Assembly: GCA_964451165.1 (NCBI GenBank)
Contig: CAYVGJ010000002.1
Location: 97,338-161,337, forward strand
DNA from: an uncultured bacterium
GTDB taxonomy: Bacteria; Auribacterota; Auribacteria; Auribacterales; Auribacteraceae
Direction of reading: 5' to 3'
Length of the DNA: 64,000 nt
The notes under the pieces: model-generated
Seen by the model: the letters and a program-made list of their open reading frames with translations, nothing else
What the model was told of the DNA's origin: nothing
Databases searched by the model: none
Shown: piece after piece, positions 1 to 64,000 of the stretch
How the letters are laid out: each line of letters opens with the position of its first letter
Position numbering within the stretch: the stretch's first letter is position 1
Program-made: the position numbers and the translations under genes

Positions 1-348
1 ACAAGCCAGTTGGAAAAAAAGTTAATGGATATGTATTCCAAAGATTATCTTAAGAATCCTTATATTACTGTTTCAGTTTTATCAAGGAGATATTATGTCT
101 TAGGTGAAGTAAAAGCGCCAGGAGCATATCCTATGGTAGGTAACGTTACTGTTTTAACCGCAATAACACAAGCTGGCGGATTTACAGATTATGCCGCTAA
201 AAATAATGTAACTGTTATCCGCAATGTCGGTAATGTGAAAAAGTCAATAACAGTAAATATTGACAAAATTATAAAAACCGGAGATACTAGCAGCGATGTT
301 ATATTACAAGCAGGAGATGTTGTTAATGTCCCGCAAAGCATGTTTTAA
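1..348 (+). CDS. Polysaccharide export protein, Wza-like (SLBB domain), 5'-truncated by the window edge. The track start at 10 is an internal TTG.
   Basis: The motif YYVLGEVKAPGAYPM...LTAITQAGGFTDYAAKNNVTVIR...ILQAGDVVNVP is typical of SLBB/polysaccharide-export (Wza/KpsD) C-terminal domains. The frame is open to position 1. Confidence 0.55.
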   Translation, partial: TSQLEKKLMDMYSKDYLKNPYITVSVLSRRYYVLGEVKAPGAYPMVGNVTVLTAITQAGGFTDYAAKNNVTVIRNVGNVKKSITVNIDKIIKTGDTSSDVILQAGDVVNVPQSMF

Positions 349-380
349 TCTGTAAATAAATTAGACTGGTTTTTTATTCT

Positions 381-2273
381 ATGCAAAATAAACCCTTATT
401 TAGAAATTACGCAAAAAATTTTCATTCGGAAACAAAACTTGAAAAGACATTTAACGCCATATTGATTTTTTTACTTGGTTTTGTGCTTATTTTTACTCCG
501 CTAAGTTTTGGAACCGTCAATGAACCTTCTTTCTATATCGCTCATATTTCGATACTTGGACTCGTTCTTGTCAGTATATTGAAAATGGCATTTATAAGAA
601 AATTCAAATTAATAAAATCATTTACACTTGTTCCTCTGTTTTTATTTGTTGGATATACTGCTGTACGCTATTTTTTTTCCGATAATCCATATTATTCGAG
701 AATGGAATTTTTAAAAATAATTGATTATTCATTAATTTATCTTGTTATTGTAAATAATTTTCAGAGAAAAAAATATTTTTACTCACTCATATTTCTTACA
801 ATTCTTATCGGATTGTTTTTATCATCATTGGGGATAATACAATATTTCAAAGAGGCAAATAAGGTATATGGAATTGGGTTGGCGAATGAAATTGTAGCTG
901 TGCCAAGTGATGGACATCAAATACACGATGCTCAATCATATTTTGGAATAGTAACTAAACCCAAACCGGAACAATATGGTTTTAGAGCAAGTGGAACTTT
1001 TGTTTGTCCAAACCATTTGGCCGGTTATCTTGAGATGATAATACCGCTTGCTCTTGCTATGAGCATGTTAACACGATTTGTTTTCGGATTCAGGATGCTT
1101 ATAGGATACTCATCACTGCTGATTATTGCTGGATGGGTATTGACGTTTTCAAGAGGCGGATGGATTGCGGGAATTGTGATGTTAATAACTTTTATCATAT
1201 TATCATATCTAAGAGGTGAAGCGCGTAGCGAAAATAGATGGATATTACCTATGGTAATAATTATTATAGCGTTAATATCAATCGGTATATTTGTAAAACC
1301 GATTCAAAAGAGATTGTTAGAAATTTCTCCTACCGGTGATGCCAGTTCTGCAAGCAGATTAAAAATATGGTCTGACACAATTCCAATGATTAAAGATAAA
1401 CTTTTCTTTGGTTATGGTCCCGGTGGCTATGAATGGCATTTCCCTCGGTATAAAAGCCATTCAATTAATCGAAAAGTAACATATACCCATAATGATTATT
1501 TAAATGCCCTTGCCGATTACGGTGTCTTCGGAACATTAATAATATTGTTTTTTATTGTGTTGTTGTTTATGAAATCAAGAAAGATTCCTGAATTTTTTGA
1601 ACATCCTGATACTCAAGCATTGATGGTGGGTTGTTTATCTGCCGTTGTCGTTGTTTTGTTCCATGCGTTCTTTGATTTCAATAATCATATATACAGTAAC
1701 GCTCTTTTATTCGTTGTAATATGTGGTATTTACATAAGTGTTGTCAGTAATGTCGAAAATGAAGAAGAGGCATATTGGAAATTTGACAAGTTAAATAATA
1801 ATATATTCATGTTAATTTTTGTAGGGATCATTCTTGTCGGGATAATTATCTCTGGTATTATTCAGGCTGGAAAATTATTTTTATCTGAGGCTTATTTTCA
1901 ACAGGGGTATGCTCTTCAATACCAGATATTGTGGAATGAAGCGTCAAAAAAATATGAAATAGCGCAAAAATACGATCCGAAAAATCCGAATATTTATGGA
2001 AAATTGGCTGAGGTTTTAAGTGCTCAAAATTTATTTAGAATTGGCATCGATAATAATCAAGCGATAAATTATTATGATACAGCTTTAAAATACAACCCTT
2101 ATGAAAGTGATTTTCTTTTTAAAAAGGCGCTTCTTCTAAAACGTGAAAGAAAATTTAAAGAAGCATCGGATGTAATTGGAAAAGCAATTTCACAAGAACC
2201 GACTAATGAATCATATAGAGTGGAATATAAAAAATTAGACATCATTCTGCAGAGAAATAAATCCGCGTTTTAA
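381..2273 (+). CDS. O-antigen ligase (Wzy_C)-like polytopic membrane protein with C-terminal TPR repeats
   Basis: Multiple TM helices. The Wzy_C signature FSRGGWIAGIVM and the following YGPGGYEW...THNDYLNALADYGVFG loop are present. The C-terminal ~130 aa have TPR-like repeats (YFQQGYALQYQ..., AINYYDTALKYNPYESDF...). Confidence 0.6.
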   Translation: MQNKPLFRNYAKNFHSETKLEKTFNAILIFLLGFVLIFTPLSFGTVNEPSFYIAHISILGLVLVSILKMAFIRKFKLIKSFTLVPLFLFVGYTAVRYFFSDNPYYSRMEFLKIIDYSLIYLVIVNNFQRKKYFYSLIFLTILIGLFLSSLGIIQYFKEANKVYGIGLANEIVAVPSDGHQIHDAQSYFGIVTKPKPEQYGFRASGTFVCPNHLAGYLEMIIPLALAMSMLTRFVFGFRMLIGYSSLLIIAGWVLTFSRGGWIAGIVMLITFIILSYLRGEARSENRWILPMVIIIIALISIGIFVKPIQKRLLEISPTGDASSASRLKIWSDTIPMIKDKLFFGYGPGGYEWHFPRYKSHSINRKVTYTHNDYLNALADYGVFGTLIILFFIVLLFMKSRKIPEFFEHPDTQALMVGCLSAVVVVLFHAFFDFNNHIYSNALLFVVICGIYISVVSNVENEEEAYWKFDKLNNNIFMLIFVGIILVGIIISGIIQAGKLFLSEAYFQQGYALQYQILWNEASKKYEIAQKYDPKNPNIYGKLAEVLSAQNLFRIGIDNNQAINYYDTALKYNPYESDFLFKKALLLKRERKFKEASDVIGKAISQEPTNESYRVEYKKLDIILQRNKSAF

Positions 2274-2291
2274 AAATTTCAAAGGTAATAG

Positions 2292-3434
2292 ATGAAAACT
2301 CAAAAAATGAAAATTGCCATGATCGGACAAAAAGGTATTCCGGCTATTTATGGCGGTGTGGAGCGACATGTTGAGGAAATTTCGCGCAGGCTTGTCGAAA
2401 AAGGACATGATGTCACTGTTTATAGCCGCCCATACTATATGAAAGAGAATAGTTATAATAGCGATGAATTAAATGGTGTAAAAATAAAAGTTGTTCCAAC
2501 AATAAAAAGCAAACATTTGGACGCAATCGTTCATTGTTTTATATCATCCGTTGACTCAATTTTTAAAAATTATGATATTATTCATTATCATGCGATTGGC
2601 CCATCGACATTATCATTTTTACCGCGGATAAAAAACTCAAAATCCGTTGTTACTGTCCACGGTCTTGATTGGCAGAGAAAAAAATGGAATAAATTCGCTT
2701 CATTATTTTTGCAATTCGGCGAAAAATCCTCATATTATTTTCCAAATAAAACAATTGTTGTATCAAAAACACTTAAAAAGTATTATGACGGGAAATATAA
2801 CGCTGATGTTTCTTATATTCCCAATGGAGTAAATTTGCCGGTTCTAAATAGCCCTGATATTATTAAAAAGAAATATAATCTGGATAAAGATTCATATATT
2901 GTGTTTATAAGCAGGCTGGTACCTGAAAAAGGATGCCATTATTTGATTGAAGCCTATAAGCAAATCAAAACCGATAAAAAACTTTTAATAGTTGGCGGGT
3001 CAAGCCATTCGGACGATTATGTAAAAACAATTAAAGAAATGGCAAGAGATGATAAGCGGATTTTGTTTACCGGGAATGTCTATGGCCAGGAATTAAACGA
3101 ATTATTTTCCAATGCCTATATATTTATACTTCCGTCAGAAATGGAAGGATTGCCTATAGTTATACTTGAAGCGCTTAGTTTCGGTAAATGTGTACTCGCA
3201 AGCGATATATCGGAAAATATGGAGGTAATTGCGCCTTTCGGCAAAGATGAGTATGGATTCAGTTTCGAGAACAAAAATATAAAGAGTCTGAGAGAAAAAA
3301 TAGAATTACTTATAAATAATCCCGAAAATGTTGAGTCCATGTGCTCAAATTCAATCGATTATGTAAAAACAAATTATAACTGGGATTCCGTTGCCGACCA
3401 GACTGAAAAAATATATTTATCTATGATAAAATAA
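2292..3434 (+). CDS. Glycosyltransferase family 4 (GT-B, group 1)
   Basis: The C-terminal motif PSEMEGLPIVILEALSFGKCVLASD is the E-x7-E GT4 signature. An SD-like aaagg precedes the ATG. Confidence 0.7.
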   Translation: MKTQKMKIAMIGQKGIPAIYGGVERHVEEISRRLVEKGHDVTVYSRPYYMKENSYNSDELNGVKIKVVPTIKSKHLDAIVHCFISSVDSIFKNYDIIHYHAIGPSTLSFLPRIKNSKSVVTVHGLDWQRKKWNKFASLFLQFGEKSSYYFPNKTIVVSKTLKKYYDGKYNADVSYIPNGVNLPVLNSPDIIKKKYNLDKDSYIVFISRLVPEKGCHYLIEAYKQIKTDKKLLIVGGSSHSDDYVKTIKEMARDDKRILFTGNVYGQELNELFSNAYIFILPSEMEGLPIVILEALSFGKCVLASDISENMEVIAPFGKDEYGFSFENKNIKSLREKIELLINNPENVESMCSNSIDYVKTNYNWDSVADQTEKIYLSMIK

Positions 3435-3441
3435 AAGATAA

Positions 3442-4461
3442 TCAGATTTCTCTGCCTTTATACATCTTTGTATAATATTGCTGATATTCACCGCTGGTAC
3501 ATTCATTTACCCATTCTTTATGCTCAATATACCATTTTACGGTTTCTTTCAATCCGTCGCTAAAATTGTATGATGGTTCCCAGCCAAGCTCATTTTTGAT
3601 TTTCGATGAATCTATCGCGTATCTAAAATCATGGCCAAGCCTGTCTTTGACAAACTGGATGAGTGTATCGGGTTTAGAAAGGATACTTAGAATTTCTTTT
3701 ACAATATTTATATTTTCCCACTCATTTCCTCCACCGATATTATATATTTCGCCAATTTTACCTTTATGTAATACGCAATCGATAGCGCTACAATGATCCT
3801 TAACGTGAATCCAATCGCGAATATTTTTACCTGTACCGTAAACAGGAAGTTTTTTATCCTGAAGCGCGTTACAAATCATAAGAGGAATAAGTTTTTCGGG
3901 AAATTGATATGACCCATAATTGTTTGAACAACGTGTTATCAGGACAGGTAAACCGAAGGTCTTATAAAATGATCTGGTAATCAGGTCGGCGCTTGTTTTA
4001 CTTGCTGAATAAGGGCTGTTTGGGGAAAGGGGAGTGGATTCAGTGAATTTGCCAGTCGCTCCAAGCGAGCCATAAACTTCATCCGTCGATATTTGAACAA
4101 ATCTTTCAATTCCATATGCTTTTGCCGCTTCAAGCAAAGTAAGGGTACCAGTAACATTGGTTTCAATAAAAACTTCCGAACCCAAAATGCTTCTGTCAAC
4201 ATGCGATTCAGCCGCGAAATTTATAATGGAATCAATTTTATATTCCTTTAAAATGTAGGAAACAAGCTCGAAATTTTTGATATTTCCCTTTATGAAAAAA
4301 TAACGCGGATTCTTCTCGATATCAATAAGATTCAATAAATTACCCGCGTAAGTCAGGTTATCCAGATTTACAACATTATAATCCTTATAATTTTCAAGAA
4401 TAAAGTGAACAAAATTTGAACCGATAAATCCGGCACCGCCAGTGATTAATAAATTATTCAT
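3442..4461 (-). CDS. rfbB: dTDP-glucose 4,6-dehydratase (RmlB/RfbB). The start was moved from the track TTG (4497) to the ATG at 4461, which has a strong SD (AAAAGGAGA).
   Basis: The N-terminus MNNLLITGGAGFIGSNFV has the Rossmann GxxGxxG. The catalytic region ...ISTDEVYG...YSASKTSADL... and the length are typical of RmlB. Confidence 0.85.
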   Translation of the reverse strand: MNNLLITGGAGFIGSNFVHFILENYKDYNVVNLDNLTYAGNLLNLIDIEKNPRYFFIKGNIKNFELVSYILKEYKIDSIINFAAESHVDRSILGSEVFIETNVTGTLTLLEAAKAYGIERFVQISTDEVYGSLGATGKFTESTPLSPNSPYSASKTSADLITRSFYKTFGLPVLITRCSNNYGSYQFPEKLIPLMICNALQDKKLPVYGTGKNIRDWIHVKDHCSAIDCVLHKGKIGEIYNIGGGNEWENINIVKEILSILSKPDTLIQFVKDRLGHDFRYAIDSSKIKNELGWEPSYNFSDGLKETVKWYIEHKEWVNECTSGEYQQYYTKMYKGREI

Positions 4462-4525
4462 TCGAATATCTCCTTTTGATCTGGCAAATTTTACCAAAGG
4501 GAATGTAAAATTTAAACTAAAAATT

Positions 4526-4554
4526 TTGACAAATACACAAAAAAACTTTTAAAT
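4526..4554 (+). promoter_or_regulatory. Candidate sigma70-type promoter (TTGACA-17-TTAAAT) for the dehydrogenase/UGM transcription unit
   Basis: TTGACA at 4526-4531, a 17-nt spacer, and TTAAAT at 4549-4554, about 90 nt upstream of the ATG at 4645, in a divergent intergenic region. An AT-rich background reduces specificity. Confidence 0.25.
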
Positions 4555-4644
4555 AGCAAGAATACATAAAGTTTTTTTATTTAAAGTCGATTTTTTTTAT
4601 AAGTATAATTTTAAAAAATATATCCAAAAAAAGGGGAATTGTTT

Positions 4645-5931
4645 ATGAATAACCGTAAAATTTGTGTAGTAGGTTTGGGTTATGTCGGTTTGCCTCTTGC
4701 GGTTGAGTTCGGCAAAAATCAGCGTATAATAGGGTTTGATATAAATGAAAAAAGGATTAAAGCATTACAGAATTATAAAGATTTAACCAACGAAACTTCG
4801 GAAGAAGATTTAAGGGACGCAAAAATTGAATATACCTCTGATCCGAAGAAAATAGCCGAGTCTGATTTTATAATAGTCGCGGTACCAACACCTGTAAATG
4901 AAGCTAAAATTCCTGATTTGACTGCTGTTGAGTCTGCTTCGACTATTGTCGGGAAGAATCTGTCAAAAGGTGCGATTGTAGTTTTTGAAAGCACAGTTTA
5001 CCCGGGAGTTACGGAAAAAATATGTAAACCTATCCTTGAGAACAATTCCGGACTTAAATGCGGTGTCGATTTTAAAATTGGGTATAGCCCTGAAAGAGTA
5101 AACCCTGGTGATAAAGAACATACTATTGACCGGATAATAAAAATTGTATCCGGAATGGATCAAGAAACTCTTGAAATTGTGGCGCAGGTATACGGTATGG
5201 TGGTAAAAAAGGGAATATACAAGGCAGAAAATATTATGACTGCTGAAGCGGCAAAAGTCATAGAAAACATCCAGCGTGATTTAAATATAGCTCTGATGAA
5301 TGAACTGTCCATTATATTTAATAAAATCGGTATTGATACAAAAAGCGTGATCGAAGCAGCCGCCACGAAATGGAATTTTCACAAATATTTCCCGGGTTTG
5401 GTAGGCGGGCATTGTATTGGTGTCGATCCTTATTATTTGACACATCTCGCGCTACAGGTCGGAATTCATCCAAAAGTTATACTTGCCGGAAGGGATACCA
5501 ATGATGGAATGTCAAAATATGTTGCGGAAATGGTGATAAAAGAATTAAATAAAGCGGGATATGTCTTGAAAGACGCAACCGTTCTGGTTATGGGGTTGAC
5601 TTTCAAAGAAAACGTGCCGGATATGAGAAACAGCAGGGCATTTGACGTTATAAGGTATTTAAACGAATATTCCATAAATGTTGTTGCTTGTGATCCATTA
5701 CTCGAAGAAGGAATAATTGAGGGAGAACATCAAAAAGTTGAGAATAAACCGTTTAATAAAATAAAAAGTTTTGATTGCGCTCTTCTTATCAATTCTCATG
5801 ACGCATTTAAAGATATTTCTCTCAATGATTTAAATGAAAAAATGAGCAATAAACCGATTTTGATAGATATAAAAAGTTTCTATTCAAAAGAGGAAGCTCT
5901 TGAAAAAGGTTTCATGTATAAAAATTTATAA
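4645..5931 (+). CDS. Nucleotide-sugar dehydrogenase (UDP-glucose/GDP-mannose dehydrogenase family, TviB/WbpA/CapL-like). The start is placed at the ATG at 4645 (SD aaagggga); the track start at 4639 is a TTG.
   Basis: N-terminal NAD-binding ICVVGLGYVGLPLAVEF. Central catalytic Cys region GLVGGHCIGVDPYYL. C-terminal UDP-binding domain. Confidence 0.75.
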   Translation: MNNRKICVVGLGYVGLPLAVEFGKNQRIIGFDINEKRIKALQNYKDLTNETSEEDLRDAKIEYTSDPKKIAESDFIIVAVPTPVNEAKIPDLTAVESASTIVGKNLSKGAIVVFESTVYPGVTEKICKPILENNSGLKCGVDFKIGYSPERVNPGDKEHTIDRIIKIVSGMDQETLEIVAQVYGMVVKKGIYKAENIMTAEAAKVIENIQRDLNIALMNELSIIFNKIGIDTKSVIEAAATKWNFHKYFPGLVGGHCIGVDPYYLTHLALQVGIHPKVILAGRDTNDGMSKYVAEMVIKELNKAGYVLKDATVLVMGLTFKENVPDMRNSRAFDVIRYLNEYSINVVACDPLLEEGIIEGEHQKVENKPFNKIKSFDCALLINSHDAFKDISLNDLNEKMSNKPILIDIKSFYSKEEALEKGFMYKNL

Positions 5932-7289
5932 TGACATCCAATAATCCGAGAATCATCATAATCGGCGCCGGGCCAACGGGTCTTGGCGCCGCGTACTATT
6001 TGCGCAAAATAAGGTATAATAACTGGTTTATCTATGAAAAAGATAACCATGCCGGTGGTTTATCATCAAGTATAATTGATAACAATGGTTTTACCTGGGA
6101 TCATGGCGGACATGTAATTTTCTCGCATTACAAGTTCTTTGATGAAATAATTGAATTTTCGTGTAAAAAAAATATTTTGTCTCACAATAGATACGCCTTT
6201 GCATATATGTTTGATCGGCTGGTTCCATATCCTGTACAAAACAATATTAGATATTTGCCCGATGCTGTTATTTTGGATTGTTTATTCGGGTTGATAGACA
6301 GAAAATATGAAACAAAGCCTGAAAATTTTAAGCAATGGATCGATTCGGTTTTCGGCAAAGGTTTAGCCGAATATTTTATGTTGCCGTATAACCGCAAAGT
6401 CTGGAGCACGAATCCGGAAGAAATGGGATTCGGCTGGATTGGTGAAAGAGTAAGTGTAATTGATATAAAACATGTGCTCAAAAATATAATTCTAAAACAA
6501 GATGATAATGGATGGGGGCCGAACAGTAAGTTTGTTTTTCCAGAAAAGGGTGGTACTCAGGCAATATTTTCACAGATCGCGTCTCTTGTTAAAGATAACA
6601 TTTCTTTTAAGTCGGAACTTTATAAAATTGATATTAAAAACCGAAAAGTATTTTTTAAATCCGGCAAATCCGATAAATATGATTATTTGATATCTTCTGT
6701 GCCTGTTGATGAATTTGTTAATTATTTGGATGGTAACAATAACATGGACACAATTAAGGAAACTGCCGGAAATTTGGTTTACAACAAAGTAATGGTTACC
6801 GGTATCGGCATTAAAAGAAAGAATAAGCCGGATCGGTCATGGATATACTTTCCGGAACAAAAATTCCCATGGTATAGAGTGACATATTTTTCAAATTATT
6901 CTCCATATAATGTGCCTTCAGATGAATATTTTTCTCTTATGGGAGAGATAAGTTATCCAGCACATTCACAACCGGATGGAGAGACTGATATAATGAAATC
7001 CATTGAATCTTTTGAAAAATGTGCTTTTATTTTAAATAACGATATAAGCCGAATCGAAAGTTTTTATTCAAAACTAATACCAAAAGCTTATCCGGTACCG
7101 ACATTGGAAAGAGACAAAATTTTAAATGAAGTCCAATCGTTTCTTATGTCTAACAACATATTATCACGAGGAAGATTCGGCGGTTGGAAATACGAAGTCG
7201 CGAACATGGATCATTCTGTGATGCAAGGTAAAGAAGCTGTCGATTATATTCTATTTAATAAGTCTGAGGAAACTTATAAATTGACCTGA
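5931..7289 (+). CDS. glf: UDP-galactopyranose mutase homolog of the long (eukaryotic-type) form, FAD-dependent
   Basis: N-terminal FAD fold IIIIGAGPTGLGAAYYL. Motifs that closely resemble fungal/kinetoplastid UGM as I remember it: DHGGHVIFSHYKFFDE, NGWGPNSKFVFPEKGGTQ, SRGRFGGWKYEVANMDHSVMQGKEAVDYI. The start overlaps the upstream stop (TAATG). Confidence 0.55.
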   Translation: MTSNNPRIIIIGAGPTGLGAAYYLRKIRYNNWFIYEKDNHAGGLSSSIIDNNGFTWDHGGHVIFSHYKFFDEIIEFSCKKNILSHNRYAFAYMFDRLVPYPVQNNIRYLPDAVILDCLFGLIDRKYETKPENFKQWIDSVFGKGLAEYFMLPYNRKVWSTNPEEMGFGWIGERVSVIDIKHVLKNIILKQDDNGWGPNSKFVFPEKGGTQAIFSQIASLVKDNISFKSELYKIDIKNRKVFFKSGKSDKYDYLISSVPVDEFVNYLDGNNNMDTIKETAGNLVYNKVMVTGIGIKRKNKPDRSWIYFPEQKFPWYRVTYFSNYSPYNVPSDEYFSLMGEISYPAHSQPDGETDIMKSIESFEKCAFILNNDISRIESFYSKLIPKAYPVPTLERDKILNEVQSFLMSNNILSRGRFGGWKYEVANMDHSVMQGKEAVDYILFNKSEETYKLT

Positions 7290-7298
7290 TTCTCTAAC

Positions 7299-7736
7299 TT
7301 AACTCTTTTTCTTCTCGGCTAATTCTTCCTTGATTTTATCTAATACGCCGTTTATAAATTTACCGGAATCAGGTGTACTGAACTTTTTGGCAATATCAAC
7401 TGCTTCATCAATCGATACAACTGCGGGTACATCGTCAAGGAACATGATCTCAAAAACAGCTATTCTAAGAAGATTTCTGTCTATTAGCGCAATACGTGAA
7501 AAAGACCAGTTGGTTGAATGGCGTTGTATCGTATCGTCAATGGTTTCTTTATGATCAACATAACCGTGAATAAGTTTTTCGGAAAAATCGAATTGCGGGC
7601 TTTCGATATCTATTCGATTTTGTTCGCAAACAATTTCCCATGTTTTGTGTAGATCTCTTAAATCGTATTCATCTTTTATATCGCATGCGTACAAATATTG
7701 TAACGCGAACTCTCTGCTAAGCCGTCGTTTGCCCAT
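7299..7736 (-). CDS. nusB: Transcription antitermination factor NusB
   Basis: The N-terminus MGKRRLSREFALQYLYACD and its 145 aa length are typical of NusB. It is the last gene of the ribBA-ribH-nusB operon. Confidence 0.85.
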   Translation of the reverse strand: MGKRRLSREFALQYLYACDIKDEYDLRDLHKTWEIVCEQNRIDIESPQFDFSEKLIHGYVDHKETIDDTIQRHSTNWSFSRIALIDRNLLRIAVFEIMFLDDVPAVVSIDEAVDIAKKFSTPDSGKFINGVLDKIKEELAEKKKS

Positions 7737-7754
7737 TTTGTCTCCATTAAAAAA

Positions 7755-8219
7755 TTAAATTTCCTGAGAAAATAAATTAACCATTTCAATTACCGATAAC
7801 GCGGCATCAGCACCTTTGTTTCCGGATTTTGTGCCCGCTCTTTCAATAGCCTGCTCAAGAGAATCCGCGGTTATCACCCCGAAAGATATTGGAATCCCGA
7901 ATTGTAAGGATACTTGAGCTATACCTTTAGTAACTTCACTACTGATATAATCGAAATGAGGTGTCATGCCGCGTATTAAAGCGCCAAGACAAATTATTCC
8001 ATCGAATTTTCTTGTTGCCGCGATTTTCTGTGCCAAAACAGGTATCTCGAAAGAACCCGGTACCCAGAATACGCTTATTTCATCATCTTTCACGTTATGT
8101 CGTTTAAGAGTGTCTATCGCGCCATCAACTAAACGTGATGTGATAAAATTATTGAATCTGCTTACAATAATACCGTATGTTTTCTTCTCAGATACTAATT
8201 TACCTTCATATATTTTCAC
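7755..8219 (-). CDS. ribH: 6,7-dimethyl-8-ribityllumazine synthase
   Basis: [26 protein letters not shown]...[15 protein letters not shown]...GALIRG is the classic RibH motif set. It has a GTG start with an upstream GGAGG. Confidence 0.85.
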
Positions 8220-8239
8220 ATCTGCCTCCAGGTGTGGTT

Positions 8240-9457
8240 TTAAATTGCCTGAAACATATGACCTAATTTTTCTTTTTTTGCCTGAAGATATTTTTTATTG
8301 TGTTTCGTAGGTTGCATAGATATTTCCATTCTATCAACAATATTAAGGTCGTATCCATTCAATCCGATGATTTTTTTGGGATTATTGGTAAGCAAAATAA
8401 TATTTTTAACTCCCAAATCCACAAGAATCTGAGCTCCGATCCCGTATTCCCTGAGATCCGGTTTGAACCCGAGATGTTCGTTTGCCTCAACAGTATCAAG
8501 CCCTTTGTCCTGCAGTTCGTAAGCCTTCAATTTGTTCAAAAGGCCTATTCCGCGCCCTTCCTGGCGCATATACAGAATTATACCCTGTCCTTTATTGGAA
8601 ATTATTTCCATGGCTTTTTCGAGCTGTTGACCGCAATCACAGCGCAGAGATCCGAGAACATCACCTGTCAGGCATTCGGAATGTACTCTGACGAGAACAT
8701 TGTCATCGGGTTTTATATCACCCATAACCAATGCAAGATGTTCGCTGTTATCAGGTTCCGCATTATACGCAAAAAGTTTGAATTCACCGAATTTTGTCGG
8801 CAGTTTTGTTTCAACTACTCTTTTTATTAATATTTCAGTTCTTCTGCGATATTCTATAATTTGCGCTATAGAACACATTTTTATTTTATATTTATCCTTG
8901 AAATTGATTAATTCAGGAACTCTTGCCATTGTGCCATCATCATTCATTATTTCACAAATCACACCTGCCGGATATAATCCCGCAAGTTTCGCAAGGTCTA
9001 CCGCCGCTTCAGTATGGCCTGCTCTTTTTAATACACCTCCGGTTATTGCGCGGAGCGGGAATATATGGCCTGGTGTAACAAAATCTTTTATGGAAGCATA
9101 AGGATTAACAAGAAGCTGAATAGTTTTTGCCCTGTCTATCGCTGATATACCCGTTGTGATTCCATTTCTCGCGTCAACAGACACACTAAATGCCGTGGAA
9201 TAATGATCAAGATATTTGGGTACCATAGGGTTTAGTCCAAGCTGATCAAGCCGTTCAGCTGTCATTGGAACACACACCAACCCTCTGCAATGTTTAACCA
9301 TAAAATTCACGTCGGCAGGTTTTACGAAAGACGCCGCCATTATAAGGTCGCCTTCGTTTTCTCTGTTTTCATCGTCAGTAACGATAACCATTTTGCCGCA
9401 CCTGATATCTTCAATTATATCTTCTATCTTATCGAAAGGAGCCGGATTATCATTCAT
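8240..9457 (-). CDS. ribBA: Bifunctional 3,4-dihydroxy-2-butanone-4-phosphate synthase / GTP cyclohydrolase II
   Basis: The N-terminal DHBP synthase domain has [19 protein letters not shown]. The C-terminal GCH-II domain has the CxCxxxxC-type zinc site ([10 protein letters not shown]) and [11 protein letters not shown]. Confidence 0.9.
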
Positions 9458-9606
9458 TTTAGGACTATCCTCCTGAGATTAAATCTCTCTTAAAAGATTT
9501 ATAAAGCTTTTTTACAACCTAATAGATATACTATATGAGAGCAAATTTTTAAAGAAAAATATTATTTATTTCATGTCGTTAGATTATTATAATTGCCGAA
9601 AGTTAA

Positions 9607-10308
9607 TTGGAGAGACATAAGAATATGAGCTGTGAAAATATTATTATAAGATTAAGAGAATTGTATGATCCGAAAAATATTGAAGGCATGAAAAAATTCG
9701 GAATTACTTCGGATAACGCGTATGGTATTTCCACGCCTGAATTAAAATCGATAGCGAACGAAATAGGCAAGAATCACGAACTTGCTCTTGAGTTATGGAA
9801 TACCGGCATACGTGAAGCGCGCATTATAGCCGGGTTGATTGACGAGCCATCTAAAGTAAAAGAAGAACAAATGGATCAATGGGTAAATGATTTTAATTCG
9901 TGGGATGTTTGCGATAGCATATGTATGGTGCTTTTTGATAGAACTCCGTTCGTTTATTCCAAGATCAATCAGTGGTGTGAAGCCGAAAAGGAATATGTAA
10001 AGAGAGCTGGTTTTGTGCTTATGGCTTGTTTGGCTGTGCATGATAAAAAAGCTAAAGACGAAATTTTTATGGAATTTTTACAGAAGATAATTAAAAAGTC
10101 TGACGACGGGCGAAATTTTGTGAAAAAGGCCGTTAACTGGGCGTTGCGGCAGATTGGGAAGAGAAATTTTAATTTAAACGGTTACGCGATAGATTCCGCA
10201 AATAAAATATTAGCGGCAGGATCAAAGTCAGGGAAATGGATAGCATCAGACGCTCTTCGAGAACTGAAAAACGAAAAAATTAAAAAAAGGATTGCCGGCA
10301 AAAAATGA
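9607..10308 (+). CDS. DNA alkylation repair enzyme, AlkD/AlkC-like HEAT-repeat glycosylase family
   Basis: IIIRLRELYDPKNIEGMKKFGI...YGISTPELKSIANEIGKNHELALELWNTGIREARIIAGLI...WVNDFNSWDVCDSIC matches the conserved layout of PF08713 proteins. Confidence 0.6.
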   Translation: MERHKNMSCENIIIRLRELYDPKNIEGMKKFGITSDNAYGISTPELKSIANEIGKNHELALELWNTGIREARIIAGLIDEPSKVKEEQMDQWVNDFNSWDVCDSICMVLFDRTPFVYSKINQWCEAEKEYVKRAGFVLMACLAVHDKKAKDEIFMEFLQKIIKKSDDGRNFVKKAVNWALRQIGKRNFNLNGYAIDSANKILAAGSKSGKWIASDALRELKNEKIKKRIAGKK

Positions 10309-11186
10309 GTTTTAGAAAATATTATATGATCGAGATTGTTACTTCATCAGAGTGTGAAGAACCGTTAAACGCTTATTTCGAGAATATCTCTTCGGCAGGT
10401 GTATCGGTTGATCACAAAATAGATTCGCAAGATGTTTATTTTAAGGTTTATTTTGAAAATGAGCCGGATAAAAAGCGTTTATCGGAAGAAATAAACGCGC
10501 TTTTTGAGGAATATGAAAAAATTGGTATAATTACAGGTAAAAAAGAGATCTCATTCAGTGTTTTTGATGAAGAAGACTGGAAGAATTCATGGAAGAAGAA
10601 TTTCACGTCATTTAAAATAGGTGATAGGTTGGTAATAAAACCATCATGGGAAGATTGGAATGCAAAAGAGGGTGAAATAGTGATTGAATGCGATCCCGGA
10701 ATGGCATTCGGAACAGGACAGCATCCAACCACAAGATTTTGTCTTAAAATGTTGGAACAATACGCGGGAAAATATAACAATTCACTTGATATCGGTTGCG
10801 GGTCGGGTATTCTGAGCATTGCCGCGGCTAAATTGGGTGCGATGAAAAATCATGGGTTCGATAATGACCCTGTGGCTATAGACCACGCGCGTGAAATGAG
10901 CTGTAAGAATAAAACCGATATAAATACATTATTTTTTGTTGATAACCTTGATCATTATCAGTCTCATGACAAATTTGAGTTTGTGATGGCTAACCTGTTT
11001 GCCGAAGTATTGATTAAATACGCTGAGAAAATAACGTCTACCGTATCTAATAACGGATATCTTGTTATAACGGGAATCACCGTTCAAAAAATGGACGATG
11101 TCCGCAACACCTATCTCAAATACGGATTTAAAGTAATCGATTCGTTTTCCGATCCGGAATGGAGCGGATTTCTATTATCGTATTGA
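10305..11186 (+). CDS. prmA: Ribosomal protein L11 methyltransferase
   Basis: IKPSWEDW...IVIECDPGMAFGTGQHPTTRFCL, the SAM motif DIGCGSGILSIAAAKLGA, and an ATGA overlap with the upstream gene. Confidence 0.8.
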   Translation: MSFRKYYMIEIVTSSECEEPLNAYFENISSAGVSVDHKIDSQDVYFKVYFENEPDKKRLSEEINALFEEYEKIGIITGKKEISFSVFDEEDWKNSWKKNFTSFKIGDRLVIKPSWEDWNAKEGEIVIECDPGMAFGTGQHPTTRFCLKMLEQYAGKYNNSLDIGCGSGILSIAAAKLGAMKNHGFDNDPVAIDHAREMSCKNKTDINTLFFVDNLDHYQSHDKFEFVMANLFAEVLIKYAEKITSTVSNNGYLVITGITVQKMDDVRNTYLKYGFKVIDSFSDPEWSGFLLSY

Positions 11187-11194
11187 GTTATATA

Positions 11195-11641
11195 TTAAGC
11201 TTCTGAACCGGTATCTTCAACTTTCTTTCTTGGAGCTGGTGCTGTTCTTTTTTTAGCGGTATTTTGTACAGCTCCTCCTTTGGGAGCGAGTTTTATTAGA
11301 AGTTCCATTTCTCTCCCAACCTCAAAATAAGTTTGAAAAAATTCGCCTTTTTTAATTCTTTCTACAATTTCCTCTTCGCTTAAAATTTGAATCTGACCTT
11401 CACGCATACATACAAATTGTTTCATTTGCGGTATCCTCCCTTTTTCTTTTTTAGGTAATAAATATATATGATAGTCTTTATCTGGATATTTCTGCATATA
11501 CTGATATAAAATCCAGCGGATTTCCCTGTCTTTTTTCTCACAGAGTTCCTGGAATTCACGGCAATATAATTCACGTGGGCATATTAGCTTACAGACGAGA
11601 ATATCTTTATGGTGATTATTAAATTTGCAATAAATATTCAT
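11195..11641 (-). CDS. Hypothetical protein with a Cys-rich N-terminus (C5, C17, C21, C27, C34) and a Lys-rich tail
   Basis: The ORF and its coding-like composition are the only evidence. No family was recognised. Confidence 0.35.
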   Translation of the reverse strand: MNIYCKFNNHHKDILVCKLICPRELYCREFQELCEKKDREIRWILYQYMQKYPDKDYHIYLLPKKEKGRIPQMKQFVCMREGQIQILSEEEIVERIKKGEFFQTYFEVGREMELLIKLAPKGGAVQNTAKKRTAPAPRKKVEDTGSEA

Positions 11642-11826
11642 GATTTTGCTTATTTTGTGTTATTTTATTTATGTCCAAGTAAATACACTAAAACTCAAGC
11701 TTAGTCAAGTAATGATCGAATTTAATTTGTCAAATTAAATTTAAAATATGATATTATTTACCGAAATTTTTACAAAAACAATATTTTGTTATTATAATAT
11801 TTTTAAGGATTAAGAGAATCTTATTT

Positions 11827-13359
11827 ATGAATATACGGCTGAACAAATACAATATTATAGCATTTTTTGTTTTTTTTATCTCAATTCCGATATTTTGCAT
11901 ACTTCTCGTTAAATATTGGAATTTAACTTTTGATGATTCATTTATTACTTTCAGGTATTCGAAAATGATGGCTCTCGGTTTTGGGCCTAGATTCAATCCA
12001 TCCGGTATTCCTGAAGAAGGATACACTTCATTCCTGTGGATGCTGATTATGGTTGTCCCGCATTTGATTGGTGGCGACGCGATAGTGTTTTCCAAAATTG
12101 TCGGAATACTATTTTTTATATTATCAATGTGTTTCGTTTTTTTACTTATAAAAACGCTAATACCATTTATTCAGGATGATTTGAAAAATCTTTTCGCAAG
12201 TCTGGGAATATTATTGATAATATTATTCCGCGGTAATGTGTTTCATATTGTAACAGGTATGGAAACCTCATTATTCGCTTTTTTATTGGTTTTATTCGCT
12301 TATATCAATATACGTTTTTTAAGAGAAAAAAAACGGAATCTGTCTGTTATCCTATTTATAACAGGATTTTTAATAGGAATTACAAGACCTGAAGGAAACT
12401 TGTATGTTCTTGTTGCATCACTGTCTACTTTCTTCTTTTTGAACAGGCAAGAAAAAATATTCTACATAAAAAATTTCATTTTATTTTATGTATTGCCCGG
12501 TTTAGGGTATTTCTCATGGCGCTGGTGGTATTATGGTAATTTTTTACCGCTTCCTTTTTATATAAAGATAGCAGGGAGGCGAAGTTATTTTGCTGGCTTG
12601 AAAGAAGTCCTGGGATTCCTGAATTATTTTTCGTTTACATTAGTGTTTCTTCTTTTGGGTACTGTAATGAGTTGGAAGAAAACAATACCGGTTTTTATAG
12701 CAATCAGTTCGATGATTTTTTTCTTTATATATCCACGACATATTATGGGATTGGAATGGAGGTTTTTAAATCCTGTTTGTGCGCTTATGATAGTTTTTAT
12801 AATGATAGGTTTAGGCTATATTTATGAGAAAATGTCTGCTTATATCGTATCTAAAAATGTAAGATTGATTCTGATTGTTCTCGTAATTGCTGTTACATGT
12901 TATAGATTTTTGCTACCTTTGCCTATAAGTCTAAAATATGCAAGAGGGTATTCAAGAGGGCTTAAAATGGCTCATATTAAGCTTGGGAAAGTTTTAAACA
13001 AATTGTCTGATAAAAATTTCTCAAAGGTTGTAGCAGTCGGCGATGCCGGTGCGGTTCCTTATTTCTCAATGTGGAAAACAATAGATACTTACGGTCTGAA
13101 TGATGTTTATATCGCAATGACAGGAAACCATAATCCGGATTATATTTTTAGAAAAAAACCGGATATTGTGGTTCTAATTTCTTTTTCTTCGACAGATTTT
13201 ATTCCGCATTTAAAATGGGAACTGGATATTTATACCGAAAGTATTCGCAGGGGATATAGTAAAGTAAAACTGCTCGTTTTCAGTGAACGGAATTATTTCT
13301 TATGGGTAATGGCTGACCCAAACACGGAAATAGGCAGAAAATTATTACAATGGTATTAG
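11827..13359 (+). CDS. Polytopic membrane protein, putative GT-C-fold glycosyltransferase
   Basis: About 12 predicted TM helices. The first extracytoplasmic loop carries DDSFITFRYSKMMALGFG...GIPEEGYTSFLWML, which is reminiscent of the DD-x-Y/F-x-FRYA loop of GT-C arabinosyl/mannosyl-transferase-like proteins. Confidence 0.4.
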   Translation: MNIRLNKYNIIAFFVFFISIPIFCILLVKYWNLTFDDSFITFRYSKMMALGFGPRFNPSGIPEEGYTSFLWMLIMVVPHLIGGDAIVFSKIVGILFFILSMCFVFLLIKTLIPFIQDDLKNLFASLGILLIILFRGNVFHIVTGMETSLFAFLLVLFAYINIRFLREKKRNLSVILFITGFLIGITRPEGNLYVLVASLSTFFFLNRQEKIFYIKNFILFYVLPGLGYFSWRWWYYGNFLPLPFYIKIAGRRSYFAGLKEVLGFLNYFSFTLVFLLLGTVMSWKKTIPVFIAISSMIFFFIYPRHIMGLEWRFLNPVCALMIVFIMIGLGYIYEKMSAYIVSKNVRLILIVLVIAVTCYRFLLPLPISLKYARGYSRGLKMAHIKLGKVLNKLSDKNFSKVVAVGDAGAVPYFSMWKTIDTYGLNDVYIAMTGNHNPDYIFRKKPDIVVLISFSSTDFIPHLKWELDIYTESIRRGYSKVKLLVFSERNYFLWVMADPNTEIGRKLLQWY

Positions 13360-13360
13360 A

Positions 13361-15061
13361 TCACATTGTTTGCGGCGCGAATATTCCGAGAATCCGTAAC
13401 CCTTCCTGAAGAACAATTTTTACCGCAGTTACAAGAGCAAGTTTTGATTTAGTTTCTTGTTCATCGTTTGTTACGATTCTGAACCGTGGATTTTCTTTTC
13501 CAAGATTATAATAATTATGAAATACCGAAGACAATTCGTACAAATAATAGGGAAGATGATGAATGTCAAGCGTTCGTGAACAAACTTCCATTATCTGCGG
13601 GAATTGACCGATCTTTTTAATAAGAGTAAGTTCTTCGGCAGAAGTTAATAAACTAAAATCAGCGGATAATAAATCAAGATCATTGATGTTTCCTCCGCGT
13701 TCCTCATATTTACGGTAAATACTGTAAATCCTTGCATGGGCATATTGAACATAGAAACATGGATTGTCGGGAGTCTGTTTCTTCGCAAGATCGAGATCAA
13801 AATCAAGTTGGCTATCGGAAGTTCGCATGGTGAAGAAAAACCTTGCGGCATCTTTTCCGACTTCGTCAATCACATCCTCCATCATGATGAATCTTCCGGC
13901 GCGTTTAGACATTTTTACAGGTTTGCCTTCTTTAATCAGGTTAACCTGCTGAACAATAAGCACAGTGAAACTATCATCGGCAAAACCAAATGCCTGCATC
14001 GCTCCTTTTAACCTTGCTATATAACCATGATGGTCAGGGCCCCAAATATCAATTAATTGATTAAAATTACGCTGGTATTTATGATAATGATAAGCTATAT
14101 CAGCCATAAAATAAGTGGGAACACCATTTTCCCTTATGATAACTCTGTCGTTATCGTCTCCGAAAGCAGTTGATTGGAACCACCATTTTTCATCCTGTTT
14201 ATATAAAAATCCTTTTTCACGAAGAATATTGAAACATTCATTCAGCAGGTTTTTATCGTGAACAGTCTTTTCGGAAAACCATTGGTCAAAAATTACGCCG
14301 TATTTCTCAAGATCCGCTTTCTGCAGGGAAACATTGCGGTTCATTGCGTATTCAGCAAAAAAGAATATATCTTCGCTATTAATAAGAGAATCGCTGTATT
14401 TATCGGATATTTCTTTGGCAATATCGATAATGTATTCGCCCTGATAACCTTCTTCAGGTATCTGGGCAGGTTTGCCGAATAATTCAACATAGCGCGCCTT
14501 TACGGATAAACCGAGAAGATTAACCTGATTGCCGACATCGTTTATATAAAATTCTCTGTGTACTTTAGCTCCGGATTTAATAAGTATATTCGCCAGAATA
14601 TCACCGATAGCGGCGGCTCTTGCGCTTACCGCGTTGAGCGGGCCTGTAGGATTTGCGCTTACAAACTCAAGGATGATGTTATCGCTACACCTGATAGAAG
14701 AGTTGCCGTAGTTTTGAGTACTCTCAATTATTGAACGCAAAATATTTAGAACCGCATCATCGGATAAGAAAAAATTTATAAATCCGGGACCGGCTATTTC
14801 AATTTTTTTTGTCAGTTGTTTTATCACTTCGTCGGATTCGAATTTTGCGATAAGGCTGTTTGCTATATCGCGAGGAGATTTCCTGAATAATTTGGATAAG
14901 CGTAATCCGGCAGTAGATGAGAAATCACCGTGATTCTTGTCTTTTGGCATTTCAAGAACAGGAAGAAGCGCGGAATCATCAATCGATACTTCATATGATT
15001 TAGCGAGTTCCATAATATCAGCCTTAATTGCGCAAGAAAGTTTTTCTATAATATTTATCAT
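13361..15061 (-). CDS. argS: Arginine--tRNA ligase. The start is placed at the ATG at 15061 (MINIIEKLS...), which overlaps the rsfS stop in an ATGA.
   Basis: The class I region SANPTGPLNAVSARAAAIGD, the anticodon-binding DALR-type C-terminus ending ...APQTM, and the length are typical of ArgS. Confidence 0.85.
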   Translation of the reverse strand: MINIIEKLSCAIKADIMELAKSYEVSIDDSALLPVLEMPKDKNHGDFSSTAGLRLSKLFRKSPRDIANSLIAKFESDEVIKQLTKKIEIAGPGFINFFLSDDAVLNILRSIIESTQNYGNSSIRCSDNIILEFVSANPTGPLNAVSARAAAIGDILANILIKSGAKVHREFYINDVGNQVNLLGLSVKARYVELFGKPAQIPEEGYQGEYIIDIAKEISDKYSDSLINSEDIFFFAEYAMNRNVSLQKADLEKYGVIFDQWFSEKTVHDKNLLNECFNILREKGFLYKQDEKWWFQSTAFGDDNDRVIIRENGVPTYFMADIAYHYHKYQRNFNQLIDIWGPDHHGYIARLKGAMQAFGFADDSFTVLIVQQVNLIKEGKPVKMSKRAGRFIMMEDVIDEVGKDAARFFFTMRTSDSQLDFDLDLAKKQTPDNPCFYVQYAHARIYSIYRKYEERGGNINDLDLLSADFSLLTSAEELTLIKKIGQFPQIMEVCSRTLDIHHLPYYLYELSSVFHNYYNLGKENPRFRIVTNDEQETKSKLALVTAVKIVLQEGLRILGIFAPQTM

Positions 15062-15396
15062 ATGGCAACCTCTTTCGCGTCGCCCCACAAATTTTCGAGC
15101 TTATAATAATCTCTAGTTTTGTAATAAAAAATATGAATTATTACCGAACCGTAATCAAGAATACACCATTGATATAGTGGATCAACCTCTCTACGGTAAG
15201 TACGGGCACCGGATTCTTTAAGTTTTAGCTCAATTTCATTAACTAACGCTTTTACGTGGCGGTCGGAGTTGCCACTGCAAATAACAAAAAAATCCGCAAT
15301 GGACGATATCTCGCTTATATCCAATATTTTCGGTTCGATAGATTTTTTATCGATAGAAATTTCCGTGGCTTTTCTTGCAAGTTCTAAAGGTTCTAT
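15058..15396 (-). CDS. rsfS: Ribosomal silencing factor RsfS (Iojap). Probably a non-canonical ATA start at 15394-15396, 7 nt after AGGAGGG. The track starts at an internal TTG (15324).
   Basis: The track ORF is SIADFFVICSGNSDRHVKAL.... The in-frame upstream extension encodes LELARKATEISIDKKSIEPKIL, the conserved RsfS N-terminus, after an in-frame TAG, and no ATG/GTG/TTG is available. Confidence 0.6.
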   Translation of the reverse strand: MEPLELARKATEISIDKKSIEPKILDISEISSIADFFVICSGNSDRHVKALVNEIELKLKESGARTYRREVDPLYQWCILDYGSVIIHIFYYKTRDYYKLENLWGDAKEVAI

Positions 15397-15417
15397 GATT
15401 AAGCCCTCCTATAAAAG

Positions 15418-16032
15418 TTAATCAATGTAAAGATTGTTTTCAATTATGAATTCGTTTACTTTTTCAGGCACAAGATATTTTATCGATTCGTTATTTTTTC
15501 TTTTTGCCCTGATAACAGAAGCCGAGACATCAATAAAAGGTGTGTCTACAATATTACTCTTAATCTTTTCTATTATATTTTTCTCAAATGGTAAAGATTC
15601 AATAATTTCAGGTTTAAGATCGAATCCGGTTCTTTTGGCAACAAGTATCGAGAAATCCCGCAATAATATATTTGAATCTTTCCACATATGAATTTCGAGC
15701 AAACTATCCGCTCCAATTATAAAAAATAAATCGGCATCTTTATATTTTTGTACATAATGGGTCATTGTGTCAATAGTATATGAATAACCAGGGCGTTTTA
15801 GCTCGATGTTATCTATCCCGAAATAATCAGTTCCTGATATCGCCAGTTCAACCATTTTATAGCGCAAATCCGCATTTAGCAATTCCTCATTTTTTTTATG
15901 CGGAGGATTGGAATTAGGTACAAATATGAGTTTATCAAGTTTTTTTCTTATAACAATCTCTTGAGCTGGAATTAAATGCCCCATATGAATAGGATTAAAT
16001 GTGCCTCCGAAAATCCCGATCCGTTTGGTCAT
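15418..16032 (-). CDS. nadD: Nicotinate-nucleotide adenylyltransferase
   Basis: The N-terminus IGIFGGTFNPIHMGHL has the (H/T)xGH nucleotidyltransferase motif; length 204 aa. Confidence 0.85.
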   Translation of the reverse strand: MTKRIGIFGGTFNPIHMGHLIPAQEIVIRKKLDKLIFVPNSNPPHKKNEELLNADLRYKMVELAISGTDYFGIDNIELKRPGYSYTIDTMTHYVQKYKDADLFFIIGADSLLEIHMWKDSNILLRDFSILVAKRTGFDLKPEIIESLPFEKNIIEKIKSNIVDTPFIDVSASVIRAKRKNNESIKYLVPEKVNEFIIENNLYID

Positions 16033-16034
16033 GA

Positions 16035-17294
16035 TTATTCTCTTATCTGTCCGCTTCCGGTTACGATATATTTATAGCTTGTCAGTTCATCAAGCCCCAT
16101 TGGGCCCCGGGCATGCAGTTTATCTGTGCTGATGCCTATTTCGGCTCCCATTCCGAATTCGCCGCCATCGGTAAATCTTGTTGAAACATTATGATAAACC
16201 ACAGCCGAATCGACTGAATTTAAAAACAAATTAGCTGTCTGGCAATTTGTTGTCAATATTCCATCAGAATGATGTGACCCGTATTTCTCGATATGATCTA
16301 TCGCTTCTTCAATATTATTTACAACTTTTATTGCCAGAATTAGATCAAGATATTCCTCATACCAATCGTTTTCCGATGCGGGCATTGATTTCGGGCATAG
16401 TTTACGCGTTAGTTCATCTCCGCGTATTTCAACTTTGTTTTTTTCAAGCTCAGAACATACTTTCGGTATGAATTCTTCAGCTATATCTTTATGAATGAGA
16501 AGTTTTTCAATTGCGTTGCAGACACCTGGACGCTGGACTTTAGCGTTTATAATTATTTTTATTGCCATATCCTGATCAAGTTCTTTATCTGCATATAAAT
16601 GACAAACGCCTTTATAATGTTTTATTACAGGTATTGTCGCGTTTTCAGTTACGAATTTTATTAGACCCTCTCCGCCACGTGGTATGATTAGGTCAATATA
16701 TTCATTAAGTTTAAGAAGTTCCGCTACTGCAGACCTCTCTTTTGTGGATATAAGCTGAATCGCGTCTTCAGGCAATCCCACAGATTTAAGCGCATCTTTC
16801 AAAATTTCAGTGAGTACAATATTTGAGTTTACCGATTCTTTTCCACCTCTGAGAATTGTAACGTTACCTGATTTAAGGCATAATGACGCCGAATCGACGG
16901 TTACATTAGGGCGTGATTCGTAAATAATTCCTATAACACCGATTGGAACGCTGACTTTGTTGATATTCATTCCGTTGGGACGTTTCCACTCCGCCAATTT
17001 TCTGCCAACAGGGTCTGGAAGCGTGACAAGGTTGTGTAGCGCTTCAATCATCGAATCTATCCGTTTATCGGTTAGCTCCAGTCGATCAAGCATAGCGCTT
17101 GAAAGGCCGGCTGTTTTGCCTTCTTCTATATCGATTCTGTTTTTTTCTTTAATTTCAGTTCTTCGCAGATCCAGAAGCTCAGCCATTTTTTTAAGCGCCG
17201 AATTTTTTAATTCCGATTCCGCACGATTTAATTTAAATGCCGCTTCACGTGCTTTTTTCGCAATGTTTAGCACGTACTCTTTTATATCATTCAT
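16035..17294 (-). CDS. proA: Glutamate-5-semialdehyde dehydrogenase (gamma-glutamyl phosphate reductase)
   Basis: ALDH-fold protein with the ProA-specific length (419 aa). It is adjacent to proB, and the catalytic Cys region NAIEKLLIH is conserved. Confidence 0.88.
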   Translation of the reverse strand: MNDIKEYVLNIAKKAREAAFKLNRAESELKNSALKKMAELLDLRRTEIKEKNRIDIEEGKTAGLSSAMLDRLELTDKRIDSMIEALHNLVTLPDPVGRKLAEWKRPNGMNINKVSVPIGVIGIIYESRPNVTVDSASLCLKSGNVTILRGGKESVNSNIVLTEILKDALKSVGLPEDAIQLISTKERSAVAELLKLNEYIDLIIPRGGEGLIKFVTENATIPVIKHYKGVCHLYADKELDQDMAIKIIINAKVQRPGVCNAIEKLLIHKDIAEEFIPKVCSELEKNKVEIRGDELTRKLCPKSMPASENDWYEEYLDLILAIKVVNNIEEAIDHIEKYGSHHSDGILTTNCQTANLFLNSVDSAVVYHNVSTRFTDGGEFGMGAEIGISTDKLHARGPMGLDELTSYKYIVTGSGQIRE

Positions 17295-17317
17295 TATAAT
17301 ATCCTCCGTGATTGAGA

Positions 17318-19479
<2,162 letters not shown>

Positions 19480-19725
19480 TTATTGAATAGGATTTACACT
19501 GATTTTACGGTTACTGCTGAACTGAACAATACCGTCAATTAATGCAAAAAGGGTATCATCTTTAGCGCGTTTCACATTATTGCCCGGGAAAAACTTTGTT
19601 CCTCTCTGGCGAACAAGAATACTTCCCGCGCTGACAACCTGCCCTTCATATCTCTTAACTCCAAGACGTTGCGACTGGCTATCCCTGCCGTTTCTCGAAC
19701 TACCCATACCTTTTTTATGCGCCAT
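19480..19725 (-). CDS. rpmA: 50S ribosomal protein L27
   Basis: [51 protein letters not shown] is canonical L27. Confidence 0.9.
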
Positions 19726-19757
19726 TATTGATCCTCCTAAAAAATATATATAATTTA

Positions 19758-20129
19758 TTATAAAGTATCTATATCCGATGTTTCAGCTTTTGGTGTTTCA
19801 ACAATTGTTTTCTTAGATGAAGTATTTATCTTTGTTATCCTAATTTTAGAGTACTGTTGCCTGTGTCCGGTTTTCTTCATGGAACTTTTTCTGCGTTTCA
19901 TTTTAAATACAACAACTTTTTTCCCTTTTTCGGTGCAAATAAGTTCACCTTCCACTGTAGCGCCTTTTACTGTGGGTTGGCCAATCAAAACTTTATCGTC
20001 ACTGTTTATCAGAAGCACATTATCGAAAACGACATTTTTATCAGTCGGCTCATCCATTAGATCAATAAGAACAATCTGGCCTTCAGAAACTTTATATTGT
20101 TTGCCTTTTGCTTCAATCACTGCGAACAT
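19758..20129 (-). CDS. rplU: 50S ribosomal protein L21. The start is placed at [14 protein letters not shown]. It has a C-terminal ~25 aa Lys-rich extension.
   Basis: [25 protein letters not shown]... is the canonical L21 N-terminus, and it sits upstream of rpmA as usual. Confidence 0.8.
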
Positions 20130-20245
20130 AATATTGAAATCCTCCACTATTTTATATATAAAATTAATTTAAATTTCAAAAAGAGTAAATTATATATTTA
20201 TTATAATAAAAGTCAATAAGAAATTATTCTCAAGTGTATTATATT

Positions 20246-21622
20246 TTAATTCAGCTGGTTTGCGGCTAAATTCAGAAGTTTTTTATAATCATTGTGTTCG
20301 CAATAGATTATCACGCAATCATTTTTGTTAAGAGATAATGATAATTGGAAATCGGCATCAACCTTTAAGGATATTTGATTATTTTTATCAAATTCATTAA
20401 TATCGGATCCTTTTATTTTATATTTTATCAATGCCCATTTCAAAAAAGTTTTTGCGAACTCAACAGCATCTTCTCTGGTATCCCATCGTGATATTGAGAT
20501 GTAACCTCGTTTTTCGGGTTTGCCTTTATTCTCGAAAACAATTACAGAATCTCCGTCCCAGCCTTCGGCGGCTTTAACGGCTTCTTCTTTGGGAAGCAAA
20601 AGTTTCAACAAGATTCTGATATTCAGTTCACCCATCACATTCTTGTATATAGGTTTCAGGTTTAAGTCTGAGAATATGTTGTCATTGTCCTGTATTTGCG
20701 GGTAATCCGGTTCATCACGGTTTACAGCGTATTTTTCAAAATGAATTATCTGTTCGGTTGATACCGGCGGATCAAGAAAAACCTGGTTCATTTTTATTTT
20801 TGATTCCGGATCATATAGTTTCGATACAAAATACAAACCTTCGATATATGGAAACAGCATTGATTCCCTGATATATGGAGGAGCTTTATCTAACTCTGCT
20901 TGTTGCATTGCGAAAAACAGGCCGGACAAAATATCGAGCAATATTTCATGGTTTACGTGGTTTAAATAATATTTATCCATGCAAAATGTAGCGTCGCCTT
21001 CTATTAATGCGGTGACTGCCTGTACATGATCATCGTTTTCCAGATTTTCCATACCCATTTTTGAAAGGTTAAAATGTTGATCCTGAATCGCATGAACTAT
21101 TTCATGCGCCAGAAACAAATCTTTTATATTTTTGGTAAAGAATGAACCCGATACAGTAAACAATTCTTTCTCTTTGTAATCGTAAAAGGCGGCAACCTGT
21201 TCACGGTAAACATTAATCAGGATATTTCTAAGGTTGACATCTTTTTCAAGAAAACCGATAGTTTTTAATGCATTTTCCATGTTATGGAATTTATCTTCAG
21301 GGTAAAACTCATTCATTTTTTTTATAATTGTTTCTTTTAACGCGTTCTTATCAATTATGTTGTAATTGATAGGCTTTATTGGGGATAAACCTCTTATCAT
21401 GCTTACATCGGTTTCTATTTTTGAGTATCTCGCAAGCAGTTTTAATTTGCGGTTTTCTTTTTTATAGGAATCTATACTTTTTCTTAATACTTTTTTATCG
21501 CCTTCCGTTTTCGACAGACTTTGCTTTAATCCTTTATTCTCAAAATAAAAGAAAGAACATAAAAAAATTGAAACTCCATATAAGATAAAGTGAACCATAA
21601 ATGTTTTTTTTAGTATTCTCAT
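20246..21622 (-). CDS. Putative membrane-anchored zinc metallopeptidase (gluzincin/peptidase-MA-like)
   Basis: An N-terminal TM helix. HExxH (LAHEIVHAIQDQHF) followed about 25 aa later by ALIEGDATF, a plausible third Glu ligand. No closer family was recognised. Confidence 0.4.
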   Translation of the reverse strand: MRILKKTFMVHFILYGVSIFLCSFFYFENKGLKQSLSKTEGDKKVLRKSIDSYKKENRKLKLLARYSKIETDVSMIRGLSPIKPINYNIIDKNALKETIIKKMNEFYPEDKFHNMENALKTIGFLEKDVNLRNILINVYREQVAAFYDYKEKELFTVSGSFFTKNIKDLFLAHEIVHAIQDQHFNLSKMGMENLENDDHVQAVTALIEGDATFCMDKYYLNHVNHEILLDILSGLFFAMQQAELDKAPPYIRESMLFPYIEGLYFVSKLYDPESKIKMNQVFLDPPVSTEQIIHFEKYAVNRDEPDYPQIQDNDNIFSDLNLKPIYKNVMGELNIRILLKLLLPKEEAVKAAEGWDGDSVIVFENKGKPEKRGYISISRWDTREDAVEFAKTFLKWALIKYKIKGSDINEFDKNNQISLKVDADFQLSLSLNKNDCVIIYCEHNDYKKLLNLAANQLN

Positions 21623-21647
21623 GTGAAACCGGATGATAAAAATTGAT

Positions 21648-21672
21648 TTAACCGATATTCTATATCGGTTAA
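21648..21672 (-). terminator. Candidate intrinsic terminator hairpin downstream of the HIT gene: an 11-bp perfect inverted repeat, TTAACCGATAT-tct-ATATCGGTTAA
   Basis: A perfect 11/11 stem with a 3-nt loop. On the minus-strand RNA a TTTTT run follows after about 6 nt. The stem is AT-rich, so this is weak. Confidence 0.3.
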
Positions 21673-21733
21673 AACTATAATTGTTTATATGATTTATTAA
21701 CAGATTAATAAAAAAATATTAAGTTTAAATAAA

Positions 21734-22075
21734 TCAACCTGGAGGCCATTTGAGAGATCTTGCGCCCAACAGGTGAAAATGAATATGAAACACGGCTTGC
21801 CCTGCGTCAGGACCGCAATTTATAACAACTCTATAACCCGTTTCATTGATTGATTTTTCTTCAGCGAGTTTCGCCGCAACTCGAAGTATATATCCCATCA
21901 ACGAATCGTGTTCTTTATCGAGATCGCTTATAGAGCAGATATGTTCTTTTGGAATTATCAGAATATGAACGGGAGCCTGAGGATGAATATCCTCGAACGC
22001 AAAAACTTTTTCATCTTCATATACTTTCTTCGATGGAATTTCGCCTTTTATAATCTTGCAGAATATACATTCCAT
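21734..22075 (-). CDS. HIT-family (histidine triad) nucleotide hydrolase, HinT-like
   Basis: The N-terminus CIFCKIIKGEIPS and the C-terminal histidine triad HIHFHLLG are present. Confidence 0.8.
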   Translation of the reverse strand: MECIFCKIIKGEIPSKKVYEDEKVFAFEDIHPQAPVHILIIPKEHICSISDLDKEHDSLMGYILRVAAKLAEEKSINETGYRVVINCGPDAGQAVFHIHFHLLGARSLKWPPG

Positions 22076-22086
22076 TTGAAATCTCC

Positions 22087-22650
22087 TTAATTCGCCAATA
22101 TGCTTTGGGCGATAGAATAATAAAAAGTTTCTTTTTTATCTGCGGGCATATTATCGGCCATAAGAACTGCCGAGTATAATTTATGAGAAAAATTAAGTTT
22201 GCTTAAATAATAGTTCATTTGTCTTGCTGAAAACAAATATCCTCTATATATAAATGCTGTTACCCCTTGAAGCAGGATTCCCGCTACCGTAGATATAATT
22301 ACCAGAACAGTACTTTCAATAATGTAATTCGATACTATTATTCCGCTAATAATCAGGACAAATCCGAAAAAGGATATCAATAAAGACATCCGCAAAGATT
22401 TGAAGGCCAATCTTTTGTTTATGATCGAATATTCTTTTAATTCGGCAATGTAATGCTCATAGGATTTTAAAAAATCGCCTCTATTTCCTTCAATCTGTTT
22501 AATAAATACATCGAGTTCTTTAAGAACATTCTCTTCTTCTTTTTTCGATACTTTTTTACTCATGAAAAATAATGAAAATGTAAAAATAGATGCCAGAACT
22601 AAACTTATTATCAATATCGAAATCAAATTTGTAATGTTGGCGATTTCCAT
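22087..22650 (-). CDS. Hypothetical membrane protein (about 4 TM)
   Basis: ORF with hydrophobic segments. No family was recognised. Confidence 0.35.
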   Translation of the reverse strand: MEIANITNLISILIISLVLASIFTFSLFFMSKKVSKKEEENVLKELDVFIKQIEGNRGDFLKSYEHYIAELKEYSIINKRLAFKSLRMSLLISFFGFVLIISGIIVSNYIIESTVLVIISTVAGILLQGVTAFIYRGYLFSARQMNYYLSKLNFSHKLYSAVLMADNMPADKKETFYYSIAQSILAN

Positions 22651-22708
22651 ATTATTTATCCTTATATGTGACGTTTAAATTTATAATGCACAAAGTATAT
22701 ATGTAATG

Positions 22709-24544
22709 TCAATCGCTTTTTGACGTTCGCGAATGTATGTTTTCAATTAACTCAGCGGCTTTTCTATAATGAGGGTTAATCTCAAGGGACTTATATAAAT
22801 ATTTCAGTGCTTCCTGTGTGTTGTTTAACTGTAAATATATTACGCCGAGATTGAAATAACCCATATGGCTTTCAGGGTTCAAGGATATGGCGGATCTGAA
22901 ATTTGCTATTGATTCATCAATCAATTCTTTTTTCCTGTAAAGAAATCCAAGAAAAATATATCCTCTCTCAGATGGATAAAGCGATATGGCTTTCTTGCAT
23001 TCGTTTATCGCTAAATCTATATCGTTTGTCTGAAACGGCGATAATGTTGAAGATGGAATAATGTATTTGAATTTATTGTTGTCTATAATCGATTTATTTT
23101 TCTCATTGTTTCTCAAATAAACCAGCGAGTTGTCATCCCAGAAAACAAGTGACCAGCCGGGATTGTATGCGATTGGTTGTATAGGATCATCCGGAGCTCT
23201 TCTAAATACAACGTAATTGGCGATTATAATATCGATATTATATTTATCGAGATATTTTTCAAAACCGGGTTTTGCCTCAGCAATATTTTCGTATGCCATT
23301 GTTGTCTCGCCTGCGGCTTCAGGCACTCTGCCATCAATGAATACTTTGTAATCCGGATACAGGTTATACGACAGGTACCCGCCCCATTCCCTGAAATTCA
23401 CTATTTTGCCTTCGGGTTTAAATCTTTTCATAAATGATATCACGCCTTCAGGATACATTTTTTTCTCAATACCCAATTTGAAAAGAAGGTTTCTTGAATA
23501 TGCGCCATAAGTAAAAAAAATCAGGAACGATAATAATAAGAGAGCGGGGATGAACTTTAATGATTCAGGAAACCTAAATTTAATCGTTTCTCTCAAGTTC
23601 GGCAAAAGCGATACCATGGTAAAGGCAACGCAAACAGCTGAATAATATTCAAACCTGATTTTTGTTATTGCCATAAAAGTGAAAACAATAAAAGGAAGAA
23701 AAACAGAAAAATTTATTTTCCGGATATTCATTATGGAAATAAAGAAAACAGTTCCCGTAAGAACGATATAAAACCTTGACTTGGAAATTATGATTGGCGC
23801 CCATTCGGAATTTCTTCCGATATATAAATTTGAGTGAGCAAATGAAAATATATGCGTATATATACTGTAAAAATAAGGGTTTACGAAAGTTACAACGAAA
23901 GAAATTAAGAAAACAGAAACAAGATTAAGATCTAATTTTCTTGTTTTTAGATTATCAATAAAATAACCGGTTGTGTACGTTAATAACAGTATTATACCTG
24001 TTAAAAATTCTCCGTGAAGATTAACCCATATCAAAAAAATGAATGGAATAATATATAATAATTTACGGTTAAATGTGTTAGAATAGCCTATCAAAATAAA
24101 AAATAAAATAGGGAACAACATAAACGAAAAAATTAAAGTCCGGCATGAAATCAATCTGTCGGAAACGCAAATAAAAACAAAAAAGCTCAAAAACGCGGAC
24201 CAAAAAATATTTCCGGACAATCTAAAGATCGAACCGAAAATAAAAATAAAAGCTGTCATAATTATGGCTGTTTTAAGGAAAATCACTCCATTAATACCGA
24301 AAAAATGGTTGGTTTTGAAAAAAATTATTGTTGCTAACCATGAATGAATAGTCCATGGATTATGCTGAGGAGAGTTTAGAAAAATATCTTTAGCTGGAAT
24401 GGAATGTGTTTTGATGATATATTCAGCTGTTTTTAGGTGTAACCAGAAATCGTCATCTTTAATTGTGGAAATATTCCATCCTGTTATAAGTATGAATAAA
24501 ACAATGATAAGAACTGTATATAAACAAATTTTAAAAAATTTCAT
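22709..24544 (-). CDS. Polytopic membrane protein with C-terminal TPR repeats (GT-C/PMT-TMTC-like putative glycosyltransferase)
   Basis: About 11 TM helices in the first ~430 aa. An acidic first loop (IKDDDFWLHLKTAEY). The C-terminal ~130 aa have TPR repeats (AISLYPSERGYIFLGFLYRKKEL..., AISLNPESHMGYFNLGVIYLQL..., ALKYLYKSLEINPHY). Confidence 0.45.
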   Translation of the reverse strand: MKFFKICLYTVLIIVLFILITGWNISTIKDDDFWLHLKTAEYIIKTHSIPAKDIFLNSPQHNPWTIHSWLATIIFFKTNHFFGINGVIFLKTAIIMTAFIFIFGSIFRLSGNIFWSAFLSFFVFICVSDRLISCRTLIFSFMLFPILFFILIGYSNTFNRKLLYIIPFIFLIWVNLHGEFLTGIILLLTYTTGYFIDNLKTRKLDLNLVSVFLISFVVTFVNPYFYSIYTHIFSFAHSNLYIGRNSEWAPIIISKSRFYIVLTGTVFFISIMNIRKINFSVFLPFIVFTFMAITKIRFEYYSAVCVAFTMVSLLPNLRETIKFRFPESLKFIPALLLLSFLIFFTYGAYSRNLLFKLGIEKKMYPEGVISFMKRFKPEGKIVNFREWGGYLSYNLYPDYKVFIDGRVPEAAGETTMAYENIAEAKPGFEKYLDKYNIDIIIANYVVFRRAPDDPIQPIAYNPGWSLVFWDDNSLVYLRNNEKNKSIIDNNKFKYIIPSSTLSPFQTNDIDLAINECKKAISLYPSERGYIFLGFLYRKKELIDESIANFRSAISLNPESHMGYFNLGVIYLQLNNTQEALKYLYKSLEINPHYRKAAELIENIHSRTSKSD

Positions 24545-24682
24545 GGATTTTAGTATATATTTGAATTATGTTTTTTTATTTAAAACTTTGTCTAAAAGAT
24601 AATATCTAAATTTAATTATAAATTTCAAAACATAATTTTATGTTTTGTAAAATAATCGGATTTTTTAAGAAAAAGGTGATTT

Positions 24683-27418
24683 ATGAATTTGAAAAAATGT
24701 GTTTTGCTTGTCGCGGCTATATTATTTATTTCAGGTCCGGTATTTTCCAAAGGTGGAGACTCAGATCATGGTATTTCATTGGAAGATTTAAGAGTTCCTG
24801 ACATTAAATTCGATGAAAATCAAATTAAATATGTCGATAAAGTTTTGCCATCGCTTGAAGGCGAATATTTTGTAAAATTAAATTCAGGATTGACCTTATT
24901 GGTTAAAGAGATAGATTTTTCACCCGTTGTATCATGCCGGGTGACAATAAAGGCCGGTTCAATATTTGAAGGCAAATACCTGGGATGCGGGATATCTCAT
25001 TACCTGGAACATATTATTTCCGGCGGAAGCACTGAATTAAGGTCTGAAACCGACAATAACAAAATATTAAAAGAAATCGGAAATGCGAGCAACGCGTCGA
25101 CCAGTTACGATCACACTACCTTTTTTATAGATACAACTGCACAACACTGGGAAAAAGCTGTAAACCTTCTATATTCATATATCGCCAAATGCAAATTCGA
25201 TGAATCGGAAGTGCAAAGAGAAAAAAACGTGATTCTTCAGGAACTTAGAATGAAAGAAAACGAACCGCCAGACAGGTTATGGCAACTATTTGTCTCAACC
25301 GCATACCAGACAGATCCGCTAAGGTATCCGATAATAGGTTATGAGGAATTATTTAAAAATCTGAAGAGAGAAGATCTGGTTAATTATTACAACGAGAGGT
25401 ATCAACCTCAAAACGTGGTTTTTTCTGTTGTAGGCAATATTGATGGAATCAAAGTTATAAATGAACTGATAAACATAACAAAAGATTTTTTACCGAAACA
25501 GGAATTCAGTTATCCACTTATAGCTGAGAACAAGCAGATATCTCCTCGCTGGGCGCAGCAAGTTCATCCGGCATCGAGATTGCCTGCGATGCTGATGGGG
25601 TTCCCTTCAGTATCGATATTTGAGAAAGATCTTTATCCGCTTGATGTCTTAGCGATAATTCTTGGTGATGGACGGACATCAAGGTTGTATAAATCGCTCA
25701 AAGATCAAAAACAACTTGTTCTGTCGGTAAATACATTAAGTTGGACACCATTTACCGGAAAAGGGCAGTTCATTTTCATGCTTGATCTCGATTATAAAAA
25801 TATCGAGCCAACTATTGCGGCAATCAGGGAAGAAATACAAACAATTCAAAATGAAGGTGTGTCACAAAAAGAACTCGAAAGGGCAAAACGAAAAGTTGTA
25901 GCCGAACATATATTCAGCAATCAGAAAACAAGTTCCATATCTTCCGATATGTCATATTGTTTTTTAATAAATGAAGACCCGCATTTTTCGGAAAGATATA
26001 TCGCGCAAATAAAAGAAGTGACATCGGATGATCTGAAAAGAGTCGCGGGAGAATACTTTGATTTCAATAAAAAAACAGTGGCGATAGTAAAACCGCAAGA
26101 AACAAAAGACACAGTAACAACAAGTTCGCAGAAAAAAAGAAGCGAATCCGAAATAGAAAAGATAACTCTCCCTAATGGAGTCAGAATATTGCTGAAAACA
26201 AGCTCGGAGTATCCTCTTGTTGATTATAAATTATTTTTAAACGGCGGTTTACGTTTCGAAAATGAAAATGAATCCGGTGTAAGTAACTTTATGGCGAATA
26301 TGATAACCCGGGGAACAAAAAAACGGACAAAACAACAGATCTCGGAGTTGATAGAAAACATTGGAGGTGCTCTTTCATGCAGTTCGGCAAATAATACTGT
26401 TTCCATCGAATGCTCTGTTTTGTCGGATGATGTAAATACTGGCTATGACGTATTTTCAGATGTAATTCTCAATCCGGATTTTCCAAAAGATGAAATGGAA
26501 AAACTGCGAAAAGAAATTCTTCTTACATTGGAAAAACTTGATGAATCATGGGAAACAGAAATAATGAGATTTCTCGCTAAGAATTTCTATAAGAACCATC
26601 CTTACAGGAATGATATTTTGGGTACAAAAGAATTTGTTTCAAAAGCCGATAGAGGCGATTTGATGAATTTTTACGATAGAATTTTTGTTCCTAAAAATAT
26701 GGTTATCGCGGTATTCGGCAATTTCGACAAAGATAAAATGATTAAAAAACTAAAAGATACTTTCGGGAATCTCAAATCGAAACCACTTGTAAAACCTGAT
26801 ATAAAACCGGAATTCGGCGAAAACTTAAAAGGCGATACAAAAATCGAGAAAATAAGCGATAAGTATTCCGTTTCCATAATGATCGGGTATAAAGGCATGA
26901 GTGTTTTTGACAAAGATAAACCTGCCCTTGATGTGCTCGATTCAGTAATATCTGGTATCGGATATCCATCAGGTTGGTTGCAGGAGAGTTTACGGGGAAA
27001 CGATTCCTCATTGGTTTATATGGTTCATGCTTTTCCGCAATACGGGATCGATGGAGGTTATTTTGCTATTATGAGCCAGACTACGTCTGAAAATTATGAT
27101 AAAGTTATGGGCATAATAAATAAATGCATCAATAAAGCTAAAACGGAAGGTATTACTAAAGCGGAACTTGATACAGGTAAAAACATATGTGTCACAATGA
27201 TGGAAATGGGGCTGGAAACCATGAATAGACAGGCTTATAATGCCGCGTTAAATGAATCTATCGGGCTTGGCTATGACTATACTCAAAAATATCTGGAAGC
27301 AATAAAAAAAGTCACAAAAGAAGATGTGGATAATGCCGCAAAAAAATATTTTGCGAATAGTTTAACCGTGACCGTATTCCCGAAAGATTATAAGAAAAGC
27401 GATAAATCCTCAAAATAG
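24683..27418 (+). CDS. Secreted M16-family (pitrilysin/insulinase-like) zinc peptidase with tandem M16 units
   Basis: A signal peptide. The inverted zinc motif HxxEH (GISHYLEHIISGGS) in the first unit. A second M16-like half (residues ~480-900) lacks the motif, as is typical of a non-catalytic partner half. Confidence 0.75.
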   Translation: MNLKKCVLLVAAILFISGPVFSKGGDSDHGISLEDLRVPDIKFDENQIKYVDKVLPSLEGEYFVKLNSGLTLLVKEIDFSPVVSCRVTIKAGSIFEGKYLGCGISHYLEHIISGGSTELRSETDNNKILKEIGNASNASTSYDHTTFFIDTTAQHWEKAVNLLYSYIAKCKFDESEVQREKNVILQELRMKENEPPDRLWQLFVSTAYQTDPLRYPIIGYEELFKNLKREDLVNYYNERYQPQNVVFSVVGNIDGIKVINELINITKDFLPKQEFSYPLIAENKQISPRWAQQVHPASRLPAMLMGFPSVSIFEKDLYPLDVLAIILGDGRTSRLYKSLKDQKQLVLSVNTLSWTPFTGKGQFIFMLDLDYKNIEPTIAAIREEIQTIQNEGVSQKELERAKRKVVAEHIFSNQKTSSISSDMSYCFLINEDPHFSERYIAQIKEVTSDDLKRVAGEYFDFNKKTVAIVKPQETKDTVTTSSQKKRSESEIEKITLPNGVRILLKTSSEYPLVDYKLFLNGGLRFENENESGVSNFMANMITRGTKKRTKQQISELIENIGGALSCSSANNTVSIECSVLSDDVNTGYDVFSDVILNPDFPKDEMEKLRKEILLTLEKLDESWETEIMRFLAKNFYKNHPYRNDILGTKEFVSKADRGDLMNFYDRIFVPKNMVIAVFGNFDKDKMIKKLKDTFGNLKSKPLVKPDIKPEFGENLKGDTKIEKISDKYSVSIMIGYKGMSVFDKDKPALDVLDSVISGIGYPSGWLQESLRGNDSSLVYMVHAFPQYGIDGGYFAIMSQTTSENYDKVMGIINKCINKAKTEGITKAELDTGKNICVTMMEMGLETMNRQAYNAALNESIGLGYDYTQKYLEAIKKVTKEDVDNAAKKYFANSLTVTVFPKDYKKSDKSSK

Positions 27419-27427
27419 AATGAAAAT

Positions 27428-27805
27428 ATGGATTCGAAAAGAATATTAATAGAAAAAATATTAAAAAAACTTTCTAATTCTCCTTTTCGAAAAAGATTCG
27501 TACTTGGCACAAATGATATAATATATTATAATTCTAAAGGTTATGATGTAATTAAAGAACATGCGTGCCATTTTGTAAGAGAGAGAATTGCGCCTGAAAA
27601 AATAGTAAATGACGGTAAACAGACACCGATGAAAAAACATCCTGTATTTATTGCTCAGCACGCTACTGCGACCTGTTGCAGGGGATGTATAGAAAAATGG
27701 CATGGAATAGAAAAAAATAAACAACTCAACGAAGATGAAATTAATTATATTGTGGATATTATAATGTTATGGATACTTACCCGGATAAAAACTTGCCCGA
27801 ATTAA
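27428..27805 (+). CDS. DUF4186-like small protein
   Basis: ...VFIAQHATATCCRGCIEKWHGIEKNKQL... matches my recollection of the conserved core of DUF4186 (about 120 aa). Confidence 0.4.
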   Translation: MDSKRILIEKILKKLSNSPFRKRFVLGTNDIIYYNSKGYDVIKEHACHFVRERIAPEKIVNDGKQTPMKKHPVFIAQHATATCCRGCIEKWHGIEKNKQLNEDEINYIVDIIMLWILTRIKTCPN

Positions 27806-28170
27806 ATAATGCAATTGATTTGAAATTGATTTTCGACGAAATCAATCGGAACTATTTCGATAATAAACTTGAATGCAGGGTGATTTTCGGCAGGAAATAT
27901 CATTCGCCGCGCACAAGATGTATCAGGCTTGGAAGTTTCAATTGTGCCACAAATACAATACGAATCAACCCGGATCTGAATGATCTCGATATCCCCCATT
28001 TTTTGATAAAGTATATTATGTACCATGAAATGACTCACGCATGGTGTTATCAGAATCATTCCCGCCTTCGCCACAGAGGGCCATTTCAGCTTAAGGAAAA
28101 AGAATTTACTGATTTTAAAATCGCGCGGAAATGGTTGAGGGATAATAAAAAACTTTTTTTCAAGAGGTAA
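27769..28170 (+). CDS. SprT-like zinc metalloprotease domain protein
   Basis: The SprT-like layout: FDEINRNYFDNKLE..., then HExxH (YIMYHEMTHAW). It overlaps the upstream gene by 37 nt. Confidence 0.55.
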   Translation: MDTYPDKNLPELNNAIDLKLIFDEINRNYFDNKLECRVIFGRKYHSPRTRCIRLGSFNCATNTIRINPDLNDLDIPHFLIKYIMYHEMTHAWCYQNHSRLRHRGPFQLKEKEFTDFKIARKWLRDNKKLFFKR

Positions 28171-28172
28171 AA

Positions 28173-28973
28173 ATGAATATTGTGTCGGCAAGCAGGCGAA
28201 CAGATATACCTGCTTTTTACGCGCAATGGTTTATGGATGGTTTAAAAAGAGGGGCGATCGAGTTTATTCATCCGTATTCAGGGCAACGATTGAATGTATC
28301 TTTAAAACCAAACGACGTTATCGCTTTTGTTTTCTGGTCAAAAAATTTCTGCGGGTTTATCGATCATCTCGAGTGGATCAGAAAAGATTATGCATGCGTA
28401 TTTCATTACACGATAAATGAATATCCTCTTGAAATAGAAGGCAATATACCGCTTCTTACCAGAAGGTTGGATTCGTTTAAAAAAATATCGGATATGTTTT
28501 CGCCTGATAACATTATTTGGCGGTATGATCCTATATTATTAACAAAAAATTTCAATATGGATTATCATCTCGCAAAATTTACTGAAATTTCAGGTATTCT
28601 CAAAGGATACACTAAAAAATGCTACACAAGTTTTGTTCAGCTTTACGGAAAGAATAAGGTAATCCTTAGAAATTCAGGAGTAGACGAAAATGAGTCCCAA
28701 AATACAATAAAACTTGATCTAATTAGCAAACTAAAAGGTATTTGTGAATCAAATACGATGGAATTGCTTAATTGTTGTTATCCTTTGCTCAAAGAAGCGG
28801 GTGTGCCTTCCGGAAGCTGTATAGACAAGAAATTGATAGAAAAAATAACAGGTTTAAACCTTAAAGAAATAAAAAAAGCGCCGACAAGAAAATCGTGCGG
28901 ATGTTATAAAAGTATAGATATTGGGACATATTCCACCTGCAAGGGCAAATGTCTTTACTGTTACGCACGATGA
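28173..28973 (+). CDS. DUF1848-like protein with a C-terminal Cys cluster that includes a CxxxCxxC
   Basis: The N-terminus SASRRTDIPAFYAQWFMDGL...VIAFVFWSKN...IIWRYDPI matches my recollection of DUF1848. The C-terminus is ...CGCYKSIDIGTYSTCKGKCLYCYAR (C-x3-C-x2-C). Confidence 0.5.
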   Translation: MNIVSASRRTDIPAFYAQWFMDGLKRGAIEFIHPYSGQRLNVSLKPNDVIAFVFWSKNFCGFIDHLEWIRKDYACVFHYTINEYPLEIEGNIPLLTRRLDSFKKISDMFSPDNIIWRYDPILLTKNFNMDYHLAKFTEISGILKGYTKKCYTSFVQLYGKNKVILRNSGVDENESQNTIKLDLISKLKGICESNTMELLNCCYPLLKEAGVPSGSCIDKKLIEKITGLNLKEIKKAPTRKSCGCYKSIDIGTYSTCKGKCLYCYAR

Positions 28974-28982
28974 AAGGGAATT

Positions 28983-30044
28983 ATGGCAAAAACAGATTTT
29001 GTTATACCAATTTTTATTCCTCATGATGGTTGCCCATTTCAATGTATTTTCTGCAACCAGAACAGTATAACCGGAACCAACAGTTCACCGGGTGAAAACG
29101 AAGTCAGGAATATAATAGAGAACTATCTTACCACTATTTCCAACAGGTCAAAAAGAGTTTATATCGGTTTTTACGGTGGAAGTTTTACAGGTATAGACAG
29201 GAAACTTCAGGAAAAGTATCTGAGTATTGCTTCACAATATGTAAAAAGCGGAATAATAAATGGAATACGTTTATCAACAAGGCCGGATTTCATTAACGAT
29301 GAAATACTTTCATTTCTAAAAGATCATGGAGTTTCTCAAATTGAGCTTGGAATTCAATCGTTTGATGATGATGTACTGCGAATATCAAAACGAGGTTATA
29401 CATCAATACAAGCGATAGACGCATCTATTCTTATAAGAAGACGAGGCTTTTTGCTTGGTCACCAGATGATGGTTGGTTTACCCGGAGATTCGTGGAACAA
29501 AACAGTTTTGAGCGCGCTTACATCGATAAATTTAAATCCCGATATGGTTCGGGTATATCCATTGCTGGTTATGAAGGATACTCCTCTTGCGCAAATGACA
29601 GACTATAAACCGTTGTCTTTTGATGAAGCGATTGAGCGCGCAAGATTCCTTGTAGAGTTATATGATAAAAATAATATAAAGATTCTCAGAGTAGGATTAC
29701 ATCCTCCAAAAGACGCATCAAATATATTGGATGGCCCATACCACCCGGCATTTAAATTTGTTGTGAAATCACGAATCTGGGGCGCTTTTTTAAGAAAAAT
29801 ATCGGGATGTGAAGGCAGAAATCCAGATCAGATATTTGTGTCCGAGGAAAATTATGATTTTTTGATTGGATATAAAAGCGAAAACACAAAGTTTCTACCT
29901 CCAAAACAAAAAATAATTAAATCTTCATGGATTGAGCCGGATCATCTTTTGGTTAAATTCGGGGATAAATCAAAATTTTTATCCAGGCTGAAGTTCAGAG
30001 ACGATTATTTGTATTTTAAAATATCAGATCATTTATGGGATTAA
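28983..30044 (+). CDS. Radical SAM protein (ELP3/HemN-like superfamily), function unknown
   Basis: A CxxxCxxC near the N-terminus (FIPHDGCPFQCIFCNQ), a GGSFTG glycine-rich SAM motif, and a TIM-barrel-like length (353 aa). Confidence 0.65.
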   Translation: MAKTDFVIPIFIPHDGCPFQCIFCNQNSITGTNSSPGENEVRNIIENYLTTISNRSKRVYIGFYGGSFTGIDRKLQEKYLSIASQYVKSGIINGIRLSTRPDFINDEILSFLKDHGVSQIELGIQSFDDDVLRISKRGYTSIQAIDASILIRRRGFLLGHQMMVGLPGDSWNKTVLSALTSINLNPDMVRVYPLLVMKDTPLAQMTDYKPLSFDEAIERARFLVELYDKNNIKILRVGLHPPKDASNILDGPYHPAFKFVVKSRIWGAFLRKISGCEGRNPDQIFVSEENYDFLIGYKSENTKFLPPKQKIIKSSWIEPDHLLVKFGDKSKFLSRLKFRDDYLYFKISDHLWD

Positions 30045-30048
30045 GGCA

Positions 30049-30783
30049 ATGAAAAACAAAGGTATGGTTCTTGTAAGCAGTGATTTCCCATCAGCGATGA
30101 AGAACTGTCTCGTATCTGATGGGTGGGAGGCTGTCAATGTCCCGTTTTGCGATCAGGTTATGCCTTCAATAGGAGGACATCCGGAACTTCAGGTATTCGT
30201 TATTGATCAACAGGAAATTATCGTTCACCCTGATATTCCTAATTCATTTCTTGAGACAATTAAGAGAAAATTCTCGCGCATTATTGTTGGCAACAAACAT
30301 TTGTCTAAAGAATACCCATATGATATTGCTTATAATGGAAAGATAATAGGAGATACTTTCTTTCATAAACTTGAAAATACCGATCCGATATTGCTAAAAA
30401 GTTTGACTCTTGCGGGTTATGAGTTTGCCGATGTAAATCAGGGTTATAGCGGATGTTCTATACTCAATATAGGAAATGAAGCTTTGATTACAGCAGATGC
30501 AGGGATTGCTCAATCAGCTGATATACTTGGTTTTGATGTTTTGCTGATAACACCTGGATCTATCGATTTACACGGTTTAAACTACGGGTTTATCGGAGGT
30601 GCCTGCGCATGGGATGGTCTCGAGACAGTTTATTTTTGCGGTAACGTAAAACATCATCCTGACGGCGCAAAGATAACCGAATTTATTCATCAATTCGGAT
30701 ACAAGACAGTCAATTTGAGTGAAAACAGATTAACTGATTACGGATCTCTTTTATTTATCGCGAATAATCATAGTATCTTGTAA
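30049..30783 (+). CDS. Hypothetical protein, possibly pentein-fold (amidinotransferase/DDAH/arginine-deiminase-like)
   Basis: The near-C-terminal GFIGGACAWDG resembles the GGG-x-(H)C catalytic Cys motif of pentein enzymes, and GHPELQ lies upstream. This rests on weak motif-level similarity only. Confidence 0.3.
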   Translation: MKNKGMVLVSSDFPSAMKNCLVSDGWEAVNVPFCDQVMPSIGGHPELQVFVIDQQEIIVHPDIPNSFLETIKRKFSRIIVGNKHLSKEYPYDIAYNGKIIGDTFFHKLENTDPILLKSLTLAGYEFADVNQGYSGCSILNIGNEALITADAGIAQSADILGFDVLLITPGSIDLHGLNYGFIGGACAWDGLETVYFCGNVKHHPDGAKITEFIHQFGYKTVNLSENRLTDYGSLLFIANNHSIL

Positions 30784-32795
30784 ATATTGAATCTTTGATT
30801 CGAATACAGCAGTTTGAATCTCTTTAATGTTTCGGGCAAATATATTGATCTTGCCCTGATAGTACTTTTGCCAAGTTCAGTAGGAATACCGTTTTGCTGG
30901 AATAAAGCCGGATAATTATATTCCGCATAAAGAGCATATAATTGAGTACGTGATACATATTTATCAACAAAATATATACCCATGCCGAGATTTTTGCAGT
31001 ATTGATAGAATTTCTCTTCGTCATTTTGAAGAAGTAGCTGACTCATCTCAACAAGCCTTTTATGAACAAGTTTGCTCTCAAGTAGCCCATCGAGAAACGT
31101 AGCGCTTTGCGCGTAAGTTTGGATAACATAACCGTAACTCCAGTAACTGATAACCGGAAGACGATCCGGGTTGAGTTTTTCAAGTTTTATAAGGGCATCC
31201 TCAAGATGGGGGCGTAAATCAAGCCTTAGTTTTGTCATATAAACTCCGGTTTTCCAACCTGATCCGACAATTAAAGTTGTACATAAAACCATTAATGCCG
31301 CGATAGCCATATTCCGTAAAGGAGAATTTTTTAAAAAATTTATTGTGCGATCGACAGATATTGCTCCGGCTAATGCTACAAATATAGAAAGAAGTACTTT
31401 ATTGCGGTAAAACATAAGTGTCAGGAAAAATATTGAAAAGAAAAATACAGCGATAATTAATTCACCAATAGAAATTTTATCTTTTTTGTTTCTGAAAATT
31501 AGTATGGATAAGGGATATAAGAAAATAAATATCCCGCCCCACGAACACATATCCCATTTGAAGATATCTTTTAATGGGACAGAGGAAAGTTCAGCCGTAT
31601 TTATAAAAAGAATATTCTCAATACCGGTGATCTGACCTATACCGAGTTTTAAAAGAAGAACCTTAATAAATGATTCGTAACCTGTAGATAAATGAAGCAT
31701 CGGAATAAATAAGACAAGTATAAACGGAACCATAAGATAAAATGGATCGAATTTGAAGTTTTTCTCTTTATTCCACCACTTTGTTAACAGAGTTGATATT
31801 GCCAATCCTGTAATAAGCATTCCATTGTGAGAGAAGATATAGCGTTGCGAAGATAGGAAATCAAAACCAAGAAAACTTATAGCAAGCCCTCCAAAAAGAA
31901 AAGAAAAGGGGATTACTATGTTGCGATCAGCCCGTTTTAAAAAGACTATCAGTAAAAATATAATGCTGTAAAGAGTTGGGAATAAAAGCGATATTCTCCA
32001 TGTCCCGACAGAAAGCAACATAAAAAATGCTGAAATAATGCTGTAAATATAGCATTTTTTATCATCTTTCTCATCCATAGCTTTTATGAAAAAATAAATA
32101 TTGAATAGAAGGAAAAATACGCCGGGACCTTCATAGCGGTATCTGGTAGCCAATGTCCGTACCAGATTGCCAGGCATTACAGCCGCGAGTGCTGCGCCAA
32201 TAAACGAAATATAATCTTTGCCTGTTATTCTCCGGAGAATAAAATAAATAGGAATCATAGTCATAGCGCACAAAATTGCGTAAAATAGCTCCACAGATCT
32301 CTGAACTGATCCATCTGAAAACACGTGATAAATTTTATAAAATCCTGCACCCAGATAATATAAAACAACAGGGAGGTTTTCCGGAATCGGTTTGCCTTCC
32401 GGATACCATGACATCTTATCAATCGCCGGGACATGTCCTGTTTTTAGAACTTCTTCGGTCATTCTTAAATGAAAAGCGTAATCATAATCCAACATGGTGT
32501 TGGGGTATTGATATATTGGGTACATTCTCCAGTAATACCCGAAATAAAATAACAAAATCAAACCGGCTAGAATAAGGGCAAATTTCAGGTATTTATTTAA
32601 TACGAAAGAACTATCTTTTTTGCTCAGATCAGGCTGGATATCCGCTGTTTTCTCTATAGCTTCGTAATCGGAGATAATCTTTTCTATATATTTTACGTTT
32701 ACGCCAAGTTGTTTAGCAATTGAATTCAAAGATTGCTTTTTATAATTCTCTATAACGTATTTCTTTTGGTTTTCTGAAAGCTGTTTGTCTGTCAT
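30768..32795 (-). CDS. GT-C membrane glycosyltransferase with an STT3/PglB/AglB-like WWDYG-type motif (candidate oligosaccharyltransferase). It has an N-terminal ~60 aa soluble HTH-like segment.
   Basis: About 13 TM helices. Then PVISYWSYGYVIQTYAQSATFLDG; compare WWDYGY-x-I...T-x-VDG in STT3/PglB. A C-terminal ~150 aa soluble domain follows. The N-terminus LNSIAKQLGVNVKYIEKIISDY looks helix-turn-helix. Strong SD AAGGGAAGGA. Confidence 0.45.
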   Translation of the reverse strand: MTDKQLSENQKKYVIENYKKQSLNSIAKQLGVNVKYIEKIISDYEAIEKTADIQPDLSKKDSSFVLNKYLKFALILAGLILLFYFGYYWRMYPIYQYPNTMLDYDYAFHLRMTEEVLKTGHVPAIDKMSWYPEGKPIPENLPVVLYYLGAGFYKIYHVFSDGSVQRSVELFYAILCAMTMIPIYFILRRITGKDYISFIGAALAAVMPGNLVRTLATRYRYEGPGVFFLLFNIYFFIKAMDEKDDKKCYIYSIISAFFMLLSVGTWRISLLFPTLYSIIFLLIVFLKRADRNIVIPFSFLFGGLAISFLGFDFLSSQRYIFSHNGMLITGLAISTLLTKWWNKEKNFKFDPFYLMVPFILVLFIPMLHLSTGYESFIKVLLLKLGIGQITGIENILFINTAELSSVPLKDIFKWDMCSWGGIFIFLYPLSILIFRNKKDKISIGELIIAVFFFSIFFLTLMFYRNKVLLSIFVALAGAISVDRTINFLKNSPLRNMAIAALMVLCTTLIVGSGWKTGVYMTKLRLDLRPHLEDALIKLEKLNPDRLPVISYWSYGYVIQTYAQSATFLDGLLESKLVHKRLVEMSQLLLQNDEEKFYQYCKNLGMGIYFVDKYVSRTQLYALYAEYNYPALFQQNGIPTELGKSTIRARSIYLPETLKRFKLLYSNQRFNIYKIL

Positions 32796-32977
32796 ATATA
32801 TCCTTCCCTTAATTTTTTTATAAAAATGAAATCATAATTTTTTTTTAATTGAAATGCAAGTCAGAATAATTTAACAAAATATCGTGTATGCGGTATCTAT
32901 ATATTAGGTACAGAAATAATTTTATGTTTTAGGGAAATCTGATATTATAAAATAAAAATCATTTTTGTGAGGTGGAA

Positions 32978-34621
32978 ATGAAAAAGAAAGAGCGAATTAT
33001 TAAAATATTTCATACGGTTTCTTCCGATTTAAATGATGAAAAAGATATTGCCAGTGAAATAGTTAAAAAAATAAATAAAGATAGGGCGAAAAGTCTTCAT
33101 TCAAAATTCGAAATAACTTTTTCCAGTATAGATGAGGAATTACCAGCCGGAGATCAGAATACCCAAATTAATAAAATGATTCAGGAATGTGATATATTTA
33201 TTTTCGGGTTATGGAAAAAATGGAATCTTTACGCATGGAAAATATTATCACCGTTTGAAGAAGAATTTGAAATAGCAAGAAATAAATTTCAAGTTCAAGG
33301 TAAGCCACTTGTAATATGTTATTTTAAAGAAATACCTGACGATATGATTTGCGACCCGGGGGAGCAATTGAAAAAGGTTCTGGAATTTAGGACCAATATA
33401 GAATCATCAAAAAAAGTACTTTATTATAATTACGAAAAGGTTACTCAGTTTTCAAGTATGCTTTATGAATTTCTATGGGAATATCTCGATAACAAAAGCT
33501 ATGATGATATTCTTAATGAAGAGAATGCAAAACGGTTGATCGACATTCCCGATGAAATAATACAGAAAATCAATTTATTTCATAAAAAATATATGGAAAC
33601 AGAGTTTACAGGAAAAGGTGAGCTTTCCAAGACATCCATGGAATTTGCTATGGATGCTTTCAGATGTATAAAGGAATATAAATTTACTCTTGCGCAGGAA
33701 TGTTTCATAAAATCGCTCGAAATGGAGGAAAATCCTTATGTACTTGACGCATATGGTTTAATGCTGATTCAACTGGATTATTTCTTTAAAGCTGAAGAAA
33801 AATTTAACCGGTTGTTACAGATATCCAACTCATACGAAGACGGTATGTTGTTAAAATCTTACGCATATAATAATCTCGGTAATATGTACGAGGTTCTGGA
33901 AGATCTCGATAATGCTTCTAAAATGTATAAAAAAGCGCTTGATATTGACTTACAGCTCAAAAGAAAAGAAGGGATCATATCCAATTATAATAATCTCGGT
34001 ATTATCTACAGAAAACAAAATGAATTTGATAAAGCCGAAGCAATGTATAAAAAAGCTCTTGATGCCGATCTCCATACTGAAAGTACACAAGCTACGGCAT
34101 CCGCTTATGGAAATCTCGGCAATATTTATTTGCTGAAAGATGAACTTGATAAAGCCGAAACAATGTATAAAAAAGCGCTTGATATAGATATGAATCTTTG
34201 GTGTAAAGAAGAAATCGTTACCGATTGTTTTAATTTGGGCAATGTGTATACAAAACGCGGTGATTTTTTGAATGCTGAGGAGATGTATGATAAATCGCTG
34301 GAATTAAGTTCGGAGAATTGGATAAAAAAGGAAATAGCGTCAAATTATTGTTACCTGGCGCGAAGATATGGTACAGACGGTAATCTTGATCGGTCTGAAT
34401 CGTTATATAATAAGGCGCTTGGGTTATCGAGGGAACTCGGCAGTAAAAAAGGGATGGCTTCAATTTATCTTAATCTTGGGATTTTATACGAACACAAAGG
34501 GGATTTTGGCAAAACCAAAGAATTTTGGATTAAATCAGAGGAATATTACAATCAGATGGGAAATGAAAAAGAGGTTAATAAATTAAGGACCTGGATCAGG
34601 GATCTGGACATAAATGAATGA
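32978..34621 (+). CDS. DUF4062 (TIR/deoxyribosyltransferase-like Rossmann domain) N-terminal domain fused to TPR_12-type tetratricopeptide repeats. The start is placed at the ATG at 32978; the track begins at a GTG at 32972.
   Basis: The N-terminus IKIFHTVSSDLNDEKDIASEIVKKINKD...FSSIDEELPAGDQNTQINKMIQECDIFIFGLWKKWN...SPFEEEFEIARNKFQVQGKPLVICYFKEIP follows the DUF4062 consensus as I recall it. About 7 40-aa TPR repeats follow (A[EK]xMYKKALDIDL...), visible also as ~120-bp periodic DNA repeats. Confidence 0.5.
   Translation: MKKKERIIKIFHTVSSDLNDEKDIASEIVKKINKDRAKSLHSKFEITFSSIDEELPAGDQNTQINKMIQECDIFIFGLWKKWNLYAWKILSPFEEEFEIARNKFQVQGKPLVICYFKEIPDDMICDPGEQLKKVLEFRTNIESSKKVLYYNYEKVTQFSSMLYEFLWEYLDNKSYDDILNEENAKRLIDIPDEIIQKINLFHKKYMETEFTGKGELSKTSMEFAMDAFRCIKEYKFTLAQECFIKSLEMEENPYVLDAYGLMLIQLDYFFKAEEKFNRLLQISNSYEDGMLLKSYAYNNLGNMYEVLEDLDNASKMYKKALDIDLQLKRKEGIISNYNNLGIIYRKQNEFDKAEAMYKKALDADLHTESTQATASAYGNLGNIYLLKDELDKAETMYKKALDIDMNLWCKEEIVTDCFNLGNVYTKRGDFLNAEEMYDKSLELSSENWIKKEIASNYCYLARRYGTDGNLDRSESLYNKALGLSRELGSKKGMASIYLNLGILYEHKGDFGKTKEFWIKSEEYYNQMGNEKEVNKLRTWIRDLDINE
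33900..34500 (+). repeat. Intragenic ~120-bp periodic nucleotide repeats encoding TPR units (not CRISPR)
   Basis: Near-identical 26-30-nt cores (gataaagccgaa[ag]caatgtataaaaaagc[gt]cttgat...) at about 33922, 34044 and 34164, spaced 120 nt (40 aa) apart inside the TPR ORF. Confidence 0.7.
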
Positions 34622-35177
34622 CAAAATAAACGAATTTCAATACCGCTATAAATATCCACGCCCGATGGTAACTGTTGACATAGCATTGTTTTCCATTATT
34701 GATTCTGAACCCGCAATTCTTCTTATAAAAAGAGGAGGAAATACTTTTTTCGGATATTGGGCATTACCGGGCGGATTTGTTGATATTGAGGAAGATATAA
34801 AGCAAACGGCACCAAGAGAACTTGAAGAAGAAACAGGTTTAAAGTTCGATCAGTTATATCAGATATTTTGCGTAGGTACTCCCGGAAGAGACCCTCGCGG
34901 TAGAACAATAAGCGTTGTTTATTCGGGTTTTTATGAAGGCAACGAAAAACCGTCAGGTAAATCGGATGCGAAAGAAGCTCAATGGTTCAATATTAATGAA
35001 ATACCGGAGCAATTGGCATTTGATCATTGGGATGTGATTGTTACAGTAATAAAAAGATGGATATATGAATTCAATAATCCATCTCTGGATCCATGCCTGA
35101 TGAAATATAAAGATTCTTTTATAGCCGCTACAAAAAAATACGCAGATGTATCACTCGGATTCGGGTTAAAGTTATGA
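34614..35177 (+). CDS. NUDIX hydrolase
   Basis: The Nudix box GYWALPGGFVDIEEDIKQTAPRELEEETGL (GX5EX7REUXEEXGU). There is an 8-nt overlap with the upstream TPR gene. Confidence 0.75.
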   Translation: MNDKINEFQYRYKYPRPMVTVDIALFSIIDSEPAILLIKRGGNTFFGYWALPGGFVDIEEDIKQTAPRELEEETGLKFDQLYQIFCVGTPGRDPRGRTISVVYSGFYEGNEKPSGKSDAKEAQWFNINEIPEQLAFDHWDVIVTVIKRWIYEFNNPSLDPCLMKYKDSFIAATKKYADVSLGFGLKL

Positions 35178-35182
35178 TCCTA

Positions 35183-35800
35183 TTAAATTAGAAAAGTTAT
35201 TATCCTCATAAAAAAATCACGGATAATATCTATTATTCCATCAAGTGCGCCAATATAAAGAAGAGCAAACAAAATAATTATACCGAAACGTTCTATTTTA
35301 TTAAGAAATCTTCTTATCGAAGGAGGCGATATTACTGATAACACTCTTGAACCGTCAAGAGGTGGTATCGGTAGAATATTGAACGAAGCGAGAATCAGAT
35401 TTATCTGAGCCATTAATATAAGAGAATATATTTTTGGTGAATCAATATAGGGTCCGACTAGTTTAAATAATAACAACGCGATAAACGCGAGAACAAAATT
35501 AGTAAAAACTCCTGCCAGCGAACACATAATAATTCCCATTTTCTGGGGCCGTAAATTCGAATAGTTTATATGAACAGGTTTTGCCCAGCCGAATCCGAAA
35601 ATAAGAAACAACGCTGTTCCGGCCGGATCGAGATGTTTGAAAGGATTTAATGAAAACCGACCCATATTTTTTGCTGTATCGTCCCCGAATTTCGCCGCGC
35701 ATACGGCATGAGCTAATTCATGAAGAACAAGGGAATATAAAAGTGGTATTGCGATTAGTAGAAAAGTTATCGGGTCGTTTAATAATAATTTTAAAAGCAT
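35183..35800 (-). CDS. Site-2 protease (M50) family membrane metalloprotease, short stand-alone form
   Basis: HExxH in TM1 (LVLHELAHAVCAAKFG), a downstream LDG motif in a TM (ILPIPPLDGSRVL), and about 6 TM helices in 205 aa. Confidence 0.7.
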   Translation of the reverse strand: MLLKLLLNDPITFLLIAIPLLYSLVLHELAHAVCAAKFGDDTAKNMGRFSLNPFKHLDPAGTALFLIFGFGWAKPVHINYSNLRPQKMGIIMCSLAGVFTNFVLAFIALLLFKLVGPYIDSPKIYSLILMAQINLILASFNILPIPPLDGSRVLSVISPPSIRRFLNKIERFGIIILFALLYIGALDGIIDIIRDFFMRIITFLI

Positions 35801-35810
35801 AATACCTCAA

Positions 35811-36350
35811 TTAATTTTCACTGATTAAATTTTTCCTCAGAAGTTCTTTTTTAGAAAATACGTAACTTCCAGCAATAATTTTATGAGGGATTAAATTAAG
35901 TTTGGCTCTGCGTGAGATTTCCTGCCGGGTGTATCCGAGCATAATACCGAGTTCTTCACAGGAAATATCATCTTTTAATCTTGCGTAACAGGCTTTTATC
36001 GCGAATCCGAGAGGAGTCTTAACCCATTCGGTCCAATTTATACTGTTTTTCCTGTTATCCGCGGGTGATCTCCAGAGAATAGAGCAAATCATATCACAAG
36101 CCTGCTGTATCATCCATTTTTCTTCTTTGGAATTCAATTTTAATTCTCCCCGGGCGAACTGAAATATTTTACTGATTATGGATTCGATTACAGAATCGAA
36201 TTTATGATCGGAAAGATGCGACTTAAATAAATCCACTGAACTTTCAGGTAAAAAATTTGCCATAAGCCCGCACAAATATTCGGATATGTTTTTCTTGAAT
36301 CTCTCTATTTCTCTTTTTTCAGTTTTTTTATCGATATTTTTTATTTTCAT
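35811..36350 (-). CDS. Hypothetical protein with a C-terminal HTH-like segment
   Basis: The ORF lies immediately upstream of the M50 gene on the same strand. The C-terminus LGYTRQEISRRAKLNLIPHKIIAGSYVFSKKELL looks like a DNA-binding HTH. No family was recognised. Confidence 0.35.
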   Translation of the reverse strand: MKIKNIDKKTEKREIERFKKNISEYLCGLMANFLPESSVDLFKSHLSDHKFDSVIESIISKIFQFARGELKLNSKEEKWMIQQACDMICSILWRSPADNRKNSINWTEWVKTPLGFAIKACYARLKDDISCEELGIMLGYTRQEISRRAKLNLIPHKIIAGSYVFSKKELLRKNLISEN

Positions 36351-36618
36351 AATATTGTTTTATGTTTGGGGTTTATTTTTAATAGAGGTAAGTATAAGAC
36401 AAGAAAAATGTAGTGTAAATCAAATTTTTAATAAAAATTGACGGTTTTTTTTGAATCATTGAAATTATAATAAAAAAATGATATCTTCATAAAAATAAAT
36501 ATGGTAATGAACGATTGTAACAATAATGCGAGTTATGCTACCCAATAGTTTTTATATTGAAATCATAATATATTGAGTTTTTGATTAATATTTGTTTATA
36601 TGTGCAAGAAAGGTTCTA

Positions 36619-37143
36619 ATGATAAAAACTGAAATAGGCAATTCGGCTATTGAATTGATTATCGGCGATATTACTGAACTTACGGTTGATGCGATTGTAA
36701 ACGCGGCGAACTCTGCGTTAAAAATGGGGGGCGGTGTTGCCGGAGCGATACTCGAAAAAGGTGGTTATTCAATTCAGCGGGAATGTGATAAAATCGGGAG
36801 AATATCTGTTGGTACAGCAGTAATTACCAGTTCAGGTAATCTTAATGCTAAATTCATTATACATGCTGTCGGCCCAAGAATGGGTGAAGGCGACGAGGAT
36901 GAGAAACTGCTTAACGCAACATTGAATTCACTAAAAATTGCTGAACAAAACGCAATCCAAACTATAGCGTTTCCCGCGATAAGTACGGGCATTTTCGGGT
37001 ATCCGATAGATAGATGCGCCTCAATTATGCTTAATACAACCGCAGGATATATCAAAAGCCGCAACATAATAAAAAAAGTAATTTTTTGCCTGTACGATTC
37101 AAGATCCTTTAAAATATTTCAGCATGAGTTGGAAAAAATTTAA
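36619..37143 (+). CDS. Macro domain protein (ADP-ribose / O-acetyl-ADP-ribose processing, YmdB/MacroD-like). The start is placed at the ATG at 36619.
   Basis: IGDITELTVDAIVNAANSALKMGGGVAGAILEKGG...CDKIGRISVGTAVITSSGNLNAKFIIHAVGP... is canonical macro domain. Confidence 0.75.
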   Translation: MIKTEIGNSAIELIIGDITELTVDAIVNAANSALKMGGGVAGAILEKGGYSIQRECDKIGRISVGTAVITSSGNLNAKFIIHAVGPRMGEGDEDEKLLNATLNSLKIAEQNAIQTIAFPAISTGIFGYPIDRCASIMLNTTAGYIKSRNIIKKVIFCLYDSRSFKIFQHELEKI

Positions 37144-37221
37144 GGCATTACTTTGAGTTGACAAGTTACCGCAAAAAAAATAAAATAACCGCTTTTATAT
37201 TCATGTAGGAAAAGTTTCAGA

Positions 37222-38724
37222 ATGAGAATTTTGTTTATATACCCGAACTTATATGCCCAAATCGGATTCAATTATGGAGTCGCGTTTCTGTCCGCTGTTT
37301 TAAAGAAAGCAGGGCATGAGACAAAACTTCTAAATATAAACGATAAACTCGGTTTTTATCTTGATCACGATAGAATTAAAAAGGAAGTTCTTAATTTTGA
37401 TCCCGAGCTTATTGCATTTTCTGTTGTTACCAATCAATATCAATTCGCCAAAAACATTGCTTCAGAGATAAGAAAATATCATGACGCTCCTATATTATGT
37501 GGTGGAATACACCCTACCATGGATCCGGAAGGCGTACTCAATTCAGGCGAATTCGATTTCGTGTGCATGGGAGAAGGTGAAGGCGCGCTATGTGATTTGG
37601 CGGGAAACATCAATTCTACTGAAGAAATCAAAAAAATAAAAAATATATGGATGAAGGACAACGGTTTAATTATAAAGAATCCGATGCGAGAATTGGTTGA
37701 CCTTTCTACCTTACCGCGCAAAGATTACGAAATATTTGATTTCCAAAAGATGATTGACGCAAAAGACGGATGGGTCGGGCTTATGACATCGCGCGGATGC
37801 CCGTTCAGATGCACATATTGCCTCAATCATAAAATAGTCAAGATGTATCAGGATGACCTGCAGACAAAAAAAATCAACTATATGCGGTGCCATTCCGTGG
37901 AAGACGTCATAAGCGAAATAGATTTTGTCCTGAGAAACTATGACCGCATAAAAATGTTTATTTTTGATGACGACCTGTTTACTTTCAATAAAGAATATGT
38001 TGAAGATTTTTGCAGGCAGTACAAAAAATATTTCAGGGTGCCTTTTGTATGTAATGCTCATGTAAAGGTTTTTGATGATTCTATCGCCCAGGGGTTGAAA
38101 GATGCCGGTTGCCAAATTGTCAAGTTTGGGCTGGAAAGCGGGTCAGATAGGGTCCGGTCTCAGATAATGCGCAGGTTTATGAAAAACGAGGATATCGAAA
38201 AGGCTTTTGCGTCAGCGGAAAAAGCGGGCCTGCACAGTTCCGCGTTTGTCATGATGGGATTGCCTTCGGAATCCGATGAGGAATTGCAGGAAACCATAGA
38301 TCTTCTCGGTAGAATTAAACCGGGAAGGTTCCGTTGGGCGATTTTTTTCCCGTTCATTAATACTGAAGCGTACGATATAACAAAAAATTTAGGGTTGATC
38401 AACGAAGAAAAGATCAATTCACTCGCCAATTTTACTGAAGAAAGTTGTTTAAACCTTTCGGATCAGGTTTACAGGAAAGTCAAATGCATGCAGAAAATTT
38501 TCCCATGGTATGTAAATGCTTCCTCAAATCTTGAGGTAGCACCTTTATATAAGAATCTGGTTGAAATTATTGAGAATTTATCTGAAGATGAATGGGTTAA
38601 TATAAAAGATAATTTGCGCCGGATCGATGAAGATTTGTCAAAAGTGCTGGATTCAAAGGGATGTACTCATTACAGAATAAAATACAATAGCTTTACAGGA
38701 GTCAGAAGCGATTGGATAGATTAA
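37222..38724 (+). CDS. B12-binding-domain radical SAM protein
   Basis: An N-terminal cobalamin-binding Rossmann-like domain (MRILFIYPNLY...AFLSAVLKKAGHETKLL). The radical SAM cluster motif GLMTSRGCPFRCTYCLNH, 500 aa. It is the first large gene of the LPS-core operon. Confidence 0.75.
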   Translation: MRILFIYPNLYAQIGFNYGVAFLSAVLKKAGHETKLLNINDKLGFYLDHDRIKKEVLNFDPELIAFSVVTNQYQFAKNIASEIRKYHDAPILCGGIHPTMDPEGVLNSGEFDFVCMGEGEGALCDLAGNINSTEEIKKIKNIWMKDNGLIIKNPMRELVDLSTLPRKDYEIFDFQKMIDAKDGWVGLMTSRGCPFRCTYCLNHKIVKMYQDDLQTKKINYMRCHSVEDVISEIDFVLRNYDRIKMFIFDDDLFTFNKEYVEDFCRQYKKYFRVPFVCNAHVKVFDDSIAQGLKDAGCQIVKFGLESGSDRVRSQIMRRFMKNEDIEKAFASAEKAGLHSSAFVMMGLPSESDEELQETIDLLGRIKPGRFRWAIFFPFINTEAYDITKNLGLINEEKINSLANFTEESCLNLSDQVYRKVKCMQKIFPWYVNASSNLEVAPLYKNLVEIIENLSEDEWVNIKDNLRRIDEDLSKVLDSKGCTHYRIKYNSFTGVRSDWID

Positions 38725-39794
38725 AAAATGTTCCGCTAAATCCGCAAAGAATTGTTGTAAGGTGTCCGAATTGGATTGGTGACGCGGTTATGGCTACTCC
38801 TTTTTTATCCGAATTGAGAGAAACATATCCGAACGCGGAAATTACTTTTATGCTTCGGGAATATGTTAAGGAAGTTTACAGCGGGGCTCCATGGGCGGAT
38901 AAGTATGTAATTACAAAGAATAAACAGAGGACAAAATTCCTTAAAAGAAGATTAAATTCAATTGTTGAGAATATACAGATGCTTAAAAACGGGAATTATG
39001 ATCTTGCCGTTTTGCTTTCAAACTCGTTTGAATCGGCTTTCGAGGCCAGAACTGCGGGTATCCCAAATCGAATAGGTTATAGAAGAAACGGCAGGGGATT
39101 TCTGATTACTAGTGGTCCTAAAGCCGTACGGCGATCGGGAGTTTATGAGCCGGTATCAATGATAGATTATTATAACGAGCTGGGTAAATATCTCGGATTC
39201 AGAAAGTTTTTTCATGATATGGCTTTGTTTTTGAGTCCGGAAGATGAATGTAAAACGAATGCTGTTATGAATCAATTTGGGATTGACGAATCTTCAAATC
39301 TGATCGGGTTAAACCTTGGCGCCGCGTTCGGAAGCTCAAAATTGTGGAAACCTGAATATTTCGCGCAGGTGGGGGATTATTTCGCGCGGAATCCAAAAAA
39401 CAAAGTCATGCTACTCGCGGGACCTAATGAAGATATAATTCTCGACAAAATATCCGCAATGATGCAGTACCCTAAAATAAAACTTACTTCGGATTTAGTT
39501 CCCATCGGGGTACTTAAAGGAATTATAAGAAGATTATCGTTACTTATAACAAATGATACCGGGCCAAGGCATTTTGCTTCATCTTTCGGAATACCTTCGG
39601 TTGTATTGATTGGGGCAACTAATCCGAGATGGACCACAAATAATGATTCGAAACAAATAGTTCTTATGAAAGTACCTGTTTGCGGGCCGTGCCATTTGCG
39701 CAATTGCCCGATGAACCATCAATGTATGCGAAACATTAAACCTGCCGATGTAGTTCAAGCGGCTGAAAAACTTTTAGGATCACCAATAGCATGA
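38712..39794 (+). CDS. ADP-heptose:LPS heptosyltransferase (GT9). It has a TTG start that overlaps the upstream stop.
   Basis: RIVVRCPNWIGDAVMATPFLSELRETYPNAEITFML is the N-terminal GT9 signature. The C-terminal ...ITNDTGPRHFASSFGIPSVVLIGATNPRW is also conserved. Confidence 0.7.
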   Translation: MDRLKNVPLNPQRIVVRCPNWIGDAVMATPFLSELRETYPNAEITFMLREYVKEVYSGAPWADKYVITKNKQRTKFLKRRLNSIVENIQMLKNGNYDLAVLLSNSFESAFEARTAGIPNRIGYRRNGRGFLITSGPKAVRRSGVYEPVSMIDYYNELGKYLGFRKFFHDMALFLSPEDECKTNAVMNQFGIDESSNLIGLNLGAAFGSSKLWKPEYFAQVGDYFARNPKNKVMLLAGPNEDIILDKISAMMQYPKIKLTSDLVPIGVLKGIIRRLSLLITNDTGPRHFASSFGIPSVVLIGATNPRWTTNNDSKQIVLMKVPVCGPCHLRNCPMNHQCMRNIKPADVVQAAEKLLGSPIA

Positions 39795-40825
39795 ATAATC
39801 TATATAATCATTACTCGTGTATTATCAATAAGTTTCCCGCAATAAAAGTTGGGGTTGTAGGTGACATAATCGCCGATGTGTTCATGTATGGAAAACCGTA
39901 TCATTTATCAAGAGAAGCTCCTGTTGTGGTTATAAAACATGAATCGCAAAAAGTTATACCCGGAGGCGCGGCGAATACGGTGAATAACCTGATTAAACTT
40001 GGGGCAAAAGTTTATCCGATAGGTCTAATTGGAGATGATGCGCAGGGACACGCTTTACTTGAATATTTCAGTAAAGAAGGTACAGAAGTATCCGGGATAT
40101 TAAGAGTTCCGGGCAGAAATACAATAACAAAAATGCGTATTATGGCTGGAAGCACACATACATCAAAACAACAGGTTTTAAGGGTAGACTATGATCCAAG
40201 TAAATCCATAGATTCAAAAACAGAATTAAAAATTTTGGATTATCTGGATAGTATTATCGAAAAACTCGATGGGGTTATTGTATCCGATTATAATTATGAT
40301 GTTTTCTCTCAACGGATAATCGATAAAATTCTCGAGATATCTAAACGGAAACTTGTTGTGGTTGATTCTCACGATAAACTGCCGCTGTTTAATGGTGTTT
40401 CGATAATTACCCCGAACGAAGAAGAAGCTTATAAAACCTCCAGCTTCAATCATCTGGATAAAACAGACGATATACTGAAAGTCGGTGAAAAATTAATGGA
40501 TATCGTTCAACCCAAAATCGGTGTTCTCGTAACACGCGGAAATGAGGGAATGATGGTATTTGAAAAAGGAGAAATACCTCTGCATATTCCAATTTCCGGT
40601 TCAGATGACGTAACCGATGTGACCGGAGCCGGCGATACAGTTGTGAGCCTTCTAACATTATCACTCCTTGCGGGAGCTAATTTTGCTGATGCGGCAAGAA
40701 TAGCAAACTATGCCGCCGGTATAGTTGTTATGAAAAGCGGTACCGCTACAACTAATCCTGATGAATTAAAAGATTTTATAAAAAGGTGTCTAAATGAGAA
40801 AATTACAGACGTTGAGTTCGCTTAA
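39791..40825 (+). CDS. hldA: D-glycero-beta-D-manno-heptose-7-phosphate kinase (RfaE domain I / HldA-like, PfkB family)
   Basis: VGVVGDIIADVFMYGKPYHLSREAPVVVIKHESQKVIPGGAANTVNNL and the C-terminal TGAGDTVVS PfkB motif. ATGA overlap with the upstream gene. Confidence 0.75.
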   Translation: MNNLYNHYSCIINKFPAIKVGVVGDIIADVFMYGKPYHLSREAPVVVIKHESQKVIPGGAANTVNNLIKLGAKVYPIGLIGDDAQGHALLEYFSKEGTEVSGILRVPGRNTITKMRIMAGSTHTSKQQVLRVDYDPSKSIDSKTELKILDYLDSIIEKLDGVIVSDYNYDVFSQRIIDKILEISKRKLVVVDSHDKLPLFNGVSIITPNEEEAYKTSSFNHLDKTDDILKVGEKLMDIVQPKIGVLVTRGNEGMMVFEKGEIPLHIPISGSDDVTDVTGAGDTVVSLLTLSLLAGANFADAARIANYAAGIVVMKSGTATTNPDELKDFIKRCLNEKITDVEFA

Positions 40826-41285
40826 AGATATTTTAGCAAAAGAGAAATCCAATGGTAAAACAGTTGTGTTTACCAACGGGTGTTTTGATATTCTGCATGT
40901 CGGCCATATCCGTTGCCTGAAAGACGCGAAATCACTCGGTGATATTCTGATTGTAGCCGTAAACAGCGATCAGTCCGTTATTGGCAATAAAGGAGCTCAC
41001 AGGTTGTTTTATCCTGAATCCGAAAGGGTTGAGATTCTTGAAGCAATCGAATATATTGATTATATTCTCCTTTTTTCCGACAGTACCGTAGATAATATAT
41101 TGCTTGAACTTAAACCCGATTATCACGCCAAAGGTACCGATTATACCGTCGATAATGTCCCGGAAAGGGAAACCGTTCTCAGTTACGGCGGAAAAATCGC
41201 TATAGTAGGCGATCCGAAAAATCATTCCAGCTCGGAAGTCAAATCAAAATTAAAAAAAGACATTCTTGTCCCCAATGAAAAATAA
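40794..41285 (+). CDS. hldC: D-glycero-beta-D-manno-heptose-1-phosphate adenylyltransferase (RfaE domain II / HldC-like)
   Basis: VVFTNGCFDILHVGHIRCLKDAKSLGDILIVAVNSDQSV is the cytidylyltransferase-fold HxGH motif. It overlaps the kinase gene by 32 nt in a different frame. Confidence 0.8.
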   Translation: MRKLQTLSSLKDILAKEKSNGKTVVFTNGCFDILHVGHIRCLKDAKSLGDILIVAVNSDQSVIGNKGAHRLFYPESERVEILEAIEYIDYILLFSDSTVDNILLELKPDYHAKGTDYTVDNVPERETVLSYGGKIAIVGDPKNHSSSEVKSKLKKDILVPNEK

Positions 41286-42762
41286 TTCGGATCATTTAAA
41301 ACATCTGGTTATTGATTTCTTGAACTGTAAAGAGAAAATTCTCGTCAGGGATGCTCACAACAGACAGGTTTATCGATTCAGCGATACTAACGGGCAGGGA
41401 TATTATATTAAGTTATATACCAGTGGATTGATATCAAAAATTAAAGTTATACATGAAGTTAAATATCATAATTATTTGATAAAAAGAGGTGTTGCTCTTC
41501 CGCAAATAATCGGCTCAACAATTTTTATTGATCGCGATGGCAAAAAGAAAATAGTTGTGTTCAGCAAAGAAGCAGATGGAATTCCGCTGACTGAATCCAA
41601 TATCTGCAATGATCCCCATAAATTCTTGGATATCTTTCATTTGCTAATAAAATTCCTTGCGGATAATTACAAAAAAGGAATCATGCATAACGATTTACAT
41701 CTTGGCAACATTTTATGGGATGAAAGTAAAAAAAAATTCATTTTTGTAGATTCGAAAAAAATAAAATATAAATATTTTCTTAATAATAAGGAAATTATAA
41801 AAAATTTTAGTCTTCTTTTTTTGGCTTTTGACAAAATGCCATGGTTTAACCTGAGCATTTGGAATAAATTCCTGAATCTGTTTTTCGGGCAATGCGGTGT
41901 AGATAATAAATATATGTTTTATGCAGAACAAGTTAGGATGCTATTATTTAAGAAATGGATTAAGAAAAGAACAGATAGATGTTTTCGTGAAAATACCGAT
42001 TTTTCAGTATACAAAAGAAACGGTGTTTATGGTATTTGTCAAAAAAAATTCAATTCGTTTAATGGGCAAAACAATATTTTTGAGTATCTCGGGGCAATTT
42101 TTGAATCGGATAAGACAAAGTTTATTAAAAATTCCAACACAACGGCTGTAGTAAAATTAAATATTGCTGGTAAAGAAGTAGTCGTGAAAAAATTTAAAGT
42201 GAAACGTGTTTTTGATCCGTTAAAAAATATTTTTAGGAAATCACGCGGGTATCGTTGCTGGAAATGGAGCTGGATGTTGAATTTAAATAAATTTCCCGTT
42301 CCTGAGCCATTGTTCTTTTTTGAAAAACGTAAATTCGGTTTGTTAAAAGAAAGTTATTTTGCCGCTGAATTTTGTTCACAGACAAAAACTGTTACGGATT
42401 ATATAAATACAACAGAACATTTTAACCGGACAACATTTATAAATAGTTTTGCGCAATTCCTGAACGAATTTATTGAAAACGATTTATGCCATAATGATTT
42501 TCAGTTGAAAAACATACTTGTAAAAGAAGATAATGGGAAATATAATTTCTATCTTATAGATCTCGAATCTATCGGCGGTAAAATCAAAAATAGAGATAAA
42601 AAAGTCTGGTTTTATCTCAAATATCTTAAAAAATCTTTTTTGCGGCTTAAAAATCCGTCACTGTTTACAAATCGAGAGATAATTTTATTTGTAAGAAAAA
42701 TTATGTTTAATATAAAACCAAATCATAACAAAATTTTAGGGTTTATGCATAAAAATGGGTAA
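41275..42762 (+). CDS. Protein with two tandem lipopolysaccharide-kinase (Kdo/WaaP/RIO-like) domains. The start is placed at the ATG at 41275.
   Basis: Domain 1 has IMHNDLHLGNILWDE...FIFVDSKKI. Domain 2 has LCHNDFQLKNILVKED...FYLIDLESIG. Both carry the H-x-D...N catalytic-loop and D-containing metal-loop patterns of Kdo/heptose kinases. Confidence 0.55.
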   Translation: MKNNSDHLKHLVIDFLNCKEKILVRDAHNRQVYRFSDTNGQGYYIKLYTSGLISKIKVIHEVKYHNYLIKRGVALPQIIGSTIFIDRDGKKKIVVFSKEADGIPLTESNICNDPHKFLDIFHLLIKFLADNYKKGIMHNDLHLGNILWDESKKKFIFVDSKKIKYKYFLNNKEIIKNFSLLFLAFDKMPWFNLSIWNKFLNLFFGQCGVDNKYMFYAEQVRMLLFKKWIKKRTDRCFRENTDFSVYKRNGVYGICQKKFNSFNGQNNIFEYLGAIFESDKTKFIKNSNTTAVVKLNIAGKEVVVKKFKVKRVFDPLKNIFRKSRGYRCWKWSWMLNLNKFPVPEPLFFFEKRKFGLLKESYFAAEFCSQTKTVTDYINTTEHFNRTTFINSFAQFLNEFIENDLCHNDFQLKNILVKEDNGKYNFYLIDLESIGGKIKNRDKKVWFYLKYLKKSFLRLKNPSLFTNREIILFVRKIMFNIKPNHNKILGFMHKNG

Positions 42763-44404
42763 TTCTATTGTAATAAATGATGATTATGCAGATTTATTAG
42801 CGGAAAACGGATTGTCCTCGCTTGACAATTTTTTTAAATTCCATTTGGGTAAAGTAGTGGATAGGAACAGTAAAAGATGCGTATACAGGTTTAGTTTGTA
42901 TGATAAAACAAATGGATGTGATCGGATATTTTATCTGAAAGTTTTCAGTAAGGCATCGTTTAATAATGCGGTTTCTTCAATATATAATTTCGGTAGACCA
43001 AAATCTCAGGCAAAAATTGAATGGGATAATGCTAATTTGCTTATTGAAAATGGATTTCGCTCAGTTCCACTTGTAGCCTGTGGAGAAAAAACGGTTTTTG
43101 GGTTTGAAAATAAATCGTTTTTCTTATCTGAAGAAATATCGGATTCCGTTTCTCTTGATGTTTTTTTTGAAAACAAATCTGTTGATCCGGAGACGAGAAA
43201 AAATGTTCTTGTTAATCTTGCTGGCGAAATAAGAAAACTTCATGAATCCGGATTCTCTTATCCCGACCTTTACCTGAAACATATTTTCATAAATATAAAG
43301 AAACTTGAAAATAATGAAGTTGCTTTTTCTTTTATTGATTTGCACAGGCTGGTAAAAAAGCAAAATGCTTCTTTTTATGACAGGATCAGGGATCTGTCAT
43401 CATTGAGATTTTCTTGTACCGCTGTTTTATCTGATAGCGAAAATGATTTGTGGCAAAACACATATTTGGAAAATATAAAAAATCGGCAATTGTGGATCAA
43501 TGCATTTTATAAACGAATTAATAAAATCAGCGCGAGGCGTTCTTCGTATAAAGGAATTCTTACCAGAAAGATAGAAAATGAAAACGGAATTTTGTATATA
43601 AACGAAGATTTTTATGATTTATTTTGTCAAAACGGAATAAAAGATTTTAAATCGTTATTTAATTATAAAATGGATAAAGATAAATTAACCGATAATCCGG
43701 GCAGGACTGTAGAGCGTTTCAGATTAGGTTGTGAGAAAAACGAATTGGTTTTTTATATAAAAAAACATACATGTACAAAAAAAACGGATTATAAATTGAG
43801 TAAACTCAGGGAAGAAGCGGAAATAGAATGGAAAAATCATCTTTTATGCGAAAAAATTTCTATTCCGGTTCCGCTGGTTGTTGCTTGGGGGTATGGTGGA
43901 ACGAAGTCTTTGTTTGTTACTCTTGAGGTTAAAGACTCATTTTCGCTTGAGCATATATTGAAAAATGATTTGCTACCAAAAGAACGCTTTGAGAAAAATA
44001 TAATTATTCAAAATATCGCGTTTTTAGCCAAGACGCTTCATGAGAAAGATTATTGTCACAAAGATTTTTATGCGGGGCATATTCTTATTAAAACTCAATT
44101 GGTCAATAATCTGAAAGACGTTGAGTTCTATCTTATAGATTTACAGAGGATAAAGAAATGCAATTATATGAAACTCAGATGGAAAATAAAGGATCTCGCG
44201 CAATTGAATTTTACCACGGAAACCAAATCCGTGACAAAAAAAGACCGAATTAAATTCCTCCATTATTATTTCGGGGTAAATAAATTAAACAAAAATCAGA
44301 GGAATTTTCTTAATGCGGTTGAGGCTAAAACAAACCGCATAAGAAGGCATATACCGAGAGTTCTTAGACGCAAAAATATATTTTCCTGGGACCAGATATC
44401 ATAA
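42755..44404 (+). CDS. Second protein with two tandem lipopolysaccharide-kinase-like domains. The catalytic-loop Asn is replaced by His in both.
   Basis: Domain 1 has FSYPDLYLKHIFINI...AFSFIDLHRL. Domain 2 has YCHKDFYAGHILIKT...FYLIDLQRI. There is an 8-nt overlap with the upstream paralog. Confidence 0.5.
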   Translation: MGNSIVINDDYADLLAENGLSSLDNFFKFHLGKVVDRNSKRCVYRFSLYDKTNGCDRIFYLKVFSKASFNNAVSSIYNFGRPKSQAKIEWDNANLLIENGFRSVPLVACGEKTVFGFENKSFFLSEEISDSVSLDVFFENKSVDPETRKNVLVNLAGEIRKLHESGFSYPDLYLKHIFINIKKLENNEVAFSFIDLHRLVKKQNASFYDRIRDLSSLRFSCTAVLSDSENDLWQNTYLENIKNRQLWINAFYKRINKISARRSSYKGILTRKIENENGILYINEDFYDLFCQNGIKDFKSLFNYKMDKDKLTDNPGRTVERFRLGCEKNELVFYIKKHTCTKKTDYKLSKLREEAEIEWKNHLLCEKISIPVPLVVAWGYGGTKSLFVTLEVKDSFSLEHILKNDLLPKERFEKNIIIQNIAFLAKTLHEKDYCHKDFYAGHILIKTQLVNNLKDVEFYLIDLQRIKKCNYMKLRWKIKDLAQLNFTTETKSVTKKDRIKFLHYYFGVNKLNKNQRNFLNAVEAKTNRIRRHIPRVLRRKNIFSWDQIS

Positions 44405-44405
44405 A

Positions 44406-45602
44406 ATGCAACAGCAAAAATTAAAGATAGCATTCAACATCGATCATTTTTTGCCTCAAAGGGGAGGAGCTGAAAGATATCTTTTCGATCTGGTTCGGTT
44501 TCTTCTCAAAGAAGGGCATCAAATTCATATATTTGCCATGGACGGAGAAGAAATAATCCCGAAAAATACCCGTAATTTTGTGTTTCATAAGATTCCCCAT
44601 ATTAAATTCACAAGATGGATGAAATCTTTAAGTTTTGTGGTCATGTCCTCTTATATGATAAAGAAGGAAAAATTCGATATTGTTCAGGTACTGGGTAAAA
44701 ATTTGACCATGGATGTTTTTCAGCCTCATGGAGGGTCTCACAGGGCATCGTTCAGGCAGAACGTTCTTGCGTTCAGCGAAAATCCCTTGATTAGAGCTAT
44801 CTACGCTTTTTTTCGTGTGATGGATCCAAAAACGTTGCTGTTTTATATTATTGAATGGTGTCAATTTCATGCTGGAAAATATCCGGAAATATTATGTATA
44901 TCAAAACTGGTTATGAATGATTTAAGAAGATATTATCATGTGCCGGATAAAAGAATGCATCTTATATACAACGGTGTGGACGGCGAAAAGTTTTCTCTGG
45001 AAACAAGAAGGGAATGGCGCGATATCTCACGAAGAGAATTAAATGTTGTGAACGAGAAAGTGATTTTGTTTATTGGGCATAATTTCAAATTGAAAGGCTT
45101 GAAATATTTTATTGAATCACTGGCTATTATACGTAAATCAAATCCTGACATTAAATTGAAAGCGTTTATTCTCGGAAAAGGAAAAGCGGAAAAGTATCTG
45201 GATTTAATAAATAATCTGAACCTGAAAGATATATGCGTTTTCACAACCGCGGACAGGATTGAGAAATATTATTGCGCGGCTGATTTGCTTATTCAGCCTA
45301 CTTTTTACGATCCTTGTTCACTGGTTGTTTTGGAAGCATTGTCTTGTGGTGTACCGGTTATTACCACTTCATTCAACGGAGCGGGGGAATTGATCGAGAA
45401 GGGAATTACCGGAGATGTTGTGTCAAACCCGAGAGATATTTCTGAAATAGCGGCTTCGTCACAACATTTCTTAAAAAAAACCGATATTGAGAAAATTGCT
45501 TTTCTTGCAAATCAATCCGTAAACCAATATAATAATGAAACTGTTCACAAACGGCTTTTAAAATTCTATTTTGATTATATAGAAAATAAACTGGAAAAAT
45601 AA
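44406..45602 (+). CDS. Glycosyltransferase family 4
   Basis: DPCSLVVLEALSCGVPVITTSFNGAGELI is the GT4 E-x7-E region, in GT-B two-domain organisation. Confidence 0.7.
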   Translation: MQQQKLKIAFNIDHFLPQRGGAERYLFDLVRFLLKEGHQIHIFAMDGEEIIPKNTRNFVFHKIPHIKFTRWMKSLSFVVMSSYMIKKEKFDIVQVLGKNLTMDVFQPHGGSHRASFRQNVLAFSENPLIRAIYAFFRVMDPKTLLFYIIEWCQFHAGKYPEILCISKLVMNDLRRYYHVPDKRMHLIYNGVDGEKFSLETRREWRDISRRELNVVNEKVILFIGHNFKLKGLKYFIESLAIIRKSNPDIKLKAFILGKGKAEKYLDLINNLNLKDICVFTTADRIEKYYCAADLLIQPTFYDPCSLVVLEALSCGVPVITTSFNGAGELIEKGITGDVVSNPRDISEIAASSQHFLKKTDIEKIAFLANQSVNQYNNETVHKRLLKFYFDYIENKLEK

Positions 45603-45605
45603 AAG

Positions 45606-47027
45606 ATGATTTATTCTATTAGAAAACATGAACATACTTTATTTTCGGCATTATTGAATTTTTCGGATTTCTGCGCGATAATTTTTAGTTTTATATCCGC
45701 ATATTTCATAAGGTTTTATTCAATATTTGAGGCGCCAAAAGGGATACCGAATTTCAACGCTTATATACATATGGTTATACCTGTTTCAATTATGTATCTG
45801 ATAATTTTTGAGCGTCTTGGTATCTATAAACCGAAAAATGATCCGTTTCATCTCGGGGAAATTTATTCGGTAATAAAGGGAGTTCTTATAGGCAGTCTTA
45901 TAATAATGTCCGCTACTTTTTTATACAGGGAATTCGAGTATTCCAGAGGAGTGATGCTTCTCGGGTTTATTATTCTGATTATGACTCTCGTGGCAGAAAA
46001 AATCACGATCAGGTCACTTCAGGCAAAATTAAGAGCATATGGGTTTTTATTGCGGAAAATTCTGATTGTCGGTACAGGAAATCAAGCGCGGCAATATTAC
46101 GATATAATAAAAAATAAACCTACTCTTGGTTATTTTCCGGTTGGATTACTTGCGGAAAATGCGGAAAACAATGATTGTTCATTGAATAGCGATAACTTGT
46201 CGGTTAAAGAAAAAATTCTTGGTTCAATTGATGATATTGAGGAAATAATACGCAAACATAATATTGATGAAGTTGTAATCGCGCTTCCTTCAGAATTGCA
46301 TGAAAAAATAATTGATATAATAATCCATTGCGAGAAAGAAATTGTAAAATTTAAAATATTGCCCGATATTTTTGAGATTCTAATTACCAAAATGACTATA
46401 GAGGAAGTAGAAGGTATTCCGTTTGTCACGTTAAAAGAAACTCCATTGATGTCCTGGCGGTATTTTATTAAAAGGTGGTTTGATGTTATTTGTTCAGGGT
46501 TGGGGCTTATTGCCTTAAGCCCGTTTATGATGATAATCGCGCTCGCGGTAAAAAAGGATTCGCCGGGCCCGATTTTTTATAAACAGGAACGAATGGGCAT
46601 TGACGGTAAAGTATTTAATATGTTTAAGTTCAGGACAATGAGAATCGATGCTGAAGATAAAACCGGGCCTGTATGGGCAACCAGCGATGATAACAGAAAA
46701 ACAAAAGTCGGAAACTTCCTGCGCAAAACAAATCTTGATGAACTTCCCCAGCTTTTTAATGTATTTAGAGGCGATATGAGCCTTGTAGGCCCTCGACCGG
46801 AAAGACCGTTCTTCGTGCATAAATTTAAAGAAAATATACCGCATTATATGAGCAGGCATAGAGTGAAATCCGGTATTACCGGCTGGGCACAGGTTAACGG
46901 TTTAAGAGGTAATACCTCCCTTGAGGAAAGAATAAAGTATGATATTTATTATATTGAAAACTGGTCTCTGCTTTTAGATATAAAAATTTTACTGATGACA
47001 TTTTTCGCAAATAAAAACGCTTATTGA
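45606..47027 (+). CDS. Undecaprenyl-phosphate sugar phosphotransferase (WbaP/WcaJ-type polyisoprenyl-phosphate glycosyl-1-phosphate transferase)
   Basis: N-terminal TM helices plus the C-terminal catalytic domain: [42 protein letters not shown]...KFRTM...[24 protein letters not shown]. Confidence 0.8.
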
Positions 47028-47028
47028 T

Positions 47029-47973
47029 ATGGATATATCTTTTATTATTGTTAACTGGAATACGGCTGATTTACTCTTTAATTGCATAAAATCAATTAAA
47101 GACACAATATCTGGATATGAATATGAGATTATTCTTGTCGATAACGGTTCTATCGATAACAGCATCTCGCTTATAAAAACTAAATTCCCGCAAACCATAA
47201 TTATCCCTAATACCAAAAACCAGGGGTTTTCACGCGCTGTAAATCAGGGAATAAAAATATCAAATGGCGATTTTGTATGTTTGTTGAATACGGATGCCGT
47301 TTTGATGCCCGGAGCGGTTGCAACTTTAATTGGTTACCTCAAAGAAAATAAAAAAGCAGGTGTTTGCGGTGGACAGTTAATATTTGAGGATGGAAGAAAA
47401 CAGAATTCTTTCGATAACTATCCCAATTTATTTACCGAACTTACAAATAAAAGTCTGTTGAGAATTTTAATGCCTCAAAGGTTTCCAAGTAAAATAAAAG
47501 AATATAACCTGCCTATTAACGTTGAGTCGATTATCGGTGCTTGCATGATGATTAAACGTGAATGTATAAATAAAGTTGGTCTACTTGATGAAAACTATTT
47601 CTTTTTCCTTGAAGAAACAGATTGGTGTTACAGAATAAACCGGGCAGGTTACGATATCGTGTTTGTCCCATCAGCGAAGATAGTGCACCTTCAGGGAAAA
47701 TCCGCTAAAAAAGTTAATATTAAAAGCAGAATGGAATTTTTTTATTCAAGATATCTTTTTTTTATAAAAAATCGATCGAAAATCTCTTTTTTGATATTAT
47801 TTGTTTTTAATTTTATAAAATGTTTGGTAAAAAGTATAGTTTACTCTATTTTTTGTTTGTTTACATTATTCCTGTATCAAAAAGTAAAAGGAAAATTATT
47901 GTTAAGCCTCAATCTTGTGGCGGGACATGTTTTGTTTTTCCCGCCGAAAATGCGTCTGGAAGGCAATAAATGA
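47029..47973 (+). CDS. Glycosyltransferase family 2
   Basis: DISFIIVNWNTADLL...EIILVDNGSIDNS...LNTDAVL (DxD) is the GT-A fold signature. A C-terminal TM helix is present. Confidence 0.7.
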   Translation: MDISFIIVNWNTADLLFNCIKSIKDTISGYEYEIILVDNGSIDNSISLIKTKFPQTIIIPNTKNQGFSRAVNQGIKISNGDFVCLLNTDAVLMPGAVATLIGYLKENKKAGVCGGQLIFEDGRKQNSFDNYPNLFTELTNKSLLRILMPQRFPSKIKEYNLPINVESIIGACMMIKRECINKVGLLDENYFFFLEETDWCYRINRAGYDIVFVPSAKIVHLQGKSAKKVNIKSRMEFFYSRYLFFIKNRSKISFLILFVFNFIKCLVKSIVYSIFCLFTLFLYQKVKGKLLLSLNLVAGHVLFFPPKMRLEGNK

Positions 47974-49049
47974 AATTAAATGGCGATGAAAAAATTCTAA
48001 TTATAAAACCGAGCGCGATAGGAGATATACTCCATTCGATGCCTTTTCTTTATAGATTAAAAAAAGTTTACCCGAAAATAAAGGTTTCATGGGTGGTAAA
48101 CAGGGAATACGCCGATTTATTAGAAGGTAACGAGTTGATAGATAAGATTTATATCTTTGAGCGCAAAAAATGGGGAAAAAAAAGAAGTTTTTTTTATACC
48201 TTAAAAGAATTTTTCAATTTCACTAACGAAATAAAAAATAATAAATACGATTTGGTAATCGATCTACAGGGATTATTAAGAAGCGGTCTGATAACATATT
48301 TAGCAGGAGTGAAAAAGAGAATCGGATTAAGTGATTCGAGGGAATTCAGCAGGCTGTTTTATAATCATATTGTAAATGTATGTGATAAAAAAAGACACGC
48401 GGTAGACAGGTATCTTCTTGTATCATCGTATATTGGAATAGATGGAATTCATACCAAGCAGATACGGTTTCCGATAAAATGGGGTGTTTGCGCGGATAAA
48501 AAAATAGATAAATTCTTTGAGAACAATAAAATAAATAACGGTGATCTGAAAATAGCTATAAATCCGATATCAAGATGGCAATCCAAATGTTGGATACCTG
48601 AAAAATATGCTCAGCTTGCCGATTATATGATCGAATCAATGGGTGCAAAAGTTATTTTTGTCGGGGCGAAATCCGATCAGGAAAACGTTAACCGAATATT
48701 AGGGTTGATGAAAAACAAACCGATATCGGCTGTTGGTGAAACGTCTCTTCAGGAACTTGCCGCTCTTTTAAAAAGAATGGATCTGATGGTTACAAATGAT
48801 TCAGGCCCTATGCATATGGCTGTTGCTGTGGATATACCTGTGGTGGCGATATTCGGCCCGACTGATCCGCAATTAACAGGACCTTATGGCGATAATAATT
48901 TTGTGTTAAAAAAAACAACGAAATGCAATACCTGTTTTAAAAAAACATGTAAATATAAGTATTGTATGAATCTTATTTCTGTTGAAGAAGTGGTTTCGGC
49001 TATACAAATACTGATTGAGAAATCAAGAACCGGAATAAAGTCAAATTAA
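47970..49049 (+). CDS. Glycosyltransferase family 9 (heptosyltransferase, WaaC/WaaF/WaaQ-like)
   Basis: ILIIKPSAIGDILHSMPFLYRLKKVYPKIKVSWVV and the C-terminal ...MVTNDSGPMHMAVAVDIPVVAIFGPTDP. ATGA overlap. Confidence 0.75.
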   Translation: MKLNGDEKILIIKPSAIGDILHSMPFLYRLKKVYPKIKVSWVVNREYADLLEGNELIDKIYIFERKKWGKKRSFFYTLKEFFNFTNEIKNNKYDLVIDLQGLLRSGLITYLAGVKKRIGLSDSREFSRLFYNHIVNVCDKKRHAVDRYLLVSSYIGIDGIHTKQIRFPIKWGVCADKKIDKFFENNKINNGDLKIAINPISRWQSKCWIPEKYAQLADYMIESMGAKVIFVGAKSDQENVNRILGLMKNKPISAVGETSLQELAALLKRMDLMVTNDSGPMHMAVAVDIPVVAIFGPTDPQLTGPYGDNNFVLKKTTKCNTCFKKTCKYKYCMNLISVEEVVSAIQILIEKSRTGIKSN

Positions 49050-49050
49050 A

Positions 49051-49419
49051 ATGATATCTGGTTGCGGTATCTATATATTTGAAAATAAGCGGATGGAAAG
49101 GAGCCGGACAAAGTTCGGTACCAAGATCTTTGAGAAATTTTTTACAGAACGTGAGATATCTTATTCCGGCAATAAAATTAGTTGGGCACAGCATCTTGGA
49201 GCGAGGTTCGCGGCGAAATGCGCATTGTTCCAGGCAATGAAGTGGCTGAAAGTGAGAGATTATACTTTAATTGAAATTAGGAAAGATAATCTTGGCGCTC
49301 CGTATTTTGAGGTTACGGGCGAAATAAATGAATATATTGGAAAAATGAGAATAAGCAGGATTAATTTGACTATTACTCATGTGAATGAATATTCAATAGC
49401 AAATGTAATTATGGAATAA
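49051..49419 (+). CDS. acpS: Holo-ACP synthase (AcpS)-like 4'-phosphopantetheinyl transferase with both canonical Mg2+ ligands substituted
   Basis: AcpS layout: MISGCGIYIFENKRM (compare MIyGIGlDIvEi), FTEREI...ARFAAKCALFQA (compare aRFAAKEAfsKA), and ITHVNEYSIANVIME. The positions of D8 and E58 are Y and C here. Confidence 0.5.
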   Translation: MISGCGIYIFENKRMERSRTKFGTKIFEKFFTEREISYSGNKISWAQHLGARFAAKCALFQAMKWLKVRDYTLIEIRKDNLGAPYFEVTGEINEYIGKMRISRINLTITHVNEYSIANVIME

Positions 49420-49440
49420 GCTTTTAAAAAGGAGAAAAAT

Positions 49441-50457
49441 ATGACTAAACTTTATTCAGTGGCAGTGGTAGGCGCAACAGGAGCTGTCGGTCAGGAGATG
49501 ATTCAGACGCTCGAAAAAAGAAATTTCCCTGTGGGGCAATTAAGATTGCTCGCTTCAGCAAGATCGCTGGGGAAAAAATGTGTGTTCAAAGGAAAAGAGT
49601 ATCCGGTTGAGGAGTTAACGGAGAACTCATTTGAGGGAATTGAAATTGCCCTTTTCAGCGCGGGAGGAAGTATAAGCAAAAAATTCGCTCCCTGTGCTGT
49701 TAAAGCGGGCGCTGTAGTTATAGACAATACAAGCGCATTCAGAATGGATCCGGATGTTCCTCTGGTTGTTCCGGAAGTTAATCCGGATGATATATTCAAA
49801 CACAATGGTATTATCGCCAATCCTAACTGTTCAACAATTCAGATGGTGCATGTGCTAAAACCATTACATGATTTCGCCAGAATTAAAAGGGTTGTAGTTT
49901 CTACATATCAGGCTGTATCAGGTGCAGGTATGAAAGCGATTGACGAATTACTTAAAGAAACAGAAGCAGTTTTACATAACAGAAATTATGAGCGAAAGAT
50001 ATTCCCGCATCAAATAGCGTTTAATGCGCTTCCGAGAATACCTCAATCCGGGGGAATTGAAGATGGCGGATATACCAATGAAGAAGTGAAAATGATAAAA
50101 GAAACAAATAAAATTATGGGTGACGATTCAATCCGTGTAACTGCAACCTGTGTGAGAATACCGGTTTTACGCGGACACAGCGAATCGGTAAATATTGAAA
50201 CTGAAAAAGATATTACCGTAGAAAAAGCCCGTGAACTCTTGGCTAAAACTGAAAATATGATTGTTCAGGATGATATTGAACACGAAATGTACCCGCTTGC
50301 CGTAAATTGTACGGGGAAATTCGAGACTTTTGTCGGCAGAATAAGAAAAGATGATTCGGTCAAACATGGTTTGAACCTTTGGGTTGTCAGCGATAACCTT
50401 CTTAAAGGCGCGGCATGGAATGCGGTACAAATCGCTGCATATTTAATCAGGAAATAA
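49441..50457 (+). CDS. asd: Aspartate-semialdehyde dehydrogenase
   Basis: VAVVGATGAVGQEM, the active-site IANPNCSTIQM, 338 aa, and the RBS aaaggag. Confidence 0.9.
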   Translation: MTKLYSVAVVGATGAVGQEMIQTLEKRNFPVGQLRLLASARSLGKKCVFKGKEYPVEELTENSFEGIEIALFSAGGSISKKFAPCAVKAGAVVIDNTSAFRMDPDVPLVVPEVNPDDIFKHNGIIANPNCSTIQMVHVLKPLHDFARIKRVVVSTYQAVSGAGMKAIDELLKETEAVLHNRNYERKIFPHQIAFNALPRIPQSGGIEDGGYTNEEVKMIKETNKIMGDDSIRVTATCVRIPVLRGHSESVNIETEKDITVEKARELLAKTENMIVQDDIEHEMYPLAVNCTGKFETFVGRIRKDDSVKHGLNLWVVSDNLLKGAAWNAVQIAAYLIRK

Positions 50458-50478
50458 GGTTTGTTTAAAAAGAAAAAA

Positions 50479-50510
50479 GCCCTGGGAGGGGACCGGGGCT
50501 TTTTCTTTTT
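50479..50510. terminator. Bidirectional rho-independent terminator between the convergent asd operon and the small minus-strand gene
   Basis: The GC-rich stem AGCCCTGG-gagggga-CCGGGGCT is followed by TTTTTCTTTTT on the plus strand. It is preceded by AAAAAGAAAAAA, a T-run for the minus strand. This is the only GC-rich hairpin of this quality in the window. Confidence 0.65.
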
Positions 50511-50534
50511 GGGCACATTTCGGGTAATACAATA

Positions 50535-50846
50535 TTACTGGTTTATCAATGCGTTAACTCTATAGTTGTCAATATTTATATGAAGCTTACTGGCTGAAGG
50601 GAGATTTCCTATTTTATTTAAAACATCAGACAAAATACTCGATGCTTGCTCAACGCTTGTTATATCCTGCTCTGAAGCTATTATATTTTCCTGTTTTATA
50701 GAATTTTTTAAACTGTCATCCAATACATCTTTTATTTCTTTTTCTTTTTTCTCGGGTTTGTTTTGAGCCGGTTTCTCATTATCAAAGAAAACTTTATTGT
50801 TCTTTAATAAATACTCGTTATTATTGACTATAGGTATATTCGACAT
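50535..50846 (-). CDS. Hypothetical small protein (103 aa), Lys/Glu-rich centre
   Basis: The ORF ends at the bidirectional terminator. No family was recognised. Confidence 0.35.
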   Translation of the reverse strand: MSNIPIVNNNEYLLKNNKVFFDNEKPAQNKPEKKEKEIKDVLDDSLKNSIKQENIIASEQDITSVEQASSILSDVLNKIGNLPSASKLHINIDNYRVNALINQ

Positions 50847-50961
50847 ATGTTTCCTCCTTGTACGTTTTCCTTATGATGATTTATTTTAAGCAACTATAAT
50901 GCCAACGTGTTGAATTTGATTTTTTATTAATAATTAATTTGTAACCGATAATCTATTATTT

Positions 50962-52395
50962 GTGAGAAAAAAGATGCTGTTGATAACAAAAAATAAGAAA
51001 AAAATATATTTTGAGAATATTTTTCTTTGTGTTTTTTTATCAATATTGTGTCTATTTTTTATATACAGGGTTTTTAATCTTTGTTTTTACCCGTTTCCTC
51101 TTGAGAATGGAGAAGGGATATGTGTTCATTTTACACAACTGCTGAATCAATGGAATTTATATAAGGATTTATCCGGATTTCCTTTGATTGTCGCAAATTA
51201 TCCGCCTGTATTTTTGGTTTTAAATTCTATACTTATGTATATTTTAAACCCTGCCAACCAATTTCTGATTGGGCGCTTGATATCGGTTTTATCTGTTATT
51301 GGATCGTGTATACTTATTTTCAAAATTGTTTACGGGCAATATGGAAATTTCAGAGGAGCGATAGCGTCGGTATTAATATTTATAATTTTCCCATGGGTAA
51401 ATATTGAGGGAATTATTTGCCGTGTGGATATGTTGGCGGGATTCTTTTCATTAGCTGGTTTTTATTTCATTCTGAAATCAGGCAATAAAAATATGTTCTT
51501 ATCAATATTATTCTTTTTATTGTCGTTGTTTACAAAACATACATTATGGGCCGCTCCGATAGCTGGTTTTACTTTTCTGGTACTTAAAAACAAAAAAGAA
51601 GGATTGAAATTCACTTTTTTATTCTTGTTTTGCGGATTAATGAGCTTTATGTTGTTGAATTTAACTACATCTGGAGAATTTTATAACAATCTGATTAAAT
51701 ATAACGCTTATACGTTTGAAATAAGTAGATTATTCCTATATATAAAACTATTTCTTTATAAAACGGTTTTTATTTATGGGATAGTCGCGTATTCTTTTTT
51801 AACAAAGAAACGTGTTAGTTATGTTTTCAGACTGTATTTTTTAGTGGCGATGTTTTCGATATTTTTGACAGGAAGGCAAGGATCGTCATCACATTATTTT
51901 TATGAAGCGACTTTCGCATTATGCATAATGTGTGGAGCTGGCTTATCACAATTGCCCGATAATAATAGAATATTGCGTGTGTTGTTCTTAATTTTGATTA
52001 TAGCCCAATTGTTTATAAATAAAGATATTTTTTCAAAGTTATCAGTAAGTTCAAACCGTTATATATCTGATAAATTGGGTGTTGATCAAATAAAGAAATT
52101 AAAAGGCCCTGTGTTGGCTGAAGATACAGGTATTCTGATAGCGGCGGGAAAAACAGTTTATGTTCATACGTTCGCGATATCGAAACTGATTGAACAGGGG
52201 ATTCTTGATTCGGGGTTTTATTATACGAAACTGGAAAACAATTTTTTTAAAATGGTTGTTCTCGATTCGAGATTTGATAGATTGAAATCATCTACTCGGG
52301 AAAGATTTACGAAAGACTCTCTTATAATATTGAACCGTAATTATAAGTTTTTAGATAAAATCGGAAGCAGGTATTTTTATGTACCCACTGAATGA
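50962..52395 (+). CDS. Polytopic membrane protein, putative GT-C-like glycosyltransferase
   Basis: About 12 TM helices over 477 aa with short loops. No soluble domain. The context is rich in glycan genes. Confidence 0.35.
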   Translation: MRKKMLLITKNKKKIYFENIFLCVFLSILCLFFIYRVFNLCFYPFPLENGEGICVHFTQLLNQWNLYKDLSGFPLIVANYPPVFLVLNSILMYILNPANQFLIGRLISVLSVIGSCILIFKIVYGQYGNFRGAIASVLIFIIFPWVNIEGIICRVDMLAGFFSLAGFYFILKSGNKNMFLSILFFLLSLFTKHTLWAAPIAGFTFLVLKNKKEGLKFTFLFLFCGLMSFMLLNLTTSGEFYNNLIKYNAYTFEISRLFLYIKLFLYKTVFIYGIVAYSFLTKKRVSYVFRLYFLVAMFSIFLTGRQGSSSHYFYEATFALCIMCGAGLSQLPDNNRILRVLFLILIIAQLFINKDIFSKLSVSSNRYISDKLGVDQIKKLKGPVLAEDTGILIAAGKTVYVHTFAISKLIEQGILDSGFYYTKLENNFFKMVVLDSRFDRLKSSTRERFTKDSLIILNRNYKFLDKIGSRYFYVPTE

Positions 52396-52468
52396 ATCAT
52401 TTGTTATTAATTATTACGCAACTTATTTCAAAAATAATTATGATAAATGAATTGTATTTGGATCAAAA

Positions 52469-53770
52469 CTAATTCTGCTTATGTTGTATCGCGCCGATAT
52501 CCCATTGATCAGACCGTTGGTTTCCAAAATAATCCGTAGTGAATTCAGATACTCTTTTCGCTCTTCCAATACAAGGGGAGTTTTCCTTTAGTTTTAAATC
52601 GGTTTTCGAGGTGAAACCCGGATCCTCGAAAATAGAATATTTATCTTTGCCGGATAAGCGTTTATAGATATTAAAAACTGATATGCTATAATTAATCCAC
52701 CATGCTGAAAAACCATTTTTTGAAAAGTAACAGTTATAATCGATCAAAAAATTATTTGTGTCGGGAGACGCGCAATAAACCTGAAAATTTCGTGGTTGTA
52801 CACTGACTATAATATTATTTATAACGACATTGTTTTCTTTGATGTCTTTTTTTATTGCAATGCCAAGCCCTTTTGAAAGTATAGTATTATTTATAATTTT
52901 ATTGTTTTTGCAGACAGAGTCGATTTTTGATAACCATATTCCCGCGCGAAGGTTTTCATCATAAATAATATTGTTATAAATCAAATGATCCGAACCTGTG
53001 ATGAACATTCCGTAATTGTTGCCTGTTATATAGTTGTTGGAAACAACGCAATTTTTCGGATAAAATGTCCCTATCTCAATCCCTGCTCCGTATAGTTTTG
53101 ACATGGAATTAACATAGCAATTTCTTATTATAATATTGGAACTTTTGTTCCACGCAATTATACCGTTAATCCAGTTGTTTGTTGCGACACAATGTTCTGC
53201 TTTTGAGTCTGTTGTGCTATGGTAATTCAAGCCGGCATCGTTTCCTTTAATAAAGGTGCATTTATAAAAGTTAATGTTTTTTGAACCTACAACAAGACAG
53301 GTGTCACCGCAGTTATCATTTTCAAAAAGGCAATTATCAAAATCGATATTTTTCTTTGCAGAAACAAGGCAAGAATGACAATTTTTGTTTTTTCCAGCAT
53401 AAAAGAAATGAATCTTGCTTACATCTGTATTTGATCCGATATAGGTTCGGGGCAATTTCGGACGCGGGTCGTACTCGGATCCATAATTTGTAATGGTATT
53501 GCGTGATGACTCGTTGTTTGATTCCGGAAAAACAAATGCCTTATTGTTTTCTTCGTTCCATATATCACCCGATCGGAATTTGACTGTATCGCCATTGAGA
53601 TTTAAGGATTCAACCTTTGAAAGTGTTTTATATGGGAAAGAAGGATCTGTCCCATTATTTGTATCTCTTCCCTGAGAAAACGATACATAATAAATCTTTC
53701 CTTCTGCGTTAATTTCAACCGGATAAAAAAATATAAAAAAAGCGACAATTATTAACAAAAATTTGTTCAT
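52469..53770 (-). CDS. Secreted right-handed parallel beta-helix (PbH1) repeat protein, pectate-lyase-like fold
   Basis: A signal peptide. Repeated N-x-I/V-x-x-N turns (NNYITGNNYGMFITGSDHLIYNNIIYDEN..., NNKIINNTILS..., NNVVINNIIVS) are typical of PbH1 repeats. Confidence 0.6.
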   Translation of the reverse strand: MNKFLLIIVAFFIFFYPVEINAEGKIYYVSFSQGRDTNNGTDPSFPYKTLSKVESLNLNGDTVKFRSGDIWNEENNKAFVFPESNNESSRNTITNYGSEYDPRPKLPRTYIGSNTDVSKIHFFYAGKNKNCHSCLVSAKKNIDFDNCLFENDNCGDTCLVVGSKNINFYKCTFIKGNDAGLNYHSTTDSKAEHCVATNNWINGIIAWNKSSNIIIRNCYVNSMSKLYGAGIEIGTFYPKNCVVSNNYITGNNYGMFITGSDHLIYNNIIYDENLRAGIWLSKIDSVCKNNKIINNTILSKGLGIAIKKDIKENNVVINNIIVSVQPRNFQVYCASPDTNNFLIDYNCYFSKNGFSAWWINYSISVFNIYKRLSGKDKYSIFEDPGFTSKTDLKLKENSPCIGRAKRVSEFTTDYFGNQRSDQWDIGAIQHKQN

Positions 53771-53776
53771 ATATTC

Positions 53777-54241
53777 CTATACTTTAATTGATTCAGCGTA
53801 AAAGTCATGTGCTCCGCTTGAATAAACCTTTGTCATTTTTTCAGCCCATTTCGGCATAACAAGTGATGGATTGAAATAATGATCGGCTCCGCCGGTTACA
53901 TCTTCGATAGCCTTAGAAAGAGCGTCATGTGCGATTCCATAAAGTTCTTCATAAATTTCTTTTTCTTTCTCAGTAAACTTTTTTGAAACAGCTTTCTGCC
54001 ATTCGTTTGAGTTAACGCCTGAAAATTGATATGGAGCAAATACAATATCTCTCAAAGATTTTCCGAATCGCGACGGTTTAGTCAATCGATTTGTGATAAC
54101 ACAAGCGATAGCTGTCGCATCCTTATGAAGAAATTCAGGTTTTTTTGATGCTTCGGAAAACAATAATGTGGTAAGTAATTTTGTATCGTCTTCGAGCCCA
54201 AATTCATCGATGGATTTCGCTATATTCTTTTCCGTTTTCAT
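53777..54241 (-). CDS. Cell-wall hydrolase, SleB-like (Hydrolase_2 family) domain protein
   Basis: AIACVITNRLTKPSRFGKSLRDIVFAPYQFSGVN matches the Hydrolase_2 core (V-x-N-R...ic...qFs). Confidence 0.45.
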   Translation of the reverse strand: MKTEKNIAKSIDEFGLEDDTKLLTTLLFSEASKKPEFLHKDATAIACVITNRLTKPSRFGKSLRDIVFAPYQFSGVNSNEWQKAVSKKFTEKEKEIYEELYGIAHDALSKAIEDVTGGADHYFNPSLVMPKWAEKMTKVYSSGAHDFYAESIKV

Positions 54242-54280
54242 AATAGGTACTCCTTTTATGAATTAATATTACATATATCA

Positions 54281-55552
54281 TTAATTCTGATATGCCGTAC
54301 CTGAAAGCATACCAGTAATAATATATTTTTGGAAGCATAAAAATAAAATTAAAACTGGCAAAGCGGATATTGCTGATGCGGCCATGAGATGCGACCAATC
54401 TACATCAAATAAACCTATATACAACGCAAGTCCGACAGGAAGTGTTCTCATTTCAACACTGTTTGTAAAAATAAACGGATAGAGAAAACTGTTCCATGTA
54501 TTGACAAATGTGTTTATTGCCACAACAGTAATCGCCGGTTTGCACATCGGGAAAATTATCCTGAAAAATATCTGGAAATATGAAGCGCCGTCGATTAAAG
54601 CTACTTCGGCAAAATCTTTCGGTATTTTTGAAATATATTGTTTCATCAAAAAAATATTTATCGGTGATATTAAAAAAGGGATGATCAATGCTTTGTAACT
54701 ATTTAGCCAGCCAAATCTCTGGACAAGAATAAACATGGGAACCATAAACAGTTGCATAGGAATCATTATCATAACCAAGGTCGATATGAATAATATGCGG
54801 CGAAAAGGATATGATTTCCATGAAAACGCGAATCCGGCCATGGTACTAAACAATATGTTGCCTAACATTACAAATAAAGATATCACGGTACTGTTTAAAA
54901 AATATCTCCCGAAAGACGCGGAAAGCAAAACTTCTTTGAAATTGGCGAAAGTAAATAATTTATAAAATAGAGAAATTTTGCTGATACGCAAAAATTGTGA
55001 TTTTGTGGAATTGAAACTCAAATATATTTCAGAAATGTTTGTTGAATTGATTTTATTCAGTTGAAAATTTTTTAAATTTATACATGTTATTTTATTTTTA
55101 ACAGAATTGGGTTCGGAAATAATAACTTTAGATGTCTGGTTGCCGTACGTATCAATGAATCCGATGATATATGATGGGAAACTTGTTTCGATACTTATTG
55201 TAAATTGCTCAAAATTATTTAGATTCTGTTTTAGCGGAATAATCAATTTCGCGTTGCCTCCGGATGTGTCAAAATTCATATTGATATCTAAATATTCGTT
55301 ACCATTTGAATTTTGAATACCGGTTGTTAATGAACATTTTTCCGTTATCCATCCATCCAGTGGGGTGTTTGATGAAGGTTTCCATAAAATAAGTTCATAA
55401 TCAGCTGAGTTAGTTATACCTTCGGGAGTGAACGCTATTTTTAATATTACATAAAATGGAGAAATCATGATCAAAAATAAAGGCAAAATTGCGAAAAACA
55501 ATATTATATTTTTTTTTGATACTCTTTTCTTGTTATCTTTCATAGATTTCAT
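54281..55552 (-). CDS. Carbohydrate ABC transporter permease (MalG/UgpE-like) with a ~190 aa extracytoplasmic insertion between TM1 and TM2
   Basis: The C-terminal permease core with the EAA loop (EVALIDGASYFQIFFRIIFPMCKPAI). The N-terminal TM1 is followed by a long hydrophilic Asn/Ser-rich segment. Confidence 0.7.
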   Translation of the reverse strand: MKSMKDNKKRVSKKNIILFFAILPLFLIMISPFYVILKIAFTPEGITNSADYELILWKPSSNTPLDGWITEKCSLTTGIQNSNGNEYLDINMNFDTSGGNAKLIIPLKQNLNNFEQFTISIETSFPSYIIGFIDTYGNQTSKVIISEPNSVKNKITCINLKNFQLNKINSTNISEIYLSFNSTKSQFLRISKISLFYKLFTFANFKEVLLSASFGRYFLNSTVISLFVMLGNILFSTMAGFAFSWKSYPFRRILFISTLVMIMIPMQLFMVPMFILVQRFGWLNSYKALIIPFLISPINIFLMKQYISKIPKDFAEVALIDGASYFQIFFRIIFPMCKPAITVVAINTFVNTWNSFLYPFIFTNSVEMRTLPVGLALYIGLFDVDWSHLMAASAISALPVLILFLCFQKYIITGMLSGTAYQN

Positions 55553-57761
55553 CCTTTTTAAAAATAAATATCTCTATTACAGATAAAAAGCCGATGATAA
55601 AAAATAGAATATAGCCGATTGCCGATGCTTTTCCCATATCGAACTCATGAAAGCCTGTTTTGTAAAGATAATAGACAAGAGTAAGGGTAGCTCCATGAGG
55701 GCCACCTTGTGTCATGGTAAAAATTTCGGGAAATACCTGAAAAGCTTTAACTGTGTTCAAAATAACCACGAGCAGAATAAAGGGTTTTAATTGGGGGAGA
55801 ATAACGTGAATCAATCTATTCCAGCTGTTTACTCCGTCAATGACACTTACTTCTATAGTTTCTTTGGGAATGGAATGTAGTCCGGCTGTAAGGATAATCA
55901 TATATAAACCAAAAGAATACCAAATATTCATTATCATAACTGATATCAGGGCAAGACTGGGATTGATAAGCCAATTATCCGGGAAAGGATTAGGTAAGTG
56001 TAACATAAAAAGCAATTTATTAAATATTCCTTCTGTTGAGAAAAAATAACTGAATACAGTGGATGCTACAATAACAGATATGGCTATCGGCGCGAATATT
56101 CCTGCCTGAAATACCCTGTGGAAGGGAACTTTTCTGTAAATTATCAAAGAAGTAAATAACGCAAGTAGCAGAGAAACCGGGCAAGTGCCAATAGCAAAAT
56201 ACAATGTATGCATAAATGACTTTTTAAATTCCGGATCAGCGAGTATTTTCGCGTAATTTCCAAACCCGCAAAAACCTGAAAAACCTTTTAAAGGGCTGAA
56301 GTCGGTCAAACTTAGCACAAATGAGTAAATAAACGGAAATAAATAAAAAATGATGAAAATTATAAGCCATGGAGATAAAAATAAATACATAGGAATGCTT
56401 TTACGAAAAGGTATCTCGCTAACGTAAGATTTTTTAATTATTTTCACAAGAATAAAGATGAAAATCGATAAAGATATAAAAGATATTATAAAAATAATTG
56501 TAGTAAACTTTGAATACAGGCTTTTCCCACCCCATTTGGATTCCAGAGATATGATATTAGCGATTCTTTCCGAGAGGTTTTTGATTACAATTTCAGCTTT
56601 TATATCATGAAAGAGCGAATCTTCTATCGACCATGAAATTTCTTCTTCTATTTGCGCCCATTTTGGGTTTGGCGGGGGAGACATGGAAGTTTTTATTTGG
56701 TCTATGAATATATTCTTATATGGAAGAGAAAGAAAATACGGATCATTCAGGCACTCTTTACTGGTTGGTATAAAACTTGGCACAATTTTAGTTATCTTCA
56801 TTTGTACTTCAGGAGATATTAAATAATCAATAAGCAGTTTCGAATCTTCGATATTTCGCGAACGTTTATAAATGCCGAGCACTTCCCCACCAAGAAAAGA
56901 TACTGAATTCTTATTATAGCCTGGAACTGTCGATACTCCGAATTTTAAACGGGGATTCAAACGAGGGATTAAACCAAGGTTCCAACCACCGGATATAATC
57001 ATTGCTACTTTGCCGAGCGAGAAATTACGGTCAATATGCGCCTGTCGGGTTAATAACGAATATCGGCCTATTTTTTTATAAAAATCCAAAGTGTCGATAT
57101 TGGTTTTACTGTTGATTGTTACTTCATTTGTCATCGGATTAAACAAAGATCCGCCCGCCGACCATAAAAAAGGAAGAAATGTTTGCCATGGAGTATAGTT
57201 CTCACCCACAGGAAGCGCGAATGGATAGACATCAGGACATTTTGATGCTATTTTAAATACATATTGCTCTAATTCATTCCAATCGGTTGGAGGAGCCTCA
57301 GGATCGATACCTGCTCGGGCAAAAATCTGTTTGTTATAATATAATACTCTTGTCCCGGCGACCCATGGAGCACTGTAATATTTGTCTTTCCATTTCAGAT
57401 TGGTTAAAACATCGTAAAAAAATTCTTTCTGATGGTTTCTTATGTAATCTGAAATATCATAAAGCAGTTCATTGGATGCGAAATAGGCCACCCATGTGGA
57501 ACCAAGTTCGCATACATCGAAAGTTATACCTGTAGCGATTGAGGTTATAATCTTATCCAGCCCGTCGCGCCAGTTTAATTGCTGCATTTTTACTTTTATG
57601 TGAGGATTTATTTTCTCGAATTCATCAAGTATTTTCCTCATCTCTTTCTCTGGAACGACAAACTGCCAAAAAACGAGTTCTGTATCTTTCGCAAAAAGAT
57701 TTGTGGAAAATAACAATACAAAAAATATAAAAAATTTATGAATTGATATTTTAATGCGCAT
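55533..57761 (-). CDS. Fusion of a family-1 extracellular solute-binding protein (N-terminal ~420 aa) with a MalF/UgpA-like ABC permease (C-terminal ~320 aa)
   Basis: A signal peptide. SBP motifs (LVFWQFVVPEKE..., WVAGTRVLYYNKQIF, GGWNLGLI). Then six TM helices with the EAA loop ETIEVSVIDGVNSWNRLIHVILPQLKPF. The reading frame is uninterrupted. Confidence 0.65.
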   Translation of the reverse strand: MRIKISIHKFFIFFVLLFSTNLFAKDTELVFWQFVVPEKEMRKILDEFEKINPHIKVKMQQLNWRDGLDKIITSIATGITFDVCELGSTWVAYFASNELLYDISDYIRNHQKEFFYDVLTNLKWKDKYYSAPWVAGTRVLYYNKQIFARAGIDPEAPPTDWNELEQYVFKIASKCPDVYPFALPVGENYTPWQTFLPFLWSAGGSLFNPMTNEVTINSKTNIDTLDFYKKIGRYSLLTRQAHIDRNFSLGKVAMIISGGWNLGLIPRLNPRLKFGVSTVPGYNKNSVSFLGGEVLGIYKRSRNIEDSKLLIDYLISPEVQMKITKIVPSFIPTSKECLNDPYFLSLPYKNIFIDQIKTSMSPPPNPKWAQIEEEISWSIEDSLFHDIKAEIVIKNLSERIANIISLESKWGGKSLYSKFTTIIFIISFISLSIFIFILVKIIKKSYVSEIPFRKSIPMYLFLSPWLIIFIIFYLFPFIYSFVLSLTDFSPLKGFSGFCGFGNYAKILADPEFKKSFMHTLYFAIGTCPVSLLLALFTSLIIYRKVPFHRVFQAGIFAPIAISVIVASTVFSYFFSTEGIFNKLLFMLHLPNPFPDNWLINPSLALISVMIMNIWYSFGLYMIILTAGLHSIPKETIEVSVIDGVNSWNRLIHVILPQLKPFILLVVILNTVKAFQVFPEIFTMTQGGPHGATLTLVYYLYKTGFHEFDMGKASAIGYILFFIIGFLSVIEIFIFKKDEIYER

Positions 57762-57834
57762 AAATGATCATAATATCAGCTAAGTATAACAAAAACAACA
57801 TAAAATATAATACAACTGTAAATATAGGTTTAAC

Positions 57835-57863
57835 TTGACTCAACCATGATTTACGGGTAAATT
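57835..57863 (+). promoter_or_regulatory. Candidate sigma70-type promoter (TTGACT-17-TAAATT) upstream of pcrA
   Basis: TTGACT at 57835-57840, a 17-nt spacer, and TAAATT at 57858-57863, about 40 nt upstream of the ATG. Confidence 0.25.
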
Positions 57864-57901
57864 AGAGCATTGTCTTTAAACTCAATAAATCAGGATAAAT
57901 A

Positions 57902-59932
57902 ATGCTAAATAATCTCAAAAATCTTCTTAATCCGCAACAATATGAAGCTGTAACAACTGTTGACGGACCGCTTCTTATTCTCGCAGGTGCAGGTACCGGA
58001 AAAACAAGAGTTATCACATACCGCATAGCCAATATGATTGCCAATAAAAAGATACCTCCGAAAAATATTCTCGCTGTCACCTTTACAAATAAAGCGGCTA
58101 ACGAGATGAAAGAAAGGATAATTGACCTTCTGAATAATAAAAAACTGAAACCATACATTTCCACATTTCATTCTCTTGGGCTGAGCATTTTGAAAGAAGA
58201 AATACATAATATCGGATATAGAAACAATTTTTCAATCTATGATGAATCCGATCAGTTATCATTAATAAAGAAGGTTGTAAAAGATACATGGCCTCATCTT
58301 GTAGACAAAATAAATGTGCAGAAAGTTAAAACAGCTATAAGCAAATACAAAGATAATATTATACCCCCTCAAAGTTGTATCGCTAACGCCAATGATCCTG
58401 ATGAAATCATAAACGCAACGGTTTATAAAGAATATCAGCATCGCATGAAACAATATAATGCTGTTGATTTTGATGACTTGATTCTTCTCCCTTTGATTCT
58501 TTTTGAGAATGCTCCAATTGTTTTGGAAAAATTTCAGGATAGGTTCCGTTACATAATGATAGACGAATATCAGGATACAAATTACCCTCAATTCTTATTT
58601 GCGAAAAAACTTGCCGAAAAATACGGTAACTTATGTGTTGTCGGTGATGATGATCAAAGCATATATGGCTGGCGAGGAGCCGATTATAGAAATATACTTC
58701 AATTTGATACTCATTTCCCTGATACAAAAATAATTAAACTTGAACAAAACTACAGATCGACACAAACAATTCTTGAAGCGGCAAATAGCGTAATAAAAAA
58801 TAATGCTCTGAGAAGAAGCAAGAACTTATGGTCTGCCTGTGAAGATGATAAAAAGATATCTTTAATGATATTTCCAACAGCGCGCGATGAGGCAGAATCA
58901 GTAGTAACCTTTATTGTGGATAAAAAAATCAGGGAAAACCTAAATTTTTCGGAATTTGCGATATTGATGCGTACCAATCATCAATCGCGGTTAATGGAAG
59001 AACAACTCAGAAGGAACAGAGTTCCGTATGTTCTTATCGGAGGCACAAAATTCTATGATAGAAAAGAAGTAAAAGATATTGTGGCGTATTTGAAATTTAT
59101 AATAAATCCGGAAGATGAAGTCAGTCTTTTGCGAATAATTAATACTCCTCCACGATCAATTGGTATAAATACTTTGGAACACCTTAACAAATATTGTATT
59201 GAACACAAGACTTCGTTTATAAAAGCAATAGGCAATATTGATAATATTGGAACAATTCAAAAAAAATCAGTCGAAAATATAAAAAACTTTTTGGAAATTA
59301 TTAACAAATATAGAAAAAAGTTTGAAAATGAAAATAAATTATCTGATCTTATTAACGAATTTATTGATGAAATCCAATACAAAAAGGAAATCGTTCGAAT
59401 AAGCGAAGACAAAAATGAGACGGATTCACGCATAGAAAACATAAATGAACTGATAGAGGATATCCGCTTTTATGAAGTGGAAGCTTCGGAAGATAAATCC
59501 CTTAAACAATATTTGTCCAATATTACCTTATCTCAGGACGAAGAAAATAAAAAAGGAAAAACAAACGGGGAATCTTTAACCTTAATTACATTGCATAGCT
59601 GTAAAGGCCTTGAGTTTCCGATTGTATTTATGATAGGTATGGAAGAAGGTATAATTCCGCATTCACGTTCCGTTGATGAAAATAAAGGCGATATATCGGA
59701 AGAAAGAAGATTATGTTATGTCGGCATTACACGAGCCAGAAGAGAATTGTATTTAAGCTACAGTCTCGGAAGAACAAAATACGGTGAACTGGTTCCTTCA
59801 AATCCTTCTCGTTTTCTCAAAGAAATTCCACAATCGCTGATTGAAGACTATCAAGAAGTTTTACCGGAAGATGAAGAATCAAAAATTGCTCAATTTTATC
59901 TTGAAAAAATGAAAGATATCGTTAATTCTTAA
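57902..59932 (+). CDS. pcrA: ATP-dependent DNA helicase PcrA/UvrD (SF1A)
   Basis: LNPQQYEAVTTVDGPLLILAGAGTGKTRVITYRIANMI (motif I), DEYQDTN (motif II), and ...VTLMTLHSAKGLEF-like LITLHSCKGLEFPIVF and VGITRAR (motif VI). Confidence 0.85.
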   Translation: MLNNLKNLLNPQQYEAVTTVDGPLLILAGAGTGKTRVITYRIANMIANKKIPPKNILAVTFTNKAANEMKERIIDLLNNKKLKPYISTFHSLGLSILKEEIHNIGYRNNFSIYDESDQLSLIKKVVKDTWPHLVDKINVQKVKTAISKYKDNIIPPQSCIANANDPDEIINATVYKEYQHRMKQYNAVDFDDLILLPLILFENAPIVLEKFQDRFRYIMIDEYQDTNYPQFLFAKKLAEKYGNLCVVGDDDQSIYGWRGADYRNILQFDTHFPDTKIIKLEQNYRSTQTILEAANSVIKNNALRRSKNLWSACEDDKKISLMIFPTARDEAESVVTFIVDKKIRENLNFSEFAILMRTNHQSRLMEEQLRRNRVPYVLIGGTKFYDRKEVKDIVAYLKFIINPEDEVSLLRIINTPPRSIGINTLEHLNKYCIEHKTSFIKAIGNIDNIGTIQKKSVENIKNFLEIINKYRKKFENENKLSDLINEFIDEIQYKKEIVRISEDKNETDSRIENINELIEDIRFYEVEASEDKSLKQYLSNITLSQDEENKKGKTNGESLTLITLHSCKGLEFPIVFMIGMEEGIIPHSRSVDENKGDISEERRLCYVGITRARRELYLSYSLGRTKYGELVPSNPSRFLKEIPQSLIEDYQEVLPEDEESKIAQFYLEKMKDIVNS

Positions 59933-60053
59933 ATAGTAGCTTTTTTTACTTTATTTCCGGCGAATAATAATATAAGTATACTTGAACCAATAAATGTAAT
60001 TTAAAGTCAAGTATGAGATAAAAACGAATTTTCTATTTACAGGATGTAAAAGA

Positions 60054-62363
60054 ATGAGAATGAATTTAAAATTTTGCACTTTTTTTGTCTTAGTTTTATA
60101 TCTTCTTTCTGTCAGTGGTGATATCTTTTCAAAAGATATTCAGTTAACAGGAGATAGAATTTTTCTTAAAAACGGAAGAATGATCGAGGGCTCAATTGTT
60201 CAGGAAAAAGATGATTATATTAAAATAAAAGTAGATGGAATATCGGATATTAAAATTTCCAGAGATAATATTCAATACATAAAAAAAGCTTCCGAAGACG
60301 CGATTAAGGAAGTTGAGCAATATGAGAAAGAAAATATCAACAAAGGGATGGTAAAATATAAAGATAAATGGGTAACACAAGATGAATACCAGAAATTGAC
60401 CTCTAAGGATTCACTTGATGAAGAAGTCAGACTGTTAAGAATGGAAAAACAACGGTTATTGACAGAAATAAATGCTCTTCACGGAAAAAGATTGTATGAA
60501 GATAAAAAAAACAAGTTCAGTTTCAATCCGCCGGAAGAATGGAAACAGGTTACTGCTCAGGAAGACCAGATTGTAGGCAGATTCATAGATCCGCTTGAAG
60601 ACGATTTTCCCGAATATATCAATATATATGTAAATGACAAAACTTCAAATGAAGTAGACCAGGATTTCATTGATATATCTTTAAAAAACCTTCAGGAAGA
60701 AAAAAAAGGGTATCTGAAAAAAGTAAGAAGTTTTGATGTTGCCAAAGTTGACGGTCTTAATGCGTTAAAAGTTATTATGAGCAGTTATTTTTTTAAAGAT
60801 GCTGAGTCTTCTAAGGAAGTTGAAGAACCGTATCATCAGAAAATGATAGTATATTTAATAATAGGCAAAACGAAATTGTACCGTGTGGAATTCTCGTGCC
60901 TGACTAAAGATTATGATAGATACTCACCGGTTTTTGAAAACTGTATAAAATCTTTTCTTATAAATGACCGGCCTGGCGAAATATCCCTTCCCAAAGAATC
61001 CGGGATTGTTCAGGCAGAGACAAATGAGGATACTGTTCCCGTTGCTTCAACAATAGGTGTTGCCGAGGAAGTATCAAAAATATCAGAACCGGCAAAAGAG
61101 TTCGGTGTTGACAAAATATTCTTAAAGGATAAACGGGTTGTGGAAGGTACAATTCTTCAGGAATCACCCGAAAATGTAAAAATTAGAGTTGAATCGGCTT
61201 CAACACCCGAATATGCGTTGACTGTATCAAAAAATGATATCGATAAAATCGAATGGCTTGGTGAAGATGAACGTCAGAAAAAACTTGAATATGAGGAACA
61301 ACAACGCCTTAAAGGATTGGTAAAATTTTACGGAAAATGGATTACTCCTGAAGATAGAGATAATTTCTATCGCCAGGCTGAAAGCGAACAACAAGGGATA
61401 GTTGATGCTTGGGACGAGGATAAAAAATCAAGAGAGGAATTATCCCAGCAGGAACAAATTTCAAGTATTGAGAATAAAAAAGATGAGGAAATACAGAGTG
61501 TTCTGACTAAATTAAAGAAAATGGAGCTTGAAAAAGAAGAACTTCAAAATCAACTCTATAAACAAAAGGATATAACAAACAAAAAACTGGATAAATTCCT
61601 TGAGCGGGACCGGCAACAGATACCTGTGGGCAAAGTTGCTACCGGAAGTATGCAGTCAATTGTAAAAGTCTTTTCAAGAGATAGATATACTGCTGCATAT
61701 CAGGGAAAATTCAAAGGGTCGGGGAGCGGAGCCATAATAAATTCGCGAGGAATTATTATAACCAATTATTATATATCAGATAACCCTTCAATGAACGATT
61801 ATTTTGTTGAATTACCCGGACATGAGAAACGTGAAGTTATAAAAGCAAAATTGCTTCAATATGATCCCATTTTAGATGTGGCTATATTAAGCATCGATGG
61901 AGAAGCGTTAAAACTTGTGCCGTTACCCATCGGAAATTCTGATACCGTCACAGAGGGGGATGAGATACTAAGTGTAGGCGCGCCTAAGGGTTATAAAGAT
62001 TCATTTATATCAGGCAACGTTTTGAGTTTAAAAGCGGACTTAATCGATCTTATTGAATCCAACTTACAGTTAAGATGGAATCTTGAAAACAAATATAGAA
62101 CCACTGTCGGCGTTGAAATGGCAAAAAAATTCCATAACGAATACGGAATTGTAAAGATGATCCAACACAACGCCCTTATGTATTCCGGCAATAATGGCGG
62201 TCCGCTTCTGGATAAAAATTCGGCACTTATCGGTATTAATCAGAATATTCGAGTTGAAGGAAGGTTCCCTGTAGTGCTCGCTCCAACAACATTAAGTTTC
62301 AATATGGCATTATCGATAAATTCTCTAAAAAAACAGAGAAAGTTTGCCCGTTACCTCCGATAA
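60054..62363 (+). CDS. Secreted protein with a duplicated ~90-aa N-terminal module, coiled coils and a C-terminal catalytically inactive trypsin/HtrA-like (S1C) domain
   Basis: A signal peptide. The repeats are GDRIFLKNGRMIEGSIVQE...KGMVKYKDKWVTQDEYQKL and VDKIFLKDKRVVEGTILQE...KGLVKFYGKWITPEDRDNF. The S1C layout is GSGAIINSRGIIITNYYIS (His to Tyr), DVAILSI (Asp kept), and GNNGGPLL (Ser to Asn). Confidence 0.5.
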   Translation: MRMNLKFCTFFVLVLYLLSVSGDIFSKDIQLTGDRIFLKNGRMIEGSIVQEKDDYIKIKVDGISDIKISRDNIQYIKKASEDAIKEVEQYEKENINKGMVKYKDKWVTQDEYQKLTSKDSLDEEVRLLRMEKQRLLTEINALHGKRLYEDKKNKFSFNPPEEWKQVTAQEDQIVGRFIDPLEDDFPEYINIYVNDKTSNEVDQDFIDISLKNLQEEKKGYLKKVRSFDVAKVDGLNALKVIMSSYFFKDAESSKEVEEPYHQKMIVYLIIGKTKLYRVEFSCLTKDYDRYSPVFENCIKSFLINDRPGEISLPKESGIVQAETNEDTVPVASTIGVAEEVSKISEPAKEFGVDKIFLKDKRVVEGTILQESPENVKIRVESASTPEYALTVSKNDIDKIEWLGEDERQKKLEYEEQQRLKGLVKFYGKWITPEDRDNFYRQAESEQQGIVDAWDEDKKSREELSQQEQISSIENKKDEEIQSVLTKLKKMELEKEELQNQLYKQKDITNKKLDKFLERDRQQIPVGKVATGSMQSIVKVFSRDRYTAAYQGKFKGSGSGAIINSRGIIITNYYISDNPSMNDYFVELPGHEKREVIKAKLLQYDPILDVAILSIDGEALKLVPLPIGNSDTVTEGDEILSVGAPKGYKDSFISGNVLSLKADLIDLIESNLQLRWNLENKYRTTVGVEMAKKFHNEYGIVKMIQHNALMYSGNNGGPLLDKNSALIGINQNIRVEGRFPVVLAPTTLSFNMALSINSLKKQRKFARYLR

Positions 62364-62365
62364 AA

Positions 62366-63727
62366 TTAATAAGTATAATGGCCTCTAATACCAGTAATTA
62401 CAATATTATCTTCTGTTTCATCCCCTGATGGGTTAAAAATTATTTGGATATCTGGGGATATGGTAAACTTATCGTTTATTTTTATTCTATAATAAACTTC
62501 AGCGTTACTTTCTATACCTGCACGTTTTTCGTTTTGATTGTTGCCTGTTTCATCCAGATCAAAATTCATTCTTTTCAGATTGGTCATAACCTCTCTGTTG
62601 GGTTTTACCTGTCCAAATGCGATTCCAAGGACGTCATTAGGCCTGAATTGGAGCGGATCATCTATTTGTAAACCCGAACTCCATGCCCATTCTGTTTCAC
62701 TTTCTGAAATATGATCATCTCTGAATCCAACTCTGCCGAACCATGTTATTTTTTCGGATAATTTTTGATCTGTACTTAAACCAAAACCGGCGCTTTCATC
62801 ATTTTCAACCGGATTTTCATTTGAATGCCGATTCCCATTCAAAGTGAAATATGTTCGAGTATTGCCATCAAGATTGTTAATTTTATATTTGAAGTCAAAT
62901 TCGGATATCCAGCATATTCGGTCAAAAACAAAATTACCGTCTTCATCACCACTTTGAATTCCACTACTGAAATCAAGCCAATCGGTAAAGCAGTATTTTG
63001 CTGTAACACCAGGCCCATTACCGGGTATGTCTAAGACAGCACTATTAACAAAAGCAGGAGATAAAAATTGTATATTTTCGTCGTTTGCTACCGTATTGGT
63101 ATCATAATAATTTGTCAGGTCGATTTTTCCTATCGAGAAAATAAATTTTTCAGATAAAAATGATTGTTCATAAAGAGCTTCGAGGACATGTACTGTTCCA
63201 TTGTTTGAACCGGCGTCAGCATTCACACCGGAATATGTACCCAAAACGGAATTCGGTCCATCATTTCCCACTGCTTCCAGATCGACAAAAAATATGCCGT
63301 TTTGGGTTATTTTGCTTTCAAAATACAAATCTAATGATCCTTCGGCATTAGTTGTATTCTGAGGTTTGTTTCCCATTGAAGCCTGGATTACTCCCGTGGC
63401 TTCGCCAAATATTTTTAAATTCATATTTTCGTTGACTTTTATTTTTGGCAACTCTTCTGCTATTAGATCACTATGTGTCTCATTGTATTTAATAGGAGGA
63501 TTGGAACCAGGGGAAGCGTTTGATGGTAAATTGAGAACCATTTTTCGCAAATTTTCGTTTTCTGATTTGAGTTTGCGTAGCTCATTTAAAACGAGATTGA
63601 AATCGGTTTTCATTTTACGCATTTCTTCTTTTAACTCTCTAATATCATCTGAAGCAACTTGTTGTGAATTAATTGAATTTGCGATAAATAAATTCAAAAT
63701 AACACAGAAAAAAATAATTTTTTTCAT
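62366..63727 (-). CDS. Outer-membrane beta-barrel porin-like protein with an N-terminal coiled-coil segment (OprB/carbohydrate-porin-like)
   Basis: A signal peptide. A ~50-aa heptad-like segment (IRELKEEMRKMKTDFNLVLNELRKLKSENENLRKM). Then alternating amphipathic beta-strand composition rich in G/N/D/Y/F, ending in an aromatic residue. Confidence 0.45.
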   Translation of the reverse strand: MKKIIFFCVILNLFIANSINSQQVASDDIRELKEEMRKMKTDFNLVLNELRKLKSENENLRKMVLNLPSNASPGSNPPIKYNETHSDLIAEELPKIKVNENMNLKIFGEATGVIQASMGNKPQNTTNAEGSLDLYFESKITQNGIFFVDLEAVGNDGPNSVLGTYSGVNADAGSNNGTVHVLEALYEQSFLSEKFIFSIGKIDLTNYYDTNTVANDENIQFLSPAFVNSAVLDIPGNGPGVTAKYCFTDWLDFSSGIQSGDEDGNFVFDRICWISEFDFKYKINNLDGNTRTYFTLNGNRHSNENPVENDESAGFGLSTDQKLSEKITWFGRVGFRDDHISESETEWAWSSGLQIDDPLQFRPNDVLGIAFGQVKPNREVMTNLKRMNFDLDETGNNQNEKRAGIESNAEVYYRIKINDKFTISPDIQIIFNPSGDETEDNIVITGIRGHYTY

Positions 63728-63774
63728 AAATTCCCCCTGAAAAGATTTTTATGATTAAAATTCAATAATATTTC

Positions 63775-64000
63775 TTATTCTGTTTTGGGAGTCGAGACGA
63801 TATTTGTATTTTCAGCTTCTTTTGGCGGTTCCCAGAATGGGCCATCTTCGAGATTTTTGTACTTATCATAACATGATAAGAATATTTCTACTACTTTGGG
63901 ATCAAATTGTGTACCTGAACATCTTTGAATTTCTGCTACAGCAATATCAACTTTACTTTTCTGCCGATATGTGCGGTTGCTTGTTATGGCGTCAAAAGTA
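63775..64000 (-). CDS. HD-GYP domain phosphodiesterase, C-terminal fragment; the gene continues beyond the window
   Basis: My translation of the minus strand gives ...TFDAITSNRTYRQKSKVDIAVAEIQRCSGTQFDPKVVEIFLSCYDKYKNLEDGPFWEPPKEAENTNIVSTPKTE*, matching the HD-GYP C-terminus (DvyDALtS-R-Y...a...GtqFDP-vv--F). This ORF is not in the supplied track because it lacks a start in the window. Confidence 0.55.
   Translation of the reverse strand, partial: TFDAITSNRTYRQKSKVDIAVAEIQRCSGTQFDPKVVEIFLSCYDKYKNLEDGPFWEPPKEAENTNIVSTPKTE

Follow-up and report, generated by a model that had tools for sequence, protein, structure and literature searches.

A long-form UDP-galactopyranose mutase homolog in a probable exopolysaccharide locus of an Auribacterota bacterium

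Mammals lack galactofuranose (Galf), which is why UDP-galactopyranose mutase (UGM) has been studied as a drug target. The family has been split into a "prokaryotic" class of short Glf proteins and a "eukaryotic" class of long proteins, with 14–18% identity between the two (PMC3624792). The stretch of DNA analyzed here, 64 kb of a contig from an uncultured Auribacterota bacterium that we refer to as the window, carries a gene that a preliminary description, made from the sequence alone, had taken for a member of the eukaryotic class. This raises the questions of whether the gene belongs to that class, how a bacterium came to carry it, and which sugar its product would act on.

Family assignment, predicted structure and active site

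The 452-residue reading frame of the preliminary description was found exactly where it had been placed (Table 1); it begins with ATG, and its translation contains all three motif blocks through which it had been likened to long-form UGM (HVIFSHYKFFDE, WGPNSKFVFPEKGGT and SRGRFGGWKYEVANMDHSVMQGKEAVDYI). An FAD-binding GxGxxG motif lies at residues 12–17 (IIIIGAGPTGLGAA; G12, G14 and G17). Comparison with the characterized UGMs, which had been proposed as a check, placed the protein far closer to the long enzymes than to short Glf: in a phmmer search of the PDB, the Trypanosoma cruzi enzyme (TcUGM, 4dsg) matched residues 5–448 with E = 1.4e-109 and the Aspergillus fumigatus enzyme (AfUGM) matched with E ~ 2e-92, whereas the short bacterial UGMs 5eqf, 4xgk and 5br7 (388–393 aa) reached only E ~ 0.005 in a match confined to the N-terminal 170 residues. 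The best non-UGM match had E = 8e-9. Identity is 36–37% to AfUGM and 42% to TcUGM (4dsg/4dsh), the latter colinear over 444 of the 452 residues. Eukaryotic UGMs measure 480–510 aa, and the mutase is shorter because it lacks an insert (AfUGM 341–359) and the C-terminal tail of ~35 residues.

A short Glf would be expected to match the GLF domain and to measure ~370–400 aa, and the mutase does neither; Pfam gave no GLF match (PF03275) at E ≤ 0.01, returning only Amino_oxidase and NAD_binding_8 (the latter on the N-terminus, E = 3e-11). NCBIfam likewise yielded only sub-threshold matches to PRK07208 ("hypothetical") and weak protoporphyrinogen oxidase (PPO) matches, TIGR00562 at 30 bits (cut-off 98) and PRK11883 at 25 bits (cut-off 560), both limited to the N-terminal FAD motif. 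Full-length similarity to HemY/PPO or to amine oxidases above the curated cut-offs was not found.

An AF2 model of the mutase (pLDDT 92.2, pTM 0.90) superposed on TcUGM 4dsh with a TM score of 0.93 when normalized to the query and 0.91 when normalized to the target (rmsd 1.9 Å). The top 34 Foldseek matches of this model were all TcUGM or AfUGM (TM 0.89–0.94), with protoporphyrinogen oxidases next (E ~ 1e-24, 12–15% identity); the short DrUGM structures 3hdq and 3mj4 reached a query-normalized TM of only 0.62–0.65 at 16% identity. The protein is thus predicted to adopt the three-domain UGM fold with the secondary-structure elements that short Glf lacks.

We then mapped the 20 active-site residues of AfUGM (Table 2 of PMC3322874) onto the mutase. 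Nineteen are identical (in AfUGM numbering H63, F66, R91, F158, M159, Y162, N163, W167, R182, P206, N207, W315, Y317, R327, E373, Y419, R447, Y453 and N457), and the sole change is Q458 to Met; Q458 hydrogen-bonds the isoalloxazine in AfUGM, and Met is the state at this position in all short bacterial UGMs. Y104 and Q107 are also conserved, and the other active-site substitutions are F106V and G456A, the reported contact of F106 being a hydrogen bond to uracil. The residues that distinguish the eukaryotic enzymes from short Glf (F66, R91, N163, P206, N207, W315, Y317 and N457) are kept, as is the double-glycine histidine loop described as exclusive to eukaryotic UGMs (G61-G62-H63 in AfUGM, G59-G60-H61 in the mutase). 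The arginines and tyrosines that bind UDP-Galp, whose conservation had also been singled out for checking, are all present (AfUGM R182, R327, R447, Y317, Y419 and Y453); the residues mapped in the mutase are arginines R173 and R316 (catalytic/diphosphate), tyrosines Y306, Y387 and Y421, and R415 and N425. In TcUGM, the AfUGM-mapped substrate, diphosphate and flavin contacts and the Gly-Gly-His loop fall in directly aligning blocks. Among 43 prokaryotic homologs (43–70% identity), the active-site positions are invariant or at least 90% conserved, with G59 and H61 invariant and G60 at least 90% conserved. A search for specificity-altering active-site changes in the clade of the mutase found nothing besides G219Q and F325W (AfUGM numbering), the only two sites at which the clade deviates from positions conserved across the family; neither is among the listed sugar contacts.

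With the short Glf proteins of E. coli, K. pneumoniae, M. tuberculosis, D. radiodurans and C. diphtheriae (PF03275), the mutase shares a core fold, the two arginines, the tyrosines, the histidine, Met at position 458 and a place in surface-glycan loci, and by analogy it would share their reaction and flavin-N5 mechanism; it differs from them in its marginal similarity (16% identity), in the missing GLF match, and in being 60–80 aa longer with the extra long-form elements. Sequence, predicted structure and active-site conservation together strongly support the assignment of the protein as a long-form UGM homolog and not as a generic amine oxidase or PPO. The opposite outcome envisaged in the preliminary description, in which generic oxidases would be the best matches and UGM residues would be missing, is not what we observed: UGMs head the matches and the UGM residues are kept.

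The probable exopolysaccharide locus and its conservation

The mutase had been described as translationally coupled to a nucleotide-sugar dehydrogenase and as a neighbor of rfbB, a GT4, an O-antigen-ligase-like protein and a Wza-like exporter. All of these neighbors were recovered by domain and family matches (Table 1), and the coupling is evident in the overlap TAATG, in which the last A of the dehydrogenase stop codon (TAA, 5929–5931) is the first base of the mutase start codon. The dehydrogenase scores 443 bits with the TviB model, under the equivalog cut-off of 592, and 394 bits with TIGR03026, over that model's cut-off; its most likely start is ATG 4645, not TTG 4639, with a likely ribosome-binding site (AAAGGGG) 8 nt upstream of this ATG. 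The rfbB gene is transcribed divergently from the dehydrogenase–mutase pair. In a contig of the same species (L001) the Wza-like exporter has 197 aa, and its gene follows that of a Wzz/GNVR tyrosine-kinase co-polymerase. The mutase is the last gene of this probable exopolysaccharide (EPS) export locus and lies between the export module and nusB-ribH-ribBA, with a GC content of ~35% that is the same as in its flanks. Unlike TcUGM, it has a bacterial host and ends an operon that also encodes a UDP-HexNAc dehydrogenase; it is also ~30 aa shorter than TcUGM. Scans for promoters and terminators near the pair found no signal over shuffled expectation.

Table 1 Features of the mutase locus, with positions counted from the first base of the window.
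Position	Strand	Feature	Basis
1..348	+	Poly_export/SLBB (Wza-like) exporter gene, 3′ part, cut by window edge	TIGR03027, E = 1.3e-24
381..2273	+	Wzy_C (O-antigen polymerase/ligase family) membrane protein, C-terminal TPR repeats	PF04932, E = 2.4e-25
2292..3434	+	GT4-family glycosyltransferase, sole glycosyltransferase of the locus	Domain search
3442..4497	-	rfbB/rmlB, dTDP-glucose 4,6-dehydratase	TIGR01181, 482 bits (cut-off 365)
4645..5931	+	Nucleotide-sugar 6-dehydrogenase, UDP-N-acetylhexosamine subclass (TviB/WbpO/Cap5O-like), 428 aa	NCBIfam
5931..7289	+	Long-form ("eukaryotic-type") UGM homolog, 452 aa	phmmer, residue mapping, AF2 model

Neither a flippase nor an initiating transferase was found in the EPS locus, although a Bac_transf gene is present 38 kb from it (45606–47027). 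GalE, which would supply UDP-Galp, a recognizable Galf-transferase and a flippase were likewise absent from the locus and from the rest of the window. One GT2 gene (47029–47973) was considered as a candidate Galf-transferase and rejected, as its similarity to the GT2 proteins encoded after the mutase in 23 other genomes amounts to only 31% over 108 aa of a generic N-terminal region. Its PDB matches are generic as well, and no Galf-transferase can be assigned.

Synteny of the EPS locus, mutase included, extends to four lineages with identities as low as 58%, among them Ca. Auribacter fodinae (homolog RJP61331.1). The host is placed as Auribacterota-like on this synteny and on identity of 59–70% to Ca. 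Auribacter fodinae. The dehydrogenase–mutase pair is limited to Auribacterota-like loci (L001–L006 and L088) and a single Geomonas locus (L023); the pairing was therefore ruled out as a trait of the family and is a lineage-specific arrangement. In 80 other species the homolog belongs to glycan clusters: the gene immediately downstream encodes a GT2 in 23 of them, a flippase occurs in 15, sulfotransferases occur in 16 and a GT9 is seen in 10; most homologs outside the clade pair with a GT2.

Distribution and phylogeny of long-form mutases

The preliminary description had presented the long form as an enzyme class best known from eukaryotic pathogens, and the rarity that this implies is misleading. 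Long-form UGM is found in at least 595 GTDB bacterial species representatives from more than 10 phyla and in archaeal MAGs of Promethearchaeota and Nitrososphaerota; homologs with E ≤ 1e-30 form 925 clusters at 50% identity, and cultured carriers include Geomonas (sp. Red32) and Desulfonatronovibrio hydrogenovorans. TcUGM is 46–48% identical to bacterial members and 46% identical to fungal UGM. Given this number of bacterial species, with members as near to TcUGM as the fungal enzyme is, the copy studied here is not exceptional. It is one of a group of prokaryotic homologs, from Ca. Auribacter fodinae, D. hydrogenovorans and Geomonas sp. Red32 as well as from MAGs of Omnitrophota, Acidobacteriota, Actinomycetota and the two archaeal phyla, that share with it 43–70% identity, an invariant active site and placement in glycan loci, and it differs from them in the dehydrogenase coupling and EPS-export locus that are specific to its clade (dehydrogenase adjacency also occurs in Geomonas). 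These homologs are usually labeled "protoporphyrinogen oxidase" or "amine oxidase"; the oxidase label is an annotation artefact, since fungal UGMs in the same database are also labeled "protoporphyrinogen oxidase" and "Amine oxidase domain". Judged by homology, the prokaryotic members of the long UGM class are shown to be numerous and diverse, and they go unrecognized by the Pfam GLF and NCBIfam models.

In an unrooted neighbor-joining (NJ) tree, constructed along the lines of the phylogenetic placement that had been proposed, the mutase falls in a bacterial Auribacterota-like clade with a bootstrap of 100 and lies outside the group of kinetoplastid and Aspergillus enzymes in 96 of 100 replicates; the exact 14-member clade containing the eukaryotes has 0% bootstrap. 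On this placement and its synteny, the mutase is vertically inherited within the Auribacterota-like clade and therefore not a recent transfer from a eukaryote. The literature that we searched for bacterial long-form UGMs or their origin held nothing on point, and papers on horizontal gene transfer in tunicates deal with the short GLF type. As the prokaryotic members are diverse, spread over many phyla and no more distant from the kinetoplastid enzyme than fungal UGM is, eukaryotes could conceivably have acquired long-form UGM from bacteria.

Proposed function and alternative explanations

The explanation that we favor, at a probability of roughly 0.78, is that the mutase is a functional FAD-dependent long-form UGM and that it and the dehydrogenase provide a surface polysaccharide with two activated precursors, UDP-Galf and a UDP-HexNAc uronic acid. 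It would be translated together with the UDP-HexNAc 6-dehydrogenase and would be the final cistron of a chromosomal Wzy/Wza/tyrosine-kinase-type exopolysaccharide locus, and it is from this arrangement that we infer the joint supply of the two precursors. Its likely function is the conversion of UDP-Galp to UDP-Galf, which would place Galf in the glycan of the Auribacterota-like host. By analogy with the solved enzymes, N5 of the reduced FAD would attack C1 of UDP-Galp and displace UDP, the resulting flavin-iminium intermediate would allow the ring to open and to reclose via O4, and renewed attack by UDP would yield UDP-Galf; R316 (AfUGM R327) and R173 (AfUGM R182) would position the diphosphate and sugar, Y306, Y387 and Y421 would hold the phosphates, and the G59-G60-H61 loop would stabilize the reduced flavin. 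The activity is extrapolated across 37–42% identity, because no biochemically characterized prokaryotic long-form UGM was found in the literature searched. The missing GalE, Galf-transferase and flippase also speak against this explanation, as does the change of the flavin-contacting Q458, although to the Met of short Glf.

Given the dehydrogenase coupling and the adjacent rfbB, the substrate could be another galacto-configured NDP-sugar. One may postulate an enzyme with the same fold and flavin mechanism, perhaps bifunctional, that acts on UDP-GalNAc or UDP-GalNAcA, on dTDP- or UDP-D-fucopyranose, or on UDP-L-arabinopyranose, with UDP-GalNAcA provided by the coupled TviB/WbpO-like dehydrogenase and a 4-epimerase, or D-fucopyranose arising downstream of rfbB. 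All members of the clade keep the stop–start overlap with the dehydrogenase, Geomonas has the pair as well, rfbB is adjacent, GalE is missing from the window, and there are precedents in the UGM homolog HS41.17, a CDP-D-fucopyranose/6-deoxy-L-altropyranose mutase (PMC12369002), and in a bifunctional C. jejuni mutase, as cited in that paper. Nevertheless, we consider this scenario rather unlikely: the residues that contact uracil, diphosphate and galactose in AfUGM are all kept with F106V as the sole side-chain change, they are equally invariant in ~75 homologs without a dehydrogenase neighbor, the clade-specific G219Q and F325W lie outside the listed sugar contacts, rfbB is on the opposite strand, and there is no Fcf1-type 4-reductase. 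It is more doubtful still, though conceivable, that the dehydrogenase and mutase form a two-step route to a furanose uronic sugar undescribed as a nucleotide sugar, such as UDP-N-acetylgalactofuranosaminuronic or UDP-galactofuranuronic acid.

Two further scenarios are both much less probable. The Pfam and NCBIfam matches, and the source names of most homologs, could be read as those of a redox flavoprotein (a protoporphyrinogen or coproporphyrinogen oxidase, an amine oxidase or a generic FAD-dependent oxidoreductase) unrelated to furanose synthesis, but this is very improbable given that PPO and amine-oxidase structures match with E = 1e-4 to 8e-9, 12–17% identity and TM 0.64–0.79, compared with E = 1e-109 and TM 0.93 for UGMs, that the UGM substrate-binding residues are conserved, that the context is one of glycan synthesis and not heme synthesis, and that fungal UGMs bear the same oxidase names. 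That a eukaryote was the recent source of the gene by horizontal transfer, or that eukaryotic DNA contaminates the metagenome bin, might be suspected from the best characterized relatives, which are all eukaryotic, and from a Carpediemonas protein that tops the 50%-identity representatives. This scenario is effectively refuted by the GC content shared with the flanks, by the overlap with a bacterial dehydrogenase gene between the EPS module and nusB-ribH-ribBA, by the retention of this arrangement across the syntenic lineages, and by the bootstrap support for the bacterial clade.

For the gene itself, the UGM reading amounts to a confident functional re-annotation; it introduces no new biological principle and mainly exposes an annotation gap. 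Should the furanose uronic pathway prove true, the long-form mutases of this clade would act on more than UDP-Gal. More broadly, Acidobacteriota, Desulfobacterota, Planctomycetota, Omnitrophota, Auribacterota and some archaea probably contain more Galf glycans than is currently predicted. Tractable models of the eukaryotic drug-target enzymes could come from soluble bacterial orthologs, and the prokaryotic long-form sequences make the origin of eukaryotic UGM addressable.

Homology, fold and active site of the 452-aa protein

The open reading frame singled out in the preliminary description is present and ATG-initiated, and its translation contains all three UDP-galactopyranose mutase (UGM)-like motif blocks cited there. 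Using phmmer against all PDB sequences, we found that residues 5-448 match Trypanosoma cruzi UGM (TcUGM, 4dsg) at E=1.4e-109, and all Aspergillus fumigatus UGM (AfUGM) entries match at E~2e-92, whereas short bacterial UGMs reach only ~5e-3; the best non-UGM match is 8e-9. In Pfam, the generic Amino_oxidase and NAD_binding_8 were the sole matching domains, GLF not being among them, and no NCBIfam model claims the protein. An AlphaFold2 model built with 43 homologues (pLDDT 92.2, pTM 0.90) retrieved TcUGM and AfUGM as its top 34 Foldseek matches in the PDB (TM 0.89-0.94; 1.9 Å rmsd and 42% identity to TcUGM 4dsh), with protoporphyrinogen oxidase structures trailing far behind (E~1e-24, 12-15% identity).

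We then transferred the AfUGM active-site lists (Table 2 of PMC3322874, Table 3 of PMC3624792) via a HMMER alignment, the numbering of which was validated by each listed residue type coming out right. The query is identical at R182, R327, R447, Y317, Y419 and Y453, and at H63, F66, H68, R91, Y104, Q107, F158, M159, Y162, N163, W167, P206, N207, W315, Y334, E373 and N457. Likewise retained is the G61-G62-H63 loop, which a review calls peculiar to eukaryotic UGMs. Differences occur at F106V, G456A and Q458M; the reported contact of F106 is a hydrogen bond to uracil, and all short bacterial UGMs carry Met at position 458. Across 43 aligned prokaryotic homologues (43-70% identity), the mapped positions show either no variation or at least 90% conservation. 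This conservation of UGM residues speaks strongly against a generic amine oxidase or protoporphyrinogen oxidase, the outcome named in the preliminary description as refuting. The best-supported reading of these analyses is that the query would be a bona fide UGM working through the UGM mechanism, in which N5 of the reduced flavin is the nucleophile (PMC3624792, PMC12369002).

Locus, coupling and substrate

Features of the window
Feature	Position	Strand	Remark
Poly_export (Wza-like) gene	1-348		3' end
Wzy_C + TPR membrane protein	381-2273
GT4 glycosyltransferase	2292-3434
rfbB, dTDP-glucose 4,6-dehydratase	3442-4497	-	exceeds NCBIfam equivalog cut-off
Nucleotide-sugar dehydrogenase, 428 aa	ATG 4645, TAA 5929-5931	+	adjoins mutase upstream
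Long-form UGM homologue, 452 aa	5931-7289	+	ATG start
ORF, 510 aa	11827-13359	+	no Pfam match
ORF, 458 aa	20246-21622	-	no Pfam match
ORF, 187 aa	22087-22650	-	no Pfam match
Three-gene cluster: DUF1848, radical SAM enzyme, DUF6873	28173-30783	+	E=6e-83; Radical_SAM_C; E=3e-66
STT3/PglB-type membrane protein, 675 aa	30768-32795	-	N-terminal domain PF02516, E=5.7e-21
Large TPR protein	32972-34621		adjoins STT3/PglB-type protein
Second glycan operon, LPS-core type	37222-49049	+	11 genes
ORF, 477 aa	50962-52395	+	no Pfam match

The polysaccharide neighbours agree with those described earlier, and the locus stops at the convergent housekeeping genes nusB, ribH and ribBA immediately 3' of the mutase. 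Translational coupling to the dehydrogenase was borne out, the last base of its TAA being the first of the mutase ATG (TAATG). The dehydrogenase most likely begins at its ATG behind an AAAGGGG ribosome-binding site, which fits better than the TTG at 4639 of the ORF list and is consistent with the length called in related contigs.

The closest matches of the dehydrogenase, the mutase's operon partner, are UDP-HexNAc dehydrogenases of the TviB, WbpO and Cap5O type, and it would supply a HexNAc uronic acid; the mutase's predicted product, UDP-Galf, would be a precursor for surface polysaccharide. One may postulate instead that the mutase acts on another galacto-configured NDP-sugar made by the neighbouring enzymes; CDP-fucose-specific UGM homologues exist (PMC12369002), and neither GalE nor a Galf-transferase was identifiable within the 64-kb window. 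The UDP-Galp contacts, however, are all invariant in homologues with or without an adjacent dehydrogenase, and only G219Q and F325W set the query's clade apart at positions that the family conserves. We see a small chance that the coupled pair yields an unusual furanose sugar.

This set of genes recurs in the same-species contig, a 70% relative, a Ca. Auribacterota genome (59%) and an unclassified bacterium (58%), in the order outer-membrane β-barrel candidate, Wzz/GNVR tyrosine kinase, Poly_export, Wzy_C-TPR, GT4, rfbB (reverse), dehydrogenase and mutase, followed by housekeeping prmA, argS and obg. This is a stable chromosomal locus; recent import is rejected given conservation down to 58% identity and a mutase GC content equal to that of the flanks. 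Dehydrogenase-mutase adjacency is limited to the query's clade and Geomonas. In 80 other species the homologue lies in glycan clusters, with a GT2 directly 3' in 23; 16 have sulfotransferases nearby, 15 a Polysacc_synt flippase, 10 a GT9 and nine a bifunctional ATP-sulfurylase/APS kinase. Contexts in D. hydrogenovorans and an Asgard MAG are likewise rich in GT2. Sulfotransferases adjoin the homologue in many Acidobacteriota/Terriglobia genomes (loci L011, L018, L025, L029, L033, L037, L055, L056 and others), and these neighbours, with the APS kinases, hint at sulfated, Galf-containing exopolysaccharides.

Elsewhere in the window, the STT3/PglB-type oligosaccharyltransferase domain of the 675-aa membrane protein suggests protein N-glycosylation, or related lipid-linked glycan transfer, in this bacterium. 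The LPS-core-type operon encodes a B12-binding radical SAM enzyme, a GT9 heptosyltransferase, two Kdo/WaaP-family kinases, a GT4, a Bac_transf initiating phosphoglycosyl transferase, a GT2, another GT9, and a PfkB kinase and separate cytidylyltransferase-like protein equivalent to a split HldE; its GT2 showed no specific kinship to that found 3' of the mutase elsewhere. Related contigs L001 and L002 have the 510-aa ORF at the same position, and contigs L005 and L088 carry a 455-463-aa DUF8575 gene in its place.

Distribution, relation to eukaryotic enzymes and annotation

The long-form family is not rare in prokaryotes. A search of 5.8 billion proteins gave 5819 matches at E<=1e-10 among 8000 scored candidates. 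The best 120 (44-70% identity) originate in MAGs assigned to Auribacterota, Omnitrophota, Desulfobacterota, Actinomycetota and other groups, two of these MAGs being archaeal (Promethearchaeota and Nitrososphaerota). When 1.84 billion representatives clustered at 50% identity were searched exhaustively with HMMER, 925 clusters passed E<=1e-30. In GTDB, with a single genome scanned for each species, relatives turned up in at least 595 species across more than 10 phyla, among them cultured Geomonas sp. Red32 and strain IMCC39146, which makes the framing as an enzyme class of eukaryotic pathogens misleading. The preliminary interpretation therefore stands as to a long-form UGM in a polysaccharide locus and falls as to its eukaryotic framing, the family being common in prokaryotes.

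Identity of TcUGM to several bacterial members (46-48%) is no lower than to an Aspergillus representative (46%), so that "eukaryotic-type" is a misnomer in terms of distance. An unrooted neighbour-joining tree built from 167 sequences places the query in a bacterial clade together with Ca. Auribacter fodinae and four metagenomic relatives (bootstrap 100); kinetoplastid and Aspergillus sequences usually form a separate small clade, outside which the query falls in 96 of 100 replicates. This tree has no root and its deep branches are unsupported, so it gives no direction for any inter-domain transfer. Among the 50%-identity representatives, the query scores best against a metamonad protein of 1551 aa (Carpediemonas membranifera KAG9393200.1, P0126), whose two UGM-like stretches (643 bits summed) suggest a tandem or fused UGM architecture in this free-living relative of diplomonads.

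Only one of the best 120 matches is labelled UGM; the names in use are "protoporphyrinogen oxidase", "amine oxidase", "NAD(P)-binding protein" or "FAD-dependent oxidoreductase". Bona fide fungal UGMs (Aspergillus/Penicillium cluster) carry names such as "protoporphyrinogen oxidase" (JGI) and "Amine oxidase domain-containing protein" (UniRef), so the mislabelling is systematic and extends beyond prokaryotes. Reviews split UGMs strictly into prokaryotic and eukaryotic classes with 14-18% identity between them (PMC3624792). No description or characterisation of prokaryotic long-form UGMs turned up in the searchable literature; an earlier mention may exist outside it. A BLAST of AfUGM against nr would expose such relatives. 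Judged by its sequence, the query adds an uncharacterised bacterial protein to a known enzyme family, and its main value is that it reveals a systematic annotation gap for long-form UGMs.

Follow-up and report, generated by a model that had tools for sequence, protein, structure and literature searches.

A conserved pair of radical SAM and DUF6873 genes, probably acting on RNA, in a patchwork operon of Candidatus Auribacterota

Do five genes that lie almost without gaps in the genome of an uncultured bacterium work together? The question is raised by a window of 64,000 nucleotides (the whole stretch of DNA analysed here), in which an earlier note had picked out five ORFs as a compact operon and suggested a pathway of nucleic-acid repair or modification, or of modification of a small molecule or peptide. 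The five ORFs, the gene upstream of them and the gap in front of it are as follows.

24545..24682, no strand: divergent intergenic region of 138 nt in the gene map
24683..27418, + strand: tandem-unit M16 (insulinase-type) peptidase, 911 aa, heading the co-directional run
27428..27805, + strand: ORF1, DUF4186 protein, 125 aa, E. coli YneG family
27769..28170, + strand: ORF2, minimal SprT/YgjP-like zincin, 133 aa
28173..28973, + strand: ORF3, DUF1848 protein, 266 aa
28983..30044, + strand: ORF4, Elp3/MnmL-like radical SAM protein (rSAM), 353 aa
30049..30783, + strand: ORF5, DUF6873 protein of the pentein/GME fold, 244 aa

The ORF map gives the spacing noted earlier, namely a 37-nt overlap followed by gaps of 2, 9 and 4 nt. 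Such spacing had been taken as a sign of one unit, but it is uninformative here because 22 of the window's 37 co-directional junctions do not exceed 10 nt anyway; the window is 94% coding, and the median of its co-directional gaps is 6 nt. Nor does the run start at 27428, as the M16 peptidase gene lies upstream in the same direction and ends 9 nt before ORF1. The intergenic region at 24545..24682 appears to be the only non-coding gap big enough for a promoter of the entire run from the M16 gene to DUF6873. A scan for consensus promoters and terminators gave sites not above those in shuffled sequence, and we claim no site. The five ORFs are real genes of a compact genome of the Candidatus Auribacterota type, and they are predicted to share, probably, a transcript with the upstream M16 gene.

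The complete five-gene set was found only in the closest relatives, within Candidatus Auribacterota. The expectation that the genes would be syntenic in related genomes held for the closest of these (DUF1848 100% and 69% identical) and failed at about 50% identity, where the arrangement is variable. The stretch from the M16 gene to the rSAM–DUF6873 genes is filled by DUF4186–SprT–DUF1848 in the window, L001 and L005/L006. In L007/L008, at 46–47% identity, a TPR gene takes the position of DUF4186 and the filling is TPR–SprT–DUF1848, while L174 has TPR–SprT without DUF1848. In L173 the M16 gene is followed by rSAM–DUF6873 with no filling, DUF4186, SprT and DUF1848 all being missing. The SprT-like gene is accordingly present in L005–L008 and L174, and of the four architectures of the cluster only that of L173 is without it. 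In L001, L005–L008, L173 and L174 the M16 gene precedes the cluster; it was not found at the rSAM–DUF6873 loci examined in other phyla, and its synteny with the cluster is limited to the lineage.

Outside the lineage the set is not seen. The earlier note had asked whether DUF1848 and this radical SAM subfamily co-occur: the subfamily was found within 8 kb in none of 80 DUF1848-anchored loci from about 20 phyla, and DUF4186, SprT and DUF6873 were likewise found in 0/80, with no neighbour family recurring in more than 8 of them. The complete set was absent from 160 loci of other lineages for which DUF1848 or DUF6873 had served as the anchor, DUF4186 was present in none of them, and a SprT-like profile from four lineage members detected no copy across L009–L168. 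ORF1–ORF3 are individually widespread genes without fixed partners that occupy a variable M16-to-rSAM slot in this lineage, where the DUF4186 gene is a variable passenger and the ORF2 gene is lineage-specific; the DUF1848 family occurs widely, with no constant gene neighbours.

The family assignments that had been made from motifs were all upheld in profile and fold tests. ORF1 matched DUF4186 (PF13811) over its full length with 160.5 bits against a gathering threshold of 25 (1.6e-47). It has this family in common with E. coli YneG, whose gene yneG carries the DUF4186 annotation (PMC11502571), and the genomic contexts of the two are unrelated. The match of ORF2 to the SprT-like family (PF10263) was marginal, 31.2 bits against a gathering threshold of 25.6 (2e-7). 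ORF2 has this match and the HExxH motif (HEMTH at 86–90) in common with the SprT, Spartan and YgjP-like zincins but differs from them in having merely 133 aa, in which a DNA-binding or zinc-ribbon module was not detected. With the Pfam YgjP-like model it reached 21.7 bits, under the cut-off, and it is not SprT proper according to the NCBIfam equivalogs (NF003421, 20.2 bits versus 175; NF003339, 15.7 bits versus 113). The M16 protein carries two Peptidase_M16 and two Peptidase_M16_C domains (Pfam); its YfmH/YfmF-like matches in NCBIfam are under the cut-offs and it also matches PqqF weakly. Its N-terminus resembles a signal peptide in a by-eye reading of MNLKKCVLLVAAILFISGPVFS.

ORF3 matched DUF1848 (PF08902) with 279.1 bits against 30.5 (5.9e-83). 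The CKGKCLYC motif at its extreme C-terminus is indeed a family feature: C256, C260 and C263 are invariant in an alignment of 20 sequences, as are four further cysteines. The protein forms a barrel of the radical SAM type. In fold it matches spore photoproduct lyase best, and the match covers the radical SAM superfamily generally, with Mmp10 among the proteins matched. The sequence of ORF3 had no match among PDB chains and none to the Pfam Radical_SAM model. DUF1848 is a spore-photoproduct-lyase-like enzyme of the radical SAM fold with a C-terminal cluster motif. As a member of the spore photoproduct lyase family itself ORF3 was rejected, as it showed neither membership at the sequence level nor an N-terminal CxxxCxxC. 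The motif of that enzyme (SplB, PDB 4FHC) lies near the N-terminus, whereas that of ORF3 lies at the other end, and the four additional invariant cysteines set ORF3 apart from SplB and the radical SAM superfamily. Some DUF1848 members are labelled 'DNA repair photolyase' by JGI.

ORF4 proved to be a radical SAM protein, as the CPFQCIFC motif near its N-terminus (C17/C21/C24) had indicated. It matched Radical_SAM (PF04055) with 70.2 bits against 29.5 (3e-19) and Radical_SAM_C (PF16199) with 49.5 bits against 31.9 (4.7e-13). Pfam shows these two domains alone in the 353 aa, with no KAT/GNAT domain. The subfamily has thousands of members. The best NCBIfam matches of ORF4 were MnmL/YtqA (TIGR01212, 73.7 bits, cut-off 180) and Elp3 (TIGR01211, 73.3 bits, cut-off 350), and ORF4 is under the cut-off of every named NCBIfam model; the solved proteins nearest to it in sequence are Elp3. 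Elp3, a radical SAM/KAT enzyme of tRNA U34 cm5U (PDB 5L7J, 6IA8), has both radical SAM domains in common with ORF4, and its KAT domain, which binds acetyl-CoA, is placed C-terminal to Radical_SAM_C. We rejected ORF4 as Elp3 proper on account of the missed TIGR01211 cut-off and the lack of this domain. The two-domain architecture without KAT is that of MnmL/YtqA/YhcC, but ORF4 missed the TIGR01212 cut-off and belongs to a different subfamily. Published abstracts describe MnmL/YtqA/YhcC as tRNA wobble-uridine enzymes, with YhcC/MnmL acting in mnm5s2U synthesis. A DUF6873 partner is not described for MnmL or YhcC in the literature searched.

ORF5 matched DUF6873 (PF21778) with 223.3 bits against 27, covering model positions 1–228 of 228. 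This family, of about 2,700 clusters at 50% identity, is not mentioned in the literature searched. The suspected pentein likeness was borne out by a five-fold beta-beta-alpha-beta propeller, the pentein/GME fold, which ORF5 has in common with DDAH, amidinotransferases, arginine and agmatine deiminases and the non-catalytic eIF6 and RESC5, although it has no detectable sequence similarity to solved penteins. Among the closest structural neighbours of DUF6873, those that are enzymes work on arginine, methylarginine, agmatine and related guanidino compounds; the non-enzymatic eIF6 and RESC5 among the matches bind ribosomes or RNA complexes. The cysteine of a GG-x-C motif had been likened to the catalytic one of these enzymes, but this residue, C186, is not conserved, the column reading GGA[C/S/T/A/G]. 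The invariant cysteine is C136, within a QGYxKC motif. H44, N96, D150 and D230 are also invariant, and D46 and H203 nearly so. In the pentein/GME superfamily the nucleophilic cysteine lies in the last repeat, whereas C136 is in the middle of the sequence, and the D230-x-G-[S/G/T] column contains no cysteine. Judging from the alignment, DUF6873 seems to lack the catalytic cysteine that penteins usually have near the C-terminus.

A functional link is supported for the last two genes only, through adjacency in several phyla and through fusion. The rSAM and DUF6873 genes lie side by side, separated by short gaps or slightly overlapping, throughout the Auribacterota loci (the window, L001, L005–L008, L173 and L174). 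They are adjacent also in Omnitrophota-type contigs (L157, and L175, where they overlap by 4 nt), in a Bacteroidota-type contig (L176) and in L156, next to each other or fused in L169 and L170, and one gene apart in L172. Fused proteins are represented by P0323 (560 aa, from contigs of two samples) and P0328 (572 aa), which are 53% identical to each other and form a diverged clade; in each of them the Radical_SAM, Radical_SAM_C and DUF6873 domains are complete. The pentein domain is C-terminal to Radical_SAM_C, the place where Elp3 has its KAT domain, so that the partner of the radical SAM part is a pentein-fold protein here and an acetyl-CoA-binding domain in Elp3. The linkage depends on the lineage, because 78 of 80 DUF6873-anchored loci (Clostridia-type, beside ytxC) have no rSAM gene at a distance of up to 8 kb and in Acetivibrio the rSAM gene comes after rnc and has no DUF6873 gene within 6 kb of it. 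In the Clostridia-type loci DUF6873 adjoins ytxC and a gene read as thrS, and in one protein DUF6873 is joined to a class-I SAM methyltransferase. RNA-related neighbours occur in other phyla (rnc; Dus and Maf; YacP and Maf), a hint at an RNA role of the pair that is suggestive only. A pairing of radical SAM and pentein proteins is not mentioned in the literature searched.

The locus is best explained as a patchwork operon that contains one conserved unit, the KAT-less ORF4 of the Elp3/MnmL branch together with ORF5, and this unit probably acts on RNA. The RNA role is proposed because the nearest characterised families of ORF4 are Elp3 and MnmL/YtqA and because the neighbours of the pair are RNA-related. 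In the likeliest mechanism, the [4Fe-4S]/SAM domain of ORF4 would generate a 5'-deoxyadenosyl radical, which would activate a C-H bond of an RNA nucleoside, most plausibly in tRNA, as with Elp3 and MnmL/YhcC. DUF6873 would bind, activate or process a second substrate or intermediate, and may do so through a putative conserved central pocket of C136, H44/D46, N96, D150, H203 and D230. More tentatively, the pair could be an undescribed two-component, sometimes single-chain RNA-modifying enzyme in which the pentein replaces the KAT domain and provides or processes another group, perhaps of the amidino or guanidino type.

It is also conceivable, if rather unlikely, that the pair is real and its substrate is a protein (an arginine side chain, for example) or a free guanidino or amidino metabolite. 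The guanidino compounds handled by the enzymes structurally closest to DUF6873 would fit this, and Mmp10, found among the DUF1848 fold matches, is a radical SAM enzyme that modifies protein arginine. Against it, the closest characterised families to ORF4 (Elp3 and MnmL/YtqA/YhcC) are tRNA enzymes, the neighbours elsewhere (rnc, dus, maf, yacP and the gene read as thrS) are RNA-related, and eIF6 and RESC5, which are non-enzymatic penteins, bind ribosomes or RNA complexes. We consider it doubtful that the SprT-like gene and DUF1848, with or without DUF4186, form a separate lineage-specific sub-module for DNA-damage repair beside rSAM–DUF6873. In the window, L005/L006 and L007/L008 the SprT and DUF1848 genes lie side by side or overlap, and both the best fold match of DUF1848, a DNA repair enzyme, and the JGI label on some members point in this direction; however, SprT occurs without DUF1848 in L174, none of the 80 DUF1848 loci has a SprT-like neighbour (just 4 chance HExxH ORFs were adjacent), and the fold match applies to radical SAM superfamily proteins generally.

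The reading that started this analysis, in which all five genes serve one pathway of nucleic-acid repair or modification or of small-molecule or peptide modification, is quite improbable and largely refuted by the comparative data. The genes are co-directional and tightly packed, the set stays intact in relatives whose DUF1848 is 69% identical, this protein resembles spore photoproduct lyase, and SprT-like proteases are tied to DNA-protein crosslink repair. But the set no longer holds together in relatives at about 50% identity, the partners are absent at 80 of 80 DUF1848 loci and the rSAM at 78 of 80 DUF6873 loci, tight spacing is normal for this genome, and the equally tightly linked M16 peptidase appears to be secreted. 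Because synteny fails both within the lineage at that identity and outside it, the single-pathway inference is unsupported. A RiPP-like cluster, with the M16 peptidase and the radical SAM enzyme maturing a peptide, is highly implausible: such enzymes occur together in some peptide-maturation clusters, as PqqF and PqqE do, and the M16 protein has its weak PqqF match, but a precursor gene has no room because all junctions are 10 nt or shorter, the rSAM is Elp3-like and not of the SPASM type, the M16 N-terminus looks like a signal peptide, and the rSAM–DUF6873 loci outside the lineage have no M16 gene. A defence system related to DRT/UG25, with DUF1848 as an accessory of a reverse transcriptase, has a negligible chance and is refuted at this locus, because the cluster and its surroundings contain no reverse transcriptase gene. 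For UG25 reverse transcriptases an association with a DUF1848 cluster is described (PMC9226505), and ORF3 matches the PADLOC model RTasDUF1848 (2.5e-46), but this match has 156 bits versus 279 for the general Pfam DUF1848 model, and the other four proteins have no significant matches to defence models.

As a five-gene system the locus is therefore ordinary, and its lesson is that in a 94%-coding genome genes may overlap and run in one direction without having a common function. The rSAM–DUF6873 pair, on the other hand, offers a reasonable lead towards an enzyme not yet described, which probably modifies RNA, and the prediction is directly testable in Clostridia and Bacteroidota, which include cultivable carriers of members. 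If it holds, the pair could provide genes for an orphan RNA modification or a new pentein-fold chemistry; the more specific two-component enzyme, if true, would mean a nucleoside modification so far without a gene in Clostridia, Bacteroidota, Omnitrophota and Auribacterota.

An earlier note, made from the sequence alone, had proposed that five genes of the window form one operon and one pathway. The arrangement it gave for these co-directional ORFs, a 37-nt overlap followed by gaps of 2, 9 and 4 nt, was matched exactly in our analysis, and Pfam profile searches bore out all five family assignments:

27428-27805, co-directional with ORF2-ORF5: ORF1, DUF4186 (1.6e-47)
27769-28170, co-directional: ORF2, SprT-like (2e-7; 31.2 bits against a cut-off of 25.6), with HEMTH at residues 86-90
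28173-28973, co-directional: ORF3, DUF1848 (5.9e-83)
28983-30044, co-directional: ORF4, Radical_SAM (3e-19) and Radical_SAM_C (4.7e-13), with the cluster motif C17/C21/C24
30049-30783, co-directional: ORF5, DUF6873 (3.4e-66)

All NCBIfam matches of the five ORFs fell below their cut-offs, the best for ORF4 being MnmL/YtqA (73.7 bits against 180) and Elp3 (73.3 against 350), and thus no named equivalog applies. An M16 peptidase gene ends 9 nt 5' of ORF1, so that the co-directional run comprises six genes. The earlier note had taken the tight spacing as an argument for a common unit. Such spacing is indeed compatible with co-transcription, but it is silent on shared function because close packing is the rule in this genome: in a simple gene map of the window the coding density is 94%, the median co-directional gap is 6 nt, and 22 of the 37 co-directional junctions are at most 10 nt. 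A consensus scan of 24300-31200 for promoters and terminators was uninformative (30 promoter and 7 terminator sites, where shuffled sequences gave 27.4 and 4.0), and we claim no site; an Rfam search of 24000-31500 gave no match.

Identical proteins were found on several metagenome contigs, and the order M16-DUF4186-SprT-DUF1848-rSAM-DUF6873 (rSAM, the radical SAM gene), followed by a convergent STT3-like gene, was kept on contigs whose DUF1848 protein is 100% and 69% identical. Synteny of the full five-gene set was confined to these very close relatives and was broken at about 50% identity. Two contigs with DUF1848 46-47% identical (L007 and L008) have a TPR gene in the DUF4186 position; the SprT ORF of L008 was recovered in the ORF search of the loci, and a relative with DUF1848 at 46% falls in a cluster to which NCBI gives the label Candidatus Auribacterota. 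Two rSAM-anchored contigs showed further loss, one (L174, 51% identical) reading M16-TPR-SprT-rSAM-DUF6873 without DUF1848, and the other (L173, 50% identical) reading M16-rSAM-DUF6873-STT3, with DUF4186, SprT and DUF1848 all missing. These gene orders indicate that the slot filled by DUF4186, SprT and DUF1848 is variable and that rSAM-DUF6873 is the constant part. In the near-identical contig L001 (99.6% identical over 6.1 kb) the rSAM stop codon TAA is changed to GAA (L001 6052-6093; window 30042-30044), which extends the protein by 13 residues to 366 aa and makes it overlap the DUF6873 start.

Long-range synteny in this lineage reaches far past the five ORFs, as much of an upstream block (window 20246-24544, minus strand; a DUF8575-like gene, a HIT-family gene, a 187-aa gene of no named family and a TPR membrane protein) stays near the M16 gene in L006, L173 and L174. 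The flanking genes on the downstream side are as follows:

30768-32795, minus strand: STT3/PMT_2-like membrane protein, 675 aa, bacterial oligosaccharyltransferase-like
34614-35177, plus strand: NUDIX gene (Pfam annotation)
36619-37143, plus strand: Macro-domain gene (precomputed Pfam annotation of L001)
37222-38724, plus strand: B12-binding radical SAM gene (precomputed Pfam annotation of L001)

The STT3/PMT_2-like gene converges on ORF5 with a 16-nt overlap at the ORF5 3' end, a position kept in L001, L002, L005, L007, L008 and L173. The other three genes are unrelated to the five-gene finding.

The M16 gene (window 24683-27418, plus strand) encodes a tandem-unit protein of 911 aa and always lies 5' of rSAM-DUF6873 within the lineage. 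We considered it as a functional partner in RiPP or EF-P modification and rejected it, since its best NCBIfam matches are sub-threshold (YfmH, 160 against 250 bits; YfmF, 132 against 285; both associated with EF-P 5-aminopentanol modification), its N-terminus is signal-peptide-like (MNLKKCVLLVAAILFISGPVFS), and the gene is missing from the rSAM-DUF6873 loci of other lineages.

The DUF1848 family is very large (more than 7,700 matches). We took 80 of its loci, drawn from reference genomes that span about 20 phyla, and searched all ORFs within 8 kb with the window proteins and small lineage profiles. No DUF4186, SprT-like protein, DUF6873 or close ORF4 relative was found; outside the lineage, DUF1848 thus had the ORF4 subfamily within 8 kb in 0 of 80 loci. 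The radical SAM genes that did occur there were distant relatives several kb off, just four unrelated chance HExxH ORFs adjoined DUF1848, and in neighbour clustering no family recurred in more than 8 of the 80 loci, most being spurious high-GC ORFs. DUF1848 therefore has no habitual partner. With the set variable among relatives and unlinked at the DUF1848 loci of other phyla, the proposal that all five genes form a single pathway is unsupported, and we consider it probable that the operon is instead a patchwork in which one pair is conserved.

Among the variable genes, the SprT-like protein is a minimal zincin of 133 aa; its Pfam match is marginal, and it falls far short of the SprT cut-offs in NCBIfam. 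DUF4186, to which E. coli YneG belongs, is mentioned only incidentally in the literature searched, as is DUF1848, and YneG has no known function there. PDB sequence searches with DUF4186, the SprT-like protein and DUF1848 gave no usable match. An alignment of 20 diverse DUF1848 proteins showed invariant cysteines C201, C216, C242 and C244 beyond the C-terminal CxxxCxxC, which suggests that the family may carry a second metal or Fe-S site. The sole PADLOC match was that of ORF3 to the DUF1848 accessory model of UG25 reverse transcriptases, with which DUF1848 is associated as an accessory protein (PMC9226505); we rejected a defence-system reading because a reverse transcriptase is absent here.

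The two constant genes also occur as one chain. Among the best 120 ORF4 homologues, two proteins (P0323, 560 aa; P0328, 572 aa) combine Radical_SAM, Radical_SAM_C and DUF6873. The P0323 gene is present on contigs of two separate samples, the two proteins are 53% identical over their full length, and both align to ORF5 across the entire pentein domain with the QGYxxC cysteine kept; the fusion is a maintained one, not an assembly artefact. As separate genes the two adjoin in Auribacterota contigs, in L175 (Omnitrophota by the NCBI name of its protein P0151; dnaJ-yacP-maf-rSAM-DUF6873, with a 4-nt overlap), in L157 (dus-maf-rSAM-DUF6873), in L156 and in the Bacteroidota-type contig L176; in L172 (Bacteroidota by database name) they are parted by one opposite-strand gene. 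Not all loci show this linkage: of 80 metagenome loci anchored on DUF6873 (L089-L168), 78 had no such rSAM gene within 8 kb. On Clostridia-type contigs DUF6873 was followed immediately by a YtxC-family gene (Pfam YtxC) in 42 of the 80 loci, and by a gene of about 640 aa, read as thrS by eye, in 27 of the 80; earlier work seems to have passed over this conserved DUF6873-ytxC-thrS-like neighbourhood.

ORF5 had been called pentein-like in the earlier note from a GG-x-C motif. The fold stood but the motif did not, as the C186 column varies as GGA[C/S/T/A/G]; apart from this motif and the weight given to spacing, that note's observation was accurate. The residues invariant in the DUF6873 alignment are H44, Y89, P90, N96, Q131-G132-Y133, C136, T148, D150, G180-A185 and D230, with D46 and H203 close to invariant. 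PDB searches with a single sequence and with a profile gave no usable match, and no paper on DUF6873 was found in the literature searched. In another protein (P0455, 449 aa) DUF6873 spans residues 4-233 and is joined to a class-I SAM-dependent methyltransferase domain at about residues 277-386, a second fusion type with a SAM-using enzyme.

The nearest solved relatives of ORF4 by sequence are Elp3 proteins, in which a KAT domain follows Radical_SAM_C. By Pfam, ORF4 lacks this domain, and in the fusions the pentein domain stands in its position. The nearest named families are Elp3 and MnmL/YtqA, both below their NCBIfam cut-offs; the literature gives YhcC/MnmL a role in tRNA mnm5s2U synthesis. 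In other phyla the neighbouring genes have RNA-related roles (rnc, dus, maf, yacP and the gene taken by eye for thrS). The rSAM gene of Acetivibrio lies 3' of fab genes and rnc, and the literature searched offered nothing relevant on a KAT-less Elp3 beside rnc. The main rival explanation is that the pair acts on a protein arginine or a guanidino metabolite. The Elp3/MnmL kinship, the pentein in the KAT position, the RNA-related neighbours and the methyltransferase fusion lead us to favour a two-component RNA-modifying enzyme, in which activation of a C-H bond would fall to the radical SAM domain and the second substrate to DUF6873; we put forward action on RNA tentatively, as possible and somewhat improbable. 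No paper in the literature searched joins radical SAM and pentein proteins, and the finding is thus of a pairing not described there: what is probably an ordinary patchwork operon holds an uncharacterised, clearly conserved radical SAM-pentein module.

Follow-up and report, generated by a model that had tools for sequence, protein, structure and literature searches.

The window, that is, the whole 64,000-nucleotide stretch of DNA that was analyzed, carries on its reverse strand a complete open reading frame (ORF) for a GT-C glycosyltransferase of the STT3 superfamily. Judged by its sequence, the gene encodes a genuine though unusual bacterial relative of the N-glycosylating STT3, with changes at two residues that define that enzyme. 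The gene and the main parts of its product are as follows:

30768..32795, (-): complete ORF of the STT3-superfamily GT-C glycosyltransferase gene, 675 aa, ATG start
32801..32810, (-): Shine-Dalgarno-like AAGGGAAGGA, with its 3' end 5 nt 5' of the ATG
32640..32795, (-): predicted cytoplasmic three-helix helix-turn-helix (HTH)-like domain, residues 1-52 (helices 8-17, 23-30, and 34-51; AF2 pLDDT 87.3)
31227..32594, (-): GT-C transmembrane (TM) domain (Pfam STT3 N-terminal domain), residues 68-523, about 13 helices in the AF2 model
30771..31214, (-): periplasmic C-terminal alpha/beta domain, residues 528-675 (148 aa) in the AF2 model, corresponding to the minimal "central core" unit of AglB-S

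The Shine-Dalgarno-like sequence supports the annotated start and hence the translation of the N-terminal extension. The gene forms a solo transcription unit, overlapping a convergent DUF6873 gene by 16 nt at their 3' ends; upstream are a 176-bp intergenic region (32796-32971) and a divergent TPR gene. No second copy of the family was found elsewhere in the window. At the orthologue loci, a conserved set of neighbors running from an M16 peptidase to radical SAM-DUF6873 lies convergent to the STT3-like gene, an arrangement more suggestive of synteny across the phylum than of a functional partnership. A pgl- or agl-like operon was rejected upon comparison of the orthologue loci, as the gene is monocistronic and has no conserved glycosylation partner directly beside it.

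A first-pass annotation of this DNA had proposed an STT3-superfamily GT-C protein with the STT3/AglB architecture, comprising ~13 TM helices followed by a soluble C-terminal domain of ~150 residues, and our analysis agrees. The protein matched Pfam STT3 (PF02516) with 75.9 bits (E 5.7e-21), full-length hhalign of its family to the canonical set gave a probability of 100 (E 6.9e-53), and AglB and STT3B came out on top among the PDB structures. The AF2 model, of moderate overall quality (pLDDT 73.8) and poor in EL2 and EL5, shows the expected helices with an AglB-type core at the C terminus. An ArnT/PMT/YfhO-type GT-C identity was rejected, given that the match to Pfam PMT_2 (30.1 bits, cut-off 26.1; E 6.6e-07) is a weak secondary one far under the STT3 score and that the ArnT, Pmt, ALG, and Aft structures scored well below those of AglB, STT3B, and DPY19.

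Predicted catalytic motifs of the transmembrane domain

Four motifs of the TM domain could be aligned with catalytic loops of human STT3A, Campylobacter PglB, and Caenorhabditis elegans DPY19 (CeDPY19):

32466..32492, (-): EL1 motif LDYDYAFHL; D105 = STT3A D49 = PglB D56 = CeDPY19 E71 (catalytic carboxylate)
32121..32159, (-): EL2 motif R213-TLATRY-R220-Y-E222-GPG; R213 = STT3A R160 = CeDPY19 R211, and E222 = STT3A E169
31587..31616, (-): EL5 motif NILFINTAEL; E402 = STT3A E351 (SVSE) = PglB TIxE Glu (E319) = CeDPY19 E400 (SAEF)
31395..31412, (-): EL6/TM12 motif FYRNKV; R464 = STT3A R405 = PglB R375 = CeDPY19 R471 (phosphate binding)

Their conservation was followed in 15 orthologues from Candidatus Auribacterota-type genomes (51-78% identity) and in 53 representatives of a neighboring clade, whose uncharacterized members (P0017-P0066 tier) come from Omnitrophota, Eisenbacteria, and Auribacterota and go by the name "STT3 domain-containing proteins." The acidic EL1 residue, D105, which had been singled out for inspection, is invariant in the orthologues and is Asp in 49 of the 53 clade representatives. 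E402 and R464 are likewise invariant among the orthologues and are retained in 49/53 and 51/53 clade representatives, respectively, while in EL2 the clade keeps R213 in 51, R220 in 48, and Glu or Asp at position 222 in 52. Next to these motif residues, L403 aligns with CeDPY19 F401 and V467 with CeDPY19 L474.

A departure from STT3 and AglB in this domain concerns the metal-ligand Asp (STT3A D167, PglB D154), whose position is occupied by R220 in the phmmer, hmmalign, and hhalign alignments and in 15/15 orthologues. In the literature, the EL2 motifs are given as Rx6DNE versus Rx6LRE (PMC6801728). The query reads R-Y-E instead of the L-R-E of DPY19, its second Arg being one position off, and has Asp where EL1 of DPY19 carries the catalytic Glu of its ExE motif, a change that left ~80% of the activity in the CeDPY19 E71D mutant (PMC10154233). 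CeDPY19 is metal independent, with Arg211 and Arg471 stabilizing the Dol-P leaving group (PMC10154233). An Arg at the R220 position is also found in archaeal AglB-type proteins that bear WWDYG ("R-H-E"), and therefore R220 alone does not exclude an ordinary N-oligosaccharyltransferase reaction.

Putative acceptor-site residues of the C-terminal domain

The C-terminal globular domain has the "central core" fold of AglB and PglB, and its sequence is nearest to that of the C-terminal domain of prokaryotic Dpy19-like proteins. Two of its elements bear on the acceptor:

31128..31145, (-): YWSYGY, positional equivalent of WWDYGY with the first Trp changed to Tyr and Asp to Ser; invariant in 15/15 orthologues
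31074..31094, (-): LDGLLES loop, L568 to S574; invariant in 15 orthologues

The string PVISYWSYGYVIQTYAQSATFLDG was confirmed at residues 547-570, and the earlier proposal that its YWSYG block is positionally equivalent to WWDYG was upheld by four independent alignments: phmmer against human STT3A, the match of residues 548-570 to positions 5-27 of Pfam STT3-PglB_core (19.2 bits, under the 23-bit cut-off), hmmalign of 33 WWDYG-bearing homologues, and the full-length hhalign to the canonical set. One structural match supports the C-terminal domain only and not the YWSYGY column alignment. The WWDYG motif is present in all AglBs (PMC4287180), and its WWD residues combine with the K or I from the DK/MI motif to make the pocket for the +2 Ser/Thr (PMC3703281). 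At the sequence level, a regex search for a DK string (DxxKxxx(M/I), or its insertion variant) or an MI string (MxxIxxx(I/V/W)) found none on helix 614-623 (SRTQLYALYA), the helix after the central strand and the expected site; DK/MI motifs are often unrecognizable without three-dimensional superposition (PMC3703281). Matches to the variant DK regex at 593-605 were rejected, as their helix precedes the central strand and aligns with STT3A "EEKAYEIMREL" and not with the DK helix, and as they are not conserved.

The second element contains an extra GLLE insertion, relative to AglB and STT3, after the conserved Asp. By a transitive alignment through a weak match (E 0.011), LDGLLES corresponds to the CeDPY19 loop N574-H575-P576-H577-Y578-E579-H580, with D569-E573 aligned to H575-E579, so that the CeDPY19 P576 loop is replaced by D-G-L-L-E. 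This mapping used a single TPR-less Dpy19-like member, because the TPR tails of some members swamped the whole alignment against the PDB. In CeDPY19, the loop from His575 to Arg584 touches the acceptor (PMC10154233). DGLLE is also a signature of the bacterial clade, where D569 is found in 53/53 and E573 in 49/53 representatives.

These observations bear on the enzyme type put forward in the first-pass annotation, a PglB/AglB-type N-oligosaccharyltransferase, which was not sustained as stated. Such an enzyme would transfer an oligosaccharide en bloc from Und-PP to the Asn of N-x-S/T, with YWS tolerated in place of WWD. In sequence and in structure, STT3 and AglB are indeed the best matches, D105, R213, E222, E402, and R464 are all kept, and Tyr, Trp, and Ser could still hydrogen-bond the +2 hydroxyl; the archaeal proteins with WWDYG and R-H-E, as well as a cluster in the window for Und-PP-glycan assembly that includes the initiating phosphoglycosyltransferase, point the same way. 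However, WWD plus a DK/MI residue is the Ser/Thr pocket of every characterized oligosaccharyltransferase (OST) (PMC3703281), and this family invariantly departs from WWD at two of three residues, no DK/MI string occupies the expected helix, and Arg replaces the metal-ligand Asp. In addition, NCBIfam archaeo_STT3, like STT3-PglB_core, falls under its cut-off (42 versus 450 bits), and the gene lacks a pgl-like operon. We thus regard an ordinary N-oligosaccharyltransferase as unlikely. With near relatives that match Pfam STT3 and Pfam Dpy19 alike (Dpy19 bits of 32.4 for P0019, 30.1 for P0021, and 44.6 for P0030), these changes and the solo unit leave N-linked glycosylation as one possibility and not the conclusion.

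On balance, we consider it probable that the gene encodes a 13-TM STT3-superfamily GT-C enzyme acting as a polyprenyl-phosphate-sugar-dependent periplasmic protein glycosyltransferase with a noncanonical acceptor motif and possibly no need for a metal; its donor, acceptor, and metal dependence are what we infer from the sequence comparisons. On the periplasmic side of the membrane, a polyprenyl-(pyro)phosphate carrier would give up its sugar or glycan to an exported protein, an extended segment of which would be gripped by EL5 and the C-terminal domain. D105 (EL1) and E402 (EL5) would engage the acceptor group in the manner of OSTs, and the phosphate leaving group would be handled by three arginines, i.e., R213, R464, and R220, the last at the OST metal-Asp site. 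Such an arrangement would make a divalent-cation-independent reaction likely, as was shown for DPY19. The clade-specific DGLLES loop would line the acceptor site, and with the WWD-to-YWS change and no identifiable DK/MI residue, a classical N-x-S/T sequon would not be expected.

Single-subunit oligosaccharyltransferases are key tools of bacterial glycoengineering, the use of which is limited by their sequon and donor specificity. The OST scaffold of the bacterial clade, with its remodeled acceptor pocket and an Arg at the metal-ligand position, could offer new acceptor specificities or metal-independent chemistry.

Relatives of the family and its N-terminal extension

A scan of GTDB genomes with the family alignment returned six loci only, all from Auribacterota-type genomes. 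The neighboring Omnitrophota/Eisenbacteria/Auribacterota clade shares with the query the EL1 Asp, R-x6-R-x-[E/D], xxEL in EL5, the EL6 Arg, xWxxGY, and DGLLE[S/D], but differs from it in its low identity (17-28%), the lack of an HTH-like N terminus, and variable positions 1, 3, and 4 of the WWDYG block. An acidic residue stands at the WWD Asp position in 20 of 52 clade members, and at that or the next position in 30 of 52; the acid retained in those 20 members suggests that parts of the clade may keep OST-like peptide recognition. In a rough neighbor-joining tree, which is indicative only because the alignment was anchored on the query-family HMM, the query family branches close to where the archaeal WWDYG proteins join, outside the bacterial xWxxGY clade. 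No published work naming these proteins was found in the literature on bacterial DPY19 homologues, Omnitrophota STT3, or Auribacterota glycosylation.

Among characterized systems, the closest include archaeal AglB (above all short paralogues such as A. fulgidus AglB-S2; also the full-length AfAglB-L, PDB 3WAJ/7E9S) and eukaryotic STT3A/B (CAZy GT66), from which the query differs by Arg220, by YWS for WWD, by a DK/MI string not identifiable by sequence, by its HTH-like domain, and by its bacterial (Auribacterota) setting outside any agl/pgl cluster. Campylobacter PglB (PDB 3RCE/5OGL) is a remoter match than AglB, STT3, or even DPY19 and, unlike the query, combines DxD in EL2 and WWDYG with an MI motif; its periplasmic domain is larger, and it belongs to a pgl operon. 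Also close are the tryptophan C-mannosyltransferases CeDPY19 and DPY19L1-4 (GT98, PDB 7ZLG-7ZLJ), along with the prokaryotic Pfam Dpy19 proteins. To our knowledge, tryptophan C-mannosyltransferases are limited to metazoa and alveolates.

The likeness to DPY19 raises the alternative of a monoglycosyltransferase that would use a polyprenyl-monophosphate sugar, without a metal, to modify another side chain in an extended peptide (e.g., by Trp C-glycosylation, or at Arg, Ser, or Thr). Several comparisons make this unlikely. The query gave no match to Pfam Dpy19 (PF10034) at E<=10, and the clade profile is far nearer to STT3 (E 1.8e-36) than to CeDPY19 (E 8.6e-7). The EL2 Arg is out of register with L-R-E, and the aromatic cage for Trp is mostly lost, with Y395, F401, and Y578 replaced by F397, L403, and L572 according to the transitive alignment. 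The query also keeps a W-x-x-G-Y remnant of WWDYG that Dpy19-like proteins do not have, and the genes identified next to it include no synthase for polyprenyl-phosphate mannose or glucose. As part of the protein glycosyltransferase reading considered probable above, and with the same confidence, the query family would be a group of orthologues confined to Auribacterota and bordering on a broad bacterial clade that bridges STT3/AglB and DPY19-like enzymes.

The first ~60 residues had been described earlier as HTH-like and unusual for STT3, and both points stand: the N-terminal residues are conserved in 15/15 orthologues as a three-helix unit, which is restricted to the Auribacterota orthologue family and absent from all other, more distant homologues inspected. 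Nearly all top Foldseek matches to this domain are HTH DNA-binding domains (E 0.2-1, sub-threshold), and sub-threshold Pfam HTH matches recur among family members (Sigma70_r3 in 10/13 and HTH_Tnp_ISL3 in 8/13). The PAI subdomain of Sleeping Beauty (PDB) matched the N-terminal segment at E 0.007 and was also counted as sub-threshold. Such an HTH-like domain, conserved and found only in this family, in combination with the lost metal ligand, would suit a catalytically dead STT3-like scaffold, i.e., a membrane-anchored HTH transcription factor or sensor with the GT-C body as a ligand-binding module. That reading appears very improbable: every HTH match is sub-threshold, and the conservation of D105, R213, E222, E402, and R464, without exception in the 15 orthologues and also in the clade that has no HTH, speaks for an active site that has been preserved.

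A broader and distinctly tentative proposal is that the Auribacterota family and the bacterial xWxxGY/DGLLE clade together constitute a third functional class of the STT3/DPY19 superfamily. Its members would be protein glycosyltransferases that are metal independent and use a new acceptor motif or residue (neither N-x-S/T nor WxxW), the HTH-like domain would couple the Auribacterota transferases to DNA or to a cytoplasmic partner, and the class would be a bridge showing the rise of the DPY19 type from STT3-type ancestors in prokaryotes. Because the query family has its TM active site in common with STT3/AglB and its C-terminal domain in common with prokaryotic Dpy19-like proteins, how tryptophan C-mannosyltransferases originated becomes a question that can be tested in prokaryotes.

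Surrounding glycan and envelope genes

A cluster for the assembly of a lipid-linked glycan is situated at 37-49 kb of the window, 4-16 kb from the gene, and fits the proposed protein glycosyltransferase; among its genes are those for a Bac_transf phosphoglycosyltransferase, a GT4, a GT2, and two GT9 proteins. LPS-core-type genes (GT9 heptosyltransferases, HldE-like enzymes, and WaaP/Kdo-family kinases) are found near the gene in the window and at three other orthologue or clade loci. These latter genes, the position of clade member P0041 after YceG/MltG, and an acceptor site whose residues are largely hydrophobic and which has lost those for sequon recognition are all consistent with a nonprotein acceptor, i.e., an envelope glycan or lipid (LPS core/O-antigen, capsule, or peptidoglycan-linked polymer), as with the ArnT, Emb/Aft, and ALG-type GT-Cs. 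Nevertheless, peptides are the substrate of all characterized members of the STT3/DPY19 branch, the peptide clamp (a long EL5 with the TAEL motif and the AglB-type C-terminal core) is kept and conserved, and linkage to the glycan cluster is loose, the cluster being missing from two of five orthologue contexts. An envelope glycan or lipid as the acceptor thus seems rather improbable to us. Either protein or envelope glycosylation is pointed to by the family as a conserved trait of the little-known phylum Auribacterota.

Other clade members stand in varied settings. P0021 is directly adjoined by the same B12-rSAM and GT9 pair as in the surroundings of the query gene, and P0030 is located in a run with ORFs of 6,404 aa and 10,376 aa, whose products are possible acceptors. 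As for the four other GT-C proteins that the first-pass annotation had counted in the window, the description was only partly borne out: one is a Wzy_C+TPR protein of the O-antigen-ligase family and not a classical GT-C, two are multi-TM ORFs without a Pfam match, and one is a multi-TM protein with TPRs, the orthologue of which matches PMT_2.

Gene, predicted fold and family

The STT3-like open reading frame (ORF; 30768-32795, minus strand) encodes 675 residues from an ATG, with a Shine-Dalgarno-like AAGGGAAGGA upstream that ends 5 nt from the start codon. The gene is a solo transcription unit; the convergent DUF6873 gene shares 16 nt with its 3′ end, and a 176-bp spacer separates it from a divergent TPR-protein gene. 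This divergent neighbor (32972-34621, plus strand; 549 residues, of which the N-terminal ~250, unassigned to any family, precede a TPR_12 array) is kept in the closest relatives, and other genes stand there in more distant orthologue loci. An AlphaFold2 model built from 15 orthologues (pLDDT 73.8, pTM 0.73) predicted the following architecture, with external loops EL2 and EL5 at low confidence.

Predicted architecture of the STT3-like protein
Residues 8-51, three-helix N-terminal unit
Residues 68-523, transmembrane (TM) region of ~13 helices with a long, low-confidence EL5
C-terminal alpha/beta domain, 148 residues

The first-pass annotation had proposed an STT3/PglB/AglB-like oligosaccharyltransferase (OST) with a WWDYG-type block. 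Both the ORF and the block were recovered; residues 547-570 are PVISYWSYGYVIQTYAQSATFLDG, in which YWSYGY aligns to WWDYGY at the equivalent position. The family assignment also held: Pfam STT3 (PF02516) matched residues 75-320 (E = 5.7e-21; 75.9 bits, cut-off 24.5), and Foldseek ranked STT3A, STT3B and yeast Stt3 first (E = 1e-15 to 1e-12, TM 0.61-0.67), followed by AfAglB (1e-12), C. elegans DPY19 (CeDPY19; 1.8e-11, TM 0.62) and PglB (1e-8). The closest solved relatives by sequence were human STT3A and STT3B (E = 3.6e-10). Pfam STT3-PglB_core on residues 548-570 (19.2 bits) stayed under its 23-bit cut-off, and NCBIfam archaeo_STT3 (42 bits) far under its cut-off of 450 bits. An ArnT/PMT/YfhO-type identity was rejected since ArnT and PMT types scored well under STT3: PMT_2 was a weak secondary match, yet above its own cut-off (30.1 versus 26.1 bits), ArnT appeared far down the Foldseek ranking, and no YfhO-type match was found among the Pfam hits.

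Relatives and active-site residues

A word-indexed search returned only 15 full-length orthologues (51-78% identity) before a large gap, and a genome scan confined the family to Candidatus Auribacterota-type MAGs, Ca. Auribacter fodinae among them. Searching 1.84 billion representatives with a profile yielded 1,018 relatives at E<=1e-3. After clustering at 50% identity, the orthologues collapsed to one representative; the next, near tier holds ~53 representatives, its named members belonging to Omnitrophota, Eisenbacteria and Auribacterota, and several of its proteins match both Pfam STT3 and Dpy19. Beyond it lie archaeal-type WWDYG proteins and a prokaryotic tier over the Pfam Dpy19 threshold (P0081, 103.7 bits; P0090, 96.9 bits). 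The latter proteins carry E in EL1 and L-R-E in EL2, and have H-x-K-F-E where others have D-G-L-L-E. This Dpy19-passing tier comprises P0081, P0090 and ~18 others (97-104 bits), some TPR-fused and one from Ca. Erginobacter occultus.

Residues were mapped by phmmer to STT3A, by hmmalign of ~130 homologues and by full-length hhalign of the query family to the canonical D-x-E/WWDYG set (probability 100, E = 6.9e-53), with OST residue roles as listed in PMC6801728. CeDPY19 equivalences are transitive, through P0090.

Query residues, their counterparts and their occurrence in the near tier
D105 (EL1): STT3A D49, PglB D56; 49/53
R213: STT3A R160, PglB R147, CeDPY19 R211; 51/53
R220: STT3A D167, PglB D154 (metal-ligand Asp); 48/53
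E222: STT3A E169; E or D in 52/53
E402 (NTAEL): STT3A E351 (SVSE); 49/53; TAE402-L403 corresponds to CeDPY19 SAE400-F401
R464: STT3A R405, PglB R375, CeDPY19 R471; 51/53
V467: CeDPY19 L474
Y551-W552-S553-Y554-G555-Y556: WWDYGY; near tier xW552-x-x-G555-Y556
D569: conserved Asp downstream of WWDYGY; 53/53
D569-G-L-L-E573: CeDPY19 H575-P-H-Y-E579; E573 in 49/53

All 15 orthologues keep the OST-mapped residues (D105, R213, R220, E222, E402, R464, YWSYGY and D569) and the LDGLLES block unchanged. In the near tier the remaining WWDYG positions vary, and the Asp position is acidic in 20 of 52 members. The scaffold and most catalytic residues are OST-type, but the query has Arg for the EL2 metal ligand and YWS for WWD, and so lacks two of the N-oligosaccharyltransferase hallmarks tested. 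Without 3D superposition, neither a DK nor an MI motif could be recognized in the sequence, the expected helix (614-623) being SRTQLYALYA; such motifs are sometimes unrecognizable unless superposed in 3D (PMC3703281). Regular-expression matches elsewhere in the C-terminal domain were discarded, as they fall on another helix and are unconserved.

In profile-profile comparison the query family's score was 418 with the canonical set and 372 with the Dpy19-like one, and the clade profile matched STT3A (1.8e-36) far more strongly than it did CeDPY19 (8.6e-7). In its TM active site the family is STT3-like, while its C-terminal domain matches the Dpy19-like tier strikingly well. A rough neighbor-joining tree, indicative only, separated the three groups and placed the query family close to where they meet. 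Our literature searches turned up no paper on these proteins.

CeDPY19 works without metal; Arg211 and Arg471 stabilize its Dol-P leaving group, and the loop His575-Arg584 (Pro576, Tyr578) with Tyr395/Phe401 holds the acceptor Trp (PMC10154233). Because it aligns to CeDPY19 H575-E579, the invariant DGLLES loop most likely contributes to the acceptor site. The aromatic cage that holds Trp is mostly missing. R220 is one position off the DPY19 L-R-E and is not the same arginine; in the alignment it places a third cationic group exactly at the OST metal-binding position. The phosphate leaving group would then depart with Arg help, independently of metal, and the acceptor motif would be other than N-x-S/T. 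R220 on its own is not decisive, since an archaeal-context, WWDYG-bearing AglB-type subgroup (P0056, P0075 at locus L016, P0083, P0086, P0091 and P0104) has 'AGFYRHEQ' at EL2, with Arg at the usual metal-binding Asp site of DxD/DxE.

Of the OST proposal, membership in the STT3 superfamily and an AglB-like architecture therefore stand, and the metal-ligand Asp and WWD do not. The protein belongs to a bacterial branch without characterized members that bridges STT3 and DPY19. We infer a periplasmic protein glycosyltransferase, possibly metal-independent, using a polyprenyl-phosphate-linked donor and a non-canonical acceptor motif.

The N-terminal segment

Residues 1-52, kept in all orthologues (consensus [KR]xISxRQKQYIxDN...ELAKHLN...KEVxxVI) and absent from every other homologue inspected, form three confidently modeled helices (pLDDT 87.3). 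Pfam matches were to HTH families throughout, every one sub-threshold: Sigma70_r3 in 10 of 13 members, HTH_Tnp_ISL3 in 8 of 13, and HTH_23, HTH_28 and HTH_SB. A PDB profile search found the Sleeping Beauty PAI subdomain (E = 0.007), and the top Foldseek ranks were nearly all HTH DNA-binding domains, at non-significant E values of 0.2-1 (IstA, 1.1 Å over 38 residues; ArdK; CENP-B; RcsB/GerE; KorA). An HTH-like fold, as first suggested from the sequence, is therefore likely.

Neighboring genes and glycan functions

Gene groups near the STT3-like gene
24683-30783, plus strand, convergent operon: M16 peptidase (911 residues), DUF4186, SprT-like, DUF1848, radical SAM (with Radical_SAM_C), DUF6873
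37222-49049, plus strand, lipid-linked-glycan assembly cluster

Four of five orthologue loci (L001, L003, L004 and L005) retain the M16-to-DUF6873 operon; it is not co-transcribed with the STT3-like gene, and nothing evident in it points to a role in glycosylation. The assembly cluster encodes a B12-binding radical SAM protein, a GT9 and a PfkB kinase with a cytidylyltransferase-like protein (HldE-like), and further two WaaP/Kdo-family kinases, a GT4, a GT2, a second GT9 and a Bac_transf initiating phosphoglycosyltransferase with CoA_binding_3. Pieces of it reappear within a few kb of orthologues, and a B12-binding radical SAM and GT9 pair directly adjoins clade member P0021 (L014). Another member, P0030 (L015 1-17980; 659 residues; Dpy19 as its only Pfam match), lies between ORFs of 6,404 and 10,376 residues, with a small TPR protein overlapping its start and a PMT_2 GT-C downstream; this locus may be a glycosyltransferase/giant-surface-protein module. 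These loose associations hint at a donor pathway nearby and at giant surface proteins that would serve as acceptors.

Elsewhere in the window, a 12-TM protein (381-2273, plus strand) joins Wzy_C (O-antigen ligase family) to C-terminal TPR repeats, as PglL-type O-oligosaccharyltransferases and ligases do; GT4, GDP-mannose-dehydratase-like epimerase and UDP-glucose dehydrogenase genes follow downstream. The protein at 22709-24544 (minus strand; ~8 TM helices, C-terminal TPR array) is the TMTC/PMT-like GT-C and TPR fusion suspected in the first-pass annotation, because its orthologue in L005 (15947-17773) matches Pfam PMT_2. Two multi-TM ORFs had no Pfam match at E 0.1 (11827-13359, plus strand, ~9 hydrophobic segments, 510 residues; 50962-52395, plus strand, ~7 hydrophobic segments, 477 residues). 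A single 742-residue ORF (55533-57761, minus strand) fuses an extracellular solute-binding SBP_bac_1 domain to an ABC permease, BPD_transp_1.

Follow-up and report, generated by a model that had tools for sequence, protein, structure and literature searches.

A NIR (DUF4062)-TPR protein encoded in overlap with a resident Nudix hydrolase gene in an Auribacterota-like bacterium

DUF4062 (NIR) domains are TIR-like NADases that cleave NAD+, yielding ADP-ribose along with nicotinamide, and act in phage defence; their catalytic E-aromatic motif, located in an acidic 'SYT' region, and an N-terminal F11 have been defined experimentally, among others with F11 and E87-Y88 in Eva01, E97 in KpSwz and E98 in Vulcan (bioRxiv 10.64898/2026.05.01.722283; 10.64898/2026.06.25.731849; 10.64898/2026.09.04.749371). 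Descriptions of the systems Swarozyc, Evangelion, Avs2-NIR, Vulcan and Vesta all date from 2026. Among them, Vulcan is a single anti-phage protein composed of a NIR domain and HEAT repeats (Le Mouellic et al. 2026, bioRxiv 10.64898/2026.09.04.749371). Defence by NIR domains is impaired by NARP1, which uses ADP-ribose and nicotinamide. Accessory hydrolases encoded beside NIR or other NADase effectors were found to be dispensable, and an anti-autoimmunity role has been proposed for VstB of Vesta and MisB of Metis. For the NIR domains of NWD1, NWD2 and NPHP3 no NADase activity was detectable, which suggested functional diversification.

In the window, by which we mean the whole 64,000-nt stretch of DNA that was analysed, one gene encodes an N-terminal NIR domain followed by TPRs and overlaps the gene of a Nudix hydrolase (Table 1). 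The original prediction had described these ORFs, their domains and the overlap, and as an observation all of this was confirmed. It had also invoked the processing of NAD+ to ADP-ribose, which agrees with what experiments have now found for other DUF4062 proteins. Its statement that the combination is not a described named system is outdated for the NIR part, in view of the systems listed above. The reading that we favour, with moderate confidence, is a single-chain NIR-TPR sensor-effector encoded by an accessory gene that was locally captured onto a resident Nudix gene, and not a conserved two-gene system.

Table 1. Positions of the features in the window
Feature	Position	Strand	Description
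Lineage-variable segment	20148..32977		between the nadD-proA-proB-obg-L27-L21 block and Nudix; context
NIR(DUF4062)-TPR gene	32978..34621	+	547 aa from ATG; ORF list
N-terminal NIR/DUF4062 TIR-like domain	32978..33526	+	aa 1-183: beta/alpha core, long helix
Acidic S-x-x-E-E-E-F motif	33248..33277	+	S91-A100; family alignment
Subfamily signature DPGEQLKKVLEFR	33353..33391	+	aa 126-138; invariant or nearly so in alignments
TPR array	33683..34618	+	aa about 236-547; ~8 TPR_12-type 40-aa repeats
ATGAATGA overlap, NIR-TPR stop/Nudix start	34614..34621	+	8 nt; sequence
Nudix hydrolase	34614..35177	+	187 aa; NrtR/NadM-Nudix (ADP-ribose) clade; PF00293 1.5e-19
Nudix box G54-L76	34773-34841	+	intact
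M50 protease	35183-35800	-	Peptidase_M50 2.6e-13 (Pfam)
179-aa protein	35811-36350	-	ancestral syntenic block
Macro domain gene	36619-37143	+	Macro 2.2e-39 (Pfam)

Family and architecture of the NIR-TPR protein

An alternative GTG start at 32972 would extend the NIR-TPR protein by two residues to 549 aa. The identical protein is also encoded in public metagenome contigs. Pfam and PADLOC scans of the full-length protein returned TPRs only, with PF13271 (DUF4062) absent at E<=0.01. When the N-domain was scanned alone, PF13271 was matched over profile positions 4-80 of 82 with E=0.0067 and 17.0 bits, which falls below the gathering score of 24.7 bits. This low score is due to deviations at seven near-invariant positions (see below). 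A word-indexed search with the single N-domain sequence yielded only 4 homologs; finding more required a profile.

A profile built from the N-domain and these 4 homologs found 209 proteins, nearly all of which carry PF13271. The search with the N-domain profile reached 11,924 cluster representatives, 1182 of them at E<=1e-30. In a leave-one-out profile the N-domain scored 156 bits with all motifs in register, and RefSeq plasmid proteins labelled 'DUF4062 domain-containing protein' matched it at 6e-10. An AF2 model of the protein (pLDDT 88.4) predicts a TIR-like N-domain with five parallel strands, whose beta/alpha core extends to aa ~152 and is followed by a long helix (155-182). A DUF4062/TIR-like N-domain, as originally predicted, is thus borne out by profile and fold evidence despite the sub-threshold Pfam score: the HMMER comparison with DUF4062 is significant via the family profile.

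The competing possibility, a mere chance likeness of motifs on a generic flavodoxin-like fold, is very improbable. It would fit the PF13271 score as well as the PDB searches, in which the N-domain sequence found nothing meaningful and Foldseek gave weak matches to a mixture of TIR and flavodoxin structures; the April-2026 PDB copy searched with Foldseek held no solved DUF4062 structure. However, the leave-one-out score, the number of representatives at E<=1e-30 and the presence of PF13271 in nearly all homologs speak against it, and the profile searches together with the motif alignment refute it. The N-domain can be placed firmly in the DUF4062/NIR family on the basis of its profile matches and its predicted fold.

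For the remainder of the protein the Pfam scan gave TPR_12 (4.5e-44 over aa ~259-540) and TPR_MalT (6.5e-15). All repeat matches were to TPR families and HEAT_2 was absent. On inspection of the sequence, 6 strong and 2 degenerate 40-aa repeats were recognised. No NTPase or P-loop domain was matched in Pfam, NCBIfam or PADLOC, and the linker between the N-domain and the TPR array comprises only ~50 residues. Given so short a linker and the lack of domain matches, a hidden STAND NTPase was ruled out. The architecture given in the original prediction, DUF4062 and TPRs without an NTPase in between, therefore holds. By analogy, the TPR array is presumed to be the sensor and oligomerisation part: it would bind a trigger and drive oligomerisation. 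The design, a predicted TIR-like NAD+ glycohydrolase domain fused straight to an alpha-solenoid, is that of Vulcan.

Catalytic signature and the sister-species ortholog

From an alignment of 260 family members we assigned E96 (codon 33263-33265), which is followed by F97, as the predicted catalytic Glu. E96 is conserved in 260/260 and E95 in 259/260 members. The window protein keeps F11, E95 and E96-F97 within the acidic stretch S91-P-F-E-E-E96-F97, and in addition D17, E21, I64, N65, C71-D72, W82, S91, E94 and the signature DPGEQLKKVLEFR. The latter falls outside the 82-aa Pfam model and is located at the start of helix 129-144 in the AF2 model. At V14, S15, K22, Q60, N61, N83 and P92 the window protein is the sole deviant among the 260. 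All seven positions are >90% conserved in the family, and the near-invariant residues of the subfamily in these regions are A13 S14 P15, R22, P60 Q61, G83 and G92. These deviations may impair catalysis in the window protein.

The pair of NIR-TPR and Nudix genes was found in one sister species only. There the NIR-TPR ortholog has lost the catalytic Glu (E96H together with E95K, the motif reading SPVEKHYQHA). It also lacks I64/N65, yet is full length. Identity between the two orthologs is 73% in the TPR region and 49% in the NIR domain. In a dN/dS comparison synonymous sites were saturated (pS ~0.7), such that only relative dN and identity were used. The full-length retention of a protein that lacks the catalytic Glu argues for a non-catalytic role, at least in the sister species. 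Due to the unusual divergence of the NIR domain and the loss of the Glu in the sister, it is uncertain whether the domain works as a NADase in the window and sister lineage, and this function may be in decay.

These findings bear on an alternative in which the NIR domain is exapted or inactive and serves as an interaction or NAD+/ADP-ribose-binding module on the TPR scaffold, working with or regulating the co-translated Nudix in NAD/ADP-ribose metabolism, and not in phage defence. We regard this as a tentative possibility, on the unlikely side. It would account for the full-length, constrained sister gene without both invariant Glu, for the departure of the window protein from its family, for the housekeeping genomic context and for the retention of the Nudix overlap across saturated synonymous divergence, and the NADase-negative domains of NWD1, NWD2 and NPHP3 provide a precedent. 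However, F11, D17, E21, E94-E96-F97, DPGEQLKKVLEFR and other family residues are retained in the window protein, the fast evolution of the NIR domain would equally fit arms-race dynamics, and the gene occupies a variable, accessory slot.

TIR domains have drifted into non-catalytic roles in animals. The present orthologs, one with the catalytic Glu kept and one with it lost, form a natural pair that could serve to probe such a drift for NIR domains.

The Nudix gene and its neighbourhood

The overlap of the Nudix start with the NIR-TPR stop was confirmed in the sequence: the junction reads ...GAC ATA AAT GAA TGA in one frame and ATG AAT GAC in the other. Homology backs a Nudix start at 34614: orthologs conserve residues 7-17 (FQYRYKYPRP), which precede the next Met, and alignments with PDB homologs begin at residue 13. 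Scanning for promoters and terminators gave results no better than shuffles.

The Nudix protein scored 70.8 bits with PF00293 (cut-off 21.1). Its residues G54-x5-E60-x7-R68-E69-L-E-E72-E73-T-G75-L76 follow the Nudix box pattern GX5EX7REUXEEXGU and are invariant in orthologs. NCBIfam matches were to the NrtR Nudix domain (2.7e-27) and to NadM-Nudix, and the best PDB matches were 2fml, 3gz5/3gz6/3gz8 and 2qjo. With the NrtR/NadM-Nudix clade the protein shares the intact Nudix box and the RDPRG motif, and ADP-ribose is its predicted substrate. It differs from NrtR by the absence of the winged-helix DNA-binding domain from its 187 aa (NCBIfam 95.8 vs a cut-off of 400) and from NadM by the absence of the NMNAT domain; it stands alone as an enzyme and ends in a short, variable C-terminal tail. 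The extra domains are present in a 323-aa homolog (P0263) but not in the window Nudix.

The Nudix, M50, 179-aa and macro genes constitute an ancestral syntenic block that is present in six related lineages without NIR-TPR. The M50/179-aa/macro part is 82-87% identical to that of the sister species. To the left, the conserved nadD-proA-proB-obg-L27-L21 block occupies 15418-20147 of the window. From there a variable stretch, with NIR-TPR as its right-most gene, extends to the Nudix start, whereas in relatives L21 is found 100-1000 bp from Nudix. The sister species carries different genes upstream of NIR-TPR. The window contains no tRNA genes, and thus no integration hallmark was found. A PADLOC scan of 25 neighbouring ORFs gave stray single-protein matches only, which together with the housekeeping surroundings provides no support for a defence island.

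The original prediction had considered NIR-TPR, Nudix, macro, M50 and an 'HTH' protein as one module. This was largely unsupported, since the block is syntenic in six lineages without a DUF4062 gene. The supposed HTH protein is the 179-aa protein, which had no match in Pfam, NCBIfam or PADLOC. As components of a system, the macro, M50 and 179-aa proteins were rejected because they are syntenic without NIR-TPR and slowly evolving; judged by synteny, their genes are unrelated residents that provide context and not partners of NIR-TPR. The idea that a faster rate of the Nudix points to co-evolution with the NIR domain was likewise rejected, given that this rate is equally high whether or not a lineage has NIR-TPR.

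We furthermore inspected the loci of NIR relatives. By the original prediction's own terms, homologs that are never linked to Nudix genes would refute it, and such linkage is nearly absent: neither Nudix nor macro was found beside NIR relatives at any of 96 loci (16 genome and 80 metagenome loci; phmmer at 1e-3, Nudix-family HMM at E<=1), leaving the sister species as the single case. About 25 of the 96 loci encode NIR-TPR ORFs of 430-700 aa. The closest NIR domains belong mostly to ~800-aa DUF4062+HEAT_2 proteins and less frequently to DUF4062+TPR proteins, and no Nudix gene lies beside the closest TPR-bearing homolog (P0031/P0037, 39% identity). On plasmids, tblastn with a HEAT-type relative gave matches of the N-domain only, all in non-enterobacterial plasmids (those of Rhodococcus, Asticcacaulis and cyanobacteria). 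The neighbours of the relatives include defence and mobile-element genes here and there; no partner family is recurrent (at most 2/122), which fits single-gene units.

A true two-gene defence unit, in which the Nudix would block NARP1-type rebuilding of NAD+ by destroying ADP-ribose or would prevent autoimmunity from basal NADase activity, appears improbable. Its attraction is that ADP-ribose, the product of NIR domains, represents the ligand class of the Nudix clade and is consumed with nicotinamide by NARP1, which weakens NIR defence. The same ATGAATGA junction is moreover kept in both species, a precedent exists in the dispensable accessory hydrolases encoded beside NIR or other NADase effectors, and the Nudix weakly matches the PADLOC candidate PDC-S07 (1.5e-7). 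Against this stand the 0/96 loci, even at E<=1 with the Nudix-family HMM, the six lineages in which the Nudix ortholog occupies this chromosomal position but NIR-TPR is absent, the evolutionary rate of Nudix, which does not depend on NIR-TPR, and the loss of the catalytic Glu in the only other species with the pair. If such a unit were real, the Nudix would make NAD+ depletion irreversible and NARP1-resistant or shield uninfected cells from basal ADP-ribose. Counter-counter-defence of this kind has yet to be described for NADase systems, and the locus would be an instance of early operon formation.

The coupling of NIR-TPR and Nudix is, as judged from gene content and synteny, a local operon capture and not a conserved two-gene system. 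In the favoured reading of a captured sensor-effector, NIR-TPR would be an accessory gene at the right edge of the lineage-variable segment of this Auribacterota-like bacterium. It would have been joined to the resident housekeeping Nudix gene via the 8-nt overlap in the ancestor shared by the two species, such that Nudix would now be co-expressed with it and could plausibly clear ADP-ribose to AMP and ribose-5-phosphate. With these predicted activities, the overlap offers a testable case of a NADase gene captured before an ADP-ribose-clearing enzyme.

Comparison with described NIR systems

The analysis places an unannotated, sub-threshold DUF4062 domain in the newly characterised family of NIR NADases and reveals that NTPase-free NIR-TPR fusions recur alongside the published NIR-HEAT design. 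With only two species carrying the pair, and ancestral housekeeping genes around it, the overlap does not count as evidence for a new defence system.

Several known systems resemble parts of the locus. Swarozyc (KpSwz) and Evangelion (Eva01) share with the window protein the TIR-like DUF4062 core, the N-terminal aromatic residue (F11) and the E-aromatic motif, and their five-stranded beta/alpha fold followed by a long helix ('stalk') is also seen in the AF2 model of the window protein. In contrast to its repeats, they carry short non-repeat C-terminal auxiliary regions that sense phage portal or replication proteins. Defence islands or plasmids are their typical location, whereas the window gene lies in a chromosomal housekeeping context. 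Avs2-NIR and NLR-like STAND proteins likewise have a NIR effector at the N-terminus and TPR-type sensor repeats at the C-terminus, but possess a central STAND/NACHT/NB-ARC NTPase that the window protein lacks.

Regarding the gene pair, Vesta (the small NIR protein VstA with the alkaline phosphatase VstB) and Metis (MisA with the HAD phosphatase MisB) are NADase-hydrolase operons like the pair of the window, and their hydrolases may do only housekeeping or anti-autoimmunity work. The partner is a phosphatase there and a Nudix here. While strong conservation across genomes characterises the Vesta pairing, the pairing with the window Nudix is confined to two species. Eukaryotic NPHP3 also joins a DUF4062-like domain to TPR_12-type repeats, and the TPR region of the window protein has a weak, below-cut-off match to TPR_NPHP3 (5e-13). 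The lack of NADase activity of NPHP3 in published tests sets a precedent for a non-catalytic NIR domain. NPHP3 is, however, a large NLR-like protein with additional domains, and direct orthology is unsupported.

The design of Vulcan is shared with respect to an N-terminal NIR domain fused directly to C-terminal alpha-helical repeats, the absence of a STAND NTPase, the organisation as a single-gene unit and a catalytic Glu near position 96-98; the likeness drawn here to the tested Vulcan protein WP_050009967.1 is one of architecture. The repeats are HEAT in Vulcan and TPR_12 here, and the proteins differ in length (~800 aa vs 547 aa). Compared to Vulcan, the NIR domain of the window is far more divergent and its gene overlaps a Nudix gene. 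The NIR-TPR/Nudix locus represents a variant, specific to its lineage, of a kind already known.

The NIR-TPR and Nudix genes

DUF4062 (PF13271), for which the name NIR has been introduced, is a TIR-like NAD+ glycohydrolase that generates ADP-ribose and nicotinamide in abortive-infection phage defence (2026 preprints, bioRxiv 10.64898/2026.05.01.722283; 10.64898/2026.06.25.731849; 10.64898/2026.09.04.749371). The original prediction described such a domain joined to TPR repeats without an intervening NTPase, in a gene whose stop overlaps the start of a Nudix gene by 8 nt. Both features were confirmed: the Pfam scan placed TPR_12 (4.5e-44) at approximately aa 259-540 of the NIR-TPR protein and found no NTPase domain, only ~50 residues lying between the NIR domain (N-domain, aa 1-183) and the first TPR, and the junction reads ATGAATGA. 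The 187-aa ORF matched NUDIX (1.5e-19). Its start at 34614 is genuine: residues 7-17 (FQYRYKYPRP), ahead of the next Met, are conserved in orthologs and lie within the alignments to solved NrtR-family structures.

Coordinates of features in the window
Feature	Position	Strand	Evidence
Left-hand block, to L21	15418-20147		
Lineage-specific segment	20148-32977		
HIT-domain protein	21734-22075	-	PADLOC
HIT gene and 186-aa ORF	21734-22650	-	
DUF1848	28173-28973		PADLOC
NIR-TPR ORF	32978 (ATG, 547 aa) or 32972 (GTG, 549 aa) to 34621	+	ORF map
DPGEQLKKVLEFR motif, aa 126-138	33353-33391		
Nudix ORF, 187 aa	34614-35177	+	ORF map
M50 protease, stand-alone, 205 aa	35183-35800	-	Pfam Peptidase_M50
179-aa ORF	35811-36350	-	
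M50/179-aa gene pair	35183-36350	-	
Macro-domain gene	36592-37143	+	Pfam Macro 2.2e-39

Scanned alone (aa 1-236), the N-terminal region matched PF13271 at profile positions 4-80 of 82 with E=0.0067 and 17 bits, which is below the Pfam cut-off of 24.7 bits. A sequence search returned four short proteins with 32-35% identity, all already annotated with PF13271 and all sharing the exact DPGEQLKKVLEFR motif with the N-domain. The profile built from these five sequences retrieved 209 proteins, nearly all PF13271, from a word-indexed database, and HMMER, run exhaustively over 1.84 billion cluster representatives, matched 11,924 of them at E<=1e-3, of which 1,182 reached E<=1e-30. Against a leave-one-out profile of 120 homologs, with the window sequence omitted, the N-domain scored 156 bits, every motif aligning in register. 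The AF2 model computed from the family alignment (pLDDT 88.4, pTM 0.85) adopts a five-stranded parallel beta/alpha fold followed by a long helix. Given this evidence and a hit spectrum equal to the one reported for DUF4062 in PsAvs2, the DUF4062 call was right as to domain identity, although it fails the literal Pfam threshold. The DPGEQLKKVLEFR motif is near-invariant throughout a large DUF4062 subfamily, HEAT-type proteins included; it falls beyond the 82-aa Pfam model, where helix 129-144 of the AF2 model begins, and the three 2026 preprints on NIR systems do not comment on its role.

Genomic neighbourhood

Searches of the loci of NIR relatives, 16 from species-representative genomes and 80 from metagenomes, found no homolog of the window Nudix, macro, M50 or 179-aa protein (phmmer at 1e-3 plus a Nudix HMM of 120 sequences at E<=1). 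The expected linkage of NIR homologs to Nudix genes was thus absent from all 96 loci, the pair occurring besides the window only in a sister species. Among 122 immediate neighbours the Pfam scan revealed no recurrent partner family (at most two members per family) and scattered defence or mobile-element genes (TIR_2, PIN, AAA_21, HSDR_N, BglII, integrase, TrwC). NIR relatives appear to behave as single-gene units. Since the pairing lacks any conservation, a genuine two-gene NIR/Nudix defence unit, for example one blocking NARP1-type NAD+ reconstitution, is improbable.

The next six related lineages (L108/L109, two Candidatus Auribacterota MAGs of one species with identical proteins counted once; L110; L111; L112; L113; L114) lack NIR-TPR. 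Their order is rsfS-nadD-proA-proB-obg-L27-L21 (-), Nudix (+), sometimes a Na/Pi transporter, M50 (-), a 179/205-aa gene (-) and macro (+). With the left-hand block kept in the window and the Nudix order conserved elsewhere, ~14.5 kb of lineage-specific DNA, with NIR-TPR as its last gene, separates L21 from Nudix. This shared order and the variable upstream genes mark Nudix, M50, the 179-aa gene and macro as ancestral residents and NIR-TPR as an accessory gene now abutting Nudix; the module of NIR-TPR, Nudix, macro and M50 originally proposed is not supported.

The ~12.8 kb between L21 and NIR-TPR, missing in relatives, encode an unknown 457-aa protein, a HIT protein, a 186-aa protein, a 610-aa TPR protein, an M16 peptidase, DUF4186, an SprT-like protein, DUF1848, a radical SAM protein, DUF6873 and an STT3-like oligosaccharyltransferase. 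PADLOC on 25 neighbouring ORFs gave stray single-protein matches only and no defence-island context. DUF1848 matched 'RTasDUF1848 (DRT)' (2.5e-46) with no reverse transcriptase nearby, and the HIT protein matched ThsC2/ThsC (2.5e-13). The 186-aa ORF beside the HIT gene showed a weak, sub-threshold match to the cyanobacterial TRADD-N-associated 2-TM domain (E=0.0016), and one neighbouring ORF a weak MkoA match (4.4e-9). The 179-aa ORF, labelled HTH in the original prediction, had no Pfam, NCBIfam or PADLOC matches to bear this out. It forms a tightly conserved pair with M50 (87% and 83% identity to the sister species, respectively), whose order is kept in every related lineage examined with sequenced flank.

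The sister species and the catalytic residues

The window Nudix, in which the Nudix box (G54...L76) is intact, best matches the Nudix domain of NrtR (2.7e-27), an ADP-ribose-responsive regulator, NadM-Nudix and PDB 2fml, 3gz5/6/8 and 2qjo, and ADP-ribose is therefore a reasonable candidate substrate. The closest ortholog, P0262 of the sister species (~59-61% identity), is preceded by a 547-aa NIR-TPR ortholog (63% identity) with the same ATGAATGA overlap and followed, as in the window, by M50, 179-aa, macro, B12-radical-SAM and GT9 genes; the genes upstream of NIR-TPR differ.

Between the two species identity is 49% for the NIR domain, 73% for the TPR array, 59% for Nudix and 81-87% for M50, 179-aa, macro and radical SAM; dN/dS is unusable because synonymous sites are saturated. 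In lineages without NIR-TPR, Nudix evolves equally fast (57% identity versus 74-84% for its neighbours), so its rate is uninformative about co-evolution with NIR-TPR. In every pair compared (window, L105, L108, L111) Nudix was much faster than its syntenic neighbours (57-59% versus 74-87%), and the last 40 C-terminal residues of the orthologs are not conserved.

Within the family (n=260), F11 is found in 258, E95 in 259 and E96 in all N-domains. By the published E-aromatic rule E96, followed by F97, is the predicted catalytic residue, and it is kept in the window protein. At seven positions with otherwise >90% conservation this protein alone deviates (V14 for S, S15 for P, K22 for R, Q60 for P, N61 for Q, N83 for G, P92 for G), which accounts for the low Pfam score and makes its catalytic competence uncertain. 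The sister ortholog carries SPVEKHYQHA where the family reads SGFEEEF, such that both invariant glutamates are missing (E95K, E96H), as are I64/N65 and E129; the gene still keeps its full length in several samples. Either this lineage is losing NADase activity, or the domain has a non-catalytic role there. The main alternative, that NIR is exapted or inactive here and the protein serves ordinary ADP-ribose metabolism as a TPR scaffold or regulator, seems on balance unlikely.

Relation to published NIR systems

The best-scoring NIR representatives are mostly ~800 aa long with DUF4062 and HEAT_2; DUF4062 with TPR is a minority, e.g. P0129 (577 aa), P0130 (419 aa) and P0157 (500 aa). As NIR-TPR ORFs of 430-700 aa also occur in ~25 of the 96 loci of relatives, direct NIR/alpha-solenoid fusion without a STAND module is a recurrent design, of which the window protein is the TPR form. 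Among close relatives, P0157 continues into a proprotein-convertase P-domain and P0119 also carries PF01950. The closest TPR-bearing homolog (39% identity), one locus in two assemblies (L001/L002), is 326 aa with TPRs in P0031 versus 195 aa without TPRs in P0037 (NCBI MAG), which points to a frameshift, assembly difference or strain variation; both lack a Nudix neighbour. In L009 (292-3905) the adjacent ORFs 292-1983 and 1944-3905 both obtain high scores with the window NIR-TPR protein, so that this MAG may carry a tandem pair or else a TPR-rich partner. In a Nitrospirota MAG (contig_32802, L003/L018, 6001-6411) a DDE_3 transposase insertion cuts the NIR gene to 136 aa; toxin-antitoxin and abortive-infection genes (ParE, AbiEi/AbiEii, BrnT/BrnA, HepT/MNT) are abundant in the surrounding island.

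Published systems comprise Swarozyc (KpSwz, activated by the phage portal, catalytic E97) and Evangelion (Eva01, F11 and an 'E-Y' catalytic motif, E87-Y88) (bioRxiv 10.64898/2026.05.01.722283; 10.64898/2026.06.25.731849), Avs2-NIR (catalytic E108) and Vesta, a small NIR protein with an alkaline phosphatase dispensable for defence (2026 preprints on NIR), and Vulcan, NIR and HEAT repeats in one protein with catalytic E98 (bioRxiv 10.64898/2026.09.04.749371). The preprints describing them mention no Nudix or macro partners. The domain architecture, correctly spotted in the original prediction, is now largely explained by these systems; the TPR variant is new, and its joining to Nudix is of local rather than general interest. 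We somewhat favour, as the best-supported reading, that NIR-TPR would be a single-chain sensor/effector of Vulcan type, with which the resident ADP-ribose-type Nudix would be co-expressed through an operon capture specific to two species. Vulcan shares its NIR-HEAT architecture with most best-scoring relatives of the N-domain and, like the window protein, combines NIR and a repeat array in a single chain, the repeats being HEAT in Vulcan and TPR in the window protein.
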